Shown: in pieces, positions 1-64,000 of the stretch
Layout: each line of letters begins with the position of its first letter
Position numbering within the stretch: position 1 is the stretch's first letter
From: Gordius albopunctatus
Taxonomy: Eukaryota
Assembly: GCA_964276515.1 (NCBI GenBank)
Contig: OZ193909.1
Span: 16,802,001-16,866,000, forward strand
DNA: 64,000 nucleotides
Direction of reading: 5' to 3'
Program-made: the position numbers and the translations under genes
The notes under the pieces: model-generated
What the model was told of the DNA's origin: nothing
What the model saw: only the letters and a program-made list of their open reading frames with translations
The model's database searches: none

Positions 1-520
1 TTTATATAATTATTTAAACAAAATGGATTTCAAACAAAAACATGTTTTAGACCTTGGATGTGGTTCTGGTTTTTTAGGAATTTTGGCACTTAAAAATAAT
101 GCAGAAGGAGTTACTTTTCAAGATTATAACAAAGATGTTTTGCAAAATTTTACTATGCCCAATATTAAATTGAATATTGATACTATTAAGTATGATAAAT
201 GTATTTTTGTTGCTGGTGATTGGATAAGCATAATTGAAAAGAAGGTGTTTGAGAAAAAATTGGATGTTATCTTAACATCTGAAACAATTTATAATCCTCA
301 GAACAACTTAAAATTATATGAACTATTAAAACATTCTTTGCAAACAAATGGCCAGATATTCATTGCAGCTAAATCACATTACTTTGGCATAGGTGGTAAT
401 GTAAAAAGTTTTTTAGAGTTAATAGACAAAGACAACTATTTTGATTACAATATTTGTTGGAAATCAATTGATGGAGTGCCACGTTTAATTATTCTTTTAA
501 AATGTTCTTTAACAGGATGA
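1..520 (+). CDS. METTL18: Histidine protein methyltransferase METTL18/Hpm1-like, copy 1 (5' part outside window)
   Basis: SAM-binding motif VLDLGCGSG, then FQDYN, GDW, ILTSETIYN and AAKSHYFGIGG, all typical of METTL18/Hpm1. Same protein as the C-terminal part of 47573-48352. Confidence 0.9.
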   Translation, partial: LYNYLNKMDFKQKHVLDLGCGSGFLGILALKNNAEGVTFQDYNKDVLQNFTMPNIKLNIDTIKYDKCIFVAGDWISIIEKKVFEKKLDVILTSETIYNPQNNLKLYELLKHSLQTNGQIFIAAKSHYFGIGGNVKSFLELIDKDNYFDYNICWKSIDGVPRLIILLKCSLTG

Positions 521-3500
521 TGAAAAATTATTTCCATTTTGGAATGAATGATATCATTCTCTTCAAAAATTGGAAGCCTACCACTACTGGAGGTAGTGAA
601 TTAGAATCTATTTTTGTTATAATTAACCCTTGATTACATGTTCTTGCTCAATAAATTTATTTTAAAAATTATTCTGTTTCTTTTTGATTATAATTAATTT
701 TGTGACAAAAACTTTTTTATATATGAATTAATTAATTTAGGGCAGTTCAACGCATCAAAAAATATTTATAAAGATGTTAATCTTTCAATTTTATTTTAGC
801 TTAAATTTCTTGCCACCTCTTTACATCAAATTTTTACACCTTTTATTAAATATTTGAGCATTTATTTTTTGTAATATAGATTTTATAAGGTATATAAGTT
901 GATTATACATTACTATATGATTTAAATAAACCCAACTCGAATATAAAATAAATATTTTTTACAGATTACAAATATAGCTTTTAAATTTCAGCTCATCCTC
1001 CATATCAACAATAATTTTTTTATCATAATTTTAGATTTTATTTTAATATTAAAACTTAAATGAATTTTACTATTATATAGGTAAATCTGATTTTTTTATT
1101 CTATATTTATAAGGTAAATTAATTCAAATATAAAATTTGCCAAAAAGTTTTATTAATAAAAGTTGAATTCAGGTCGGGCCAAAAATGAAAAATTGGTTGG
1201 GCCCGGCCAAAATAAAAAGTCCTGCTTGGGCGAAAATAATTTATTTCCCAGGTCTCTATGCGTAGTACAACTAAAATTATGTTTTATTCCACAGAAACAA
1301 TGCAATTTATGTTTATCCCTCAATCAAAATAAATGTTTTTGAATTATCCTTTAAACTTTTAAAAAGGGACATCTTGCTTGCCAGATGTGAACAAAGCATT
1401 ATTGCTTACATTTATTTTAGCCAGTTTAGGTAAGAAAACTAAAAGCTATATACCTTTAATTTTAAACAATCCCGAGTTTAGAGTGCATGAGTGTATAGTA
1501 GTTGTAAAAAGGACTGCCTTTTCTCTTAGTCGCTTTCCAGCCTTAGTCAAAATTTTAAAAAAAATAGACCAGATTCGCCCGTTAATCAACAAAACCTAGG
1601 CGTTTTTACAACACTAGTTTATAGCAACAAAAGACACTATATACCTGATACACACGAGTTGATGATCAAAATATTATTACAAATGGTAGAAAGACACCTA
1701 ATTGAATTTTTAATGGTTTAACCATAGAGGTTAGAAACTTTTTCATACTACTATTTTTTGGGATTCCTTCTTTATGATAGACTTCTGTGATTTCAAATTT
1801 TAAAATGCTTTTTAAAAAATGAGACGTTATTAATATCTTTGTCAGAATTAAAAATGGAATTCTGTGTGATATGAAAAGGATTTCTTGTTTTGATAAAAAT
1901 GTGAAATAGGGCGAAAATAGGTAAATTATCATTAAACAATGAAACTAAAAATTTAGAAAGTACCTATATTTTACTCAAGATGAAAGTTTTAACTAAGCAC
2001 TATTAATAGCTTCACATATTTCAAGGGCCCGGAATTTTTATATTTTTGATAAAGAACTCAGCTCGGCCCAGAACTTTACGGACCATGGGTAGCTAACTAA
2101 GTGCAGTCTCTACCAGTATTGTAAAAACGACTGGATTGTATTTGGTCGACCTGATTTTAGTCGTTTTACAGCACTAGTCTCTACACTCGTATGCGGTTGT
2201 GATTATTAGTTAGGCAGCGGATTTTAATCCTGAAACTTTTTAGTTTCTGTATCAAGAGGTTTAATAGCATTTAGGTAGGACGTTTTTACTAGAGTCTAAA
2301 AATGCTTAGTTTTGCCTTATTTGCTTCCTCTTCAGATCCCAAATATTATTTATTCTTTTTACATTAGTCTATAGTGTGGTTTTTTAGTTAAAATACAGAG
2401 CTCTTTCTCGGTGTATAAATTGATTTTAAGCCACAGAGGCCCACTACTTTCGTATCAAAATTTTTAATAAAATTCTTGTCATCTACTCCGACAAATTAAC
2501 GTAAAATTTCTCAAATTGTTTTTACAAAGCTCATAAACCGCTATTGTCTTCACTTAAGACTTTCCATAAATATATGAGTTTGCCTGCAAGAAAGTTTCAA
2601 AATAATTTTTGCGTGTTAACGCCTGAAGCAAAGATTTTTAGGGTGCGCGATTCGAAGCAAAAATTTAGGACATTAATTTATTAAGTGTGTTCTATATAAT
2701 GCATATGTTTGGCTTTTTTATAATTGACTTGATAGAACAAATTAAAAATAATATATATTTCCCTATTATCAACTCAAAGCATTTGTAATTGATGCTCGAA
2801 TTTTCGTTTCGCGCTCATCACGAATGCCCCACTAAATTGTTGGTTTGGTCCTTTAACAGCCCATCTCTTAATAACGAATTGATTGGGGTAAATTTAATAG
2901 CAAGTAGAGGCAGCAGCGGGCCGACTTTTTAAATTTAAAGCAAAAATTAATAAATATATTTCCATTTCACGTCGTTCGCTGCTAAATTAGGCTGGGCTTT
3001 AGAACTAATCAGATACGAAGGTAGTCCTAGCAAGTATTCTTGTAAAAGTTATTTGTTAAAATTTTTTGTTATTGTTAATTCGTCTTCCTGTTTTTGGACC
3101 AAAATCGGGACTATTGAGTCAGTAAAGAAGTTAAGTATGGCTAAATTAAATTGTGATACAGCTGCGTGTAAATGTTAATTTATAAGGTTGAATTAATTCC
3201 ATTATCAATTCACGCGATAAAGGAATCGAATGCTCTTCGTAGTGCTGATTTGAGATTTTTATTATTAATCAAATTTTAGCCATAACTTTAATAAATTGCA
3301 AAAAAATTTTGGATTTATAGGAGGTTGGGGGTGGGCGCCTCTTCCTGCCTCCCCCCTTAGCTAACTTCAGGCTAATAATAATTTTGAATATATACCATTA
3401 TTTTGGTAGATATTGCCTCTTCGTAATTTTTTATATGATTAAATAACCCTCAACTTTACGGTAGAATTTGTGGGTGCTTGCGTGGCCATCATGTTAGCGG

Positions 3501-5199
3501 GCGTGGTCCACGAAGCCCTGAGGCATGGGCGGGTTCGGTTGACTCATTATTCGCGTTGTTTATGCGCCGTCGTTGCCGTGACAACCGCCTCCGACCCCGG
3601 CGGGCGTGAAGATTCTACCTCTCCCTTAACTCCGGTCGGAACCGCCTCTCATACGGTCAGCTGTTGTGATCGATCAGCTGATGACTGCGTAAGGGGCAAA
3701 ACGCCGTCTTTCCCCTACGTAACTTACGCACCAACCGGACTAGGATCTTACGCGCCTTTCGATGGGTACTACGCTATGTATTTTGGTGTTATTTAAGAAT
3801 TTTAAAGTCTGCCTCCTGAAATTCTAAAGTTCTTAAATAAATATTCTACGCAACAGAGTAGTTTTTATTAATAATTTGTTGAGTTCGCACCATGGGCTTA
3901 GCCAGGTTTTGGATAAGGGGGGGGGGCGAAAACTGTTTAAGCCCAATTAGGGGGGGGGCAAAACATTATTTTTTAATTATTAAGGGTTTCTGTATTGAAA
4001 AATATTTTCTTTTTATTTAGCCTTGTCCCCCCCCCTTGGCTACGCCCATGGTTCACACACTAGATAAGCTTACGAGCATGCGTCAATGATTTAAAATTTT
4101 ATCACAACCTTGGCCTTTGTCGTGTTTAAAAAAATAACTCGATAGGTCTGTTCCATAAAAGCGCCAGTATCCATGTTAATGGTTTAAAAGGGATCATAAC
4201 AATGGTCATGGGTCCATTAATTACTATCGATTCAATCGCTGTGCAAAAAAACTATTTGAATCTTTAACAGCGAAAGTTTTATATATACATAATTTGAAAT
4301 TGATATATTTTTGATTTATTAAAAATTTGACACGTTGCACTTAAAATCTAAATTTGCATTTCTTTTTAATGAGTTATGGACTCAAATATTAATTAAAGAA
4401 TTTATTGACCTTGTTTTTCAAATTGGAATATAAATGTGCTGTATTATTAAATATCGCGAAATAAATTGAAACATCATTTTTTACTTTTTAGCTATTAAAA
4501 TCAATCAAAAGTCCCCGCATTCTCGCGATGATTTGACTTTTTGACCTTTGACAAATGGTCCGAGTGAAGAATAAAAAAGCAGACGATTTTCAATAAGCAA
4601 ATGTCTTAATTTACATTCCCTTATTTAATTATTTGATTTACCAAATATACCATTATTTATTAATTTTAATATAATGTACATGAAACATTACTTATTAAAA
4701 ATTTTTTCGGTGACTTTAATGAAACAAGAATATTTAAAGTCACTGTAACTCATCCATGGGCGTAGCCAGCGTTGGAATTAGAGGGGGGCAACAATGTTTT
4801 AGGGAGGGGAAAAATGATCATTTGTTGAAATTTTAGCCAAATTTTTGGATTTAGAGGGGGTAAGCCGCCCTTCACTGCCCCCCCTCTTTGCTACGCCCAT
4901 ACAGTCATCCATGAAAACCGTATAAATTAATGCCTAGACTTGGTCAATCAAGAAAATGGCGACCTTACCCATCATATTACATAGCGCTAGGACAAACTGT
5001 GCTGTACGCCCTACACACGACGCTCAGTTTTGGACTCATGTTGATATTCATGACTTTCAACGCTTACCTTTGCGGCTCCGTTATAGCCGGGCTCACTTTA
5101 GGCTACTTCATTTTCGTAGAAATTTTACCGGGCCGACTTATAGCTGGGTCTGATGTCATAACCACTCTGCAGACCATGGATCAACCATGTTGTCACTAA
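516..5199 (+). CDS. Ctr/SLC31 copper transporter paralog A, copy 1 (exons 516-592, 3465-3765, 4938-5199; exon 1 outside window)
   Basis: Exon 516-592 encodes MMKNYFHFGMNDIILFKNWKPTTTG (Ctr N-terminal FHFG/ILF..W motif). Exon 3465-3765 carries TM1 (EFVGACVAIMLAGVVHEAL). Exon 4938-5199 carries MxxxM (LMLIFMTFN), GxxxG (GLTLG) and C-terminal CCH. GT-AG junctions are phase-consistent (1, then 2); an alternative phase-2 donor lies at 3778. Confidence 0.85.
3891..4050. mobile_element. hAT-type MITE (CATGGGCGTAGCCAG family)
   Basis: TIRs catgggcttagcca/tggctacgcccatg; 8-bp TSD gttcgcac/gttcacac. Confidence 0.75.
4755..4901. mobile_element. hAT-type MITE (CATGGGCGTAGCCAG family)
   Basis: TIRs catgggcgtagc/gctacgcccat; degenerate TSD ending tcatc; lies just upstream of the last Ctr exon. 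Confidence 0.7.
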
Positions 5200-5275
5200 C
5201 TTCATAGCGAGAAAAGCAGTAAATGGTAAATGAATAAATTTTTGTTATTTAAATACAAATGTTTTTGTATAATTG

Positions 5276-5417
5276 CATGGGGCAACCAAAAGGGGGGGGG
5301 GCAGGGCTCTCTCGCCCTCCCTCTAAATCCAAAAATTTATTAAAATTGTGGCTTAAATTTCAAAAAATGTTTGTTTTGCCCCCGCCCCCTCTAATTCCAA
5401 TGCTGGCTACGTCCATG
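5276..5417. mobile_element. hAT-type MITE (CATGGGCGTAGCCAG family, opposite orientation)
   Basis: catgggg...ggctacgtccatg; TSD tataattg/tataagtg; internal sequence resembles the reverse complement of 4755-4901. Confidence 0.65.
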
Positions 5418-5626
5418 TATAAGTGCAGTCCTCTCTATGGCGGTGGGCAGAATATTGTAACCGATTTGGATAGATTTTACTTGGGATAGCTTATTTTGAT
5501 TTCGTCATATACCTTATTTGGGTTGCATCTGAGAATTTATTGAGTTTCGTTGAAATGGAAATGACGCAATAGGGAGGGAGATGTTGGTTAGCAGAACAGG
5601 TTAAATATTTACATGTAAAGTATATA

Positions 5627-5915
5627 CAGTCAAAACCGTTTAATTGCAAAGGCTTGAGCCTGAAATTTTATTTCGCTATTAACCGATATTTCGCGAATAA
5701 ACGATGGGGAAAAAAGTATATGTACCATATTTTATATAATTATCTGGTTGATTTAAGGACTCGAAAATGTTTGTGAATATCCGATATTGTACTATCAAGC
5801 GATTTGTCAATAAACGATGTTTTTATTAATATTATCGTTTAAAAAAAATGGTGGTTAACTTCACGATTAAAAGATTTTTGCGATAATCCGATTTGCGATT
5901 AAAAAGTTTCGACTG
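5627..5915. mobile_element. Tc1/mariner (pogo/Tigger-like) MITE
   Basis: TA|cagtcaaaac ... gtttcgactg|TA termini with TA target site; internal repeated cgat motifs. Confidence 0.65.
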
Positions 5916-7010
5916 TATATACACTAACGTCTGCTCCTTATTTTGTTTGAAATAATGAACGCAGTTTTTATTATTTTCTACAATTTGTAGATTTTATATT
6001 TAAATCGTTATTCAAAAGGTTTTATTTGCAATCATGCACTTTATTAGGTTGCTAATTCATTTATATTTATTGTTTATTAAATTAGCCCATAGCACTAGTT
6101 TTTAATTTTTTATATTTGTAATATCTTAGTTTAGAAATCATGACATTAGTTTTCAAATGCAGGGTTTTAAACTTTGATGATAACTATAAAATTGAATTAT
6201 AAAAGAACGTTTCTTATTTATTTTTTGACGATGTAGAAATTTTTTGAATCTATTATATTTGGAACTATTTAGAATTGAAGAACAATTTTGTACTCTTCCA
6301 TACAAAAGTCCTATGTAGCCTTTTCACAAAGCATGGTCACTATGCAAACATTTTCATCAATAAACCATATCTTCTTATATACAAATAGATATAAATAATA
6401 TGTATACTATTTTTTGAATTTTGCATCTTTTAATCATGTATTGAACGTTATTGATATAACCACATAGGCCGAAAGTTCAAATTTATAACCGCTCATTCTT
6501 GTTGGATATAAATATTTATATACTATTATACATTTTAAAGACTGTTCCTTTTTTTAAATATACGAATCTCACATTTTATCAAGCCTTGGCTCCGCGGCGA
6601 CTAGGTCTTGTTAGTTAGCATTACACAACGTGCCTTAGCATTTATATTGATTTATACCGTCCATTCATATCATGCATTGATAAAATCTTTTATAAATTAT
6701 CATAGATACAAATATATAGTTTTATCAAAAGAATTAATATTTGGAAAAACATTTACTACATATCTTTTAAGTTAAACGAGTCTATTATTATTTATTTTGC
6801 AAATTGTTGTGTGTTATTGCAAAATTCTGTTTTTATGGAGAAAAAAATATAAATTGAAGTTTAAAGACTTAAAAGTTTAGTCTGGGCAGAAAATTGCTTT
6901 AATAAATTTGTTTGCTTTTATGACTGAGTTAGTTGAAGTTTTATCTCATTAAAAATGTAAATTTTTAATTACTTTCTCCTGATTAAATTTATTTTTTCAG
7001 GTGATTAATT

Positions 7011-7795
7011 AAAGGCCCTCGTGGGAAGGGGAAGGGAAGGGGGAACTAAACTCATCTATACTCCGTATAAAAGTAGCATATTTGCTATGCAATTTATGGG
7101 CGAGAATAGGGGGGGGGGGTATTAAATGCAAAATGATTAGTTAATTATTTATAACAATTTTCCATCACTTTGGCCAGTGGTGATCTTTTATAATGGTTAG
7201 CAGACAGCCAAATAACTAACCTATAATTATAATGAAGAAAAAAATTGATTTTAATCTCACTTTGGCCAATGATCATTTTTTCATTGTAGAGTAGCCAGCG
7301 GACCGCCAAAAAGCCATATTATCAATGGTATTAACAAGAACAATATATTAATTTAATTTAAAAAAAATAAAAATCTTGTCCTCTCCGGGTATCGAACCAG
7401 CAATTAAGAATCTGCCCTCGCCAGGATTCGAACCCACATCAGTAGAGGCATAGGCTTTTGTAGGAGGGGGGAGCACAGGGACCCATATCAGTAGAGGCAT
7501 AGGCCCTTGTAAGGGGGGGGCATAGGTAATTATCAATGTTAACCTATACGACTTCAAAAACGTAAAAAAGAATTTCGAATCACAATTTGGCCAATGGTCA
7601 TTTTTTTATTGGTCAGTAGCCAGCGGAGGACCAAAAAGCCATATTATCAATGGTATTAACAAGAACAATATATTAATTTAATTTAAAAAAAATTTGTCCT
7701 GTCCGGGTATCGAACCAGCAAGTCAGAAAGTTGAAAGGAAGGACAACGGACGGAGGGACAACAAAAAGCGAGCCCATAAATTGTATAGCAATTAA
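7011..7795 (-). mobile_element. DINE-1/HINE-like non-autonomous Helentron element with tRNA B-box-like cassettes
   Basis: 20-bp subterminal inverted repeat ttgctatgcaatttatgggc (7082-7101) / gcccataaattgtatagcaa (7772-7791); GGAC microsatellite next to one IR; internal repeats; homologous to 23311-24522. Confidence 0.6.
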
Positions 7796-7799
7796 AAAT

Positions 7800-10700
7800 G
7801 TGTTAGCAAGCAGCCCTTCCCTTTTTATATACACTTTAAGTTGCTAAAAGAATTAGTTCCAAGTATATAAAATTTGTTGATTTTTGAAATCCCTATGCCC
7901 CTTGTGCTCCAGAAATATCTCATTAAACAAAAAGAATTGTTTTTTACAACATGGCCCTTTAACAAATAAATGCCCCTAATCAGGGAAGCTCGCTCCCCCA
8001 GACATTATATGTCCACCATCTACCTTAATATTGGATGATAACATTAATTTTAGCCCTTCTGGTACAGATATTCTTAATCTAATACCTCATCAAACCTACT
8101 ATACCACAAATGAAAAAAATTACATGACATGGAGCAGAGCCTTTTTATCTCAAGCATTCCCACCAACCATATCCAGAATTCGAAGGGGGCCCGGGCGTGC
8201 ATGCAACAGTTTTTAATAAACTTACTTAACAATATTATTTCTCTCCCTCAGAACCTATCCTATTGGGAGAAATTATTTAAATTCTCTTTTTACATTTTAT
8301 CTATTCCTCAAGAAAAGGAAGCAAATATCATTCATAATATTAAACAATTAGTTTTAAATTTTGACAGTCAAAACAGCCCTCCAGCATATAACATGGATAG
8401 AAAGGAATCCCAAATATTAACCCATAAACAAAAAGCGAATAAAATCTCTATAAAAATTCACTCATTCAACATCAAAAGCGCAATGAAATACCTTGAAGAA
8501 GACAATTCATTTTTGAATCCTTCACAAAAATCATATGAAGAAATGGAGTCTATCGTCTACTTACCGATCGCCCTCGCAACCTTCAGATATTTCTTTTAAG
8601 TCATCAGACATTCGAGATGCCATCTTATCCTTTCCTCTATGGATTCTGCAGGTGGTCTCGACGGCATAAAACTAATTTTTTTAAAAGATCTTATAACAAT
8701 TGATAATAATAACTCCTCCATCTTATAGACTTACTCACCAAATTTTTTAACCTTTTAGTCAATGGGAGTATATCTAAAGAAATAACGCCCATAGTCTTTG
8801 GAGCTAAGCTTTTAGCTATTAGGAAGGCCGACAATTCAGCCAGGCCTATCGGCGGTGTCTTCCGAAGAATTATTTCTAAATTAATTTTCTCGGCGATCAA
8901 ACCAATATTGACCCCTACTTTAATTCCGCATCCACCAGGCTTCGGGGTCAAAGGAGGGTGCGAGATAGCTACCCATGCCGCACGCTTAACCCTGGAACAC
9001 CTCCTTCTAGGTGACTCCTTTATAAAACTGGATTTTAAAAATGCTTTCAAGAGCATTCGCCGCACTGCTTTCATTAATGAATTTATAAATCTATTTCCCC
9101 AATACACCAACTACATCATTTTAAGTTACGGATGTCCTTCGATTTTGAAATTTGGAGAATTCTTCCTTGCATCCGCAGAAGGGATCCAACAAGGCGACCA
9201 CCTAGGCCCCCCTTTATTCTGCTTGGCTATAAATTACCTAATTAACGAAATTAACAAACATTGTAAACTCACCCTTAATGTCTGGTATCTAGATGACGCC
9301 ACTCTTGTTGGCACCCCTGACAACCTAGTCCAAGCACTAGAAGTAATACAAGCTTTCTTCCCCACTTTAAACTTATGTTTAAACGCTTCTAAAAGTGAAA
9401 TATATTCTGACTTGGATACCATTCATCCAAAGTTTTTTGACTTTGCCAAAATTAAAAAAGACAATATCTATGTTTTAGGCGCACCTATAGGAGGCCCTGA
9501 ATGCCTCAAAAAAATTTTAGACAAAAATCTCTCTTCTTTAAAAACCAAATTAGACATTTTTAAATCTATACCCTCTCATCATTCCTTTTTCATTATAAAA
9601 AATTATTACAACATTAGCAAAATTTTATTCTGCTTCCGCTCCACACAAGCTTTTTTATTTAAAGAAGTTTTACACGACTATGAAAACTTTTTTAAATCCA
9701 CTCTTGAATCAATTTTAAATATTTCTTTTAACACCAATACTTGGCTTCAAGCCACACTTCCCACAAAATCCGGTGGTCTAGGTATTCGCTCACCATCTGC
9801 GATTTCCCTAGCCGCGTTTATTTCTTCCTCTCTATCTTTTAAACATCATATTAACGACCTTGTCCCATTCCCACTTAATCCCTCCATAAATCAAGCCCTA
9901 TCCTTATGGAATGAGAACGTCAACGTAGGAGCTAATATACCACAATCATACGCTCAAAAAGATTTGGATGCAAGTTTGGTGTAGCGGTCCGTTGCTTACC
10001 TTCTCTCGCCATGCGACGCCAAACAGCATTGCAATCTTAGGTCATTGCCTTTCGACCAATCAGCCATGAATGGCTTGAAGCTTACCCTAGTAAGTTTTCG
10101 GGAATGTCTTTAGAGAACCCTACACTATCCTACAATATAGCCCTCCGCTTGGGCTGTAAATACACGTCTCCATACCCCTGCCGGCTTTGTAATTCACTTG
10201 TAGATGAGGAAGCGCGTCACCCTCTGTATTGTAAATTTAACAAAAGCCGGTATGGTAGGCACCAAAAAATAAATACACTGCTTCAAGCTGCCCTCAAACG
10301 GGCAAAAGTTCCTTCGATCCTTGAACCTTCAGATCCCTCTCTCGAAGTGCGGATGCGTCCGGACTGTTCGTCACTTATCCCATGGGACAAAGGCCTTTTC
10401 CTAAAATGGGACTACATCTGTATTGACATATTTTCCCCCTCCAACGATACTCACGACCCCCTAGGATCGGCAGAGCATCGGAAATCCTTAAATTATTCAG
10501 CTTTATCCCAAACCTCGATTTTTATTCCTATCGTCTCATCGTGCTCAGGATTTGGGAAGAGCGCATTAATTTTTTTTAAAGAACTCAATAAACGCTCGCC
10601 CCCTTGTAAAATATCGAATAGTTTTTTACTACGACAATCAATTGCCATCGCGATCGCTAAATCTAATTTTTATTCTTTGATAGATTCAATGCCCATTCTC

Positions 10701-10819
10701 AAAGATGAAGAAACGGATATTGAGTTTTAATCATTTTTTTATAAATGTTTTTGTTCTTATATCTTTTTAACAATTCCGCTCAATATTTAATACTTTTTAT
10801 TTAATAAAGCAAAAAAAAA
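7800..10819 (+). mobile_element. Degenerate CRE-like non-LTR retrotransposon (RT plus restriction-like endonuclease), copy 1
   Basis: N-terminal Zn motif CPLCSRN..QHGP...C (~7895-7975); RT motifs RPIGG.FRR, LDFKNAF, GIQQGDHLGP, WYLDD, GGLGIR; CCHC motif CRLC..H..C; RH..IN and RPD..WD endonuclease. AATAAA at 10803 and A-tail at 10811-10819. ORF is broken by stops and frameshifts; 5' end approximate. Confidence 0.85.
8908..9984 (+). pseudogene. Reverse transcriptase ORF fragment of the CRE-like element
   Basis: LDFKNAF, QQGD, YLDD; premature TAG at 9982-9984 and a frame change before the endonuclease ORF (10104-10730). Confidence 0.85.
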
Positions 10820-11269
10820 TTGTGATTTGTTGATTTAGATATTACTAAAAAATGAAACAAAAACTATAGTGAATTTGTCATATCTAATCACAACAGCTTG
10901 AATTTATTCTTTATTTAAAATATTTTTCCATTAAATATAAAATGGTTTTCTCGCTACCTTTCGTATGAAAATAAAAGAACTCGTTCAAATAACCATTTTA
11001 AATTTAATATATATTTAACTCAAGTATATATCTGTTTAAATTTTTGCAAAACTTTATGCATCATATATAAGATTTAATTATATTTATTAGCATAAATTAA
11101 AAGGAACGACAAACTTAAATTAAATAATATTTAGGAGAACTTAACATTAAACAATAAGACTAATATAATAGTTAGTTTTGTATCGTCATAGCCTAAAATC
11201 TACAGTAATAAAATGAAGAGATAGTAGAAAAACACCTTAAAATTTGGTTTAATGAAGTCGTTTACAATC

Positions 11270-11870
11270 TATCAAACCCCTGATCAAAAGTGTTGGAATG
11301 GCCCCCTGTCCGAGTGCCTCTTAAAGTCTCTTATTAATGGCGCTTCGGCAGAGGAACTTCCAGCGCTTAGGAGCTTAGCTCCACGCTCAGGTCACGAATG
11401 ACCCGAAGCTTTCCCAAGTCGTAACCTCGGTCTACTATTATCGAACAACGATATCCGAGGCCTAAGATTATGACAAAATAGTTGCTGAAAAAATTTCTTA
11501 ACTTTGCAATAATTCCCTAAAATCGAATGGCCATCATGGTCTACACTGTAATAGCAACAAAGCCCGGTATCTTTGACATACCGTGGTTAACAAACTTATA
11601 ATATCCCCTCTATTCTTGAACTCAGGCCTCTGTGAAGATAGCAAACAACCCGTTGGCCAATCTATAGGCGTTTGGGAAAAAGGACTCATTTTAGCATGGA
11701 ACTATAGATGTACTGACGTATTCGCCCCATCTTATCACAACAAATATCCCCTGTCCACTGGAAATTTTCAATTACTCTGAAATTAACAATACTATAATTT
11801 TTGGTTCCATTGCGACAACCACCCTAACAACCTTTGGCCTCCAAGCCTTACAAATTAAGAAAATAGGGAA
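11270..11870 (+). pseudogene. Second, older fragment of a related CRE-like retroelement (C-terminal endonuclease region)
   Basis: HE*PEAFPSRNLGLLLSNNDIR..LRL parallels HEWLEAYPSKFSGMSLEN..LRLG; WEKGLILAWNYRCTDVFAPS parallels WDKGLFLKWDYICIDIFSPS of the neighbouring element. Confidence 0.6.
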
Positions 11871-12326
11871 AGTTGTAATATAAAAAAACTTCGTAAAAAT
11901 AGCAAAAAATCACGAAACGTGGAAACGTTTCTAAAAGCGCGCGTTATATTTATTTAAGTATATGGTGATGTATTACGGTCTCTAGAATATTTATTGGTTA
12001 CAGATTTATATATTGTAAAAAAAACGGGCGTAGTTGAGTAAAAAATTGAGACACAAATGACAAAGCAATCATGGAAAAAAGTTTAACGCGAAAAGTAGCA
12101 CCATAACGATAAATAAGTACAAACAACGCAGTATAAATAATCCGCTAGATGGCGCCAACCAAATTAAAAAACATGGTTCCCGCTGTCGTAGTGTGATAAA
12201 AAGTGTTTACAAACCATCTACAATGCTAAGGCAATAATCTGGCCAAATTTGGTGGCAATCGGTTGAGAACTTTAAAAGTTATTAGCGTACAAAAAAACGT
12301 GACTTAGATTTATATATATATAGATT
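11870..12326 (-). mobile_element. Possible non-autonomous Helitron fragment
   Basis: Minus strand begins TCTATATATATATAAATC, followed by an aaccgattgccaccaaatttgg motif like those of arthropod non-autonomous Helitrons. No 3' CTAG/hairpin end was found. Confidence 0.4.
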
Positions 12327-13462
12327 ATTTGAAAAAATCGTTGAAAAGGATTATTTTTTCATTGTTTTTTAAGCTGCTAAAATAATGAAACATAGCCCCG
12401 ACAATTTTAAATTTAAAACACTTTACTTTACGAAGGAGAAAATCAACTTTTTTATTTCCGTTTTTTCCTTTATCTCACATAAATATTAATAATATATTTT
12501 TACAATAATTTTGAGCGATTTCCTTTTCAGAGCTACATTCCCCGTGATGAAATTTGATATTATCATAAACCGGTATTAAATTGAAATTTGAGCAAATAAT
12601 CTATGTTAAACCTTTTTAATGGCGCTGCTCTTAAAATTATGAAAAATAAAATATTTCAAAATTTATTAATTCGTAACACATCTCGAATTAAAATTAATTC
12701 GTCTTAGCCGGTTTAATTTTAGCAACCTTGCTTTTATTTTTGAACATTGAATTATTCATCTTAATATATCTCCAAAACGGAAAATTGGTTTAGTTTGCTC
12801 TTATTAAATTTTAGATACAAGGTTGAAATAAACAAAATTACAACTTTGTGGAATGAACTTAATTTTTCCGAGAAAAGGCCTCACTTAAATTTAATTGGGG
12901 AAAAATCTGTTTTGTTTTATCCTGGTGTTTATTTTTGTAAGGCGTTATTTTAGTTTGTTTTCGTCTTAGATAATTTATGATGCAATTAACTATCATCAAT
13001 GTACTTAATTTTTCCAAGAAACTACCATAAATTTGTGTTTATCAATTACTATTTATATAATAATACAACTCCATAAAACATTTATATCGAATTTTCAACT
13101 ACTATTTGTACACATTTAAAATGAATTCCCTATTAATCCTAATGATATTTTACCCTTATGTTAAATCCCTTTGTAAGTGAAATTATTTTAAAATCTTATA
13201 TATATTATATATTCTTTTACCTTGTATGTTCCACCTTAATTTTAAGATATAAATGGGCACTACAATAAAGGTAAAAAGTTGATTTCAATTAATATTCATT
13301 TATGCCTTTAAGGTTTAACACTATATCACCATAGTAATTTCGCCCGATATATGGTAATAGATAGGGTCGGATATACGAACCCTATATTTTATTTAACTAT
13401 AGAAAATACGACAGATAAAGATTTGGAAGTAATTTAACATAAACCCTATAAATCAAAGCACA

Positions 13463-13634
13463 CCTGGGCGTAGTGCCCCCCCCTCTAAATCCAAAATTTT
13501 GTTGAAATTTATGGAAATTCCAACTAAAATTTCAAAAAAAGCTCATTCTGACCGTCCTTAAATCATTATTGCCCTGCCTAAACCATTTTTTCCCCCACCC
13601 CCCTCTAATTCCAATGCTGGCTACTACGCCCATG
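13463..13634. mobile_element. hAT-type MITE (CATGGGCGTAG family)
   Basis: cctgggcgtag...ctacgcccatg; TSD aaagcaca/aaagcata. Confidence 0.7.
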
Positions 13635-14706
13635 AAAGCATATATAAATTATTGTATTACATTTTTTATTAAGTGTTTGTGTAAATTATGATGATGACTA
13701 TAAAATTTGTGTATAGGTACCGGCATTCAACGGTATTATTTCCTTGAATCATTATTCAGCAAAACAATTCACAATTATAATTGTCCCTGTTGTTGATGGT
13801 AAACCCAGGCTAGATTTAAGAATGTCGACCAATACCAAAATAAGTAAAAAAACTATCTATCATACAAATAGATATAATAATACTTATTTGTTGGATGTAA
13901 AATCGTATTTTATTGCATTCTTTTTTTAAAATCTTTTTGTAAATTAACTCGGTAAAGTAATGATGTAACCTCCATGGTTTTCAGGGGGCACAGAGCGTCA
14001 GTTGCCCCCTCAAATCCATTTTAAAAAGTAGTAAGTTGCTTTAAAAATGGCAGAAATCAGATCGTGTTTTTATAAAAGGCACAAACAAATTATGTTAATA
14101 CACAAACGGAATGCGTTTACAGTGGCGAAAATGAGGGGTCTGCTTCTTAATTAATAACTAAATTAAATGGGTTAAAATATTATATTTTAATTACAGCAAA
14201 GACTTTAAGACACTTATAAAAACATCGAAACATAATATATAATACATCCAATTTTTAGATTTAATTTTTGACAAAATGCGTTGTAAAATTTCCAAATATG
14301 ATTGTGAAAATTGCTATAAAAAACTTGTTTGGACATTTATTTCCCTTGAAAACACCAGACAGCCTCAGGAATTAGATAACTAAGCGATTTAATCATTTAT
14401 CTTATTTGTCTGAAAGTTTCTGCTAGAACCCATCACGGTTTGATAACTAAATTGCCTGCCAAGGCCAGCCAGAACCCTTTAATTGTCCAATTCACTAATG
14501 CTGTCTGAACAGCCGGGCCCAAAATGACGATTTTCAATTTCAAGCATTAATTTTGTCTTCTTTTCAAAAAATTTTGATCTGATTCTAGAATTTATATAAA
14601 TATAGAGGTGACAAAAAATAGTATATTATATAAAAAATCGCACTATGGTGCTCACCCAGGCCTACTTAAAAACCTATTTAGAACGGTAGTCTGACCGACC
14701 CCTTAC

Positions 14707-16154
14707 TAGTGGTGGGAAAAAGTTAGGCGTGAGTCACGCCAAGGTCAGGTTAGAGGTTCCTTGAAAACCTCTAACCTCTTTTAAAGCGCTAAAACCTGCC
14801 TCAAGGTTAGAGGTCAAAATTAACCTAAAAACCTCGAGGTCAATTAGAAGCTTAGAGCTTACGTCAGAGCGTAAAATTAACCTAAACGCTTAGGTTAATA
14901 AATATTGACCTAGCCTAAAGGTTTAGATTAATTTAACTCACCTAAGGTCAATTTTCTTTTATATACTGTAAAATTTCAATTCAACTGCGGTCTTTTAGCA
15001 CCTTGTCTGCTATATTTTTTACATATATAATAAATAATAGAAATTTTACAATTTATTCCAATTAAAAGTAAGGCAAATTAAACTAAAAATATAATATAAT
15101 TTTAATCTATTTCAATTCTTTAATTTTTAAGAAAAAATTGCGATTTGGGTTTTTAATACATATCTACCTCTATCGAGTGTTTTATTTTTAATTGCCACCA
15201 TTTTGTAACATATTCGTTTTGTGTGCAATGCCATGTAGCGTGCGTGGCGTGACTGACTGTGACTGATGATAGTTTGCTAATTTTTATTTATTTGCTAAGT
15301 ATTTAAATTATATGCTAAGCATTATTCAAATATATTATGCTAAGTATTTAAATATATGTTAGGTTAATAAATAAAAAATTATCGAAATCATTGCAAATAA
15401 AACTTTGCCCTTTTTATCTTTTTTTAATACTCACCTGTTTGATTAAAATTTCTAGCTTAAAATTAAAAAAATAAGCATTTTAATTAAAAAACTTAGAAGA
15501 TCAAAATAAAAACTTATCAATTTAATGAAAAAAACTAAGAATTTTAAAGTGATGGTAGTCTGTTATGATGATGTTAGTTGCGTCGGGTTAGTTAATAGTG
15601 TTGAGTGGGGCCGTGGGGTCACGCTACATGGCACACAAAAGAAATATGTTACAAAATGGTGGCAATTAAAAATAAAACACTCGATAGAGGTAGGTATGTA
15701 TTAAAAACACAAATCGCAATTTTTTCTTAAAAATTAAAGAATTGAAATAGATTAAAATTATATTATATTTTTAGTTTAATTTGCCTTACTTTTAATTGGA
15801 ATAAATTGTAAAATTTCTATTATTTATTATATATGTAAAAAATATAGCAGACAAGGTGCTAAAAGACCGCAGTTGAATTGAAATTTTACAGTATATAAAA
15901 GAAAATTGACCTTAGGTGAATTAAATTAACCTAAACCTTTAGGCTAGGTCAATATTTATTAACCTAAGCGTTTAGGTTAATTTTACGCTCTGACCTAAGC
16001 TCTAAGCTTCTAATTGACCTCGAGGTTTTTAGGTTAATTTTGACCTCTAACCTTGAGGCAGGTTTTAGCGTTTCTAAAGAGGTCAAGGTTTTTTGGAAAG
16101 CCTAACCTAACCTCTTAGGTTGCGTCGGCAAAACCTGAGGTTTTCCCATCACTA
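14707..16154. mobile_element. Non-autonomous hAT-type foldback element (long palindrome)
   Basis: TIR tagtggtgggaaaa/ttttcccatcacta; perfect 8-bp TSD ccccttac (14699-14706, 16155-16162); internal inverted arms ~14785-15242 and ~15620-16071 around a ~380-bp loop. Confidence 0.85.
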
Positions 16155-18402
16155 CCCCTTACCCTAGTGGGCCCAGCAGCGAGCCCGAATTTTTGGTTGT
16201 TTAATTTTTGCTTTTAATTACAAATAAAATGGAGGGAAATTTTTTTGCCAGATTTCCCACCCCCCTTGTGAAAATCCTCGCTACGCGCCTGGCGTTTTAT
16301 GATTCATTTTTTTTATTGGTTAAACATTTTTTTAAATACCCACTCTTTTATTATCATTTTTACATCTATTTGGGGGCATTCAATTAAAAATCTAAAGATA
16401 CTTCTTAGCATAGCTCATCTACTCAACTAATTTAGAAGAAAGGGGTTGTTATTATCTTCTAAATTATATCATTAACCTACAATTTATTTACTAATTTCTA
16501 ATATACTCAACTAATATTTCACATATAAGCCCGATAAAAAGACTTATATTACCATCAGTTTTTTAATTGCAAGGTATTTCAGTATCGCACCATAATTTGT
16601 ATTTTGACCAGAAACCCATTTTTTTATTTAGGTGCAGATGATTATAAGATTATGAAATGGGAATTAAAGCCCCACAACAAATCACACGCTTATCTTGTAG
16701 TGAATCCAAATAACTATTCATCCAAAAGACATCATTCCACCTTTAATTATACAATTATTAATAATTATGGCTACTACAGGACGCACGAGGTTTATTTTTT
16801 TTATCATATAAGAATCTGCATAACATAACATTACATATTTAATATTTTCATATTTTTAAGAACTCTGGACAAACTTTATTCAAAATTTAAAACTGCCTAG
16901 TGTGCTTTACATTTACTTGAATTTTAAAAAAGCATGTTTTGTAATTGATTAATTGTATGAATTAGTTACGTGTAACCATCCCAAGCATGCAGACAGACTT
17001 TCTACTTGATTGGTTTTAATTTCGGTTGATACTTGACATACACTATTATATCGGCTGTATACATGACAACAGAATAGGTTCAATTTCTCTATTTCCAATA
17101 ATTTATAAATTAAAAGCTTTATTATTTCCCTCAAAGCCCACCTAAGCGTCTATGGTGTCCATTCAAATCCCTCCATTTATTAAGAGTTTTCCACTAAGCT
17201 TATTAGTACGAAAAAAATAATATTTTAAAAAATATGGAGTCTTGTTTTAACTATTGGCTCTAGTTTAAATCAATCTAATTCCACCCGGGGCCAATCTTTT
17301 TCCACCTCGAAATATTTACTTTCATAAACAAAGATGAACCTTTATATACGTGTCCGCGAATTAAATAATAATAATTATAGCTACAATTAATGGGCATCTA
17401 AAAATAAATACCAGAATCCGATTGGTCTACTTTTTAAATAGAATCTATTTTTTTATTTTAATACACAACTAAATCACCGAAATTCGCTCAAGCAAAATTT
17501 TACATTGATCACGATGTTCTATTTCATTGGGCAATGATGAACCGCTGATGAGTCTATAACCGTCATCAACAGGCATTTAGTTTTATTCACTATCATTAAC
17601 TTGAAACACTATTAATTAAAATTTTTGCTTCTTTAAATCTTCCGCCAAATTCCTACTTTTTTTGGTCATTTTAACAATAATTTAAGACCTCAATATTTTT
17701 AGGCTAGTTAATAACTTTAGCCGCTACAATTTAATGCAATAAGAAGACCGTCTGTTCTAGAGATCTGACCGGGCAGGCCCGGCCGCGGATACGGACTGGC
17801 TTTTAATCATAAAAATTTGAATGGGCCGGGCCCGGACGGGCTTAACAATCAATGGAACGGGCTCTGTCGGGCCTGAGATTTTTTAGCGGGCTTGAACGGG
17901 CCAGAGATTATATAAACGGCCATGGAATTATAAAGTTCCTTAAAAGTCGGACAATTCCATAAATATATGATTTTTATTAAATATATAGATTACTAATATC
18001 TCTATTTTTTTAAACTCAAATTTTTGTATATCCTGTAGCTTTCCTTCTTTTTCAAGCGCTAAATTTAACTTTAAAACATTTTTATTCTATCTGGTATCTG
18101 CTATGGTTTTTGTTTACATAATCTAAGATTATAGCTTCGTATAATCTTTTATAAGTAAGTTCAATTTTAAAGTTTAATACTCTCGTGTAATTTTATTAAA
18201 GTTTTTTAATTAAATGGTATTACTGAATTCTAACTTCTTAGGTTTATTAACTTAAATTAATCAAATAAAAGTAAATTGTTGAAAGTGGAATATTCTCATG
18301 TAATATTTTATAGTAATCTAATGGTAGTAGGGGAGACCGGGGCCTAAATAGCCATAAAAAACTCTCTACTACTATTAATCATTTATTATTTTTATAAAGA
18401 GA

Positions 18403-19010
18403 CGTGGGCGTAGCCAGGTTTTGGATTAGGGGGGGAAGGGCAAAACGTAAACTTTTTTTTAATTTTTAAGGGTTTTTGCATTGAAAATTTTTTTTCGCCA
18501 TTTAGGCTGACCCCCCCCCCGGCCAGAGGTTTGAACACGCCAAAAATAAAATCGGGTTCGTGTTCGGTTTTGGCATAAATTTTGAAATCGGGTTCGTGTT
18601 TGGGTTTAAGGAATTGGGTTCGGGTTCAAGAAATTATATTACACTAATAATACATTTTTACCTTCAAAAAAATATTGAATAGTTAACTTAATTTTTAAAT
18701 AGCACCTAATTAAATCAATTATATATATAATACTTACAAATAATTCTTGAGATAATTAGTATTGATTAATGAATGAAAAATGGCGGAAACATAAAAATAT
18801 TGAAATTAAAATCGTATGCTTTTCGTTACATTGTCATGATAGAGAAAACTGAGATATTCAATTCACAGTATATTTTTGAATTAAAAATCGGGTTTTAAGG
18901 CTATTTTTAAAAATGGGTTCGGGTTCGGGTTCTGTTATACATTGGGTTTTACCCGGTTCGGGTTCAGGGATTCGGGTTCGGGACAAATCCCCCCCCTGGC
19001 TTCGCCCATG
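18403..19010. mobile_element. hAT-type MITE with a nested GGGTTC-repeat element (~18523-18990)
   Basis: Outer TIR cgtgggcgtagccagg/cctggcttcgcccatg with perfect TSD taaagaga; the inner insert has many gggttc repeats and sits in the MITE's C-run. Confidence 0.7.
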
Positions 19011-20563
19011 TAAAGAGAATTACATATTTTGTGAAGGTGAGAGATAAATAAATGTAAAAATTAAGAAGCGTAAATATTGGGAAAACATTTTGCTATGGCT
19101 AATGAATTATATATACAGATAGTTATGCCGATGTTCTGTCGTATTATAAAAAACGATTCGCGATTATCATGGGATAGTAATGAGATTTGTTTCCCTATTT
19201 TTGTTGAAAAGTTGTATGAAAATACCTGCCAGCGCCATTTATATAAATATAAAACTGCTCATTAATCATTGAAAAATAACTTGAAGTCTAATAAATTAAA
19301 TTAATTGTTACATGATTCTCTAATTCAGTTAGTATCCGGCATAGGGTTAAAATCATAAATAAAATTTATTATAATCGCGCAATTAAATGAAAGGTTTTTA
19401 TGGTTTTACTAAGATTTTAACTTTTAAAGTATAGAAAATAACGGATTTTTCGCTAATCTTCGCGGTCTCCATGCAATAAATATTTAAAATGAAAAATATT
19501 TTGATTTATTTTAGGACTACAATACACTTATCCCTTTGCCAGATTACCACGAATTTTACAGCATTGACTTTACCAGCACTCAGTATCCCGTTCACCACCA
19601 AAACCTGCTATTATTTCGACCAAGTATGACTAAAATGATATAATCAAAATAAAAATTGATACTACCGTGGCCTATGTATTGACCCTTGTTGTTAAATAAC
19701 AAAACAAAAAACTTTGGATCTTTCCTGATTGGTTGCAAACCTTAAAATATTTATATCCCTGATAATTTTAGAAAGTAAAAGGTCTTTTTACAATGAAAAT
19801 ACAATTTAAACTCATCTACTAGATATTTTATAGTTTTAATAAAGGATGTCGTATTTTTAAGTCATCGAAATTTTAAAACAATCTAAGCCATATTAGTGTT
19901 GTTGATGTTTTAATGTTAAAAGTCTAAAAAAGTCTTTACAACTAAGTCTAATCAAATGTTAGTAAACAATTTAATCATAAACCCTTGCATTCTTAGTTAT
20001 AAATAATAATAAGTACATTTTACACCTCAACAAATTTCCCTGTATATAAGATGAGTTATGCTGTTTTATAGTAAGGACGGAGATATTTCAATAAAAAATG
20101 CTGAGTAGATTTTTAGTTACATATTTGGTTTTATTAGATAAAAGTGTTGTTGCCGATGCCTTAATTAATACCTACGTCTCAGCCAAGGAGGAATTTATGC
20201 TAGTTTCCGAATATATGGTGGATCATAGCAAACAATTTGTGCCAAGGAAGTACAAAACTTATACAGATTCTATCGAATATTATATTGAAAGTTAAGGAGA
20301 ATGCATATAATATGATTACATTAAATTATCCGTTGACTGTAGGCGATTTTCGATTTTTAAAATAAAATATTCATATTGATACTCTATAATAAATGTGGGT
20401 AAATAAAGCAAAAAAAACAACAATGTTTAACTGCGAAGATATTTAACGCGGTCATTCACGGCCACTATATGATTATGAGTATTGATTTCGTAGCTAGCCA
20501 AAATTTGAAAAGTATTTTAATTGTTATATAAATAAATGGGTTAAATTTATTATAGGATAGCTT

Positions 20564-20734
20564 CATGGGCGTAGCAGCCAGCATTGGAATTACAGGGAGG
20601 CAATAATAATTTAAGGAGGGGCAAAATGATCATTTTTTGAAATTTCGCCATATTTTAAATAAATTTCAACATATTTTTGGATTTAGAGGGGGGCAGCCGC
20701 TTGTCCCTGACCCCCCCCCCTGACTACGCCCATG
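20564..20734. mobile_element. hAT-type MITE (CATGGGCGTAG family)
   Basis: catgggcgtag...ctacgcccatg; TSD gatagctt/aatagttt. Confidence 0.7.
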
Positions 20735-22406
20735 AATAGTTTCATAAAAGATTTTAAGTCACCTACAAACACTTGGAAAGATAATTTTCATTGTTTAAAT
20801 AAAATTTTAGACAAAATCTTATCCCCCATCATTATAAGATTTTTGATTAAGATTGTGCAAATTGCTATGAAAAGAAAGTTGATTCGGACATCCCCGTGAA
20901 AACACCAGACCCTCCCAATAGTGATGGGAAAAACCTAAGTTTTGCTAGCCTAACCTTATAGCATAGTTTCAGACTTGATTAAGTCTTTTTTAAAACTATT
21001 GGTTAGGTTTTTAAAAACCTTCAAAGTCTAATTGGCGCGCTAACCTATATAGATAGGCATTAAATATCTCAAAATCAACCTAAAACCTTAGGTTAATATT
21101 TTAGAGAAACCTGAGAGCTAGTGGTGTTAAATTGCTTACTTGCTTCAACTCCACACGAGAGCACGCATAATGCTCGCTCGTTAGCACAATGAGTGCTCAT
21201 GCTCACTGTTCGGTGCACTAGGCAAAACAATAGCAATTAAAAATGCTCGAGAGGCGAGTCGAAGCAGCAAAATCTGTTGAAGCATTGAGCAGATTGCCCG
21301 AGCATTAAACTCGATCAGATAGCAGATTCAATAGAAGCAATTGCTATGAGTTAGTAACTTTAAATATTTGCTCATATTATTATATATCATAAATAAATTA
21401 AGAACTTTGCCCCCTCCCTTTTTTGTCCCGTTGGTTTCCTTCCTATAGCCCCTTTTTTAACCCTCTTTTTCACCCGAGGGGGGGGGGTTTCTCCTTACCC
21501 TCTTTTTCACACGGGCCCCCCTTTTTTACCCTCTCCCGGTGAGTGATAGCTGATAGGGTAATAAGGGGAGGGGGCAAATAACCCCCCCTCGCTATAATAA
21601 CCAAAATTCTGATTTACTGCTTTGTGAATTTCGTTTGCCATTTGTCTAGGTTGTTGCTTTATAATGGATGAATGCGAACTGGTTAAATGATTCTCCGCAA
21701 GACTATTGCTTACTTCTACTTTATCTGACCCCGGCCAAAGGCCAATATTCATTTTTATTTTTGTGCCTGCAGGTTTTGGCATTTATGGTTTCTTAGCTTC
21801 AAATATGAAAAAAATAAATTTCGTGGTTGAAATCAAATAACAATGGCCGCTGGCTGATTTTAACTTTTTTAGACCTCGCCCGAGCCCAAGATCCATTATT
21901 GTTTATGGGCTCGACTTACCTTTACATATAAATTTTATTTAGCAATTTGTTTAGGTTGTGCCTTTATAACGGATGAATGCGGAATTGGCTATATAATTCC
22001 CTGCAAATTAATGCTGAGTTGCTTTCTTTAATTGCTATTAATTTTGTTTCTTATTTTCGTTAATCTTTTTTTCATTTCTTTCTTCTGATCCCGGCTCGGA
22101 GCCAAACTTTATTGACTACCCAATTTTTTGGTCGGTTTATATTTATTTTTAATTACAAATAAAATAGGTTTAAAATTATTCTGGCAACTTCCCGGCCCCC
22201 CCCCCCCACCTTGAGAAAATCCTGGCTTCGCGCCTGGTCCTTGATTATTATAAGAAGCTTTAATAATAGGTATTTTTAATGTGAAAACGTAAGGAGTTCA
22301 CGATTATAGTAGCGATAAAAATTTTTAGAACCTTAAAAATAAATTTTTATATTATTTTATTTAGGGGTAGCCCTATAATATCTCATACCGTTTGGTGTGC
22401 CTTAAC

Positions 22407-22832
22407 CATAGACTAGATAGACTGCTCATGCCATATGTTGCATATGGTTAATTGCGTGTCAAATTTTCCTCCATTTTGAAGAGGACAACTGGTGTATTTT
22501 AACCATGTAATTTTGCCCTATAACAGTCAATTTACCTTCCTCACTAGTTTATAAATTAAAATCAATAAATTAATATTATACAAAATAGCAATTAATATTG
22601 ATGGCGCTATATTAATAAACAAACTTTAATCGAATTTTTTACATTTTTAATTATGATGTTATTAATATCTACCCAATTCAATATTTTTTTATTTACCTTT
22701 TTAAGATGATTTAATTTGCGAAAATTACGAATTTCTATATGATCACCAGTCACCACTTTACAATGTGCCTTTCAAGATGGAGGAAAAAGGGTACACATTT
22801 TGTGCGTTGATGAGCAGTCTATCTAGTCTATG
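22407..22832. mobile_element. P-superfamily-like MITE
   Basis: Perfect TIR catagactagatagactgctcat/atgagcagtctatctagtctatg; perfect 8-bp TSD gccttaac; CAT...ATG termini. Confidence 0.75.
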
Positions 22833-23310
22833 GCCTTAACTTAACTCATAAAACCCTTTGCAATAGCATTGACAAAATCTTATATCCACAATTTCTAAAT
22901 TTCTCCAAATTAATTATTGTCTTTATACGGTTGTAGTAGATTTTTTAGATTGTGACCCATTATTGTAATTCTAAATTTTAAAGATTATGCATTGATTTGA
23001 AATTCTAAAGTGCATTTGTTTGTAACATTAAATATAATTTTGTTTTGGGTATGGCTATCTACATCTAAGTGTAACCGTTTAAGTGACAAGCCTCAATCTC
23101 GTCTCGACAAAAATTCGTCACCACTTCAAAAAAATTACTTCAACAAATAAATTTGCCCCTCCACTATTTGAATTAGGTATTATTTAAATGACAAATTAAA
23201 AGAAAACAAAAATGACAAAGGTTTTATTTAAAAAACAAACTTGATCATTACTTTAACCGACAATATAAGGATATTTTTCATAGACAAAGATAGTTATTAA
23301 TAGTTAAATT

Positions 23311-24522
23311 AAAAACTCGGGCCTTCGGCCCTCGTGGGAAGGGGGAACGAAACTCATCTATACTCCGTATAAACGAAGCATATTTGCTATGCAATTTATG
23401 GGCGAGAAAGGTCGGAAGAGGCAGAAATGCCTATAGAGGGGTATTAAATGCAAAATGATTGGTTAATTATTTATGCAAATTTTCCATTTAATTAAAAAAA
23501 TTGCCCTCGCCGGGATTCGAACCCACATTAAATAGAGGCATAAGCCTTTGTAGCACAGGGACCCATATCAATAGAGGCATAGACCCTTGTAGGGGAGTGC
23601 ATAGGGAAATTATCAATGTTAACCTATTCAAAAACGAAAAACGAAAAATTTGGATTTATTTAGCTAATGGTCATTTTTCATTAGTCAGTAGCCTGCGGAC
23701 GGTCAAAAAGTCATATTATCCATGGTATTAACAAGTACATAATATGAATTTAATTTTAAAAAAAATAAAAAAATTTTGTCCTCTCCAGGTCTCGATCCTA
23801 AACCTGCAAGTCAGTAAGCTGTTCGCTATAACCACTCATACCATGCTGGTATTAAAATTGTAGAATTTTTTATGTTATTTATATAGATAATGAAATAATA
23901 AAATTGTTTTTTATATTTATTATATAATAAAATGAAACAATAATAGAAAATCAATATATTATAGATAATTTAACAAAAATTGAGGGATTCAAATCTTTAA
24001 CGAATTTTGGGTGAACCGCAAATTTTTTGTCTAAAAACATTTTGGTGACCCAAGCAATTGTATTAGATGCTTCGTAATCTTTCAAATCCTTAAAATCTTG
24101 ATGCATCTCTGGGGGGGGGATGTCGACGTTTCAGATCATTACAACGGTCTATAAATACATACGAGTCAAAAAAAACGAAAATTGGCCAATGGTCATTTTT
24201 TTCCATTGGTCAGTACCCAGAGATGGTCTATAAATACATAAGAGTCAAAAAAAACATAAAAAAATTTCAATCACAATTTGGCCAATGGTCATTTTTTTCA
24301 TTGGCAAGTAGCAAGCGGAAGGTCAAAAAGTCCTAGTATCAATGGTATTAACAAGAACAATAAATATTAAAAAAATTGCATAGCAATTAATTTAATTAAA
24401 AAAATTTTTTGTCCTCTCCGGGTCTCGATCCCCAACCTTGCAAGTCGGGAAGCTGGTGTAAATAACTTGGTGGACGACGGACGGACAACAAAAAACGAGC
24501 CCATAAATTGCATAGCAATTAA
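23311..24522 (-). mobile_element. DINE-1/HINE-like non-autonomous Helentron element, longer copy
   Basis: Terminal hairpin gggccttcggccc (23319-23331); subterminal IRs at 23384-23403 and 24499-24518; GGAC microsatellite; internal repeats; tRNA-like segments. Confidence 0.65.
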
Positions 24523-25401
24523 TAAATATAGCAGTTTCTATAATATCAAATTATTAAATTTATATGTTTCTGCTAAATAGAAACTGACATATTAACCTGT
24601 AAGTTTACATATATATTATAGTCAGTTACATATTTGAGCTAGCTGACCTTTAATATTGGCGGATGATAAAAGTAAGGCTTTGATGTAATATTTCAAGGCA
24701 AGAGTTTCAGGCCTTTGTGATAACCACCATCAATTATAGCCTAACATATCTATGAATAACATTAACAATTCCCGAAAATATATCTATGAAGAACATTAAT
24801 TATGAGGGTAAAAATCTTTTTAAATATTTATTGCATGTTTATTATAACGTTATAAAAATCACATAGGTGTCACAGGATATTTTTATCATCATTTATAGCA
24901 TATTTAATTGGCTAAATATTTAAACGTTCTAAAATCAAAGGTTATAACAGACATAGGAACACCAGAGTGTTGAGATTTTTATTAAATTGCAGTTATTTTA
25001 TAACAAAAACGTTTATAGTTAAAACCATTTTATAATCCAAAATATTTACTTAATCCATTTTAAATATTTTTCAATAAAATTAACCAGGTCTGGTATAAAA
25101 AATAAAGAAAGTCATTATAAATAAGTAACTTGGTCAGTTACGTTGCACAACTATATAATATAAACTTTAGATCTAAAATATTTCTTTTCCATAAAAATTC
25201 CACCCCCTTATGTACGGCACTGCAATAACATTTGTTAATAAATCTTATGCGCATATTTGCCACTTTTAAGGAAAATGCATTTTCAATATTTTAAAAGGTA
25301 ATGTAGAAGGCTTAATGAATGTCATGATGTGATTTTTCGTTCGACTATTTTACTTGTCTATTCATGATTTAATTTTTTAGGTTTTTGTATAGTAGAACAA
25401 T

Positions 25402-25568
25402 CATGGGCGTAGCCAGGTTTTGGATTAGGTGGGGGGGGGGGGCAAAACGTTTAAAAGTTTGATTAGGGAGGAGAAAAACATAATTTTTTTAATTTTTAAG
25501 GCTTTTTGAATTGAAATTTTTTTCCATCTTTCCCCCGCCCCCATGTCCCCCTTCTGGATACGCCCATG
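25402..25568. mobile_element. hAT-type MITE (CATGGGCGTAGCCAG family)
   Basis: catgggcgtagccag...ctggatacgcccatg. Confidence 0.7.
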
Positions 25569-25783
25569 TTAGGCAGGTCAAGGTGTTGCTGGTCTGTCTA
25601 GAAAATCTCAAATCATTGCCCCCAAATTAAATATTTTGCTTAATTCGGGATAAATTTAAAATTCAGGATTTAAAATGTGTTAGTTATATACTATTTCATC
25701 TAAACTCATTTAGTACTTTTATGATAAAATAATGTTGTGGATATAAATATATGATAAATACATTATTTAATAGAGCCAAGGCC

Positions 25784-27224
25784 TAGTGATGCGGAAAAAC
25801 CGAGAAAAATCTCGGTGAGACGAGAATTCAAAAGATGGAGTCGAGATCGAGACGAGAATTTTGATGTCGAGACGAGATTTTATCGGCGAGATCTCGACTT
25901 TTTTATCGTTATATTTTAGTAAATTATTGTTTATTTTAATTTGCATGATTTACATTTAAGGTATTAAGTGTAAATCAATACGTATGGAATATATTTGACA
26001 TTAAAAAAATTCCTGTAAATATTATATTTTTTGCAGGATTTACCTAAGTATGGTTGACCCTTAGGGTATGTGAATAATTTTATAATATCTTTATCACATG
26101 ATTAAATGCATAGCATTACTAAATATTACAAAATTATAGGCTTAGAATGAGTTCTGATTGAATAGTAAATATATAAACAAAGAATATTTATATTTCGCAG
26201 TTATTCATCCTGCATAATGCGGTAATTATAAATTGGTGGTCAATCAGCTTGAATAATTAAACTAGTTAAGCTAAGGTGACTCGAAATTTTTTAGCACCCG
26301 CTTAACGATTTCAAAAGTACAATAGATTATTTAATGACACCGCAATAGATTAATTCTAAGCATGAGTTTTCTAGAAGTTTTATGCTTCAACTATATTCGA
26401 TAAATATCTATTTAATGTCAAAGTTAGTTAGAATTGGAAGATAATTATTTGGAATATAAATTTGATTTTAATGATTTTTGGCATAAATTTAAATACGTGC
26501 AATTTAGAGTTTAAAACCTCATATTCCTAATCCTATAATAATGCTGCTTTTATTGTTGTTTCTATTCGTTTTTATATGTGCATCTAGTTATCAATTCTGT
26601 AAATAATAATATTATCCATTAAAAGTCACTCGCACATTGTGGTTTATAACGCTATAGTAAACATGCAATGAACACTATGGGCTATAATTAATAATGGTAC
26701 TAATGGACTTCAATGTTTGCCTTAAGTATGTTAAGGTCTACTTTGAAGCTTTAGCCAGGGTTAATAAAGGGTCTCAATTTGCTAAATTGTGCAACTAAGT
26801 CAACTATAACCGAAATTTATTATTGTCTAAGTCTATATAGTTGACAAACACGGTGATTTGATACAAACGTTATAATTTGCTAGAACAATAAAATTTAATT
26901 TTCTATACTTCAAATTTATTTATAGTATTTTAGTCTGCACTTTCCATAGAAAATGTTATTTTTTTGAATGAATTCATATCTTTATATTGTCAATGAGATG
27001 TCGTGTCCCGCTAAATCTTTAAAAAGTTTGTGTATTAAAGTTTATCAAAAAATATAAAAATTTGAAAACTTATTTAATATTTTTAATAAAACAGAGAAAT
27101 TTTTATTCCGTATATATTTTTTTTAAAAAGTCGAGACGAGACGAGATTGAGATTTTCATAATCGCTGCCTAGACGAAACGAGATTTTGTTTACGAAACCG
27201 AGACGAGACGAGATCGAAACACTA
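25784..27224. mobile_element. Non-autonomous hAT element with GAGAC subterminal repeats
   Basis: tagtg...cacta termini; perfect 8-bp TSD ccaaggcc; clusters of cgagacgaga at both ends. Confidence 0.8.
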
Positions 27225-28715
27225 CCAAGGCCCTAGAAGCCAGTCCTGCTTTATTGAATAAGTTAAATTAACTATTAGATGAATCGCACTTAAATAGATT
27301 TAATATTTAATTTACTTGAGCTTGCGATTTTTTAAAGCATATTATATAATAGATATGGACTTGAAAAGGTATGAGCTAAAGCAAAGCTGGTGTTAGGTAT
27401 ACCTGAAAAAACTATTTAGAAAAATATTTACTCTTAATATCCTAAATATTAAATGAAAATCTTCCTTGTTATTCAAAATCTAAAGCCGGAATTTCACTGC
27501 ATATAGTCTGGTCTCAAGGTTTAAATTCTCTCTCAATTTTGGCTCGATTTTTAAAATTCTCGTCTCCTTTAATCCCTAAAAACTAAAACTTTAACGCAGT
27601 CGAGAATTCTTTGCACCACTAACAGGTATAGTTCTTAATTCAAATAAATTAATGTTCAACCCCACCCCCGTACCAAAAGGTACAAAGCGAGCTAGCCTTT
27701 TTTAATGCAACCTATATGGCTACGGCATATTTTTTTTTATCTAGCATTCTTAAACTTGCTCTTAACCAAGCTCACACACCCCTCGGTCAAATTGTTGGGA
27801 CCCAGGTGATAGAGGGGCGCAGATTTACCGTACTAAATTCAAAGCACTTAAATCAAATTGCGAAATCCCATTGTCTTATTTCACATAGAGAACTTCTACT
27901 TTTTGCTAGTACACTTATGCACTATTGTCAAAATTTACTTAACAAGTAACCATCTACAGTGAGAAACACAGTCCGTTTTTAACTTTGAAAGATTATGAAG
28001 TCTCTTCTCCAATGACTCATGTCTCATGACAGGTCATCTTTTCAATATGGCAAGACATGAGTGGATTTAAGTTTGTACTCCCGAACCTATTTCTGTTTGT
28101 TGTCGACATTATTAATCATCATATTTACATATCTAAAATATGTATTAATGTCTGCCTTTTTTGCTAATCAATTTTTGAAACAGTGAACTCTTAAAATTAT
28201 TACTGTCTGTTTTTGAAAATGAACCACTAAAATCTTGTTTACAACTCCTGAGTAAGTTTTATGCAAAAGATCTATATAGGATGTCGGTTAAAATTATCAT
28301 AAATAATAACGAGACACTGCTATATCGTCCTACATGTATATAGTTTTCATATTAACACCCTAAAGATACCTCACATCCAACTCTCGCCAAAAAATAATTT
28401 ATTATAATAATGCAAGCCTTAGTAGCCAATAATTTTTAAACCTTCCATAGCTTTCAAAGTCCTATAAATTGTTCGTCAAAATCAGAGGTAGTAATTTAAA
28501 ACTTCCAATTTTGTCTTTCGCAATTTATCAATCACCCGTAAATATTTGTGCATAAAGATTTATAGTTTGGCGACTAGCAAACAAATTAATTTGGTAATTT
28601 ATTATAATGCTATTTATTAGTACTACACGTAATACTTTTACTAAATAACACTGAGCGCTTTACTATTGTATAATAAAATAATTTAAATTTATTTAGTCAT
28701 AATATCAGATTATTA

Positions 28716-31700
28716 ATGAGTTACAAGCCACCTACCCTAATTTCGTATGAAAATTCTTCAGAAGATGAAGATACTATAAAGGATAAAGCTGTCCATAGTT
28801 ATTATTCTCGTACAGTATTTGAAACCAATATTGATGAAAATAACATTTTACAAGTGACAAGCATTAATGAAAGTTCTTTGACAAATGATGTATGTACATC
28901 ACCTAGATCTCAAGCTTTAATTGATGGCAACATGTTTGAGAAAAGGATGTTTGATATTAATTTGAAATCATCAGAAAATCCTCTTACAAATGATTTTGAA
29001 TATACTGAAAATAATAATTCTGATATTAAAAGTTATGAAGAGATTATTACTCCAACCAAACATAAAAGTGCAAGTGTTTCATCAGAGAGAATAAAGTTTG
29101 ATATATCTGGTAAATAATATATTTTCCTTTGTATCGTATTAAATCTAATATTATATTTTGCTTAGATTCAGATAAAGAAAACAATGAAATCATCGATAAT
29201 CTTCAAAATACCACTAGTAAGTTTTAAAAGCATAACATATTTTAATAATAAAACTATTAAATAATATTATGCTATGTATAAATACATAAAACTCTACAAC
29301 TTTAAAAGCTTGTTATGTTAGGTATTTTTTTAATATCAAATAATTTGCCTTTCCTACCTAAATTATTAAATATTAACTTAAAAATTATCTTATCAATGAT
29401 TAACATTAGGTTGTCACTTTCTCATGATTTTTTATATGATCAAAAAATATTTATTGACCCCTCTAGGCTATGTTTGTTTAGATAAATTATCTTTAAAAAA
29501 GCTATTGACCTGGAATATTTTCCTGCATCAATTTTTATGGGCAAATCCTTTTAATTTTTTTGAGGATGTCCACATATATTTATGTTATATTTAAAACAAA
29601 AGGGCTTAATAACTAGATGTTTATGTTAAAAAAAACTTGACTCTTCCATAAAAGATTAAGAATGAGCCAAGGCTTTTAGTTGCCCTTTTTTATCAAAGTA
29701 CAAAGTAGGTAGCTATTTATATTTTGATTTCTGAAAATAACTTGTAACATTAGTTGACACTTGGAATTTCATAAATGAAACCTTTATAAAAATTCCTGGT
29801 TTTGATTATCGCGTGGGTAGAACGTAAGAAAAAGCCCTCCTCGAGGAAAAACGAAATGACTTCACTCAAGCGCCTCGTTTCTTACGGCGAGGGCGCAGGT
29901 GATACCACGATCCACGACGACGAAGACGAAGAAGAATCACCCTCAGGATCTTCTTCACCCCCCGACGACTCGTCACCACCCCCCGCCGCTGCCTCGCCTC
30001 TTCCCCTATCTCAACGCGATCGCATCTTAGCGAGCGCCGAACAACAGCTGATAGAATCAACGGAAATCCTCAAACACGAAGTACAAATGGCGAAATGCCG
30101 TAAAGAAATTGAGCTTTATTTATAAAAATGTGTTGTTTTTTATTAATAAAAATTCCAAAAAACATAGCAAATACATTATATATACGCCTTTCTTTTTTAA
30201 TTAAAATAACATGCTAAATACTTAATGGTTAATAAATATCCTTTCTTTTCCCATAGTTTTGCCTATAAATAGCTAATGCTAAGTTTTATTGATAGTTATT
30301 TTTAATATTTGGAATGATAGGCGGGTCTGATTTTTAATCGTTTAAGCCTCCAATGATATAAATGCAGTATAGCTGTTTGTTACACTTGGTGGTCAGTTTT
30401 TTTAAAGATTGGATTAGGCACCATGCCTGGCTATTTGAATATGTAAAATATTTTCAATCTTAGTGATAAAAAGTTTTGTATTTTAAAGATAAAGCCTATA
30501 CCTTTCTGACCCTATTTAAACTGTTTGTAACAGTAAAAATGAATAATTTTGGAGCTTGCAGTTGTTGAATAACATCTAATGGTTATCGTTAAATGCCTAC
30601 TGAATATTATTTCTACATTTATTTGACACTTGGCTAATATATTTGTGATGTATAAACCTAATTCTATAGTTTTAACTTTAATAAATTAAAATATTTCAAA
30701 TTTTATTCATTTTTAACCTTGTTGTTATAGGTGGAAGAAGTTGACCAAATTGAAGTTAACGAGATAAGGCCTCCGCCCCCTGCGCCATCCGTTGGCAGGA
30801 ATCGTGACACATCTGGCAATTGGTCCGATTACATTTTTGATGAAGACGAGGGGGATAACTTCGGTACATTTAAATCGATATCATTCTTAGCCTTAGAATA
30901 ATTTTGCAGGGACTTAATGATTAACTGTATAGGGGTATTGATAATGCGCCTTAATAATTGAATACTCTCAAGGAAATCTATACATATACATGATAATGCG
31001 TGCTACCTGAGAAAAAATGTCAAAAGAATGGAATAACATCATCAATTGCTTATTGATGAATCAATCAATTTACGTCTATAGATTTGCCGTTTTGGTAAAA
31101 GTAGTTTAAATTTTAACAACATAATAAAGGATTATTAATTATAACTATTTTAAAACTGTTTTGGCCATAACATAACTAATTTATTTTTACGCTAATATAT
31201 CGTCTGCTTTGTTAAGTTGTGCATGGTAGCCTTGTTTATGTTTGGTAGAACTATTAAATACCCTTATCCCATTGTAATGAGTTGTGCCATTTTATTCATT
31301 GCAAACGCGCTTAAGCAAATTTCTATCTAATAAAAGATGTATTTAGCTGATTTAGTTTTGTATAAAAAATGCTTGTTGGTGAAAAATGTTTATTAAATTT
31401 TTTATAATGGATTATTTCTATTACAATTTAAACAATGATAAGTTTAAATAATCAAACTCAATGATCAACAAAAATTTGATTCATAGAATTTTAAAATTAC
31501 GGATTGGACTTACGCTTAAAAAACTAATTTTGGATCGGTAATTTATTAATTACCTGTAAATTCTCATGTTTGATTAAACGTCAACACCTATTCCCTATAA
31601 ACAAAGGCGTGGGGGAGTTGGACAAAGGCGAGGGGGCCACGGAAGATGGAGTTTTTTCCCTTCAAACCGATGCCTCCACCGCTCTACACACATCAACCTC

Positions 31701-33156
31701 CGCCGTTTCAACTGGCGCTCAGCCCAAAGACCCAGCAGCCACAGGTTCAGAAATTTTGCTAGATCAATTCGGAAACCCCATAACTCAAGCGACCCTCACA
31801 AAAGCACCTCGAGTATTTTGGGACCCGCTCGGTCCGGTCTGGTCTTTAGCCGCGGGCCTACAGAAAATCTATGGCAACGACCCGACCTCCATCGAAAGGC
31901 CCGTAGACGAGTTGTTGTCCGAACCGCCAGGGCGCTGTTCCGAGGCGCTTCAAGCTAAATTTCGCACTTTTTACGAAAGAGCTGCACGAGAAGCCCGCTC
32001 CGACCCGAACGCCTTTAACGCTGTTGACGGCTCCGTTAATGCAGGTTTGTTAAACATTCCCTATTATTTTGAGTTAAAAACGCTAGATGTTAAAGTTTTT
32101 AATGACTGAAAACTTGGCGGGCCCTCTTACATCGTTATGACACTCTTACAGTTTTACTATTAAACAAACCAAATCTGTGCAAGTTATTTTGGAATTTTAT
32201 ATATAGATTCGGGTAATGTGTATTTAAATTGAAAAAAAATTCTCAAAATTTTCAATATAGCCTTTTTTTATATTTTTTTTGCAAATTTGTAGTGAAATGA
32301 ATCTTGTGATAATTTTAAACCAATAAGTTAATTGTATTGGGTTACCATAAACGATTAGTTGCCATATAATGATTCTTAAAATTAAGGTCGTCGATTTTGT
32401 GTTTGTCAAGTTTTCAGGGTGAAATAATTTTTGTAGATAAAAATAATTAACTTTATTTCGTTATCATAAAAACGGTTAGTTGCCCTATTCGACCTAAAAA
32501 ATCAACCTAAATCCCTTATTTAACGATGCCAGGCTCTTCGCTCGACATGAACGCGGTGATATGCGACAACAAAGCCTTTCGCAACCCGAGTATCTACGAA
32601 AAGTTGTTGCAGTACTGCGACATAGACGACAGCGGCACAAACGCTATTCCCGACCCAGCCTATTTTGCCTCCCCCACCCCGGGCGTCAAAAAGCGTGACG
32701 CTCCCGACTCCAAAGGCGGCATTTACAACGTCAAGCGTGCTACCGGGAAACGCTTGTGGGCGGCAGCTTCGTTTTACGAAGAGCTGGCGCGTGCCCAAAA
32801 GGCCGAGATGGAACGTTGGGAAAAGGAACGCACGATTCAACGCTCTGCCCTTAACGCTGCCGCTCCCACTTGCGCCACAGCCTCTTCCTCGGTCAGCCTG
32901 CCTACCATCAATAGCGCTCCACCCGTTACGGGCGCCCCCGTAATCGGCACTAGCGCCAGCGTTTCTATCCACGAGCGCTCTAGCGTCAAACTCGAATTTC
33001 GAAAGGTAACACACGGCTAATGCTCGCTAACCTGTCATTTTCAGTATTGCCATCAAACAACCATATTTATCTAGTAATTTATATTATAATTCCATTAGTG
33101 TCATGTGGTCGGAATGAAGGTTTATGTCCTTTTTTTTCTTTTAGGCGAATTCCTGA
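28716..33156 (+). CDS. SAP30BP: SAP30-binding protein / HCNGP-like (exons 28716-29109, 29166-29216, 29821-30080, 30731-30863, 31607-32044, 32533-33005, 33145-33156)
   Basis: EPPGRCSEALQAKF..FYER, DMN......FRNPSIYEKL.QYC.IDD.GTN, SFYEELARAQKAEMER and KLEF match the HCNGP domain. All junctions are GT-AG and phase-consistent. The last exon is uncertain. Confidence 0.85.
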
Positions 33157-33629
33157 CTAAATAATTGAGGCGACGTTAAATAATATAGGCGCAACCAGCT
33201 ATGCTTAATGTAAAATAATAATTAACATGACTTTAGCCTAATAAGTACTAGTTGCCTTGCAATAAATTTGTAATTGGCGCTAACGAATTTCGTCCACGAA
33301 TTATGAATACTTTGTGGAAGTAATTTATGGCGTTTATAACGTATTCGGTCTAAGTAAAACGAAATGAGAATCGTTATAATATTTTTTTTTATATAAATTG
33401 GATGCTTTGGTGATTTGCATAGACCATTTTAAACTTGGTCCTTGAAAGGCGATATTTTTTCGGGTTAATTCCATTTTGCAGAATTTTCCCTTTTAAAACC
33501 CATTCAAACTTAAAATCAACCAAAACTGATATTGAAATGAGAACAAAATTATAAATGCATTTAAAAAACGTTGGATCTTATGGTTTTGCAAAATATTTTT
33601 GATAAATAGATGCACTTTTTGGGGTTTGC

Positions 33630-35690
33630 ATGGGCCGGCCCGCAGGTCCAAGCCCGGCCCGCGGGCCGTGCCGGGCCTAAAATAGAGCAATCAAAAAGTG
33701 CGGGTCGGGCTTGGGCTTTGAAAAGTATAAAAATTGGAATTTATTTAACTATACTAACAAAAAAATTCACTAATTAGTTTAACAATATAAAAATTTAGTG
33801 CTGTAAGTGAACGCGTTCAAATTTTATGAACGCGTTCATGAACGGCGTTCTTTTATTTTTTGGTGAACTTTGAACGTGAACGCGTTCCTTTTTTGATGAA
33901 CGCGTTCGAATTTAACGTTCGTTCAATTTTAAAAACCCTTTTTTGTTTTTATTTATTTGAAAATTGATGTCAATCCAAATTTTTAACAAAAAAGTATTAT
34001 AATTTTTAATCAGCTGTTTTTACTGTTTCTTATACCAATTCCGAAATACTTTTAACATACTATAACGTGCAAAAGAAGATAAGATTAAAGTTAATTAGTT
34101 TGATATTATTAATTATAGTTTAATTTATAGGTTAATATGGACAATCATAATATTATATCGTCGTCATCTTCAGATTCTGAATATTCAAAATCAGCAGATG
34201 AATTGAAATTGCCATGGCCAAAATATGAAAAATATTTTTCACTCGTTTCATAAAAAAGATCAAATTCAATAATTAAAATGAACCTATAAAGAATAAACTT
34301 TTAGTGTTATTGAAACCCCTAGAATTGATAATGAATGAGCTGTCAATTCCGAGATATCATTTTTTGGCGAGGAAGGATGATATCTTGTCGCAATTTTTTG
34401 AAGCGAGGGACAAAACATTAAAAGTTTTAATAAATTTCCTCTGAAAAATTTGTTTATGAAGTATAATACTCCAATCCCCTCATCTTCCCCTGTGGAGCAG
34501 GTTTTTAGTATAGGTAATGCTGTATTAACTGCCAAGCGTTCCTGCTTATCAGAAGACAATTTTGAAAAACAATTATTATTAAAAATAAATAAGAAAATAG
34601 ATTATATTGATTTATAATTATATTGTCGAAATAAATACTATTATTGTTTATCATGGCTATTTATTGTATTAAAAAATATACGACATTTATTTATATTAAA
34701 TTAAACTTTAAAAAAATGTATCATAAAATTTTGAACGAACGTGAACGCGTTCCTTTTCTTTTTAGACGAACGTGAACGTGAACGCGTTCGATTTTTTTAC
34801 AAATGTTTACAGCACTAAAAATTTAATTTTCCGAACAACGATCTGGTGGAAATCATTATGTTAAAAATGATAAAATAATCAGTTTTTTATCTGGCAAAGA
34901 TTTATTGGAAAACTTGAAGACATTTCCATAAAACATATCATGCTATTAATTAATATGCTTTCACCTTATGAAAAGGCAAGTATCGAGTTAGAAGCGCATA
35001 AGACACCAACACTCTATAAAATATTATCCTTTTATAAAAAGCATCGCAAATTTGTTTCCAATGATGATCCTGTTGCCTTAAAGATCTACAAATTGAAGTC
35101 AAGAGCCCAAACTATGCTAATTTCAAAGTCAAATATCGATATTTATCGTAAAATATTAACCTTTCTAGTTTCTTAGTTTAGCTCGTTAGCTACCCGAATA
35201 TTGAAAAAGCTTCTAAAAAAACTATGTTAACAGATTTTGATGATTTAAGAAGATCGTGGCTCTTGAATAGATCTTCTTGCATAAGTCGTTCAACCTAAAG
35301 TGATCCAGCTTAGGTGGGCAACACTAAGGAGTTCATATTTTCTATTTGGGACGATGATGAAACGGGGAAAAAACCTGAAGATGCTAAGCTAGATGTAATT
35401 ATATGGTGGAAAGAACACCAACTTATGCTACCAAACTTAACAAAATTAGCTGGTCAGTTTTTGTCAATTCCAGCCAACAATTCTACGTGTGAACGCACAT
35501 TCAGTAAGGCAAGTCGCCTTATAGCACAGAGAAGAACGAAATTATTGCCTGATAAAATAGATGGTCTATTATTTTTAAATGACAATATTAAATTGTAATT
35601 TTTAATTAAAACCGATTTTATTTGCTATAGCTAAATTATTTTTTGAACAATACAAAATACTTTTTATAAAAATAAATAATTTTGAAACAA
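33630..35690 (+). mobile_element. Degenerate hAT transposon remnant
   Basis: gggccggcccg subterminal repeats at 33630-33717; broken transposase ORFs at 34940-35176 and 35314-35598 with the hAT dimerisation domain (WWK..Q..LP.L..LA...LSIPA....CERTFS.A......RR..L). Confidence 0.8.
33796..34817 (+). mobile_element. Nested internally deleted hAT element
   Basis: TIR tagtgctgtaa/ttacagcacta; gaacgcgttc repeats at both ends; TSD aaaatt (or aaaaattt); transposase C-terminus KYNTPIPSSSPVEQVFS..LSEDNFEKQLLLK at ~34430-34610. Confidence 0.8.
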
Positions 35691-35697
35691 CGTATAC

Positions 35698-38600
35698 GGG
35701 CTATTCCATGACATATCAAAACGGTTTCGGCCCACCATCTCAGATCGAGCTGATTTTTTGTGAGAATTTAGACCCTATAGGAAATAGTAATTTCTGAAAA
35801 TTTTAACCATTTTGGGCCAATACTTTTTAAGTTATGGACGCTAAAATGGCCAAAATCACGCTCGAGTGCGTTTTACAAATTTTACTATTATTGCCATAAT
35901 TTCAAAAGTATTGGTTCTAGCTTCGTAAATTTTATTGCATTTTAATCCTTATAAAATTCTCTACCAGAAAAATGTAACCTAAAACCTCAAACTTTTGTGG
36001 TTGAAGTTTTGTGGTTAAATTTGTGGAAAACCAAAAAAACTTACTTCGCCACCAGCTATAATCACCAAATTCACCATGGGGATTCCCCTATGTCCAAATA
36101 TCAAATTTCTAAAATAAAAAGTTTGGGGACGGCTATGAGGTGGTCAGGAAATCGAAAAAACACTAATAAATTAAATTAATTTATAGGTGGCGCTATAAAC
36201 AACTATTGCGAATCTGATATTTTAACTATACTTTATTATTAAAGGGCCACATAAAGATATATCTGATAAATAAACAAAGTTGGAATATAACCTTATGAAA
36301 AATTCTTAAATATTGACTTAATTAAAAACAAATTAAGGGAATTCGATATTACATTATGACTTTTTATCTAAATTATACAGGGTTAGATTACAATTGCTTG
36401 GTTTTTTATTGCCTTAAAAGATATAAAATCGCAGCTGGCACATCATCCTAGCTTTCTACAATTAAATGATTAAGGCCATATGTGCAACAACGCTATTAAT
36501 TAAAGCACAAAATCGATGTCCTATTAATTTTATTTGTTTCAACTGGCTATAATTTCATTAAATACTTTAATTTTGTGTCAATTAATTTCCATGCATAAAA
36601 CCACTTATTGTTGTAATCCATTTAAGACCCATAAAGGTAAAATCAAAGGAATAAGAAATGTTTCTAAATGGATGACCTTCTTAGATCCCAATGCGAAATT
36701 ATGTGACACATGTCGCAAATTAATTTATCAACGCCGGGATATTCCAAATATTAATCCGTCTGTTGATCCTTCTTTCTCCCCCCCAATAAATGAAATTATA
36801 GACAAAGCAGGACCATCTATTCAAGCCCTTAATACCTCATTATCTATGATTGCCGAATCGCCGATTAAAATGAAGAGATTCGTAGAAAAAAAATATCCAT
36901 CAAGAAAATTAGCAAAAATTAAAAAAAGCCTTGCCACAACCTTGGAAATCGTCGAGGAAAACAATCAATTATCGGTCGATTCTGAATTACTAGATAGTAT
37001 GAAATCTAGTTTTCATTCATTAAACAAAAGTAATAAATATCGGATTCTAACACTACTCCCCGATAGTTGGACGGCCCAAAAAATCAAGACAATTTTTAAT
37101 GTTTCATACTATATGGCAAGACGGGCGAAAAAATTGAAATTAGAAAAAGGAATTTTATCTACCCCAAATCTGCAGCCAGGTAAAACATTAAGCAGTTTTG
37201 AGATAGAATTAGTCGAGCAATTTTATTTATCAGATGATTTCTCCCGAGTAATGGCAGGAAAGAAAGATTTTATTTCTATGCTTGTTAATAAGAAGAAGAC
37301 TAAAGTGCAAAAACGATTAGTTTTATTAAATCTGAAAGAACTTTATTTACAATTTAAAGAAGCGAATCCCAGTGTTCAACTTGGCTTTTCAAAGTTTGCA
37401 GAGTTAAGGCCCAAAAATTGCATTTTAGCGGGAGTAAGTGGCAGTCACAATGTCTGTGTTTGCCAATACCATCAGAATGTCAAATTAATGATGATCGGAG
37501 CAAATTTTAATAAATTAACTAGCAATGACATGTACCCTCTCAAAACATATAAGGATATATTAGCAAAAATTATTTGTAATCCGCCTCTACCACTTTGTTA
37601 TTTAGGAAAGTGTTTACATTGTCCAGGTGTCATTAATATTAAACAACGAATATCAGAAATATTTAAATCGTCAGATATAGAATACATAAAATATAAACAA
37701 TGGCTAAGTGTAGATAGGACAACCCTAGAAAATTTAAATAAACATAGTGAAGATTTTCTAGAGGATTTTTGCGAGAAAATTGGTCATTTATTATATCATT
37801 CCTTTATAGCCGAACAACAAGCAATGTTTTTAAAAAATTTGAAGCTTAACTTAAATTGCTCTGAAGTAATAATTTTAAATGATTTTGCGGAAAACTATAG
37901 TTTTGTGGTGCAAGACGCGGTTCAGGCCTATCATTGGACCAATGTCCAGGCCACAATACATCCCTTTGTTGCTTACTATAAAAAGGGCGATGAATTGAAA
38001 TGTGCAACATTCATTATGATATCCGAATGTCTGCAGCATAATACTGCCAGCTATAGCGCATTTCAAAAACGTTTTATAAACTTTTTATTGCAAGAGCTAG
38101 ATTTTCAACCAAACAAATTTTACTATTTTTCAGATGGATCCGCCGCACAGTATAAAAATCGAAAAAATACAATCAATTTATGCCATCACATTGATGACCA
38201 CGGTATTAAAGCAGAATGGCATTTTTTTGCAACTTCCCATGGCAAAAGTCCTTGCGATGGTGCTGCTGGTACTCTGAAACGTTTGGCTTACAAGGCGAGT
38301 TTACAAAAACCATTTGAAAATCAGATAACACAGCCTTTCGAATTGTTTGAATGGGCAAAAAGAAGTTTAACAAACATAAGTTTTGGGTATATGTCAAATG
38401 ACGAGGTTAAACAAGAGGAATTGAGACTTGTTTCAAGGTTCAATCGGGCGAGACCTATAGCTGGAATGCAAAAATTACACGCGTTAATACCGATTGATAG
38501 AAAGAGTGTAAAAACAAAGACATATTCAAATTCGAATGAATATTTTAAGGAAGAAATTCAACGAGCGGATGAAATTGATTTGGCATACCTAAATGGTTAT

Positions 38601-39684
38601 GTGGCATGTAAATACCAGAGCAAATGGTGGTTAGCTCTGGTAGTTGGCAAGGATTTAATTAATGAAAATATTGTCGTCCACCTTTTACATCCCAATGGTC
38701 CATCCAAGTCATTTTTTTTCCCGCCAAAATTAGATAAAATAAACATTAAAAAATCGGATGTTATAATGACAATGTCTCCGTACACAATCACGGGACGTAG
38801 TTACACACTTTCTGCACAAGAAATGGATTTGGCTACTACGCAACTACATAAAATGTAGCTTGAGAAGCAATTTATTATTTATTATAATAAAGAATATTTA
38901 TACAATTTTTATTGAACATGAATTAGATAATAAAAATTATTTATTACGGTATATCTTTAACGAATGTTCGAAGACAAAGTTTACCCTAACCCTGTATAAT
39001 TTAGATAAAAAGTCATAATGTAATATCAAATTCCCTTAATTTGTTTTTAATTAAGTCAATATTTAAGAATTTTTCATAAGGTTATATTCCAACTTTGTTT
39101 ATTTATCAGATATATCTTTATGTGGCCCTTTAATAATAAAGTATAGTTAAAATATCAGATTCGCAATAGTTGTTTATAGCGCCACCTATAAATTAATTTA
39201 ATTTATTAGTGTTTTTTCGATTTCCTGACCACCTCATAGCCGTCCCCAAACTTTTTATTTTAGAAATTTGATATTTGGGCATAGGGGAATCCCCATGGTG
39301 AATTTGGTGATTATAGCTGGTGGCGAAGTAAGTTTTTTTGGTTTTCCACAAATTTAACCACAAAACTTTAACCACAAAAGTTTGAGGTTTTAGGTTACAT
39401 TTTTCTGGTAGAGAATTTTATAAGGATTAAAATGCAATAAAATTTACGAAGCTAGAACCAATACTTTTGAAATTATGGCAATAATAGTAAAATTTGTAAA
39501 ACGCACTCGAGCGTGATTTTGGCCATTTTAGCGTCCATAACTTAAAAAGTATTGGCCCAAAATGGTTAAAATTTTCAGAAATTACTATTTCCTATAGGGT
39601 CTAAATTCTCACAAAAAATCAGCTCGATCTGAGATGGTGGGCCGAAAATCGTCTTTTTTTTGACGAAACGACATGGAATGGCCC
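35698..39684 (+). mobile_element. Apparently intact Sola2-type DNA transposon with ~690-bp TIRs
   Basis: Termini GGGCTATTCCATG/CATGGAATGGCCC; TIRs 35698-36386 and 38986-39684 nearly identical; one uninterrupted transposase ORF between them. GRG termini and long TIRs fit Sola2. Confidence 0.85.
36591..38858 (+). CDS. Sola2-type DDD transposase (755 aa from the ATG at 36591)
   Basis: N-terminal CCNPF..H..LCDTC Zn motif; CVCQYHQN; catalytic-region motifs DFAENY, W...QATIHP, FSDGSAAQYKNR and HFFATSHGKSPCDG. Confidence 0.85.
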   Translation: MHKTTYCCNPFKTHKGKIKGIRNVSKWMTFLDPNAKLCDTCRKLIYQRRDIPNINPSVDPSFSPPINEIIDKAGPSIQALNTSLSMIAESPIKMKRFVEKKYPSRKLAKIKKSLATTLEIVEENNQLSVDSELLDSMKSSFHSLNKSNKYRILTLLPDSWTAQKIKTIFNVSYYMARRAKKLKLEKGILSTPNLQPGKTLSSFEIELVEQFYLSDDFSRVMAGKKDFISMLVNKKKTKVQKRLVLLNLKELYLQFKEANPSVQLGFSKFAELRPKNCILAGVSGSHNVCVCQYHQNVKLMMIGANFNKLTSNDMYPLKTYKDILAKIICNPPLPLCYLGKCLHCPGVINIKQRISEIFKSSDIEYIKYKQWLSVDRTTLENLNKHSEDFLEDFCEKIGHLLYHSFIAEQQAMFLKNLKLNLNCSEVIILNDFAENYSFVVQDAVQAYHWTNVQATIHPFVAYYKKGDELKCATFIMISECLQHNTASYSAFQKRFINFLLQELDFQPNKFYYFSDGSAAQYKNRKNTINLCHHIDDHGIKAEWHFFATSHGKSPCDGAAGTLKRLAYKASLQKPFENQITQPFELFEWAKRSLTNISFGYMSNDEVKQEELRLVSRFNRARPIAGMQKLHALIPIDRKSVKTKTYSNSNEYFKEEIQRADEIDLAYLNGYVACKYQSKWWLALVVGKDLINENIVVHLLHPNGPSKSFFFPPKLDKINIKKSDVIMTMSPYTITGRSYTLSAQEMDLATTQLHKM

Positions 39685-42659
39685 ATTTACCAATTGAACA
39701 TGATTTTAAAAGTTGTTTTTATCGTTTTGAACTGACCCTAAGTACTTTACTAAGTTTATACAAGATTTTAAGCTAATTGTTGTAATAACTCTATTATTCC
39801 CACATTTGCTAAAATTGACTTGTGGACCATTGTAGGGATGACAAAAATCAAGCGTACTATTTTTAAGCCACCCTACACTGCAGGTTGCCCTGTTCTGTTG
39901 GGTTCCATTCATCTCCTTTTTCCTTGATTGGGGGGGGGCGTTAAAATTTAGGGTGGCCCGTCAACGTGCCGAATTGAATGTCGCAATGTTAAAAAATGTC
40001 CCCCAACAAAAAAGCATACTAATCATTTAATTTCTAATTAAAGTTATTATTTAGGTATTTTTTATAATACAATTGGTAATCATTATAAAAGGTATACTCA
40101 ATTTAGGGCCTCCTTTATGATAATGGGGAGATGTTTTTGGCGAGTTGATAAGCCACCCTAAATTTAGTATATTTTGCAATTATTTTAATACATCGACCAT
40201 TAACCGATTGAGTACCACCCCACTTTTTCTTTGTTTCTCCGGCTTAAACATTGACCTATAAGGCAATAGACCGACAAGACAACCACCTGATTTTTGCCCT
40301 AAAATTATCGAGTGGTGAGATTTTTTCGTTGTGCGCGATTGTGCAGGTATAATTGCGAAAGTTATGGGATAAATATGATAACACAAAGGATTGTCCCGGG
40401 GAAAGTTTAGCATTTAATAATTCAACAAAATAAAAAACGTTTATAGTTTGTTAAAAGGTACGTCAAACGCGGTGGCTTGCAGCCCTAATTAGCTGGTCGC
40501 TAAACTAATAGTCCATCCGTGGTCTTAATGAATATCAATGAATCCTCAATTTTAGACCCCTAACAGTCGCGCGTACTTATAATTTTAACCTCAAAATTAT
40601 TATTGTCGTGTAGAGGAAGGACTCTCTTGGGTCCAATTAGTTAAGGAGGAATAGTATATGGTTGGTGACGTAGTCGCCTTTTCCTACGCTATCGCATTAC
40701 TTAATTTTAACGAAGAAAAACCTTTCCTATTTCCTATCCTATATTATTTTAACCTACCTACATTTCCCCCTTTTACTAGCGATGGGTTGGTTTGCCAAGG
40801 GAAATTTTAATTTTTTAATATTGCGTGTTATGTATTATAATTATAAGTATGCAATGGCTTAGCAGGGAGGGGCCGCTGCCCCCCTCTAAATCCAAAAAAT
40901 TGTTGAAATTTTACATGGCTCAAAGTCAATATATTAACTATTAGAGACCTGCAACGGGCCTGTTTAGGTCAGTCGGCCCCGTAATAAAAATTTAAAAGCC
41001 CGGCCCGGGCCCGACTGGTTACGCCGATGCAGCTACGCTTCTTTATACGTGAAATTTTACCTTTTTTGTCCTCCATTTTTAAGGTCAACAATTTATTCCT
41101 ACCTTTGGCTGTTTTAGGCACAACTTTGATATTTTTTGTCAGGGACAATTATATTTTTGGTACTGTTATTCCTTTACCAAATTACAAAAAAAAATAATGT
41201 CATAATAGTTAAAATCTTGCAATTTCGCTTGGGGGACAGAAAGCCGGGTTATTTATCGTATGAGCGGCGGTCTAAGGGGAATTATTAGCATAAGTGCTTG
41301 AGGGTTCGTGTCGTGTGTAAGTTTACCGACTAAATTATATTTGTGCTTCGGTCGTCATTGTGGTAATTGAATCACGTAGGCACTATTTTAGAGGCTGGGT
41401 ATGATCGAGTGTATGAGAAATAGTATTATATATGGAATTTTTTAAGCAATTCAGTATTTTGGTTACTGTACGTATTTTCAATCAACGCGGAAATATGTTT
41501 TAAGGATTTTTTTAGTTCGTCGTTTGGGGGGAAGAAATTGAGGCTTCCCTCAGATTTTTGCTGAAAATAATTAATATGTATGCTATGAAAGAAGGTAAAA
41601 TACTAAAAATACTCTATATCGTTTTGATGGGTATAGATAGAGAGCCTAACAAATCTTAAAAATTGGCTGTAGTAGCTGCCCCCCTTCAATAAGCATCGAT
41701 ATATTATCAAGTTTTAAATGGGATGATATGTGTGCAATGCAATAGATGGAAAAAACGTGAGAAAGAAATAAGATTTCATTTTGCATTTAATCATGTTATA
41801 TTGGGGTTTGTACCAAAATTTGCCAATAAGAGGAGATTAGGGTGCTACCCCCACCACTGCGCTTACATAATACACCTCGAGGTTCAAAGGCACTCTCTTT
41901 AAACAAACACAGAGGTATTTTAGGTTTACGCTCCAAGTGCCCCCCCTACCTTAGACTTTTGCCCATTAAAACCATTTAGTGAAGAAGGCTTAACGAAAAT
42001 TCCTTCCTTTTTTCCAGTGTTGAAAATTGTGATATCAAGGTAAGTCGAATGAGCCGGTCCTACGCCAATTCAAGGAAAGAAGAATGTTCGTACTATATTG
42101 ACGTTTGAACGTCAAGATCCACATTTTTACTACAATGAAGCGCAAATTGATTTACTCTTATGAACGTAGATAAAATCCTTATTAAATAGAGCAAAATGTA
42201 CGGCAAGAGTTTGAAGAGTTAAACAAAATATTTTCGTTTGAAGAGTCACAGATACTTGTATTGTTTTAATTTAAGTGAATGGAGGGGGGGGGTTTCACTA
42301 AACGACACTATCAATCTAAAACTTTTCAGAGGATTGTCATTTTAATCCGTTTATCGGGTCAGGTTCTGTCTGGGTACCTTACGCAACAATAAATCTGTTT
42401 TAAAAAGAAAATGATGCAAAACGAAAGTCTTTGGAGCTCAATTTAATACATCACCTATTATTTTTTACAAATTGGTTTATTTTTAGCCTGCATTTAGTGT
42501 TACGATGAAATATTTGGGATCTTTTTTATGCATTTCTAAACGTGAAACAATTGTGCATATATACTTTTTTTAAAGTAATTACTTTTAGCTTACTTACTTC
42601 TTTAAAAATAACACTTATTAAAATTTTGTACTTATTTTATAAATTACATTTCTTTAAAG

Positions 42660-43708
42660 CCTTGATATACGCTTGCGTGGGCATTTTCGTCTTTTCGGTG
42701 CTGTACGAAGGCCTTAAAGTATTCCGAGAGCACCTCATGTCTCATCCACCCTTCGCCAATGCCCGCAAGGGTCTCGGTTCGCCCGGACGTCACAAAAAAA
42801 ATTGTTGCGCCTCCGGGGCTGGAACCCTCCACGACGAAGGGGTTAGCCCTTACGCCAAGATGAACGACGTCGAGTCTCGCACCCCGACCCACTTCGCCAT
42901 CGAACGCGGCTTTAAATCGTGCGATTGTCGATCTAGGTCAGTAAACATTGCTAATAAGGAAAGTATATAAAGAGTTTACTCAAGCCATAAACTTATTAAC
43001 GCGTTTCCTGGGGAAATTTAGTTTTTAATCGAAACCACTGTAATCAGCTATTCAATTAAAAATTATAAAAATGTATTAGTTTTGTTAAAATTATTAATGA
43101 ATTTGTAGTCAAAATCTTTGGTCTCCAACTAAAGAAGGCTATTTTAGAGCAAACACTAAACAATTATTTTAACTAAACACGAAAATGTATTAATTTGATT
43201 AAAATTAAAAACAAATTTTTATTTAAACTTAGGTTTACAGCTAAAAAGACCCTTTTTAGACCAATATGTATCGCGACATCATTAGTTTTATGGAACAATA
43301 CACCCCCCCCTCCCACCCCTTTTGGGATGCAAATCAAACTTAAATTATAATTGTCATGTATTTTGTAAATAAAAATCTCGTACACATTCTTCTGCAGACA
43401 ATTCCGCTCTTTTAAATTCCTAATTTGCTCGGTATGCCAAACCTAAAAGTTTAGAGCCTTTTGCAGAGGATAATTCCTAGTTTTTACTTCTTTTCCATTG
43501 CAGTCCCGCCTTTTCCATCCTGGATCACGGTTTGCAATCCATCCTACACATCATACAAACCGGACTCGGGTTCATGTTGATGCTCATCTTCATGACTTTC
43601 AACGTTTGGATGTGCTTCTCCCTTTTGCTGGGCGCCGGGGTCGGTTACTTTTGTTTTGCTTGGAAACGCAAAATCGCCATTGTCGACGTCACTCAACACT
43701 GCAATTGA
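42660..43708 (+). CDS. SLC31A1: Ctr1/SLC31A1-like copper transporter paralog B (exons 42660-42936, 43504-43708; 5' exons not found)
   Basis: TM1 LIYACVGIFVFSVLYEGLKVFRE. Last exon HGLQSILHIIQTGLGFMLMLIFMTFNVWMCFSLLLGAGVGYFCFAWKRKIAIVDVTQHCN* closely parallels the CTR1 C-terminus. Phase-2 junction AG|gtcagt..ttgcag|T; AATAAA at ~43783. Confidence 0.85.
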
Positions 43709-46700
43709 TGACAACAACAACAACACACACGATATTCACTTTGGTTTTTTTTGTGTTTAATGTAGAGCACGCAGCAGTATAACAATAAAATTTTTAATAT
43801 TTATGAAACGTTGTCCTAAAGTGAACGAAAAACAGTCCAAAATCGATTTCCACGAGCAAAGCGTTCAAAAATTTGTATAAATTCACCCGCGTTTTCCAAT
43901 AGACGCCATGGCGATATTTTTTACTTTTTAAAAATCAGCTTTAAAATTAAGTAAAAGAGCTAATTGATTACAAATGATCCATTTTTCTAATTCCTGTGCA
44001 CATATATTAATATATACATTACTTATAAGCACTCTTACTCGTAATTGTATACATGCACTGAATCAAAACGCCTATGCGATTTTCATAGGTATATTTTATG
44101 TGTGAAAGGTAATTTTCCCAAGGTTTAAAGGCCATATATTTGACTGACCTTTATTTTTATTTTTTCGCTCGTTTAGTGTTTTTTATCATCATTTTTTGAA
44201 TCGAAATCGTCACTTTTTTGTCATCGCGACTTAATATTACCCAAGGTCAGTTGTTTGTTTGAAATTTAATCGCGTATGGATTTTTTGTAATTTTCCAAAA
44301 TTTATGATAATTCTGTTTATAAAATTTGTTAATGTTACTCATATGGAAAATGTCTATGTAATATATATAACGTTATCTGTTTTATAATTTGGTTAATAAA
44401 GGTATCCTAGTAATATATACAAATTTTATGGTTTAAATATATGCCGTGGCAAAAAATATCGAAATCTTGATATTGAAATAGTAAATTTTGTAAAATCAAC
44501 CATCTAATTTTACCCTTCTAGTATTAATTTCTTATCTTAAATTTACAAGCTAGTATAGTTGTCAGAGACCAAAAAAGCCCTCTTTTTTATTTGATGTGTA
44601 ATGTTTATTAATCCTAGTTTAGATTTAAAAAATACGATCATTAATTTTTTTAGTTCTTGGAAATTATAAATGAATCGCTGCTAAAAGTTCAAAAGAATTT
44701 CGGGCCGAGCACCTCTAATGATTTGTGCATGATTAGACCAACATTTAGAAGGGATCGGGTGGACAAAGCTATGAAATCAGAACCGGCCAGGTTATGGCTT
44801 AAAATTTTTTACAAATCTGATATCATAGTTATATATGTAGAAAAATGATTTAATTACGCTTTGCTTGTCTAACTGTCATCGGCTACCTTTCGGGACCCTG
44901 GCTTTTTAGAAACTTTCAACAAAGTTTTTGAGGCAGAGCTTATCGCTCTTTGGATGATTACTAAGTTGAACTGTATAAAATATTCCATTCTGTCATATCC
45001 TAGTTCAATCTTTTTTAATTTTTATAAAAATTGGAAAACTATCGTAACATTATATTGCCTAAACATATTATATATAGAGAGGGGTGCAAATAAAATAATT
45101 TATAGGTCGCCAATCTGACCTGACTCTTTGCGCCCAGTCCGACCCCGCTCTAAATAAAAAGATGACCAGCGGTTTATCTCAGCCAAGGAAGAATATAAAA
45201 AAATGATTTTGGATATAAATATCACAAACCATGTTCGAAGATTAAAATTATAGAAAAGATACCGGAAACGAGTACGAATCTTAATAGAATCTTTATGATG
45301 GATTTGTCTAAAACTACTTGAGAATTTAAAATATTCATATTTGAATCAATTCAACTCAAATTTTAAATTTTTCTAACCGTGTTATTTAACAATGTGCTAT
45401 CCTTGTAGGACTATAAATGCATCGAATGTTGGGGAAAAAATTTAAATTCAGCGTAAAAATGTATTTTTTGGATCAAATATGCCTTTACTTGTTTAGGACA
45501 TATTTTTGTCCAGTCTGGTCGAAAAAAAGGATGTGCCCCACTCTCCCCTCCAACCAATTTATTTTGCTGAGGCAGGCCGGATCGCGCATTCTTTTTAATT
45601 TATATCATATGAACTGTAAACATCTAATATAGTCACCTAATTTTATACGTCCTAAAATTATTATAATAAAAATTATTTTTTACTAATTATTCTACGTAAC
45701 GTATGACTGTATAATTTTATAAATATCTAAAAAAGTGAAATTATAAATTTTTTAAAATATTCCATCATATAAAGCAGCGTTATTATAATTTATTCAATTA
45801 AATTAAATGTAGTGCCAATTCAAAAAATATCGTAAAAAAACTTTTTGCTTATACCATTTTGTTCTAATACTGGTATTAAATATAAGCAACGGTCAGAATT
45901 AATTTGCTAAGAATTATATAGCCAATTTCGCAATTATCCGATCTAGAATTAAAACCTAGACAAGTTGCCCAAAGGAAATATATAAGGTAATGAATTCGGT
46001 AGAAAATCAATAATGGAATTTGAGCCCGGGCAAGGGCGAAAAAAGTAAGGACAATCATCGGTCATTAGGTGAGCTATTTGCGAAAGCAAAATAAAAGTCT
46101 TTTACAGAAGCATAAGTCCACAGGCATTAACACCCCGTACAAGTTTCCACTGAAATTATTCAAAAATTACAGTTTAACAGGGCGGACGGAATGAACGGAC
46201 AGCTAAAAGCGAGCCCATAAATTGTATAGCAATTAATTTCAAATATACACTCGCTTCTAAACTCAAATTCCACTCTCTTTTCCACCCATATAGGATATAT
46301 TGAGAGCCACGAGAGATTAAATTTCAACCTCATTAATTCTAGCATAAAAGGCGATTTCTACATGGCTAAAACTTATAAATAATGTATTGTAGAAAACTGT
46401 CAAACGTCAACACCTATATCCATATTTTGGTACATTTTAGGAATTAAAACTCTACACCTGGTCAAGCCGTAGTGACATAATGACTCCTAAATTTATTTTA
46501 ATATATTAAAGATGATAACATGAGTGTAAATATAAAAATAATGCCGGAATTATTTAGATGGTCCGTGGCGCTATTTAATTTTACCCATACACGCATAATT
46601 ATTTCAAGTGCTGTGCATATAGCCTTCTCAAGCTATATTATATATCATAAGAAACAAAATTTGTCCTATATGATAGCTTTAACCTTTTAATCTGACATTT

Positions 46701-47545
46701 GCTTCACAAGTTTTATAAAATTTTCAGCAAAACTTCATTTCGTTCTAAAAATTCAAGAATATCATAGATGCCTGAGATTATACCTATATTGAAACGAGTC
46801 TTGTGATAACTATTGGACTCAAAAAACTTTTCATAGGAAATTGACAGACTTAAAACTAGGCCTTAAAACTTATCATTAAATTTTTATAAAAAATATATAA
46901 TTTTTAGATTTAAGGTATTTACAAGTGCCTTTTATGCTGGATGTAATTATTTTTGTTATTTAAATAATTTCATTTACAATTAAGGATATTTTATTGCCAA
47001 TGGGTTTATATTTATGATGAAAAATATTTTAATGTCAATGGGGGGGGGGGGTCCCGTATAGGCCAATAAAACAATAGACCGCCGAAAAGCTAATAATTTT
47101 TTAGCAAGTATAGAAACCGCCATTTTGTTGGAAATTGTAACCAAAAAACATAATTCAACATTATTTATTGTCTTATTCTACATATTTTTTAAATTTATAG
47201 ATTAAGCTAATAGTCTTATTTTATTTCTTAATGAATATATGGTATAAAAGTGGAAATATACCTGTGGTTAAGTTTTTCCTTAAAAATGGCAGCTATAATA
47301 ATGTCGAAATGATTTTAATAGTAAAAATCAGCTGTTCAGCAGTCTATGTTTTTATTAGTCTATGGTATGTATGTATAAGCCCCGATGACAAACAAGAGCT
47401 TAGCTAAATCGTCAAGCTAAGATTGAGTCCCATCTGACACCATAGGTGCATCTCGGGCCTTATTAGTCTATGGGTTCCCCTTATTATTCGCCCCACGACG
47501 ATCATTTGTATCGCTACGCCGCTGAAGTGGAATCGGACACTTGAA

Positions 47546-50500
47546 ATGCACCACGATATGGAGTAACATACAATGTCTTTTAAATTCAATTTTTTTGATA
47601 ATAACACACCGAAAACCGTAAATAATAAAATAACAACTAAATATAATGCCGAAATAATTGATTTTTATTGTGACAATAATTTGGAAATGTCACTAACGTC
47701 ATCAGTTGGTCTGAAGTATTTGCCATCATATAATTATTCAAATTTTTCTAAAATACATCCTGGGATAGCCATTTCTGACATAATTCCTGATGAGTATGAA
47801 GGTGGATATAAGATTTGGGAATGCACCTATGATTTATATAATTATTTAAACAAAATGGATTTCAAACAAAAACATGTTTTAGACCTTGGATGTGGTTCTG
47901 GTTTTTTAGGAATTTTGGCACTTAAAAATAATGCAGAAGGAGTTACTTTTCAAGATTATAACAAAGATGTTTTGCAAAATTTTACTATGCCCAATATTAA
48001 ATTGAATATTGATACTATTAAGTATGATAAATGTATTTTTGTTGCTGGTGATTGGATAAGCATAATTGAAAAGAAGGTGTTTGAGAAAAAATTGGATGTT
48101 ATCTTAACATCTGAAACAATTTATAATCCTCAGAACAACTTAAAATTATATGAACTATTAAAACATTCTTTGCAAACAAATGGCCAGATATTTATTGCAG
48201 CTAAATCACATTACTTTGGCATAGGTGGTAATGTAAAAAGTTTTTTAGAGTTAATAGACAAAGACAACTATTTTGATTACAATATTTGTTGGAAATCAAT
48301 TGATGGAGTGCCACGTTTAATTATTCTTTTAAAATGTTCTTTAACAGGATGATGAAAAATTATTTCCATTTTGGAATGAATGATATCATTCTCTTCAAAA
48401 ATTGGAAGCCTACCACTACTGGAGGTAGTGAATTAGAATCTATTTTTGTTATAATTAACCCTTGATTACATGTTCTTGCTCAATAAATTTATTTTAAAAA
48501 TTATTCTGTTTCTTTTTGATTATAATTAATTTTGTGACAAAAACTTTTTTATATATGAATTAATTAATTTAGGGCAGTTCAACGCATCAAAAAATATTTA
48601 TAAAGATGTTAATCTTTCAATTTTATTTTAGCTTAAATTTCTTGCCACCTCTTTACATCAAATTTTTACACCTTTTATTAAATATTTGAGCATTTATTTT
48701 TTGTAATATAGATTTTATAAGGTATATAAGTTGATTATACATTACTATATGATTTAAATAAACCCAACTCGAATATAAAATAAATATTTTTTACAGATTA
48801 CAAATATAGCTTTTAAATTTCAGCTCATCCTCCATATCAACAATAATTTTTTTATCATAATTTTAGATTTTATTTTAATATTAAAACTTAAATGAATTTT
48901 ACTATTATATAGGTAAATCTGATTTTTTTATTCTATATTTATAAGGTAAATTAATTCAAATATAAAATTTGCCAAAAAGTTTTATTAATAAAAGTTGAAT
49001 TCAGGTCGGGCCAAAAATGAAAAATTGGTTGGGCCCGGCCAAAATAAAAAGTCCTGCTTGGGCGAAAATAATTTATTTCCCAGGTCTCTATGCGTAGTAC
49101 AACTAAAATTATGTTTTATTCCACAGAAACAATGCAATTTATGTTTATCCCTCAATCAAAATAAATGTTTTTGAATTATCCTTTAAACTTTTAAAAAGGG
49201 ACATCTTGCTTGCCAGATGTGAACAAAGCATTATTGCTTACATTTATTTTAGCCAGTTTAGGTAAGAAAACTAAAAGCTATATACCTTTAATTTTAAACA
49301 ATCCCGAGTTTAGAGTGCATGAGTGTATAGTAGTTGTAAAAAGGACTGCCTTTTCTCTTAGTCGCTTTCCAGCCTTAGTCAAAATTTTAAAAAAAATAGA
49401 CCAGATTCGCCCGTTAATCAACAAAACCTAGGCGTTTTTACAACACTAGTTTATAGCAACAAAAGACACTATATACCTGATACACACGAGTTGATGATCA
49501 AAATATTATTACAAATGGTAGAAAGACACCTAATTGAATTTTTAATGGTTTAACCATAGAGGTTAGAAACTTTTTCATACTACTATTTTTTGGGATTCCT
49601 TCTTTATGATAGACTTCTGTGATTTCAAATTTTAAAATGCTTTTTAAAAAATGAGACGTTATTAATATCTTTGTCAGAATTAAAAATGGAATTCTGTGTG
49701 ATATGAAAAGGATTTCTTGTTTTGATAAAAATGTGAAATAGGGCGAAAATAGGTAAATTATCATTAAACAATGAAACTAAAAATTTAGAAAGTACCTATA
49801 TTTTACTCAAGATGAAAGTTTTAACTAAGCACTATTAATAGCTTCACATATTTCAAGGGCCCGGAATTTTTATATTTTTGATAAAGAACTCAGCTCGGCC
49901 CAGAACTTTACGGACCATGGGTAGCTAACTAAGTGCAGTCTCTACCAGTATTGTAAAAACGACTGGATTGTATTTGGTCGACCTGATTTTAGTCGTTTTA
50001 CAGCACTAGTCTCTACACTCGTATGCGGTTGTGATTATTAGTTAGGCAGCGGATTTTAATCCTGAAACTTTTTAGTTTCTGTATCAAGAGGTTTAATAGC
50101 ATTTAGGTAGGACGTTTTTACTAGAGTCTAAAAATGCTTAGTTTTGCCTTATTTGCTTCCTCTTCAGATCCCAAATATTATTTATTCTTTTTACATTAGT
50201 CTATAGTGTGGTTTTTTAGTTAAAATACAGAGCTCTTTCTCGGTGTATAAATTGATTTTAAGCCACAGAGGCCCACTACTTTCGTATCAAAATTTTTAAT
50301 AAAATTCTTGTCATCTACTCCGACAAATTAACGTAAAATTTCTCAAATTGTTTTTACAAAGCTCATAAACCGCTATTGTCTTCACTTAAGACTTTCCATA
50401 AATATATGAGTTTGCCTGCAAGAAAGTTTCAAAATAATTTTTGCGTGTTAACGCCTGAAGCAAAGATTTTTAGGGTGCGCGATTCGAAGCAAAAATTTAG

Positions 50501-53031
50501 GACATTAATTTATTAAGTGTGTTCTATATAATGCATATGTTTGGCTTTTTTATAATTGACTTGATAGAACAAATTAAAAATAATATATATTTCCCTATTA
50601 TCAACTCAAAGCATTTGTAATTGATGCTCGAATTTTCGTTTCGCGCTCATCACGAATGCCCCACTAAATTGTTGGTTTGGTCCTTTAACAGCCCATCTCT
50701 TAATAACGAATTGATTGGGGTAAATTTAATAGCAAGTAGAGGCAGCAGCGGGCCGACTTTTTAAATTTAAAGCAAAAATTAATAAATATATTTCCATTTC
50801 ACGTCGTTCGCTGCTAAATTAGGCTGGGCTTTAGAACTAATCAGATACGAAGGTAGTCCTAGCAAGTATTCTTGTAAAAGTTATTTGTTAAAATTTTTTG
50901 TTATTGTTAATTCGTCTTCCTGTTTTTGGACCAAAATCGGGACTATTGAGTCAGTAAAGAAGTTAAGTATGGCTAAATTAAATTGTGATACAGCTGCGTG
51001 TAAATGTTAATTTATAAGGTTGAATTAATTCCATTATCAATTCACGCGATAAAGGAATCGAATGCTCTTCGTAGTGCTGATTTGAGATTTTTATTATTAA
51101 TCAAATTTTAGCCATAACTTTAATAAATTGCAAAAAAATTTTGGATTTATAGGAGGTTGGGGGTGGGCGCCTCTTCCTGCCTCCCCCCTTAGCTAACTTC
51201 AGGCTAATAATAATTTTGAATATATACCATTATTTTGGTAGATATTGCCTCTTCGTAATTTTTTATATGATTAAATAACCCTCAACTTTACGGTAGAATT
51301 TGTGGGTGCTTGCGTGGCCATCATGTTAGCGGGCGTGGTCCACGAAGCCCTGAGGCATGGGCGGGTTCGGTTGACTCATTATTCGCGTTGTTTATGCGCC
51401 GTCGTTGCCGTGACAACCGCCTCCGACCCCGGCGGGCGTGAAGATTCTACCTCTCCCTTAACTCCGGTCGGAACCGCCTCTCATACGGTCAGCTGTTGTG
51501 ATCGATCAGCTGATGACTGCGTAAGGGGCAAAACGCCGTCTTTCCCCTACGTAACTTACGCACCAACCGGACTAGGATCTTACGCGCCTTTCGATGGGTA
51601 CTACGCTATGTATTTTGGTGTTATTTAAGAATTTTAAAGTCTGCCTCCTGAAATTCTAAAGTTCTTAAATAAATATTCTACGCAACAGAGTAGTTTTTAT
51701 TAATAATTTGTTGAGTTCGCACCATGGGCTTAGCCAGGTTTTGGATAAGGGGGGGGGGCGAAAACTGTTTAAGCCCAATTAGGGGGGGGGCAAAACATTA
51801 TTTTTTAATTATTAAGGGTTTCTGTATTGAAAAATATTTTCTTTTTATTTAGCCTTGTCCCCCCCCCTTGGCTACGCCCATGGTTCACACACTAGATAAG
51901 CTTACGAGCATGCGTCAATGATTTAAAATTTTATCACAACCTTGGCCTTTGTCGTGTTTAAAAAAATAACTCGATAGGTCTGTTCCATAAAAGCGCCAGT
52001 ATCCATGTTAATGGTTTAAAAGGGATCATAACAATGGTCATGGGTCCATTAATTACTATCGATTCAATCGCTGTGCAAAAAAACTATTTGAATCTTTAAC
52101 AGCGAAAGTTTTATATATACATAATTTGAAATTGATATATTTTTGATTTATTAAAAATTTGACACGTTGCACTTAAAATCTAAATTTGCATTTCTTTTTA
52201 ATGAGTTATGGACTCAAATATTAATTAAAGAATTTATTGACCTTGTTTTTCAAATTGGAATATAAATGTGCTGTATTATTAAATATCGCGAAATAAATTG
52301 AAACATCATTTTTTACTTTTTAGCTATTAAAATCAATCAAAAGTCCCCGCATTCTCGCGATGATTTGACTTTTTGACCTTTGACAAATGGTCCGAGTGAA
52401 GAATAAAAAAGCAGACGATTTTCAATAAGCAAATGTCTTAATTTACATTCCCTTATTTAATTATTTGATTTACCAAATATACCATTATTTATTAATTTTA
52501 ATATAATGTACATGAAACATTACTTATTAAAAATTTTTTCGGTGACTTTAATGAAACAAGAATATTTAAAGTCACTGTAACTCATCCATGGGCGTAGCCA
52601 GCGTTGGAATTAGAGGGGGGCAACAATGTTTTAGGGAGGGGAAAAATGATCATTTGTTGAAATTTTAGCCAAATTTTTGGATTTAGAGGGGGTAAGCCGC
52701 CCTTCACTGCCCCCCCTCTTTGCTACGCCCATACAGTCATCCATGAAAACCGTATAAATTAATGCCTAGACTTGGTCAATCAAGAAAATGGCGACCTTAC
52801 CCATCATATTACATAGCGCTAGGACAAACTGTGCTGTACGCCCTACACACGACGCTCAGTTTTGGACTCATGTTGATATTCATGACTTTCAACGCTTACC
52901 TTTGCGGCTCCGTTATAGCCGGGCTCACTTTAGGCTACTTCATTTTCGTAGAAATTTTACCGGGCCGACTTATAGCTGGGTCTGATGTCATAACCACTCT
53001 GCAGACCATGGATCAACCATGTTGTCACTAA
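47546..53031 (+). CDS. Ctr/SLC31 copper transporter paralog A, complete copy (exons 47546-47562, 48348-48424, 51297-51597, 52770-53031; 218 aa)
   Basis: Spliced ORF is 657 nt and open throughout: MHHDMEMMKNYFHFG... TM1 ... LMLIFMTFN ... GLTLG ... CCH*. Exon 1 is inferred from its His/Met content and phase match. Confidence 0.8.
47573..48352 (+). CDS. METTL18: Histidine protein methyltransferase METTL18/Hpm1-like, complete intronless copy (259 aa)
   Basis: SDIIP..YEGGYKIWECT.DL, VLDLGCGSG, FQDYN, GDW, ILTSETIYN, AAK.HYFG.GG. Confidence 0.92.
   Translation: MSFKFNFFDNNTPKTVNNKITTKYNAEIIDFYCDNNLEMSLTSSVGLKYLPSYNYSNFSKIHPGIAISDIIPDEYEGGYKIWECTYDLYNYLNKMDFKQKHVLDLGCGSGFLGILALKNNAEGVTFQDYNKDVLQNFTMPNIKLNIDTIKYDKCIFVAGDWISIIEKKVFEKKLDVILTSETIYNPQNNLKLYELLKHSLQTNGQIFIAAKSHYFGIGGNVKSFLELIDKDNYFDYNICWKSIDGVPRLIILLKCSLTG
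48482..48487 (+). promoter_or_regulatory. Candidate poly(A) signal for the METTL18 mRNA inside Ctr intron 2 (copy 1: 650-655)
   Basis: First AATAAA after the METTL18 stop (130 nt downstream), followed by T-rich sequence. The region is AT-rich, so this is weak alone. Confidence 0.4.
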
Positions 53032-54842
53032 CTTCATAGCGAGAAAAGCAGTAAATGGTAAATGAATAAATTTTTGTTATTTAAATACAAATGTTTTTGT
53101 ATAATTGCATGGGGCAACCAAAAGGGGGGGGGGCAGGGCTCTCTCGCCCTCCCTCTAAATCCAAAAATTTATTAAAATTGTGGCTTAAATTTCAAAAAAT
53201 GTTTGTTTTGCCCCCGCCCCCTCTAATTCCAATGCTGGCTACGTCCATGTATAAGTGCAGTCCTCTCTATGGCGGTGGGCAGAATATTGTAACCGATTTG
53301 GATAGATTTTACTTGGGATAGCTTATTTTGATTTCGTCATATACCTTATTTGGGTTGCATCTGAGAATTTATTGAGTTTCGTTGAAATGGAAATGACGCA
53401 ATAGGGAGGGAGATGTTGGTTAGCAGAACAGGTTAAATATTTACATGTAAAGTATATACAGTCAAAACCGTTTAATTGCAAAGGCTTGAGCCTGAAATTT
53501 TATTTCGCTATTAACCGATATTTCGCGAATAAACGATGGGGAAAAAAGTATATGTACCATATTTTATATAATTATCTGGTTGATTTAAGGACTCGAAAAT
53601 GTTTGTGAATATCCGATATTGTACTATCAAGCGATTTGTCAATAAACGATGTTTTTATTAATATTATCGTTTAAAAAAAATGGTGGTTAACTTCACGATT
53701 AAAAGATTTTTGCGATAATCCGATTTGCGATTAAAAAGTTTCGACTGTATATACACTAACGTCTGCTCCTTATTTTGTTTGAAATAATGAACGCAGTTTT
53801 TATTATTTTCTACAATTTGTAGATTTTATATTTAAATCGTTATTCAAAAGGTTTTATTTGCAATCATGCACTTTATTAGGTTGCTAATTCATTTATATTT
53901 ATTGTTTATTAAATTAGCCCATAGCACTAGTTTTTAATTTTTTATATTTGTAATATCTTAGTTTAGAAATCATGACATTAGTTTTCAAATGCAGGGTTTT
54001 AAACTTTGATGATAACTATAAAATTGAATTATAAAAGAACGTTTCTTATTTATTTTTTGACGATGTAGAAATTTTTTGAATCTATTATATTTGGAACTAT
54101 TTAGAATTGAAGAACAATTTTGTACTCTTCCATACAAAAGTCCTATGTAGCCTTTTCACAAAGCATGGTCACTATGCAAACATTTTCATCAATAAACCAT
54201 ATCTTCTTATATACAAATAGATATAAATAATATGTATACTATTTTTTGAATTTTGCATCTTTTAATCATGTATTGAACGTTATTGATATAACCACATAGG
54301 CCGAAAGTTCAAATTTATAACCGCTCATTCTTGTTGGATATAAATATTTATATACTATTATACATTTTAAAGACTGTTCCTTTTTTTAAATATACGAATC
54401 TCACATTTTATCAAGCCTTGGCTCCGCGGCGACTAGGTCTTGTTAGTTAGCATTACACAACGTGCCTTAGCATTTATATTGATTTATACCGTCCATTCAT
54501 ATCATGCATTGATAAAATCTTTTATAAATTATCATAGATACAAATATATAGTTTTATCAAAAGAATTAATATTTGGAAAAACATTTACTACATATCTTTT
54601 AAGTTAAACGAGTCTATTATTATTTATTTTGCAAATTGTTGTGTGTTATTGCAAAATTCTGTTTTTATGGAGAAAAAAATATAAATTGAAGTTTAAAGAC
54701 TTAAAAGTTTAGTCTGGGCAGAAAATTGCTTTAATAAATTTGTTTGCTTTTATGACTGAGTTAGTTGAAGTTTTATCTCATTAAAAATGTAAATTTTTAA
54801 TTACTTTCTCCTGATTAAATTTATTTTTTCAGGTGATTAATT

Positions 54843-55627
54843 AAAGGCCCTCGTGGGAAGGGGAAGGGAAGGGGGAACTAAACTCATCTATACTCCGTAT
54901 AAAAGTAGCATATTTGCTATGCAATTTATGGGCGAGAATAGGGGGGGGGGGTATTAAATGCAAAATGATTAGTTAATTATTTATAACAATTTTCCATCAC
55001 TTTGGCCAGTGGTGATCTTTTATAATGGTTAGCAGACAGCCAAATAACTAACCTATAATTATAATGAAGAAAAAAATTGATTTTAATCTCACTTTGGCCA
55101 ATGATCATTTTTTCATTGTAGAGTAGCCAGCGGACCGCCAAAAAGCCATATTATCAATGGTATTAACAAGAACAATATATTAATTTAATTTAAAAAAAAT
55201 AAAAATCTTGTCCTCTCCGGGTATCGAACCAGCAATTAAGAATCTGCCCTCGCCAGGATTCGAACCCACATCAGTAGAGGCATAGGCTTTTGTAGGAGGG
55301 GGGAGCACAGGGACCCATATCAGTAGAGGCATAGGCCCTTGTAAGGGGGGGGCATAGGTAATTATCAATGTTAACCTATACGACTTCAAAAACGTAAAAA
55401 AGAATTTCGAATCACAATTTGGCCAATGGTCATTTTTTTATTGGTCAGTAGCCAGCGGAGGACCAAAAAGCCATATTATCAATGGTATTAACAAGAACAA
55501 TATATTAATTTAATTTAAAAAAAATTTGTCCTGTCCGGGTATCGAACCAGCAAGTCAGAAAGTTGAAAGGAAGGACAACGGACGGAGGGACAACAAAAAG
55601 CGAGCCCATAAATTGTATAGCAATTAA
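54843..55627 (-). mobile_element. DINE-1/HINE-like element, duplicated copy of 7011-7795
   Basis: Same sequence at +47832. Confidence 0.6.
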
Positions 55628-55631
55628 AAAT

Positions 55632-58600
55632 GTGTTAGCAAGCAGCCCTTCCCTTTTTATATACACTTTAAGTTGCTAAAAGAATTAGTTCCAAGTATAT
55701 AAAATTTGTTGATTTTTGAAATCCCTATGCCCCTTGTGCTCCAGAAATATCTCATTAAACAAAAAGAATTGTTTTTTACAACATGGCCCTTTAACAAATA
55801 AATGCCCCTAATCAGGGAAGCTCGCTCCCCCAGACATTATATGTCCACCATCTACCTTAATATTGGATGATAACATTAATTTTAGCCCTTCTGGTACAGA
55901 TATTCTTAATCTAATACCTCATCAAACCTACTATACCACAAATGAAAAAAATTACATGACATGGAGCAGAGCCTTTTTATCTCAAGCATTCCCACCAACC
56001 ATATCCAGAATTCGAAGGGGGCCCGGGCGTGCATGCAACAGTTTTTAATAAACTTACTTAACAATATTATTTCTCTCCCTCAGAACCTATCCTATTGGGA
56101 GAAATTATTTAAATTCTCTTTTTACATTTTATCTATTCCTCAAGAAAAGGAAGCAAATATCATTCATAATATTAAACAATTAGTTTTAAATTTTGACAGT
56201 CAAAACAGCCCTCCAGCATATAACATGGATAGAAAGGAATCCCAAATATTAACCCATAAACAAAAAGCGAATAAAATCTCTATAAAAATTCACTCATTCA
56301 ACATCAAAAGCGCAATGAAATACCTTGAAGAAGACAATTCATTTTTGAATCCTTCACAAAAATCATATGAAGAAATGGAGTCTATCGTCTACTTACCGAT
56401 CGCCCTCGCAACCTTCAGATATTTCTTTTAAGTCATCAGACATTCGAGATGCCATCTTATCCTTTCCTCTATGGATTCTGCAGGTGGTCTCGACGGCATA
56501 AAACTAATTTTTTTAAAAGATCTTATAACAATTGATAATAATAACTCCTCCATCTTATAGACTTACTCACCAAATTTTTTAACCTTTTAGTCAATGGGAG
56601 TATATCTAAAGAAATAACGCCCATAGTCTTTGGAGCTAAGCTTTTAGCTATTAGGAAGGCCGACAATTCAGCCAGGCCTATCGGCGGTGTCTTCCGAAGA
56701 ATTATTTCTAAATTAATTTTCTCGGCGATCAAACCAATATTGACCCCTACTTTAATTCCGCATCCACCAGGCTTCGGGGTCAAAGGAGGGTGCGAGATAG
56801 CTACCCATGCCGCACGCTTAACCCTGGAACACCTCCTTCTAGGTGACTCCTTTATAAAACTGGATTTTAAAAATGCTTTCAAGAGCATTCGCCGCACTGC
56901 TTTCATTAATGAATTTATAAATCTATTTCCCCAATACACCAACTACATCATTTTAAGTTACGGATGTCCTTCGATTTTGAAATTTGGAGAATTCTTCCTT
57001 GCATCCGCAGAAGGGATCCAACAAGGCGACCACCTAGGCCCCCCTTTATTCTGCTTGGCTATAAATTACCTAATTAACGAAATTAACAAACATTGTAAAC
57101 TCACCCTTAATGTCTGGTATCTAGATGACGCCACTCTTGTTGGCACCCCTGACAACCTAGTCCAAGCACTAGAAGTAATACAAGCTTTCTTCCCCACTTT
57201 AAACTTATGTTTAAACGCTTCTAAAAGTGAAATATATTCTGACTTGGATACCATTCATCCAAAGTTTTTTGACTTTGCCAAAATTAAAAAAGACAATATC
57301 TATGTTTTAGGCGCACCTATAGGAGGCCCTGAATGCCTCAAAAAAATTTTAGACAAAAATCTCTCTTCTTTAAAAACCAAATTAGACATTTTTAAATCTA
57401 TACCCTCTCATCATTCCTTTTTCATTATAAAAAATTATTACAACATTAGCAAAATTTTATTCTGCTTCCGCTCCACACAAGCTTTTTTATTTAAAGAAGT
57501 TTTACACGACTATGAAAACTTTTTTAAATCCACTCTTGAATCAATTTTAAATATTTCTTTTAACACCAATACTTGGCTTCAAGCCACACTTCCCACAAAA
57601 TCCGGTGGTCTAGGTATTCGCTCACCATCTGCGATTTCCCTAGCCGCGTTTATTTCTTCCTCTCTATCTTTTAAACATCATATTAACGACCTTGTCCCAT
57701 TCCCACTTAATCCCTCCATAAATCAAGCCCTATCCTTATGGAATGAGAACGTCAACGTAGGAGCTAATATACCACAATCATACGCTCAAAAAGATTTGGA
57801 TGCAAGTTTGGTGTAGCGGTCCGTTGCTTACCTTCTCTCGCCATGCGACGCCAAACAGCATTGCAATCTTAGGTCATTGCCTTTCGACCAATCAGCCATG
57901 AATGGCTTGAAGCTTACCCTAGTAAGTTTTCGGGAATGTCTTTAGAGAACCCTACACTATCCTACAATATAGCCCTCCGCTTGGGCTGTAAATACACGTC
58001 TCCATACCCCTGCCGGCTTTGTAATTCACTTGTAGATGAGGAAGCGCGTCACCCTCTGTATTGTAAATTTAACAAAAGCCGGTATGGTAGGCACCAAAAA
58101 ATAAATACACTGCTTCAAGCTGCCCTCAAACGGGCAAAAGTTCCTTCGATCCTTGAACCTTCAGATCCCTCTCTCGAAGTGCGGATGCGTCCGGACTGTT
58201 CGTCACTTATCCCATGGGACAAAGGCCTTTTCCTAAAATGGGACTACATCTGTATTGACATATTTTCCCCCTCCAACGATACTCACGACCCCCTAGGATC
58301 GGCAGAGCATCGGAAATCCTTAAATTATTCAGCTTTATCCCAAACCTCGATTTTTATTCCTATCGTCTCATCGTGCTCAGGATTTGGGAAGAGCGCATTA
58401 ATTTTTTTTAAAGAACTCAATAAACGCTCGCCCCCTTGTAAAATATCGAATAGTTTTTTACTACGACAATCAATTGCCATCGCGATCGCTAAATCTAATT
58501 TTTATTCTTTGATAGATTCAATGCCCATTCTCAAAGATGAAGAAACGGATATTGAGTTTTAATCATTTTTTTATAAATGTTTTTGTTCTTATATCTTTTT

Positions 58601-58651
58601 AACAATTCCGCTCAATATTTAATACTTTTTATTTAATAAAGCAAAAAAAAA
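55632..58651 (+). mobile_element. Degenerate CRE-like non-LTR retrotransposon, copy 2
   Basis: Same as 7800-10819, including the disabling lesions (RT 56740-57816, endonuclease 57936-58562). Confidence 0.85.
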
Positions 58652-61600
58652 TTGTGATTTGTTGATTTAGATATTACTAAAAAATGAAACAAAAACTATA
58701 GTGAATTTGTCATATCTAATCACAACAGCTTGAATTTATTCTTTATTTAAAATATTTTTCCATTAAATATAAAATGGTTTTCTCGCTACCTTTCGTATGA
58801 AAATAAAAGAACTCGTTCAAATAACCATTTTAAATTTAATATATATTTAACTCAAGTATATATCTGTTTAAATTTTTGCAAAACTTTATGCATCATATAT
58901 AAGATTTAATTATATTTATTAGCATAAATTAAAAGGAACGACAAACTTAAATTAAATAATATTTAGGAGAACTTAACATTAAACAATAAGACTAATATAA
59001 TAGTTAGTTTTGTATCGTCATAGCCTAAAATCTACAGTAATAAAATGAAGAGATAGTAGAAAAACACCTTAAAATTTGGTTTAATGAAGTCGTTTACAAT
59101 CTATCAAACCCCTGATCAAAAGTGTTGGAATGGCCCCCTGTCCGAGTGCCTCTTAAAGTCTCTTATTAATGGCGCTTCGGCAGAGGAACTTCCAGCGCTT
59201 AGGAGCTTAGCTCCACGCTCAGGTCACGAATGACCCGAAGCTTTCCCAAGTCGTAACCTCGGTCTACTATTATCGAACAACGATATCCGAGGCCTAAGAT
59301 TATGACAAAATAGTTGCTGAAAAAATTTCTTAACTTTGCAATAATTCCCTAAAATCGAATGGCCATCATGGTCTACACTGTAATAGCAACAAAGCCCGGT
59401 ATCTTTGACATACCGTGGTTAACAAACTTATAATATCCCCTCTATTCTTGAACTCAGGCCTCTGTGAAGATAGCAAACAACCCGTTGGCCAATCTATAGG
59501 CGTTTGGGAAAAAGGACTCATTTTAGCATGGAACTATAGATGTACTGACGTATTCGCCCCATCTTATCACAACAAATATCCCCTGTCCACTGGAAATTTT
59601 CAATTACTCTGAAATTAACAATACTATAATTTTTGGTTCCATTGCGACAACCACCCTAACAACCTTTGGCCTCCAAGCCTTACAAATTAAGAAAATAGGG
59701 AAAGTTGTAATATAAAAAAACTTCGTAAAAATAGCAAAAAATCACGAAACGTGGAAACGTTTCTAAAAGCGCGCGTTATATTTATTTAAGTATATGGTGA
59801 TGTATTACGGTCTCTAGAATATTTATTGGTTACAGATTTATATATTGTAAAAAAAACGGGCGTAGTTGAGTAAAAAATTGAGACACAAATGACAAAGCAA
59901 TCATGGAAAAAAGTTTAACGCGAAAAGTAGCACCATAACGATAAATAAGTACAAACAACGCAGTATAAATAATCCGCTAGATGGCGCCAACCAAATTAAA
60001 AAACATGGTTCCCGCTGTCGTAGTGTGATAAAAAGTGTTTACAAACCATCTACAATGCTAAGGCAATAATCTGGCCAAATTTGGTGGCAATCGGTTGAGA
60101 ACTTTAAAAGTTATTAGCGTACAAAAAAACGTGACTTAGATTTATATATATATAGATTATTTGAAAAAATCGTTGAAAAGGATTATTTTTTCATTGTTTT
60201 TTAAGCTGCTAAAATAATGAAACATAGCCCCGACAATTTTAAATTTAAAACACTTTACTTTACGAAGGAGAAAATCAACTTTTTTATTTCCGTTTTTTCC
60301 TTTATCTCACATAAATATTAATAATATATTTTTACAATAATTTTGAGCGATTTCCTTTTCAGAGCTACATTCCCCGTGATGAAATTTGATATTATCATAA
60401 ACCGGTATTAAATTGAAATTTGAGCAAATAATCTATGTTAAACCTTTTTAATGGCGCTGCTCTTAAAATTATGAAAAATAAAATATTTCAAAATTTATTA
60501 ATTCGTAACACATCTCGAATTAAAATTAATTCGTCTTAGCCGGTTTAATTTTAGCAACCTTGCTTTTATTTTTGAACATTGAATTATTCATCTTAATATA
60601 TCTCCAAAACGGAAAATTGGTTTAGTTTGCTCTTATTAAATTTTAGATACAAGGTTGAAATAAACAAAATTACAACTTTGTGGAATGAACTTAATTTTTC
60701 CGAGAAAAGGCCTCACTTAAATTTAATTGGGGAAAAATCTGTTTTGTTTTATCCTGGTGTTTATTTTTGTAAGGCGTTATTTTAGTTTGTTTTCGTCTTA
60801 GATAATTTATGATGCAATTAACTATCATCAATGTACTTAATTTTTCCAAGAAACTACCATAAATTTGTGTTTATCAATTACTATTTATATAATAATACAA
60901 CTCCATAAAACATTTATATCGAATTTTCAACTACTATTTGTACACATTTAAAATGAATTCCCTATTAATCCTAATGATATTTTACCCTTATGTTAAATCC
61001 CTTTGTAAGTGAAATTATTTTAAAATCTTATATATATTATATATTCTTTTACCTTGTATGTTCCACCTTAATTTTAAGATATAAATGGGCACTACAATAA
61101 AGGTAAAAAGTTGATTTCAATTAATATTCATTTATGCCTTTAAGGTTTAACACTATATCACCATAGTAATTTCGCCCGATATATGGTAATAGATAGGGTC
61201 GGATATACGAACCCTATATTTTATTTAACTATAGAAAATACGACAGATAAAGATTTGGAAGTAATTTAACATAAACCCTATAAATCAAAGCACACCTGGG
61301 CGTAGTGCCCCCCCCTCTAAATCCAAAATTTTGTTGAAATTTATGGAAATTCCAACTAAAATTTCAAAAAAAGCTCATTCTGACCGTCCTTAAATCATTA
61401 TTGCCCTGCCTAAACCATTTTTTCCCCCACCCCCCTCTAATTCCAATGCTGGCTACTACGCCCATGAAAGCATATATAAATTATTGTATTACATTTTTTA
61501 TTAAGTGTTTGTGTAAATTATGATGATGACTATAAAATTTGTGTATAGGTACCGGCATTCAACGGTATTATTTCCTTGAATCATTATTCAGCAAAACAAT

Positions 61601-62538
61601 TCACAATTATAATTGTCCCTGTTGTTGATGGTAAACCCAGGCTAGATTTAAGAATGTCGACCAATACCAAAATAAGTAAAAAAACTATCTATCATACAAA
61701 TAGATATAATAATACTTATTTGTTGGATGTAAAATCGTATTTTATTGCATTCTTTTTTTAAAATCTTTTTGTAAATTAACTCGGTAAAGTAATGATGTAA
61801 CCTCCATGGTTTTCAGGGGGCACAGAGCGTCAGTTGCCCCCTCAAATCCATTTTAAAAAGTAGTAAGTTGCTTTAAAAATGGCAGAAATCAGATCGTGTT
61901 TTTATAAAAGGCACAAACAAATTATGTTAATACACAAACGGAATGCGTTTACAGTGGCGAAAATGAGGGGTCTGCTTCTTAATTAATAACTAAATTAAAT
62001 GGGTTAAAATATTATATTTTAATTACAGCAAAGACTTTAAGACACTTATAAAAACATCGAAACATAATATATAATACATCCAATTTTTAGATTTAATTTT
62101 TGACAAAATGCGTTGTAAAATTTCCAAATATGATTGTGAAAATTGCTATAAAAAACTTGTTTGGACATTTATTTCCCTTGAAAACACCAGACAGCCTCAG
62201 GAATTAGATAACTAAGCGATTTAATCATTTATCTTATTTGTCTGAAAGTTTCTGCTAGAACCCATCACGGTTTGATAACTAAATTGCCTGCCAAGGCCAG
62301 CCAGAACCCTTTAATTGTCCAATTCACTAATGCTGTCTGAACAGCCGGGCCCAAAATGACGATTTTCAATTTCAAGCATTAATTTTGTCTTCTTTTCAAA
62401 AAATTTTGATCTGATTCTAGAATTTATATAAATATAGAGGTGACAAAAAATAGTATATTATATAAAAAATCGCACTATGGTGCTCACCCAGGCCTACTTA
62501 AAAACCTATTTAGAACGGTAGTCTGACCGACCCCTTAC

Positions 62539-62710
62539 TAGTGGTGGGAAAAAGTTAGGCGTGAGTCACGCCAAGGTCAGGTTAGAGGTTCCTTGAAAAC
62601 CTCTAACCTTGAGGCAGGTTTTAGCGTTTCTAAAGAGGTCAAGGTTTTTTGGAAAGCCTAACCTAACCTCTTAGGTTGCGTCGGCAAAACCTGAGGTTTT
62701 CCCATCACTA
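62539..62710. mobile_element. 172-bp internally deleted derivative of the foldback hAT element
   Basis: Keeps both TIRs and the ccccttac TSD but lacks 1,276 bp present in 14707-16154. Confidence 0.85.
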
Positions 62711-64000
62711 CCCCTTACCCTAGTGGGCCCAGCAGCGAGCCCGAATTTTTGGTTGTTTAATTTTTGCTTTTAATTACAAATAAAATGGAGGGAAATTTTT
62801 TTGCCAGATTTCCCACCCCCCTTGTGAAAATCCTCGCTACGCGCCTGGCGTTTTATGATTCATTTTTTTTATTGGTTAAACATTTTTTTAAATACCCACT
62901 CTTTTATTATCATTTTTACATCTATTTGGGGGCATTCAATTAAAAATCTAAAGATACTTCTTAGCATAGCTCATCTACTCAACTAATTTAGAAGAAAGGG
63001 GTTGTTATTATCTTCTAAATTATATCATTAACCTACAATTTATTTACTAATTTCTAATATACTCAACTAATATTTCACATATAAGCCCGATAAAAAGACT
63101 TATATTACCATCAGTTTTTTAATTGCAAGGTATTTCAGTATCGCACCATAATTTGTATTTTGACCAGAAACCCATTTTTTTATTTAGGTGCAGATGATTA
63201 TAAGATTATGAAATGGGAATTAAAGCCCCACAACAAATCACACGCTTATCTTGTAGTGAATCCAAATAACTATTCATCCAAAAGACATCATTCCACCTTT
63301 AATTATACAATTATTAATAATTATGGCTACTACAGGACGCACGAGGTTTATTTTTTTTATCATATAAGAATCTGCATAACATAACATTACATATTTAATA
63401 TTTTCATATTTTTAAGAACTCTGGACAAACTTTATTCAAAATTTAAAACTGCCTAGTGTGCTTTACATTTACTTGAATTTTAAAAAAGCATGTTTTGTAA
63501 TTGATTAATTGTATGAATTAGTTACGTGTAACCATCCCAAGCATGCAGACAGACTTTCTACTTGATTGGTTTTAATTTCGGTTGATACTTGACATACACT
63601 ATTATATCGGCTGTATACATGACAACAGAATAGGTTCAATTTCTCTATTTCCAATAATTTATAAATTAAAAGCTTTATTATTTCCCTCAAAGCCCACCTA
63701 AGCGTCTATGGTGTCCATTCAAATCCCTCCATTTATTAAGAGTTTTCCACTAAGCTTATTAGTACGAAAAAAATAATATTTTAAAAAATATGGAGTCTTG
63801 TTTTAACTATTGGCTCTAGTTTAAATCAATCTAATTCCACCCGGGGCCAATCTTTTTCCACCTCGAAATATTTACTTTCATAAACAAAGATGAACCTTTA
63901 TATACGTGTCCGCGAATTAAATAATAATAATTATAGCTACAATTAATGGGCATCTAAAAATAAATACCAGAATCCGATTGGTCTACTTTTTAAATAGAAT

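Follow-up and report, generated by a model that had tools for sequence, protein, structure and literature searches.

The window (the whole 64,000-nt stretch of DNA analysed here) contains an intronless open reading frame (ORF) for the histidine methyltransferase METTL18/Hpm1 that fills almost all of the predicted first intron of CtrB, a copper transporter gene on the same strand. The sequence arrangement is confirmed, and intron 1 itself is predicted. Judged from the sequence, the two genes probably share a promoter, with splicing giving rise to the transporter, and retention of the intron combined with intronic polyadenylation giving rise to METTL18 behind a 6-codon upstream ORF (uORF). If the splice is true, the genes are nested unusually tightly: a retained intron would encode a conserved enzyme in its entirety, the coding exon of the host would double as a uORF, and the last codons of the enzyme would double as the splice acceptor. 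In that case two horsehair-worm lineages have probably both retained the arrangement.

Table 1. Features of the METTL18/CtrB locus and its surroundings in the window.
Feature	Position	Strand	Sequence or evidence
Locus repeated in part: 3' portion of METTL18, CtrB exons 2-4	1..14777	+	99.99% identical to 47833-62609 (self-BLAST, one mismatch)
CtrA paralog, last two exons (42660-42936, 43504-43708)	42660..43708	+	81% and 39% identity to Gordionus CtrA; PF04145
GC-rich unique leader, likely shared promoter/5' UTR	47461..47545	+	GC step; genomic repeat just upstream
CtrB exon 1, predicted coding part (MHHDM + GA)	47546..47562	+	sequence ATGCACCACGATATGGA
CtrB intron 1, predicted, 785 nt, GT..AG	47563..48347	+	donor GGA/GTAACA, acceptor ttctttaacag
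METTL18/Hpm1 ORF, intronless, 259 aa, GC 27%	47573..48352	+	ORF, homology
CtrB exon 2 (G ATG ATG AAA ... GGA G)	48348..48424	+	16/20 identical to Gordionus CtrB residues 1-20; PF04145 E=6e-4
Candidate intronic polyadenylation signal AATAAA for METTL18 mRNA	48482..48487	+	followed by U-rich sequence
CtrB exon 3 with TM1 and loop; putative 3' end	51297..51597	+	tblastn with Gordionus CtrB E=8e-6; frame
CtrB exon 4, MxxxM, GxxxG, C-terminal CCH	52785..53031 (or acceptor 52770)	+	PF04145 E=2.8e-15

Identity of the two genes and arrangement of the locus

By homology, the ORF within predicted intron 1 is a METTL18/Hpm1 histidine methyltransferase. It matches PF10294 (Methyltransf_16) with an E value of 1.2e-14 (54.9 bits, cut-off 21), and its closest solved relative is PDB 4rfq, 'Histidine protein methyltransferase 1 homolog' (E=5e-39), with METTL21B at 2e-7. 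Homologs at E<=1e-20 number 1004, and the named ones among the best 120 are mostly histidine protein methyltransferase 1. In the alignment, the start MSFKFNF, which includes the N-terminal F.F.F motif, and the C-terminal end align with the ends of the family, and the core is intact, with the SAM-binding DxGxG, YEGG.KIWE, FQDYN, SETIY and K.HYFG all present. DxGxG is described as essential in human METTL18, the substrate of which is RPL3 His245, methylated at tau-N (PMC9177149). The GC3 of the ORF (0.21, against 0.43-0.58 in Ctr exons 3-4) reflects an intron-like base composition, to which little weight is given because CtrB exon 2 is also AT-rich.

On the same kind of evidence the host gene, CtrB, is a Ctr/SLC31 copper transporter. 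Exons 2 and 4 match PF04145, and the hallmarks of the family found in the window are the MxxxM of TM2 (MLIFM), the GxxxG of TM3 (GLTLG) and the C-terminal Cys/His tail (CCH). Exon 4 alone, used as a query, found no homolog among longer proteins. CtrA, a CTR1-like paralog ending in VDVTQHCN, is represented by its last two exons; its His-rich 5' exon or exons were absent from the window by motif and tblastn searches, with residues 1-122 of CtrA from the horsehair worm Gordionus sp. unmatched.

METTL18 coding sequence makes up 775 of the 785 nt of predicted intron 1 (99%). Its last 5 nt lie within CtrB exon 2 in another frame, where the last codon, GGA (48347-48349), and the TGA (48350-48352) overlap the Met codons ATG 48349 and ATG 48352. 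Read unspliced, exon 1 is a 6-codon uORF (MHHDME and a stop) that ends at 47566, 6 nt ahead of the METTL18 ATG. When exon 1 is joined to exons 2-4, 12 of the possible donor/acceptor pairs for intron 3 leave the frame open as far as the TAA at 53031. An exon 3 end at 51597 with an exon 4 start at 52785 or 52770 was chosen because the phase (2) matches that of the intron in the paralog CtrA, giving a CtrB of 213 or 218 aa; the ten other choices are also open. The sequence-only reading had named the two proteins as METTL18 and a Ctr transporter, and PF10294, 4rfq and PF04145 bear this out. It had also placed exon 1 at 47546-47562, GTAACA at 47563 and the end of a 785-nt intron at 48347, with METTL18 overlapping the two Met codons of CtrB exon 2 and the spliced frame open to the Ctr stop; all of this is found in the sequence, the open frame holding for the predicted exon joins.

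Contigs from both sequencing runs span the METTL18 region unbroken (47441-48733 in run X1 and 47499-48187 in run X2), and the overlap is therefore no assembly error. Introns and exons of the locus are evenly covered in the two runs, as DNA would be.

The predicted first exon of CtrB

CtrB has a His/Met-rich extracellular N-terminus only with exon 1 spliced on, and the annotated Gordionus ortholog is without one. Among 279 proteins found in Ctr searches, 162 have a Met start and the first motif, the motif match being crude on fragments, and only 9 of these 162 begin 6 or fewer residues from the F.F motif. In homologs with long N-termini, at least two His occur in the first 6 residues in 77 of 153, and His3 is present in 67 of 153. 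The peptide MHHDME thus resembles a Ctr N-terminus, as had been proposed. Gordionus CtrA starts MDMEHINHHM and shares DME with MHHDME. It is the sole case of DME in the first 8 residues among 206 full-length Ctr homologs, and DME together with a phase-2 donor arises in about 1 in 10,000 shuffles or fewer. MHHDME is read here as a paralogous first exon that CtrB appears to have retained.

The exon-2 acceptor places YAG one base ahead of an ATG, which is the case for 20 of 1520 ATGs (1.3%), and the 38 nt before it are free of any other AG. Two or more His behind an upstream ATG, together with an open phase-2 donor of the form GTRA, occur in 2 of 1893 stretches of the window, and shuffling the dinucleotides of the leader 20,000 times gave this combination in 0.3-0.8% of cases; with any GT donor allowed, a two-His leader arose in 3-6% of leader shuffles. 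All of these criteria were chosen post hoc with the sequence already seen. At the donor the GC content falls from 48% (preceding 100 nt) to 22%, a step matched by 2.8% of 2032 GT sites; it could simply reflect the passage from a GC-rich 5' UTR into an AT-rich ORF. The donor agrees with the consensus at 4 of 9 positions, with 1164 of 2040 GT sites (57%) equal or better; the donor picked for CtrB exon 3 also scores 4, and other donors score 5-7. The pyrimidine tract of the exon-2 acceptor scores 7/13, and those of the CtrA acceptors 10-11. The leader holds a second His-containing candidate peptide, MGSPYYSPHDDH, with a phase-2 donor after 47507, 76 nt upstream, and such peptides can therefore arise there by chance. 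The GTAACA hexamer does recur at 33006, as a putative donor of the SAP30BP gene, as had been pointed out, but 13 copies of it were counted over both strands in 95,664 nt and the recurrence means little. On balance, the chance that the splice 47562^48348 is real is put at roughly two in three.

The weak donor would also fit a gene that has no exon 1, in which CtrB begins at the double Met as a short, CTR2-like protein, made from its own promoter inside METTL18 or by AUGA termination-reinitiation on a dicistronic mRNA, and MHHDME is a mere METTL18 uORF. Both Gordionus annotations, that of the submitter (BRAKER with RNA-seq; bioRxiv 10.1101/2023.06.26.546503) and RefSeq, place the start of CtrB at MM or M and show no coding exon upstream of it. 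The window CtrB counted from MM has 207-212 aa, against 212 in Gordionus, and the nine homologs mentioned above are equally short at the N-terminus. Drosophila offers precedents in 159 dicistronic pairs and in 18 gene pairs with out-of-frame CDS overlap (PMC4528330). However, a start at the double Met, which is considered unlikely, would reduce four features to coincidences, namely the YAG ahead of the ATG, the matching phase, the leader rich in His and the DME in common with the paralog. Gene finders would be expected to miss a 17-nt exon whose intron contains another gene, and the nested arrangement, if true, would account for the annotators truncating the transporter.

It is less likely still that the acceptor at 48347 is real and is joined to another 5' partner, such as an exon farther away, a spliced leader added by operon-like trans-splicing, or the donor after 47507, which would yield MGSPYYSPHDDHLMMKNYF. 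Trans-splice sites typically have the acceptor right before the AUG, as is the case here, the MM start in Gordionus would fit, and the alternative donor is in phase. However, that donor (TTT/GTATCG) is weaker still and the DME match would go unexplained. The literature searched, with most subscription papers outside the search, does not mention Nematomorpha together with spliced leader and trans-splicing, which is an argument from absence only.

Gordionus orthologs and the repeated segment

METTL18, CtrB and CtrA are each sister to a Gordionus sp. protein in FastTree trees, with support of 0.989 for METTL18 (121 sequences), and of 0.999 for CtrA and 0.977 for CtrB (227 sequences), and the window therefore likely stems from another horsehair worm. 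The Gordionus accessions are consecutive (METTL18, CAK9290137.1; CtrB, CAK9290138.1/139.1; CtrA, CAK9290140.1/141.1) and all lie on one contig of 93,749,283 bp; from the accession numbering alone we infer that the three genes are adjacent, and their order by number differs from that in the window. METTL18 and Ctr lie on different contigs in 4 of 4 other animals with comparable assemblies and matches listed in both searches (Musca vetustissima, Cochliomyia, Saccoglossus and Eupeodes), a comparison that covers the listed Ctr of each animal. Going by these sequences, the METTL18-Ctr pairing is probably conserved in Gordionus.

Gordionus METTL18 likewise starts MSFKFNF, and its C-terminal end is RQIIELSIPSIE, against RLIILLKCSLTG in the window. 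Both have a 12-residue tail past the last motif, which 7 of 97 other homologs share, and the final residues, I-E in Gordionus and T-G in the window, both fit the xYA-GxA codon pair of an acceptor, as do 6 of the 97 (121 homologs, 99 with a recognisable last motif and 22 dropped, less two Gordionus entries). The METTL18 proteins of the two worm lineages are only about 47-50% identical. Gordionus CtrB starts MMKDYFHFG, in line with exon 2 (Table 1). The METTL18/CtrB overlap is, we infer, conserved in Gordionus as well.

The RefSeq model of Gordionus METTL18 starts 37 residues downstream and does not include the MSFKFNF of the submitter's model, which could point to an unusual structure of the RNA near the 5' end of the locus. 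A degenerate scan of JGI metagenomes for the exon-2 start gave one match (L001:2401-3168, MMKNYFHFG). It is a chance match and lies in a bacterial gene for a membrane protein, next to gyrB and a two-component pair.

Part of the locus is present twice in the window (Table 1). Positions 16043-17444 also repeat 62599-64000, the direct repeat (1-17444 against 47833-64000) has a period of 47,832 nt, and an additional 1.27-kb insert bounded by inverted ends (14742-16113) is present in copy 1. The single mismatch in 14.8 kb is synonymous, in METTL18 codon 207, and both runs show only the copy-1 letter. The contig depth of run X1 over unique sequence is flat at about 650-760, with one 521-nt piece at 495, so that depth does not separate real from assembly duplication. 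Concealed in a nest of repeats at 33722-40984 there is probably the junction of a tandem duplication of very recent date, or else of a haplotype or assembly loop; the 47.8-kb repeat is possibly an assembly artefact, and the second copy gives no independent support.

The 5' part of CtrA and the C-terminal motif of SAP30BP are missing on either side of this nest. A C-terminal exon with the SAP30BP-type motif KSKWD is absent from the window, and the CtrA 5' exons were probably cut off by the duplication junction. The order of the genes also bears on exon 1, which might belong to CtrA or be shared with it, in a true order of exon 1, METTL18, CtrB and CtrA with one promoter and three products formed through alternative 3' exon sets, as in unc-60. 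The DME match is to CtrA and not to CtrB, and the Gordionus accessions run METTL18, CtrB, CtrA, compared with CtrA, METTL18, CtrB in the window. Copy 1 of the repeated unit is followed downstream by the CtrA 3' exons, and the window contains no 5' exon belonging to them. However, the CtrA of Gordionus possesses a long N-terminal part rich in His, the transcript would have SAP30BP within it, with no Gordionus accession between CtrB and CtrA, and a duplication junction within the 7-kb nest is a simpler explanation for the two missing parts. An exon 1 of CtrA is thus regarded as very improbable.

For the SAP30BP/HCNGP gene (28716-33200; PF07818) there are two candidate starts that resemble each other, at 28716 (MSYKPPTLISYE) and at 29856 (MTSLKRLVSYGE). 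A DNA transposon at 35725-39647 consists of 671-nt inverted ends, 99% complementary, around a 776-aa ORF, at a depth several-fold above that of unique DNA, and the fragments at 34284-35598 are presumably transposase-like. ORFs at 55946-58562 (and 8114-10730) include a YLDD motif, are broken by stops and are presumably retroelement-like; the first of them begins HDME by coincidence.

Expression of the locus and comparison with known systems

Under the shared-promoter reading preferred here, one promoter in the GC-rich leader would provide a start site common to both mRNAs. Removal of 47563-48347 would produce a CtrB that begins with the His/Met leader MHHDMEMM, and METTL18 would be lost as part of the lariat. 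Skipping of the weak donor together with cleavage in intron 2, possibly directed by the AATAAA at 48482, would produce the METTL18 mRNA, in which exon 1 would act as the uORF and METTL18 would be translated via leaky scanning or reinitiation. METTL18 is intronless, which suggests retroposition, and a processed copy may have been inserted and borrowed the promoter of its host.

No AG is found between 47563 and 47572, from the donor to the METTL18 ATG; METTL18 therefore cannot be spliced onto exon 1, and a METTL18 5' UTR of >27 nt must include the MHHDME uORF. The leader also carries a 24-codon uORF (ATG 47470), which contains the weaker phase-2 GT after 47507, and no stable fold was detected in it relative to shuffles (z=+1.39). 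Two or three upstream AUGs have a purine at -3, and these and the 6-nt spacer would hinder translation of METTL18, as a short spacer after a uORF is unfavourable to reinitiation. AATAAA occurs at 2.3 per kb locally, including once within the METTL18 ORF at 47624, and the candidate signal is weak evidence because the chance of one in any 130 nt here is ~26%. In retained-intron RNA spliced at intron 2, the METTL18 stop lies 72 nt upstream of the junction. A stop well upstream of a junction generally leads to RNA decay, and this RNA is a likely decay target.

The two products had been described as mutually exclusive, which is too strong. RNA that retains intron 1 and is spliced downstream would keep the Ctr ORF from the AUGA overlap, where reinitiation may yield a leaderless Ctr, so that exclusivity is not guaranteed. 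Metal regulation, also suggested from the sequence, finds no support, as no MRE core or MRE cluster was detected near the locus from 45130 to 49312, and the titles and abstract starts of literature on METTL18, RPL3 and copper mention no link between METTL18 and copper transport. The functional tie raised as speculation between His methylation and the His-rich Cu tail is equally unsupported in those titles and abstract starts. A horsehair-worm-wide switch, in which copper status sets intron retention and a His-tailed importer is traded for the histidine methyltransferase of the ribosome with MHHDME as the gating uORF, appears highly doubtful. The pairing of METTL18 and CtrB is most likely an accident of insertion with no copper-related function. 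Without regulation the locus would be a curiosity of genome architecture that adds no new biological principle; if true, it would show a retroposed gene living on a host promoter without a splice site of its own.

A prior description of METTL18 in a Ctr intron was not found in literature on METTL18, nested genes, nematomorph genomes, Ctr1/Ctr2 exon evolution and retrogenes, most subscription papers being outside the search, and the available text of bioRxiv 10.1101/2024.06.11.598342 includes nothing on introns or operons. The predicted locus is like Su(var)3-9/eIF2γ of insects, where a single-exon methyltransferase ORF is located in an intron of an unrelated gene, with a shared promoter and alternative RNA processing (PMC1435931; PMC4528330). 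Like Su(var)3-9, METTL18 would be an intronic methyltransferase on the strand of its host, probably retroposed, using the host promoter and probably conserved across a lineage, with no functional link. However, splicing includes Su(var)3-9 as an alternative exon, and 80 N-terminal residues are shared, whereas METTL18 would be expressed by non-splicing and shares none. Unlike Su(var)3-9, METTL18 would also fill nearly its whole intron, make host exon 1 a uORF and end in host exon 2 in another frame.

In C. elegans, the exon that is shared in unc-17/cha-1 (VAChT/ChAT) and unc-60 is non-coding or contributes the start codon only, the nested gene is provided with an acceptor, and its product and that of the host belong to one pathway or are paralogs (PMC3875643), whereas METTL18 and CtrB have no known pathway link. 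In Drosophila, 130 genes have a promoter and 5' exons in common. Among its shared-5'-exon, dicistronic and multiphasic pairs, the passages of PMC4528330 on these pairs describe no case in which the last codons of a nested gene form the host 3' splice site and the host coding exon 1 is a uORF, though the supplementary lists may include similar cases. An acceptor for the nested ORF itself, the hallmark of shared-promoter nested loci, is absent before the METTL18 ATG. This leaves retention as the only route and would make METTL18/CtrB a variant of the shared-start loci, in which the nested gene is expressed by intron retention, the host exon serves as a uORF and the last codons serve as the acceptor.
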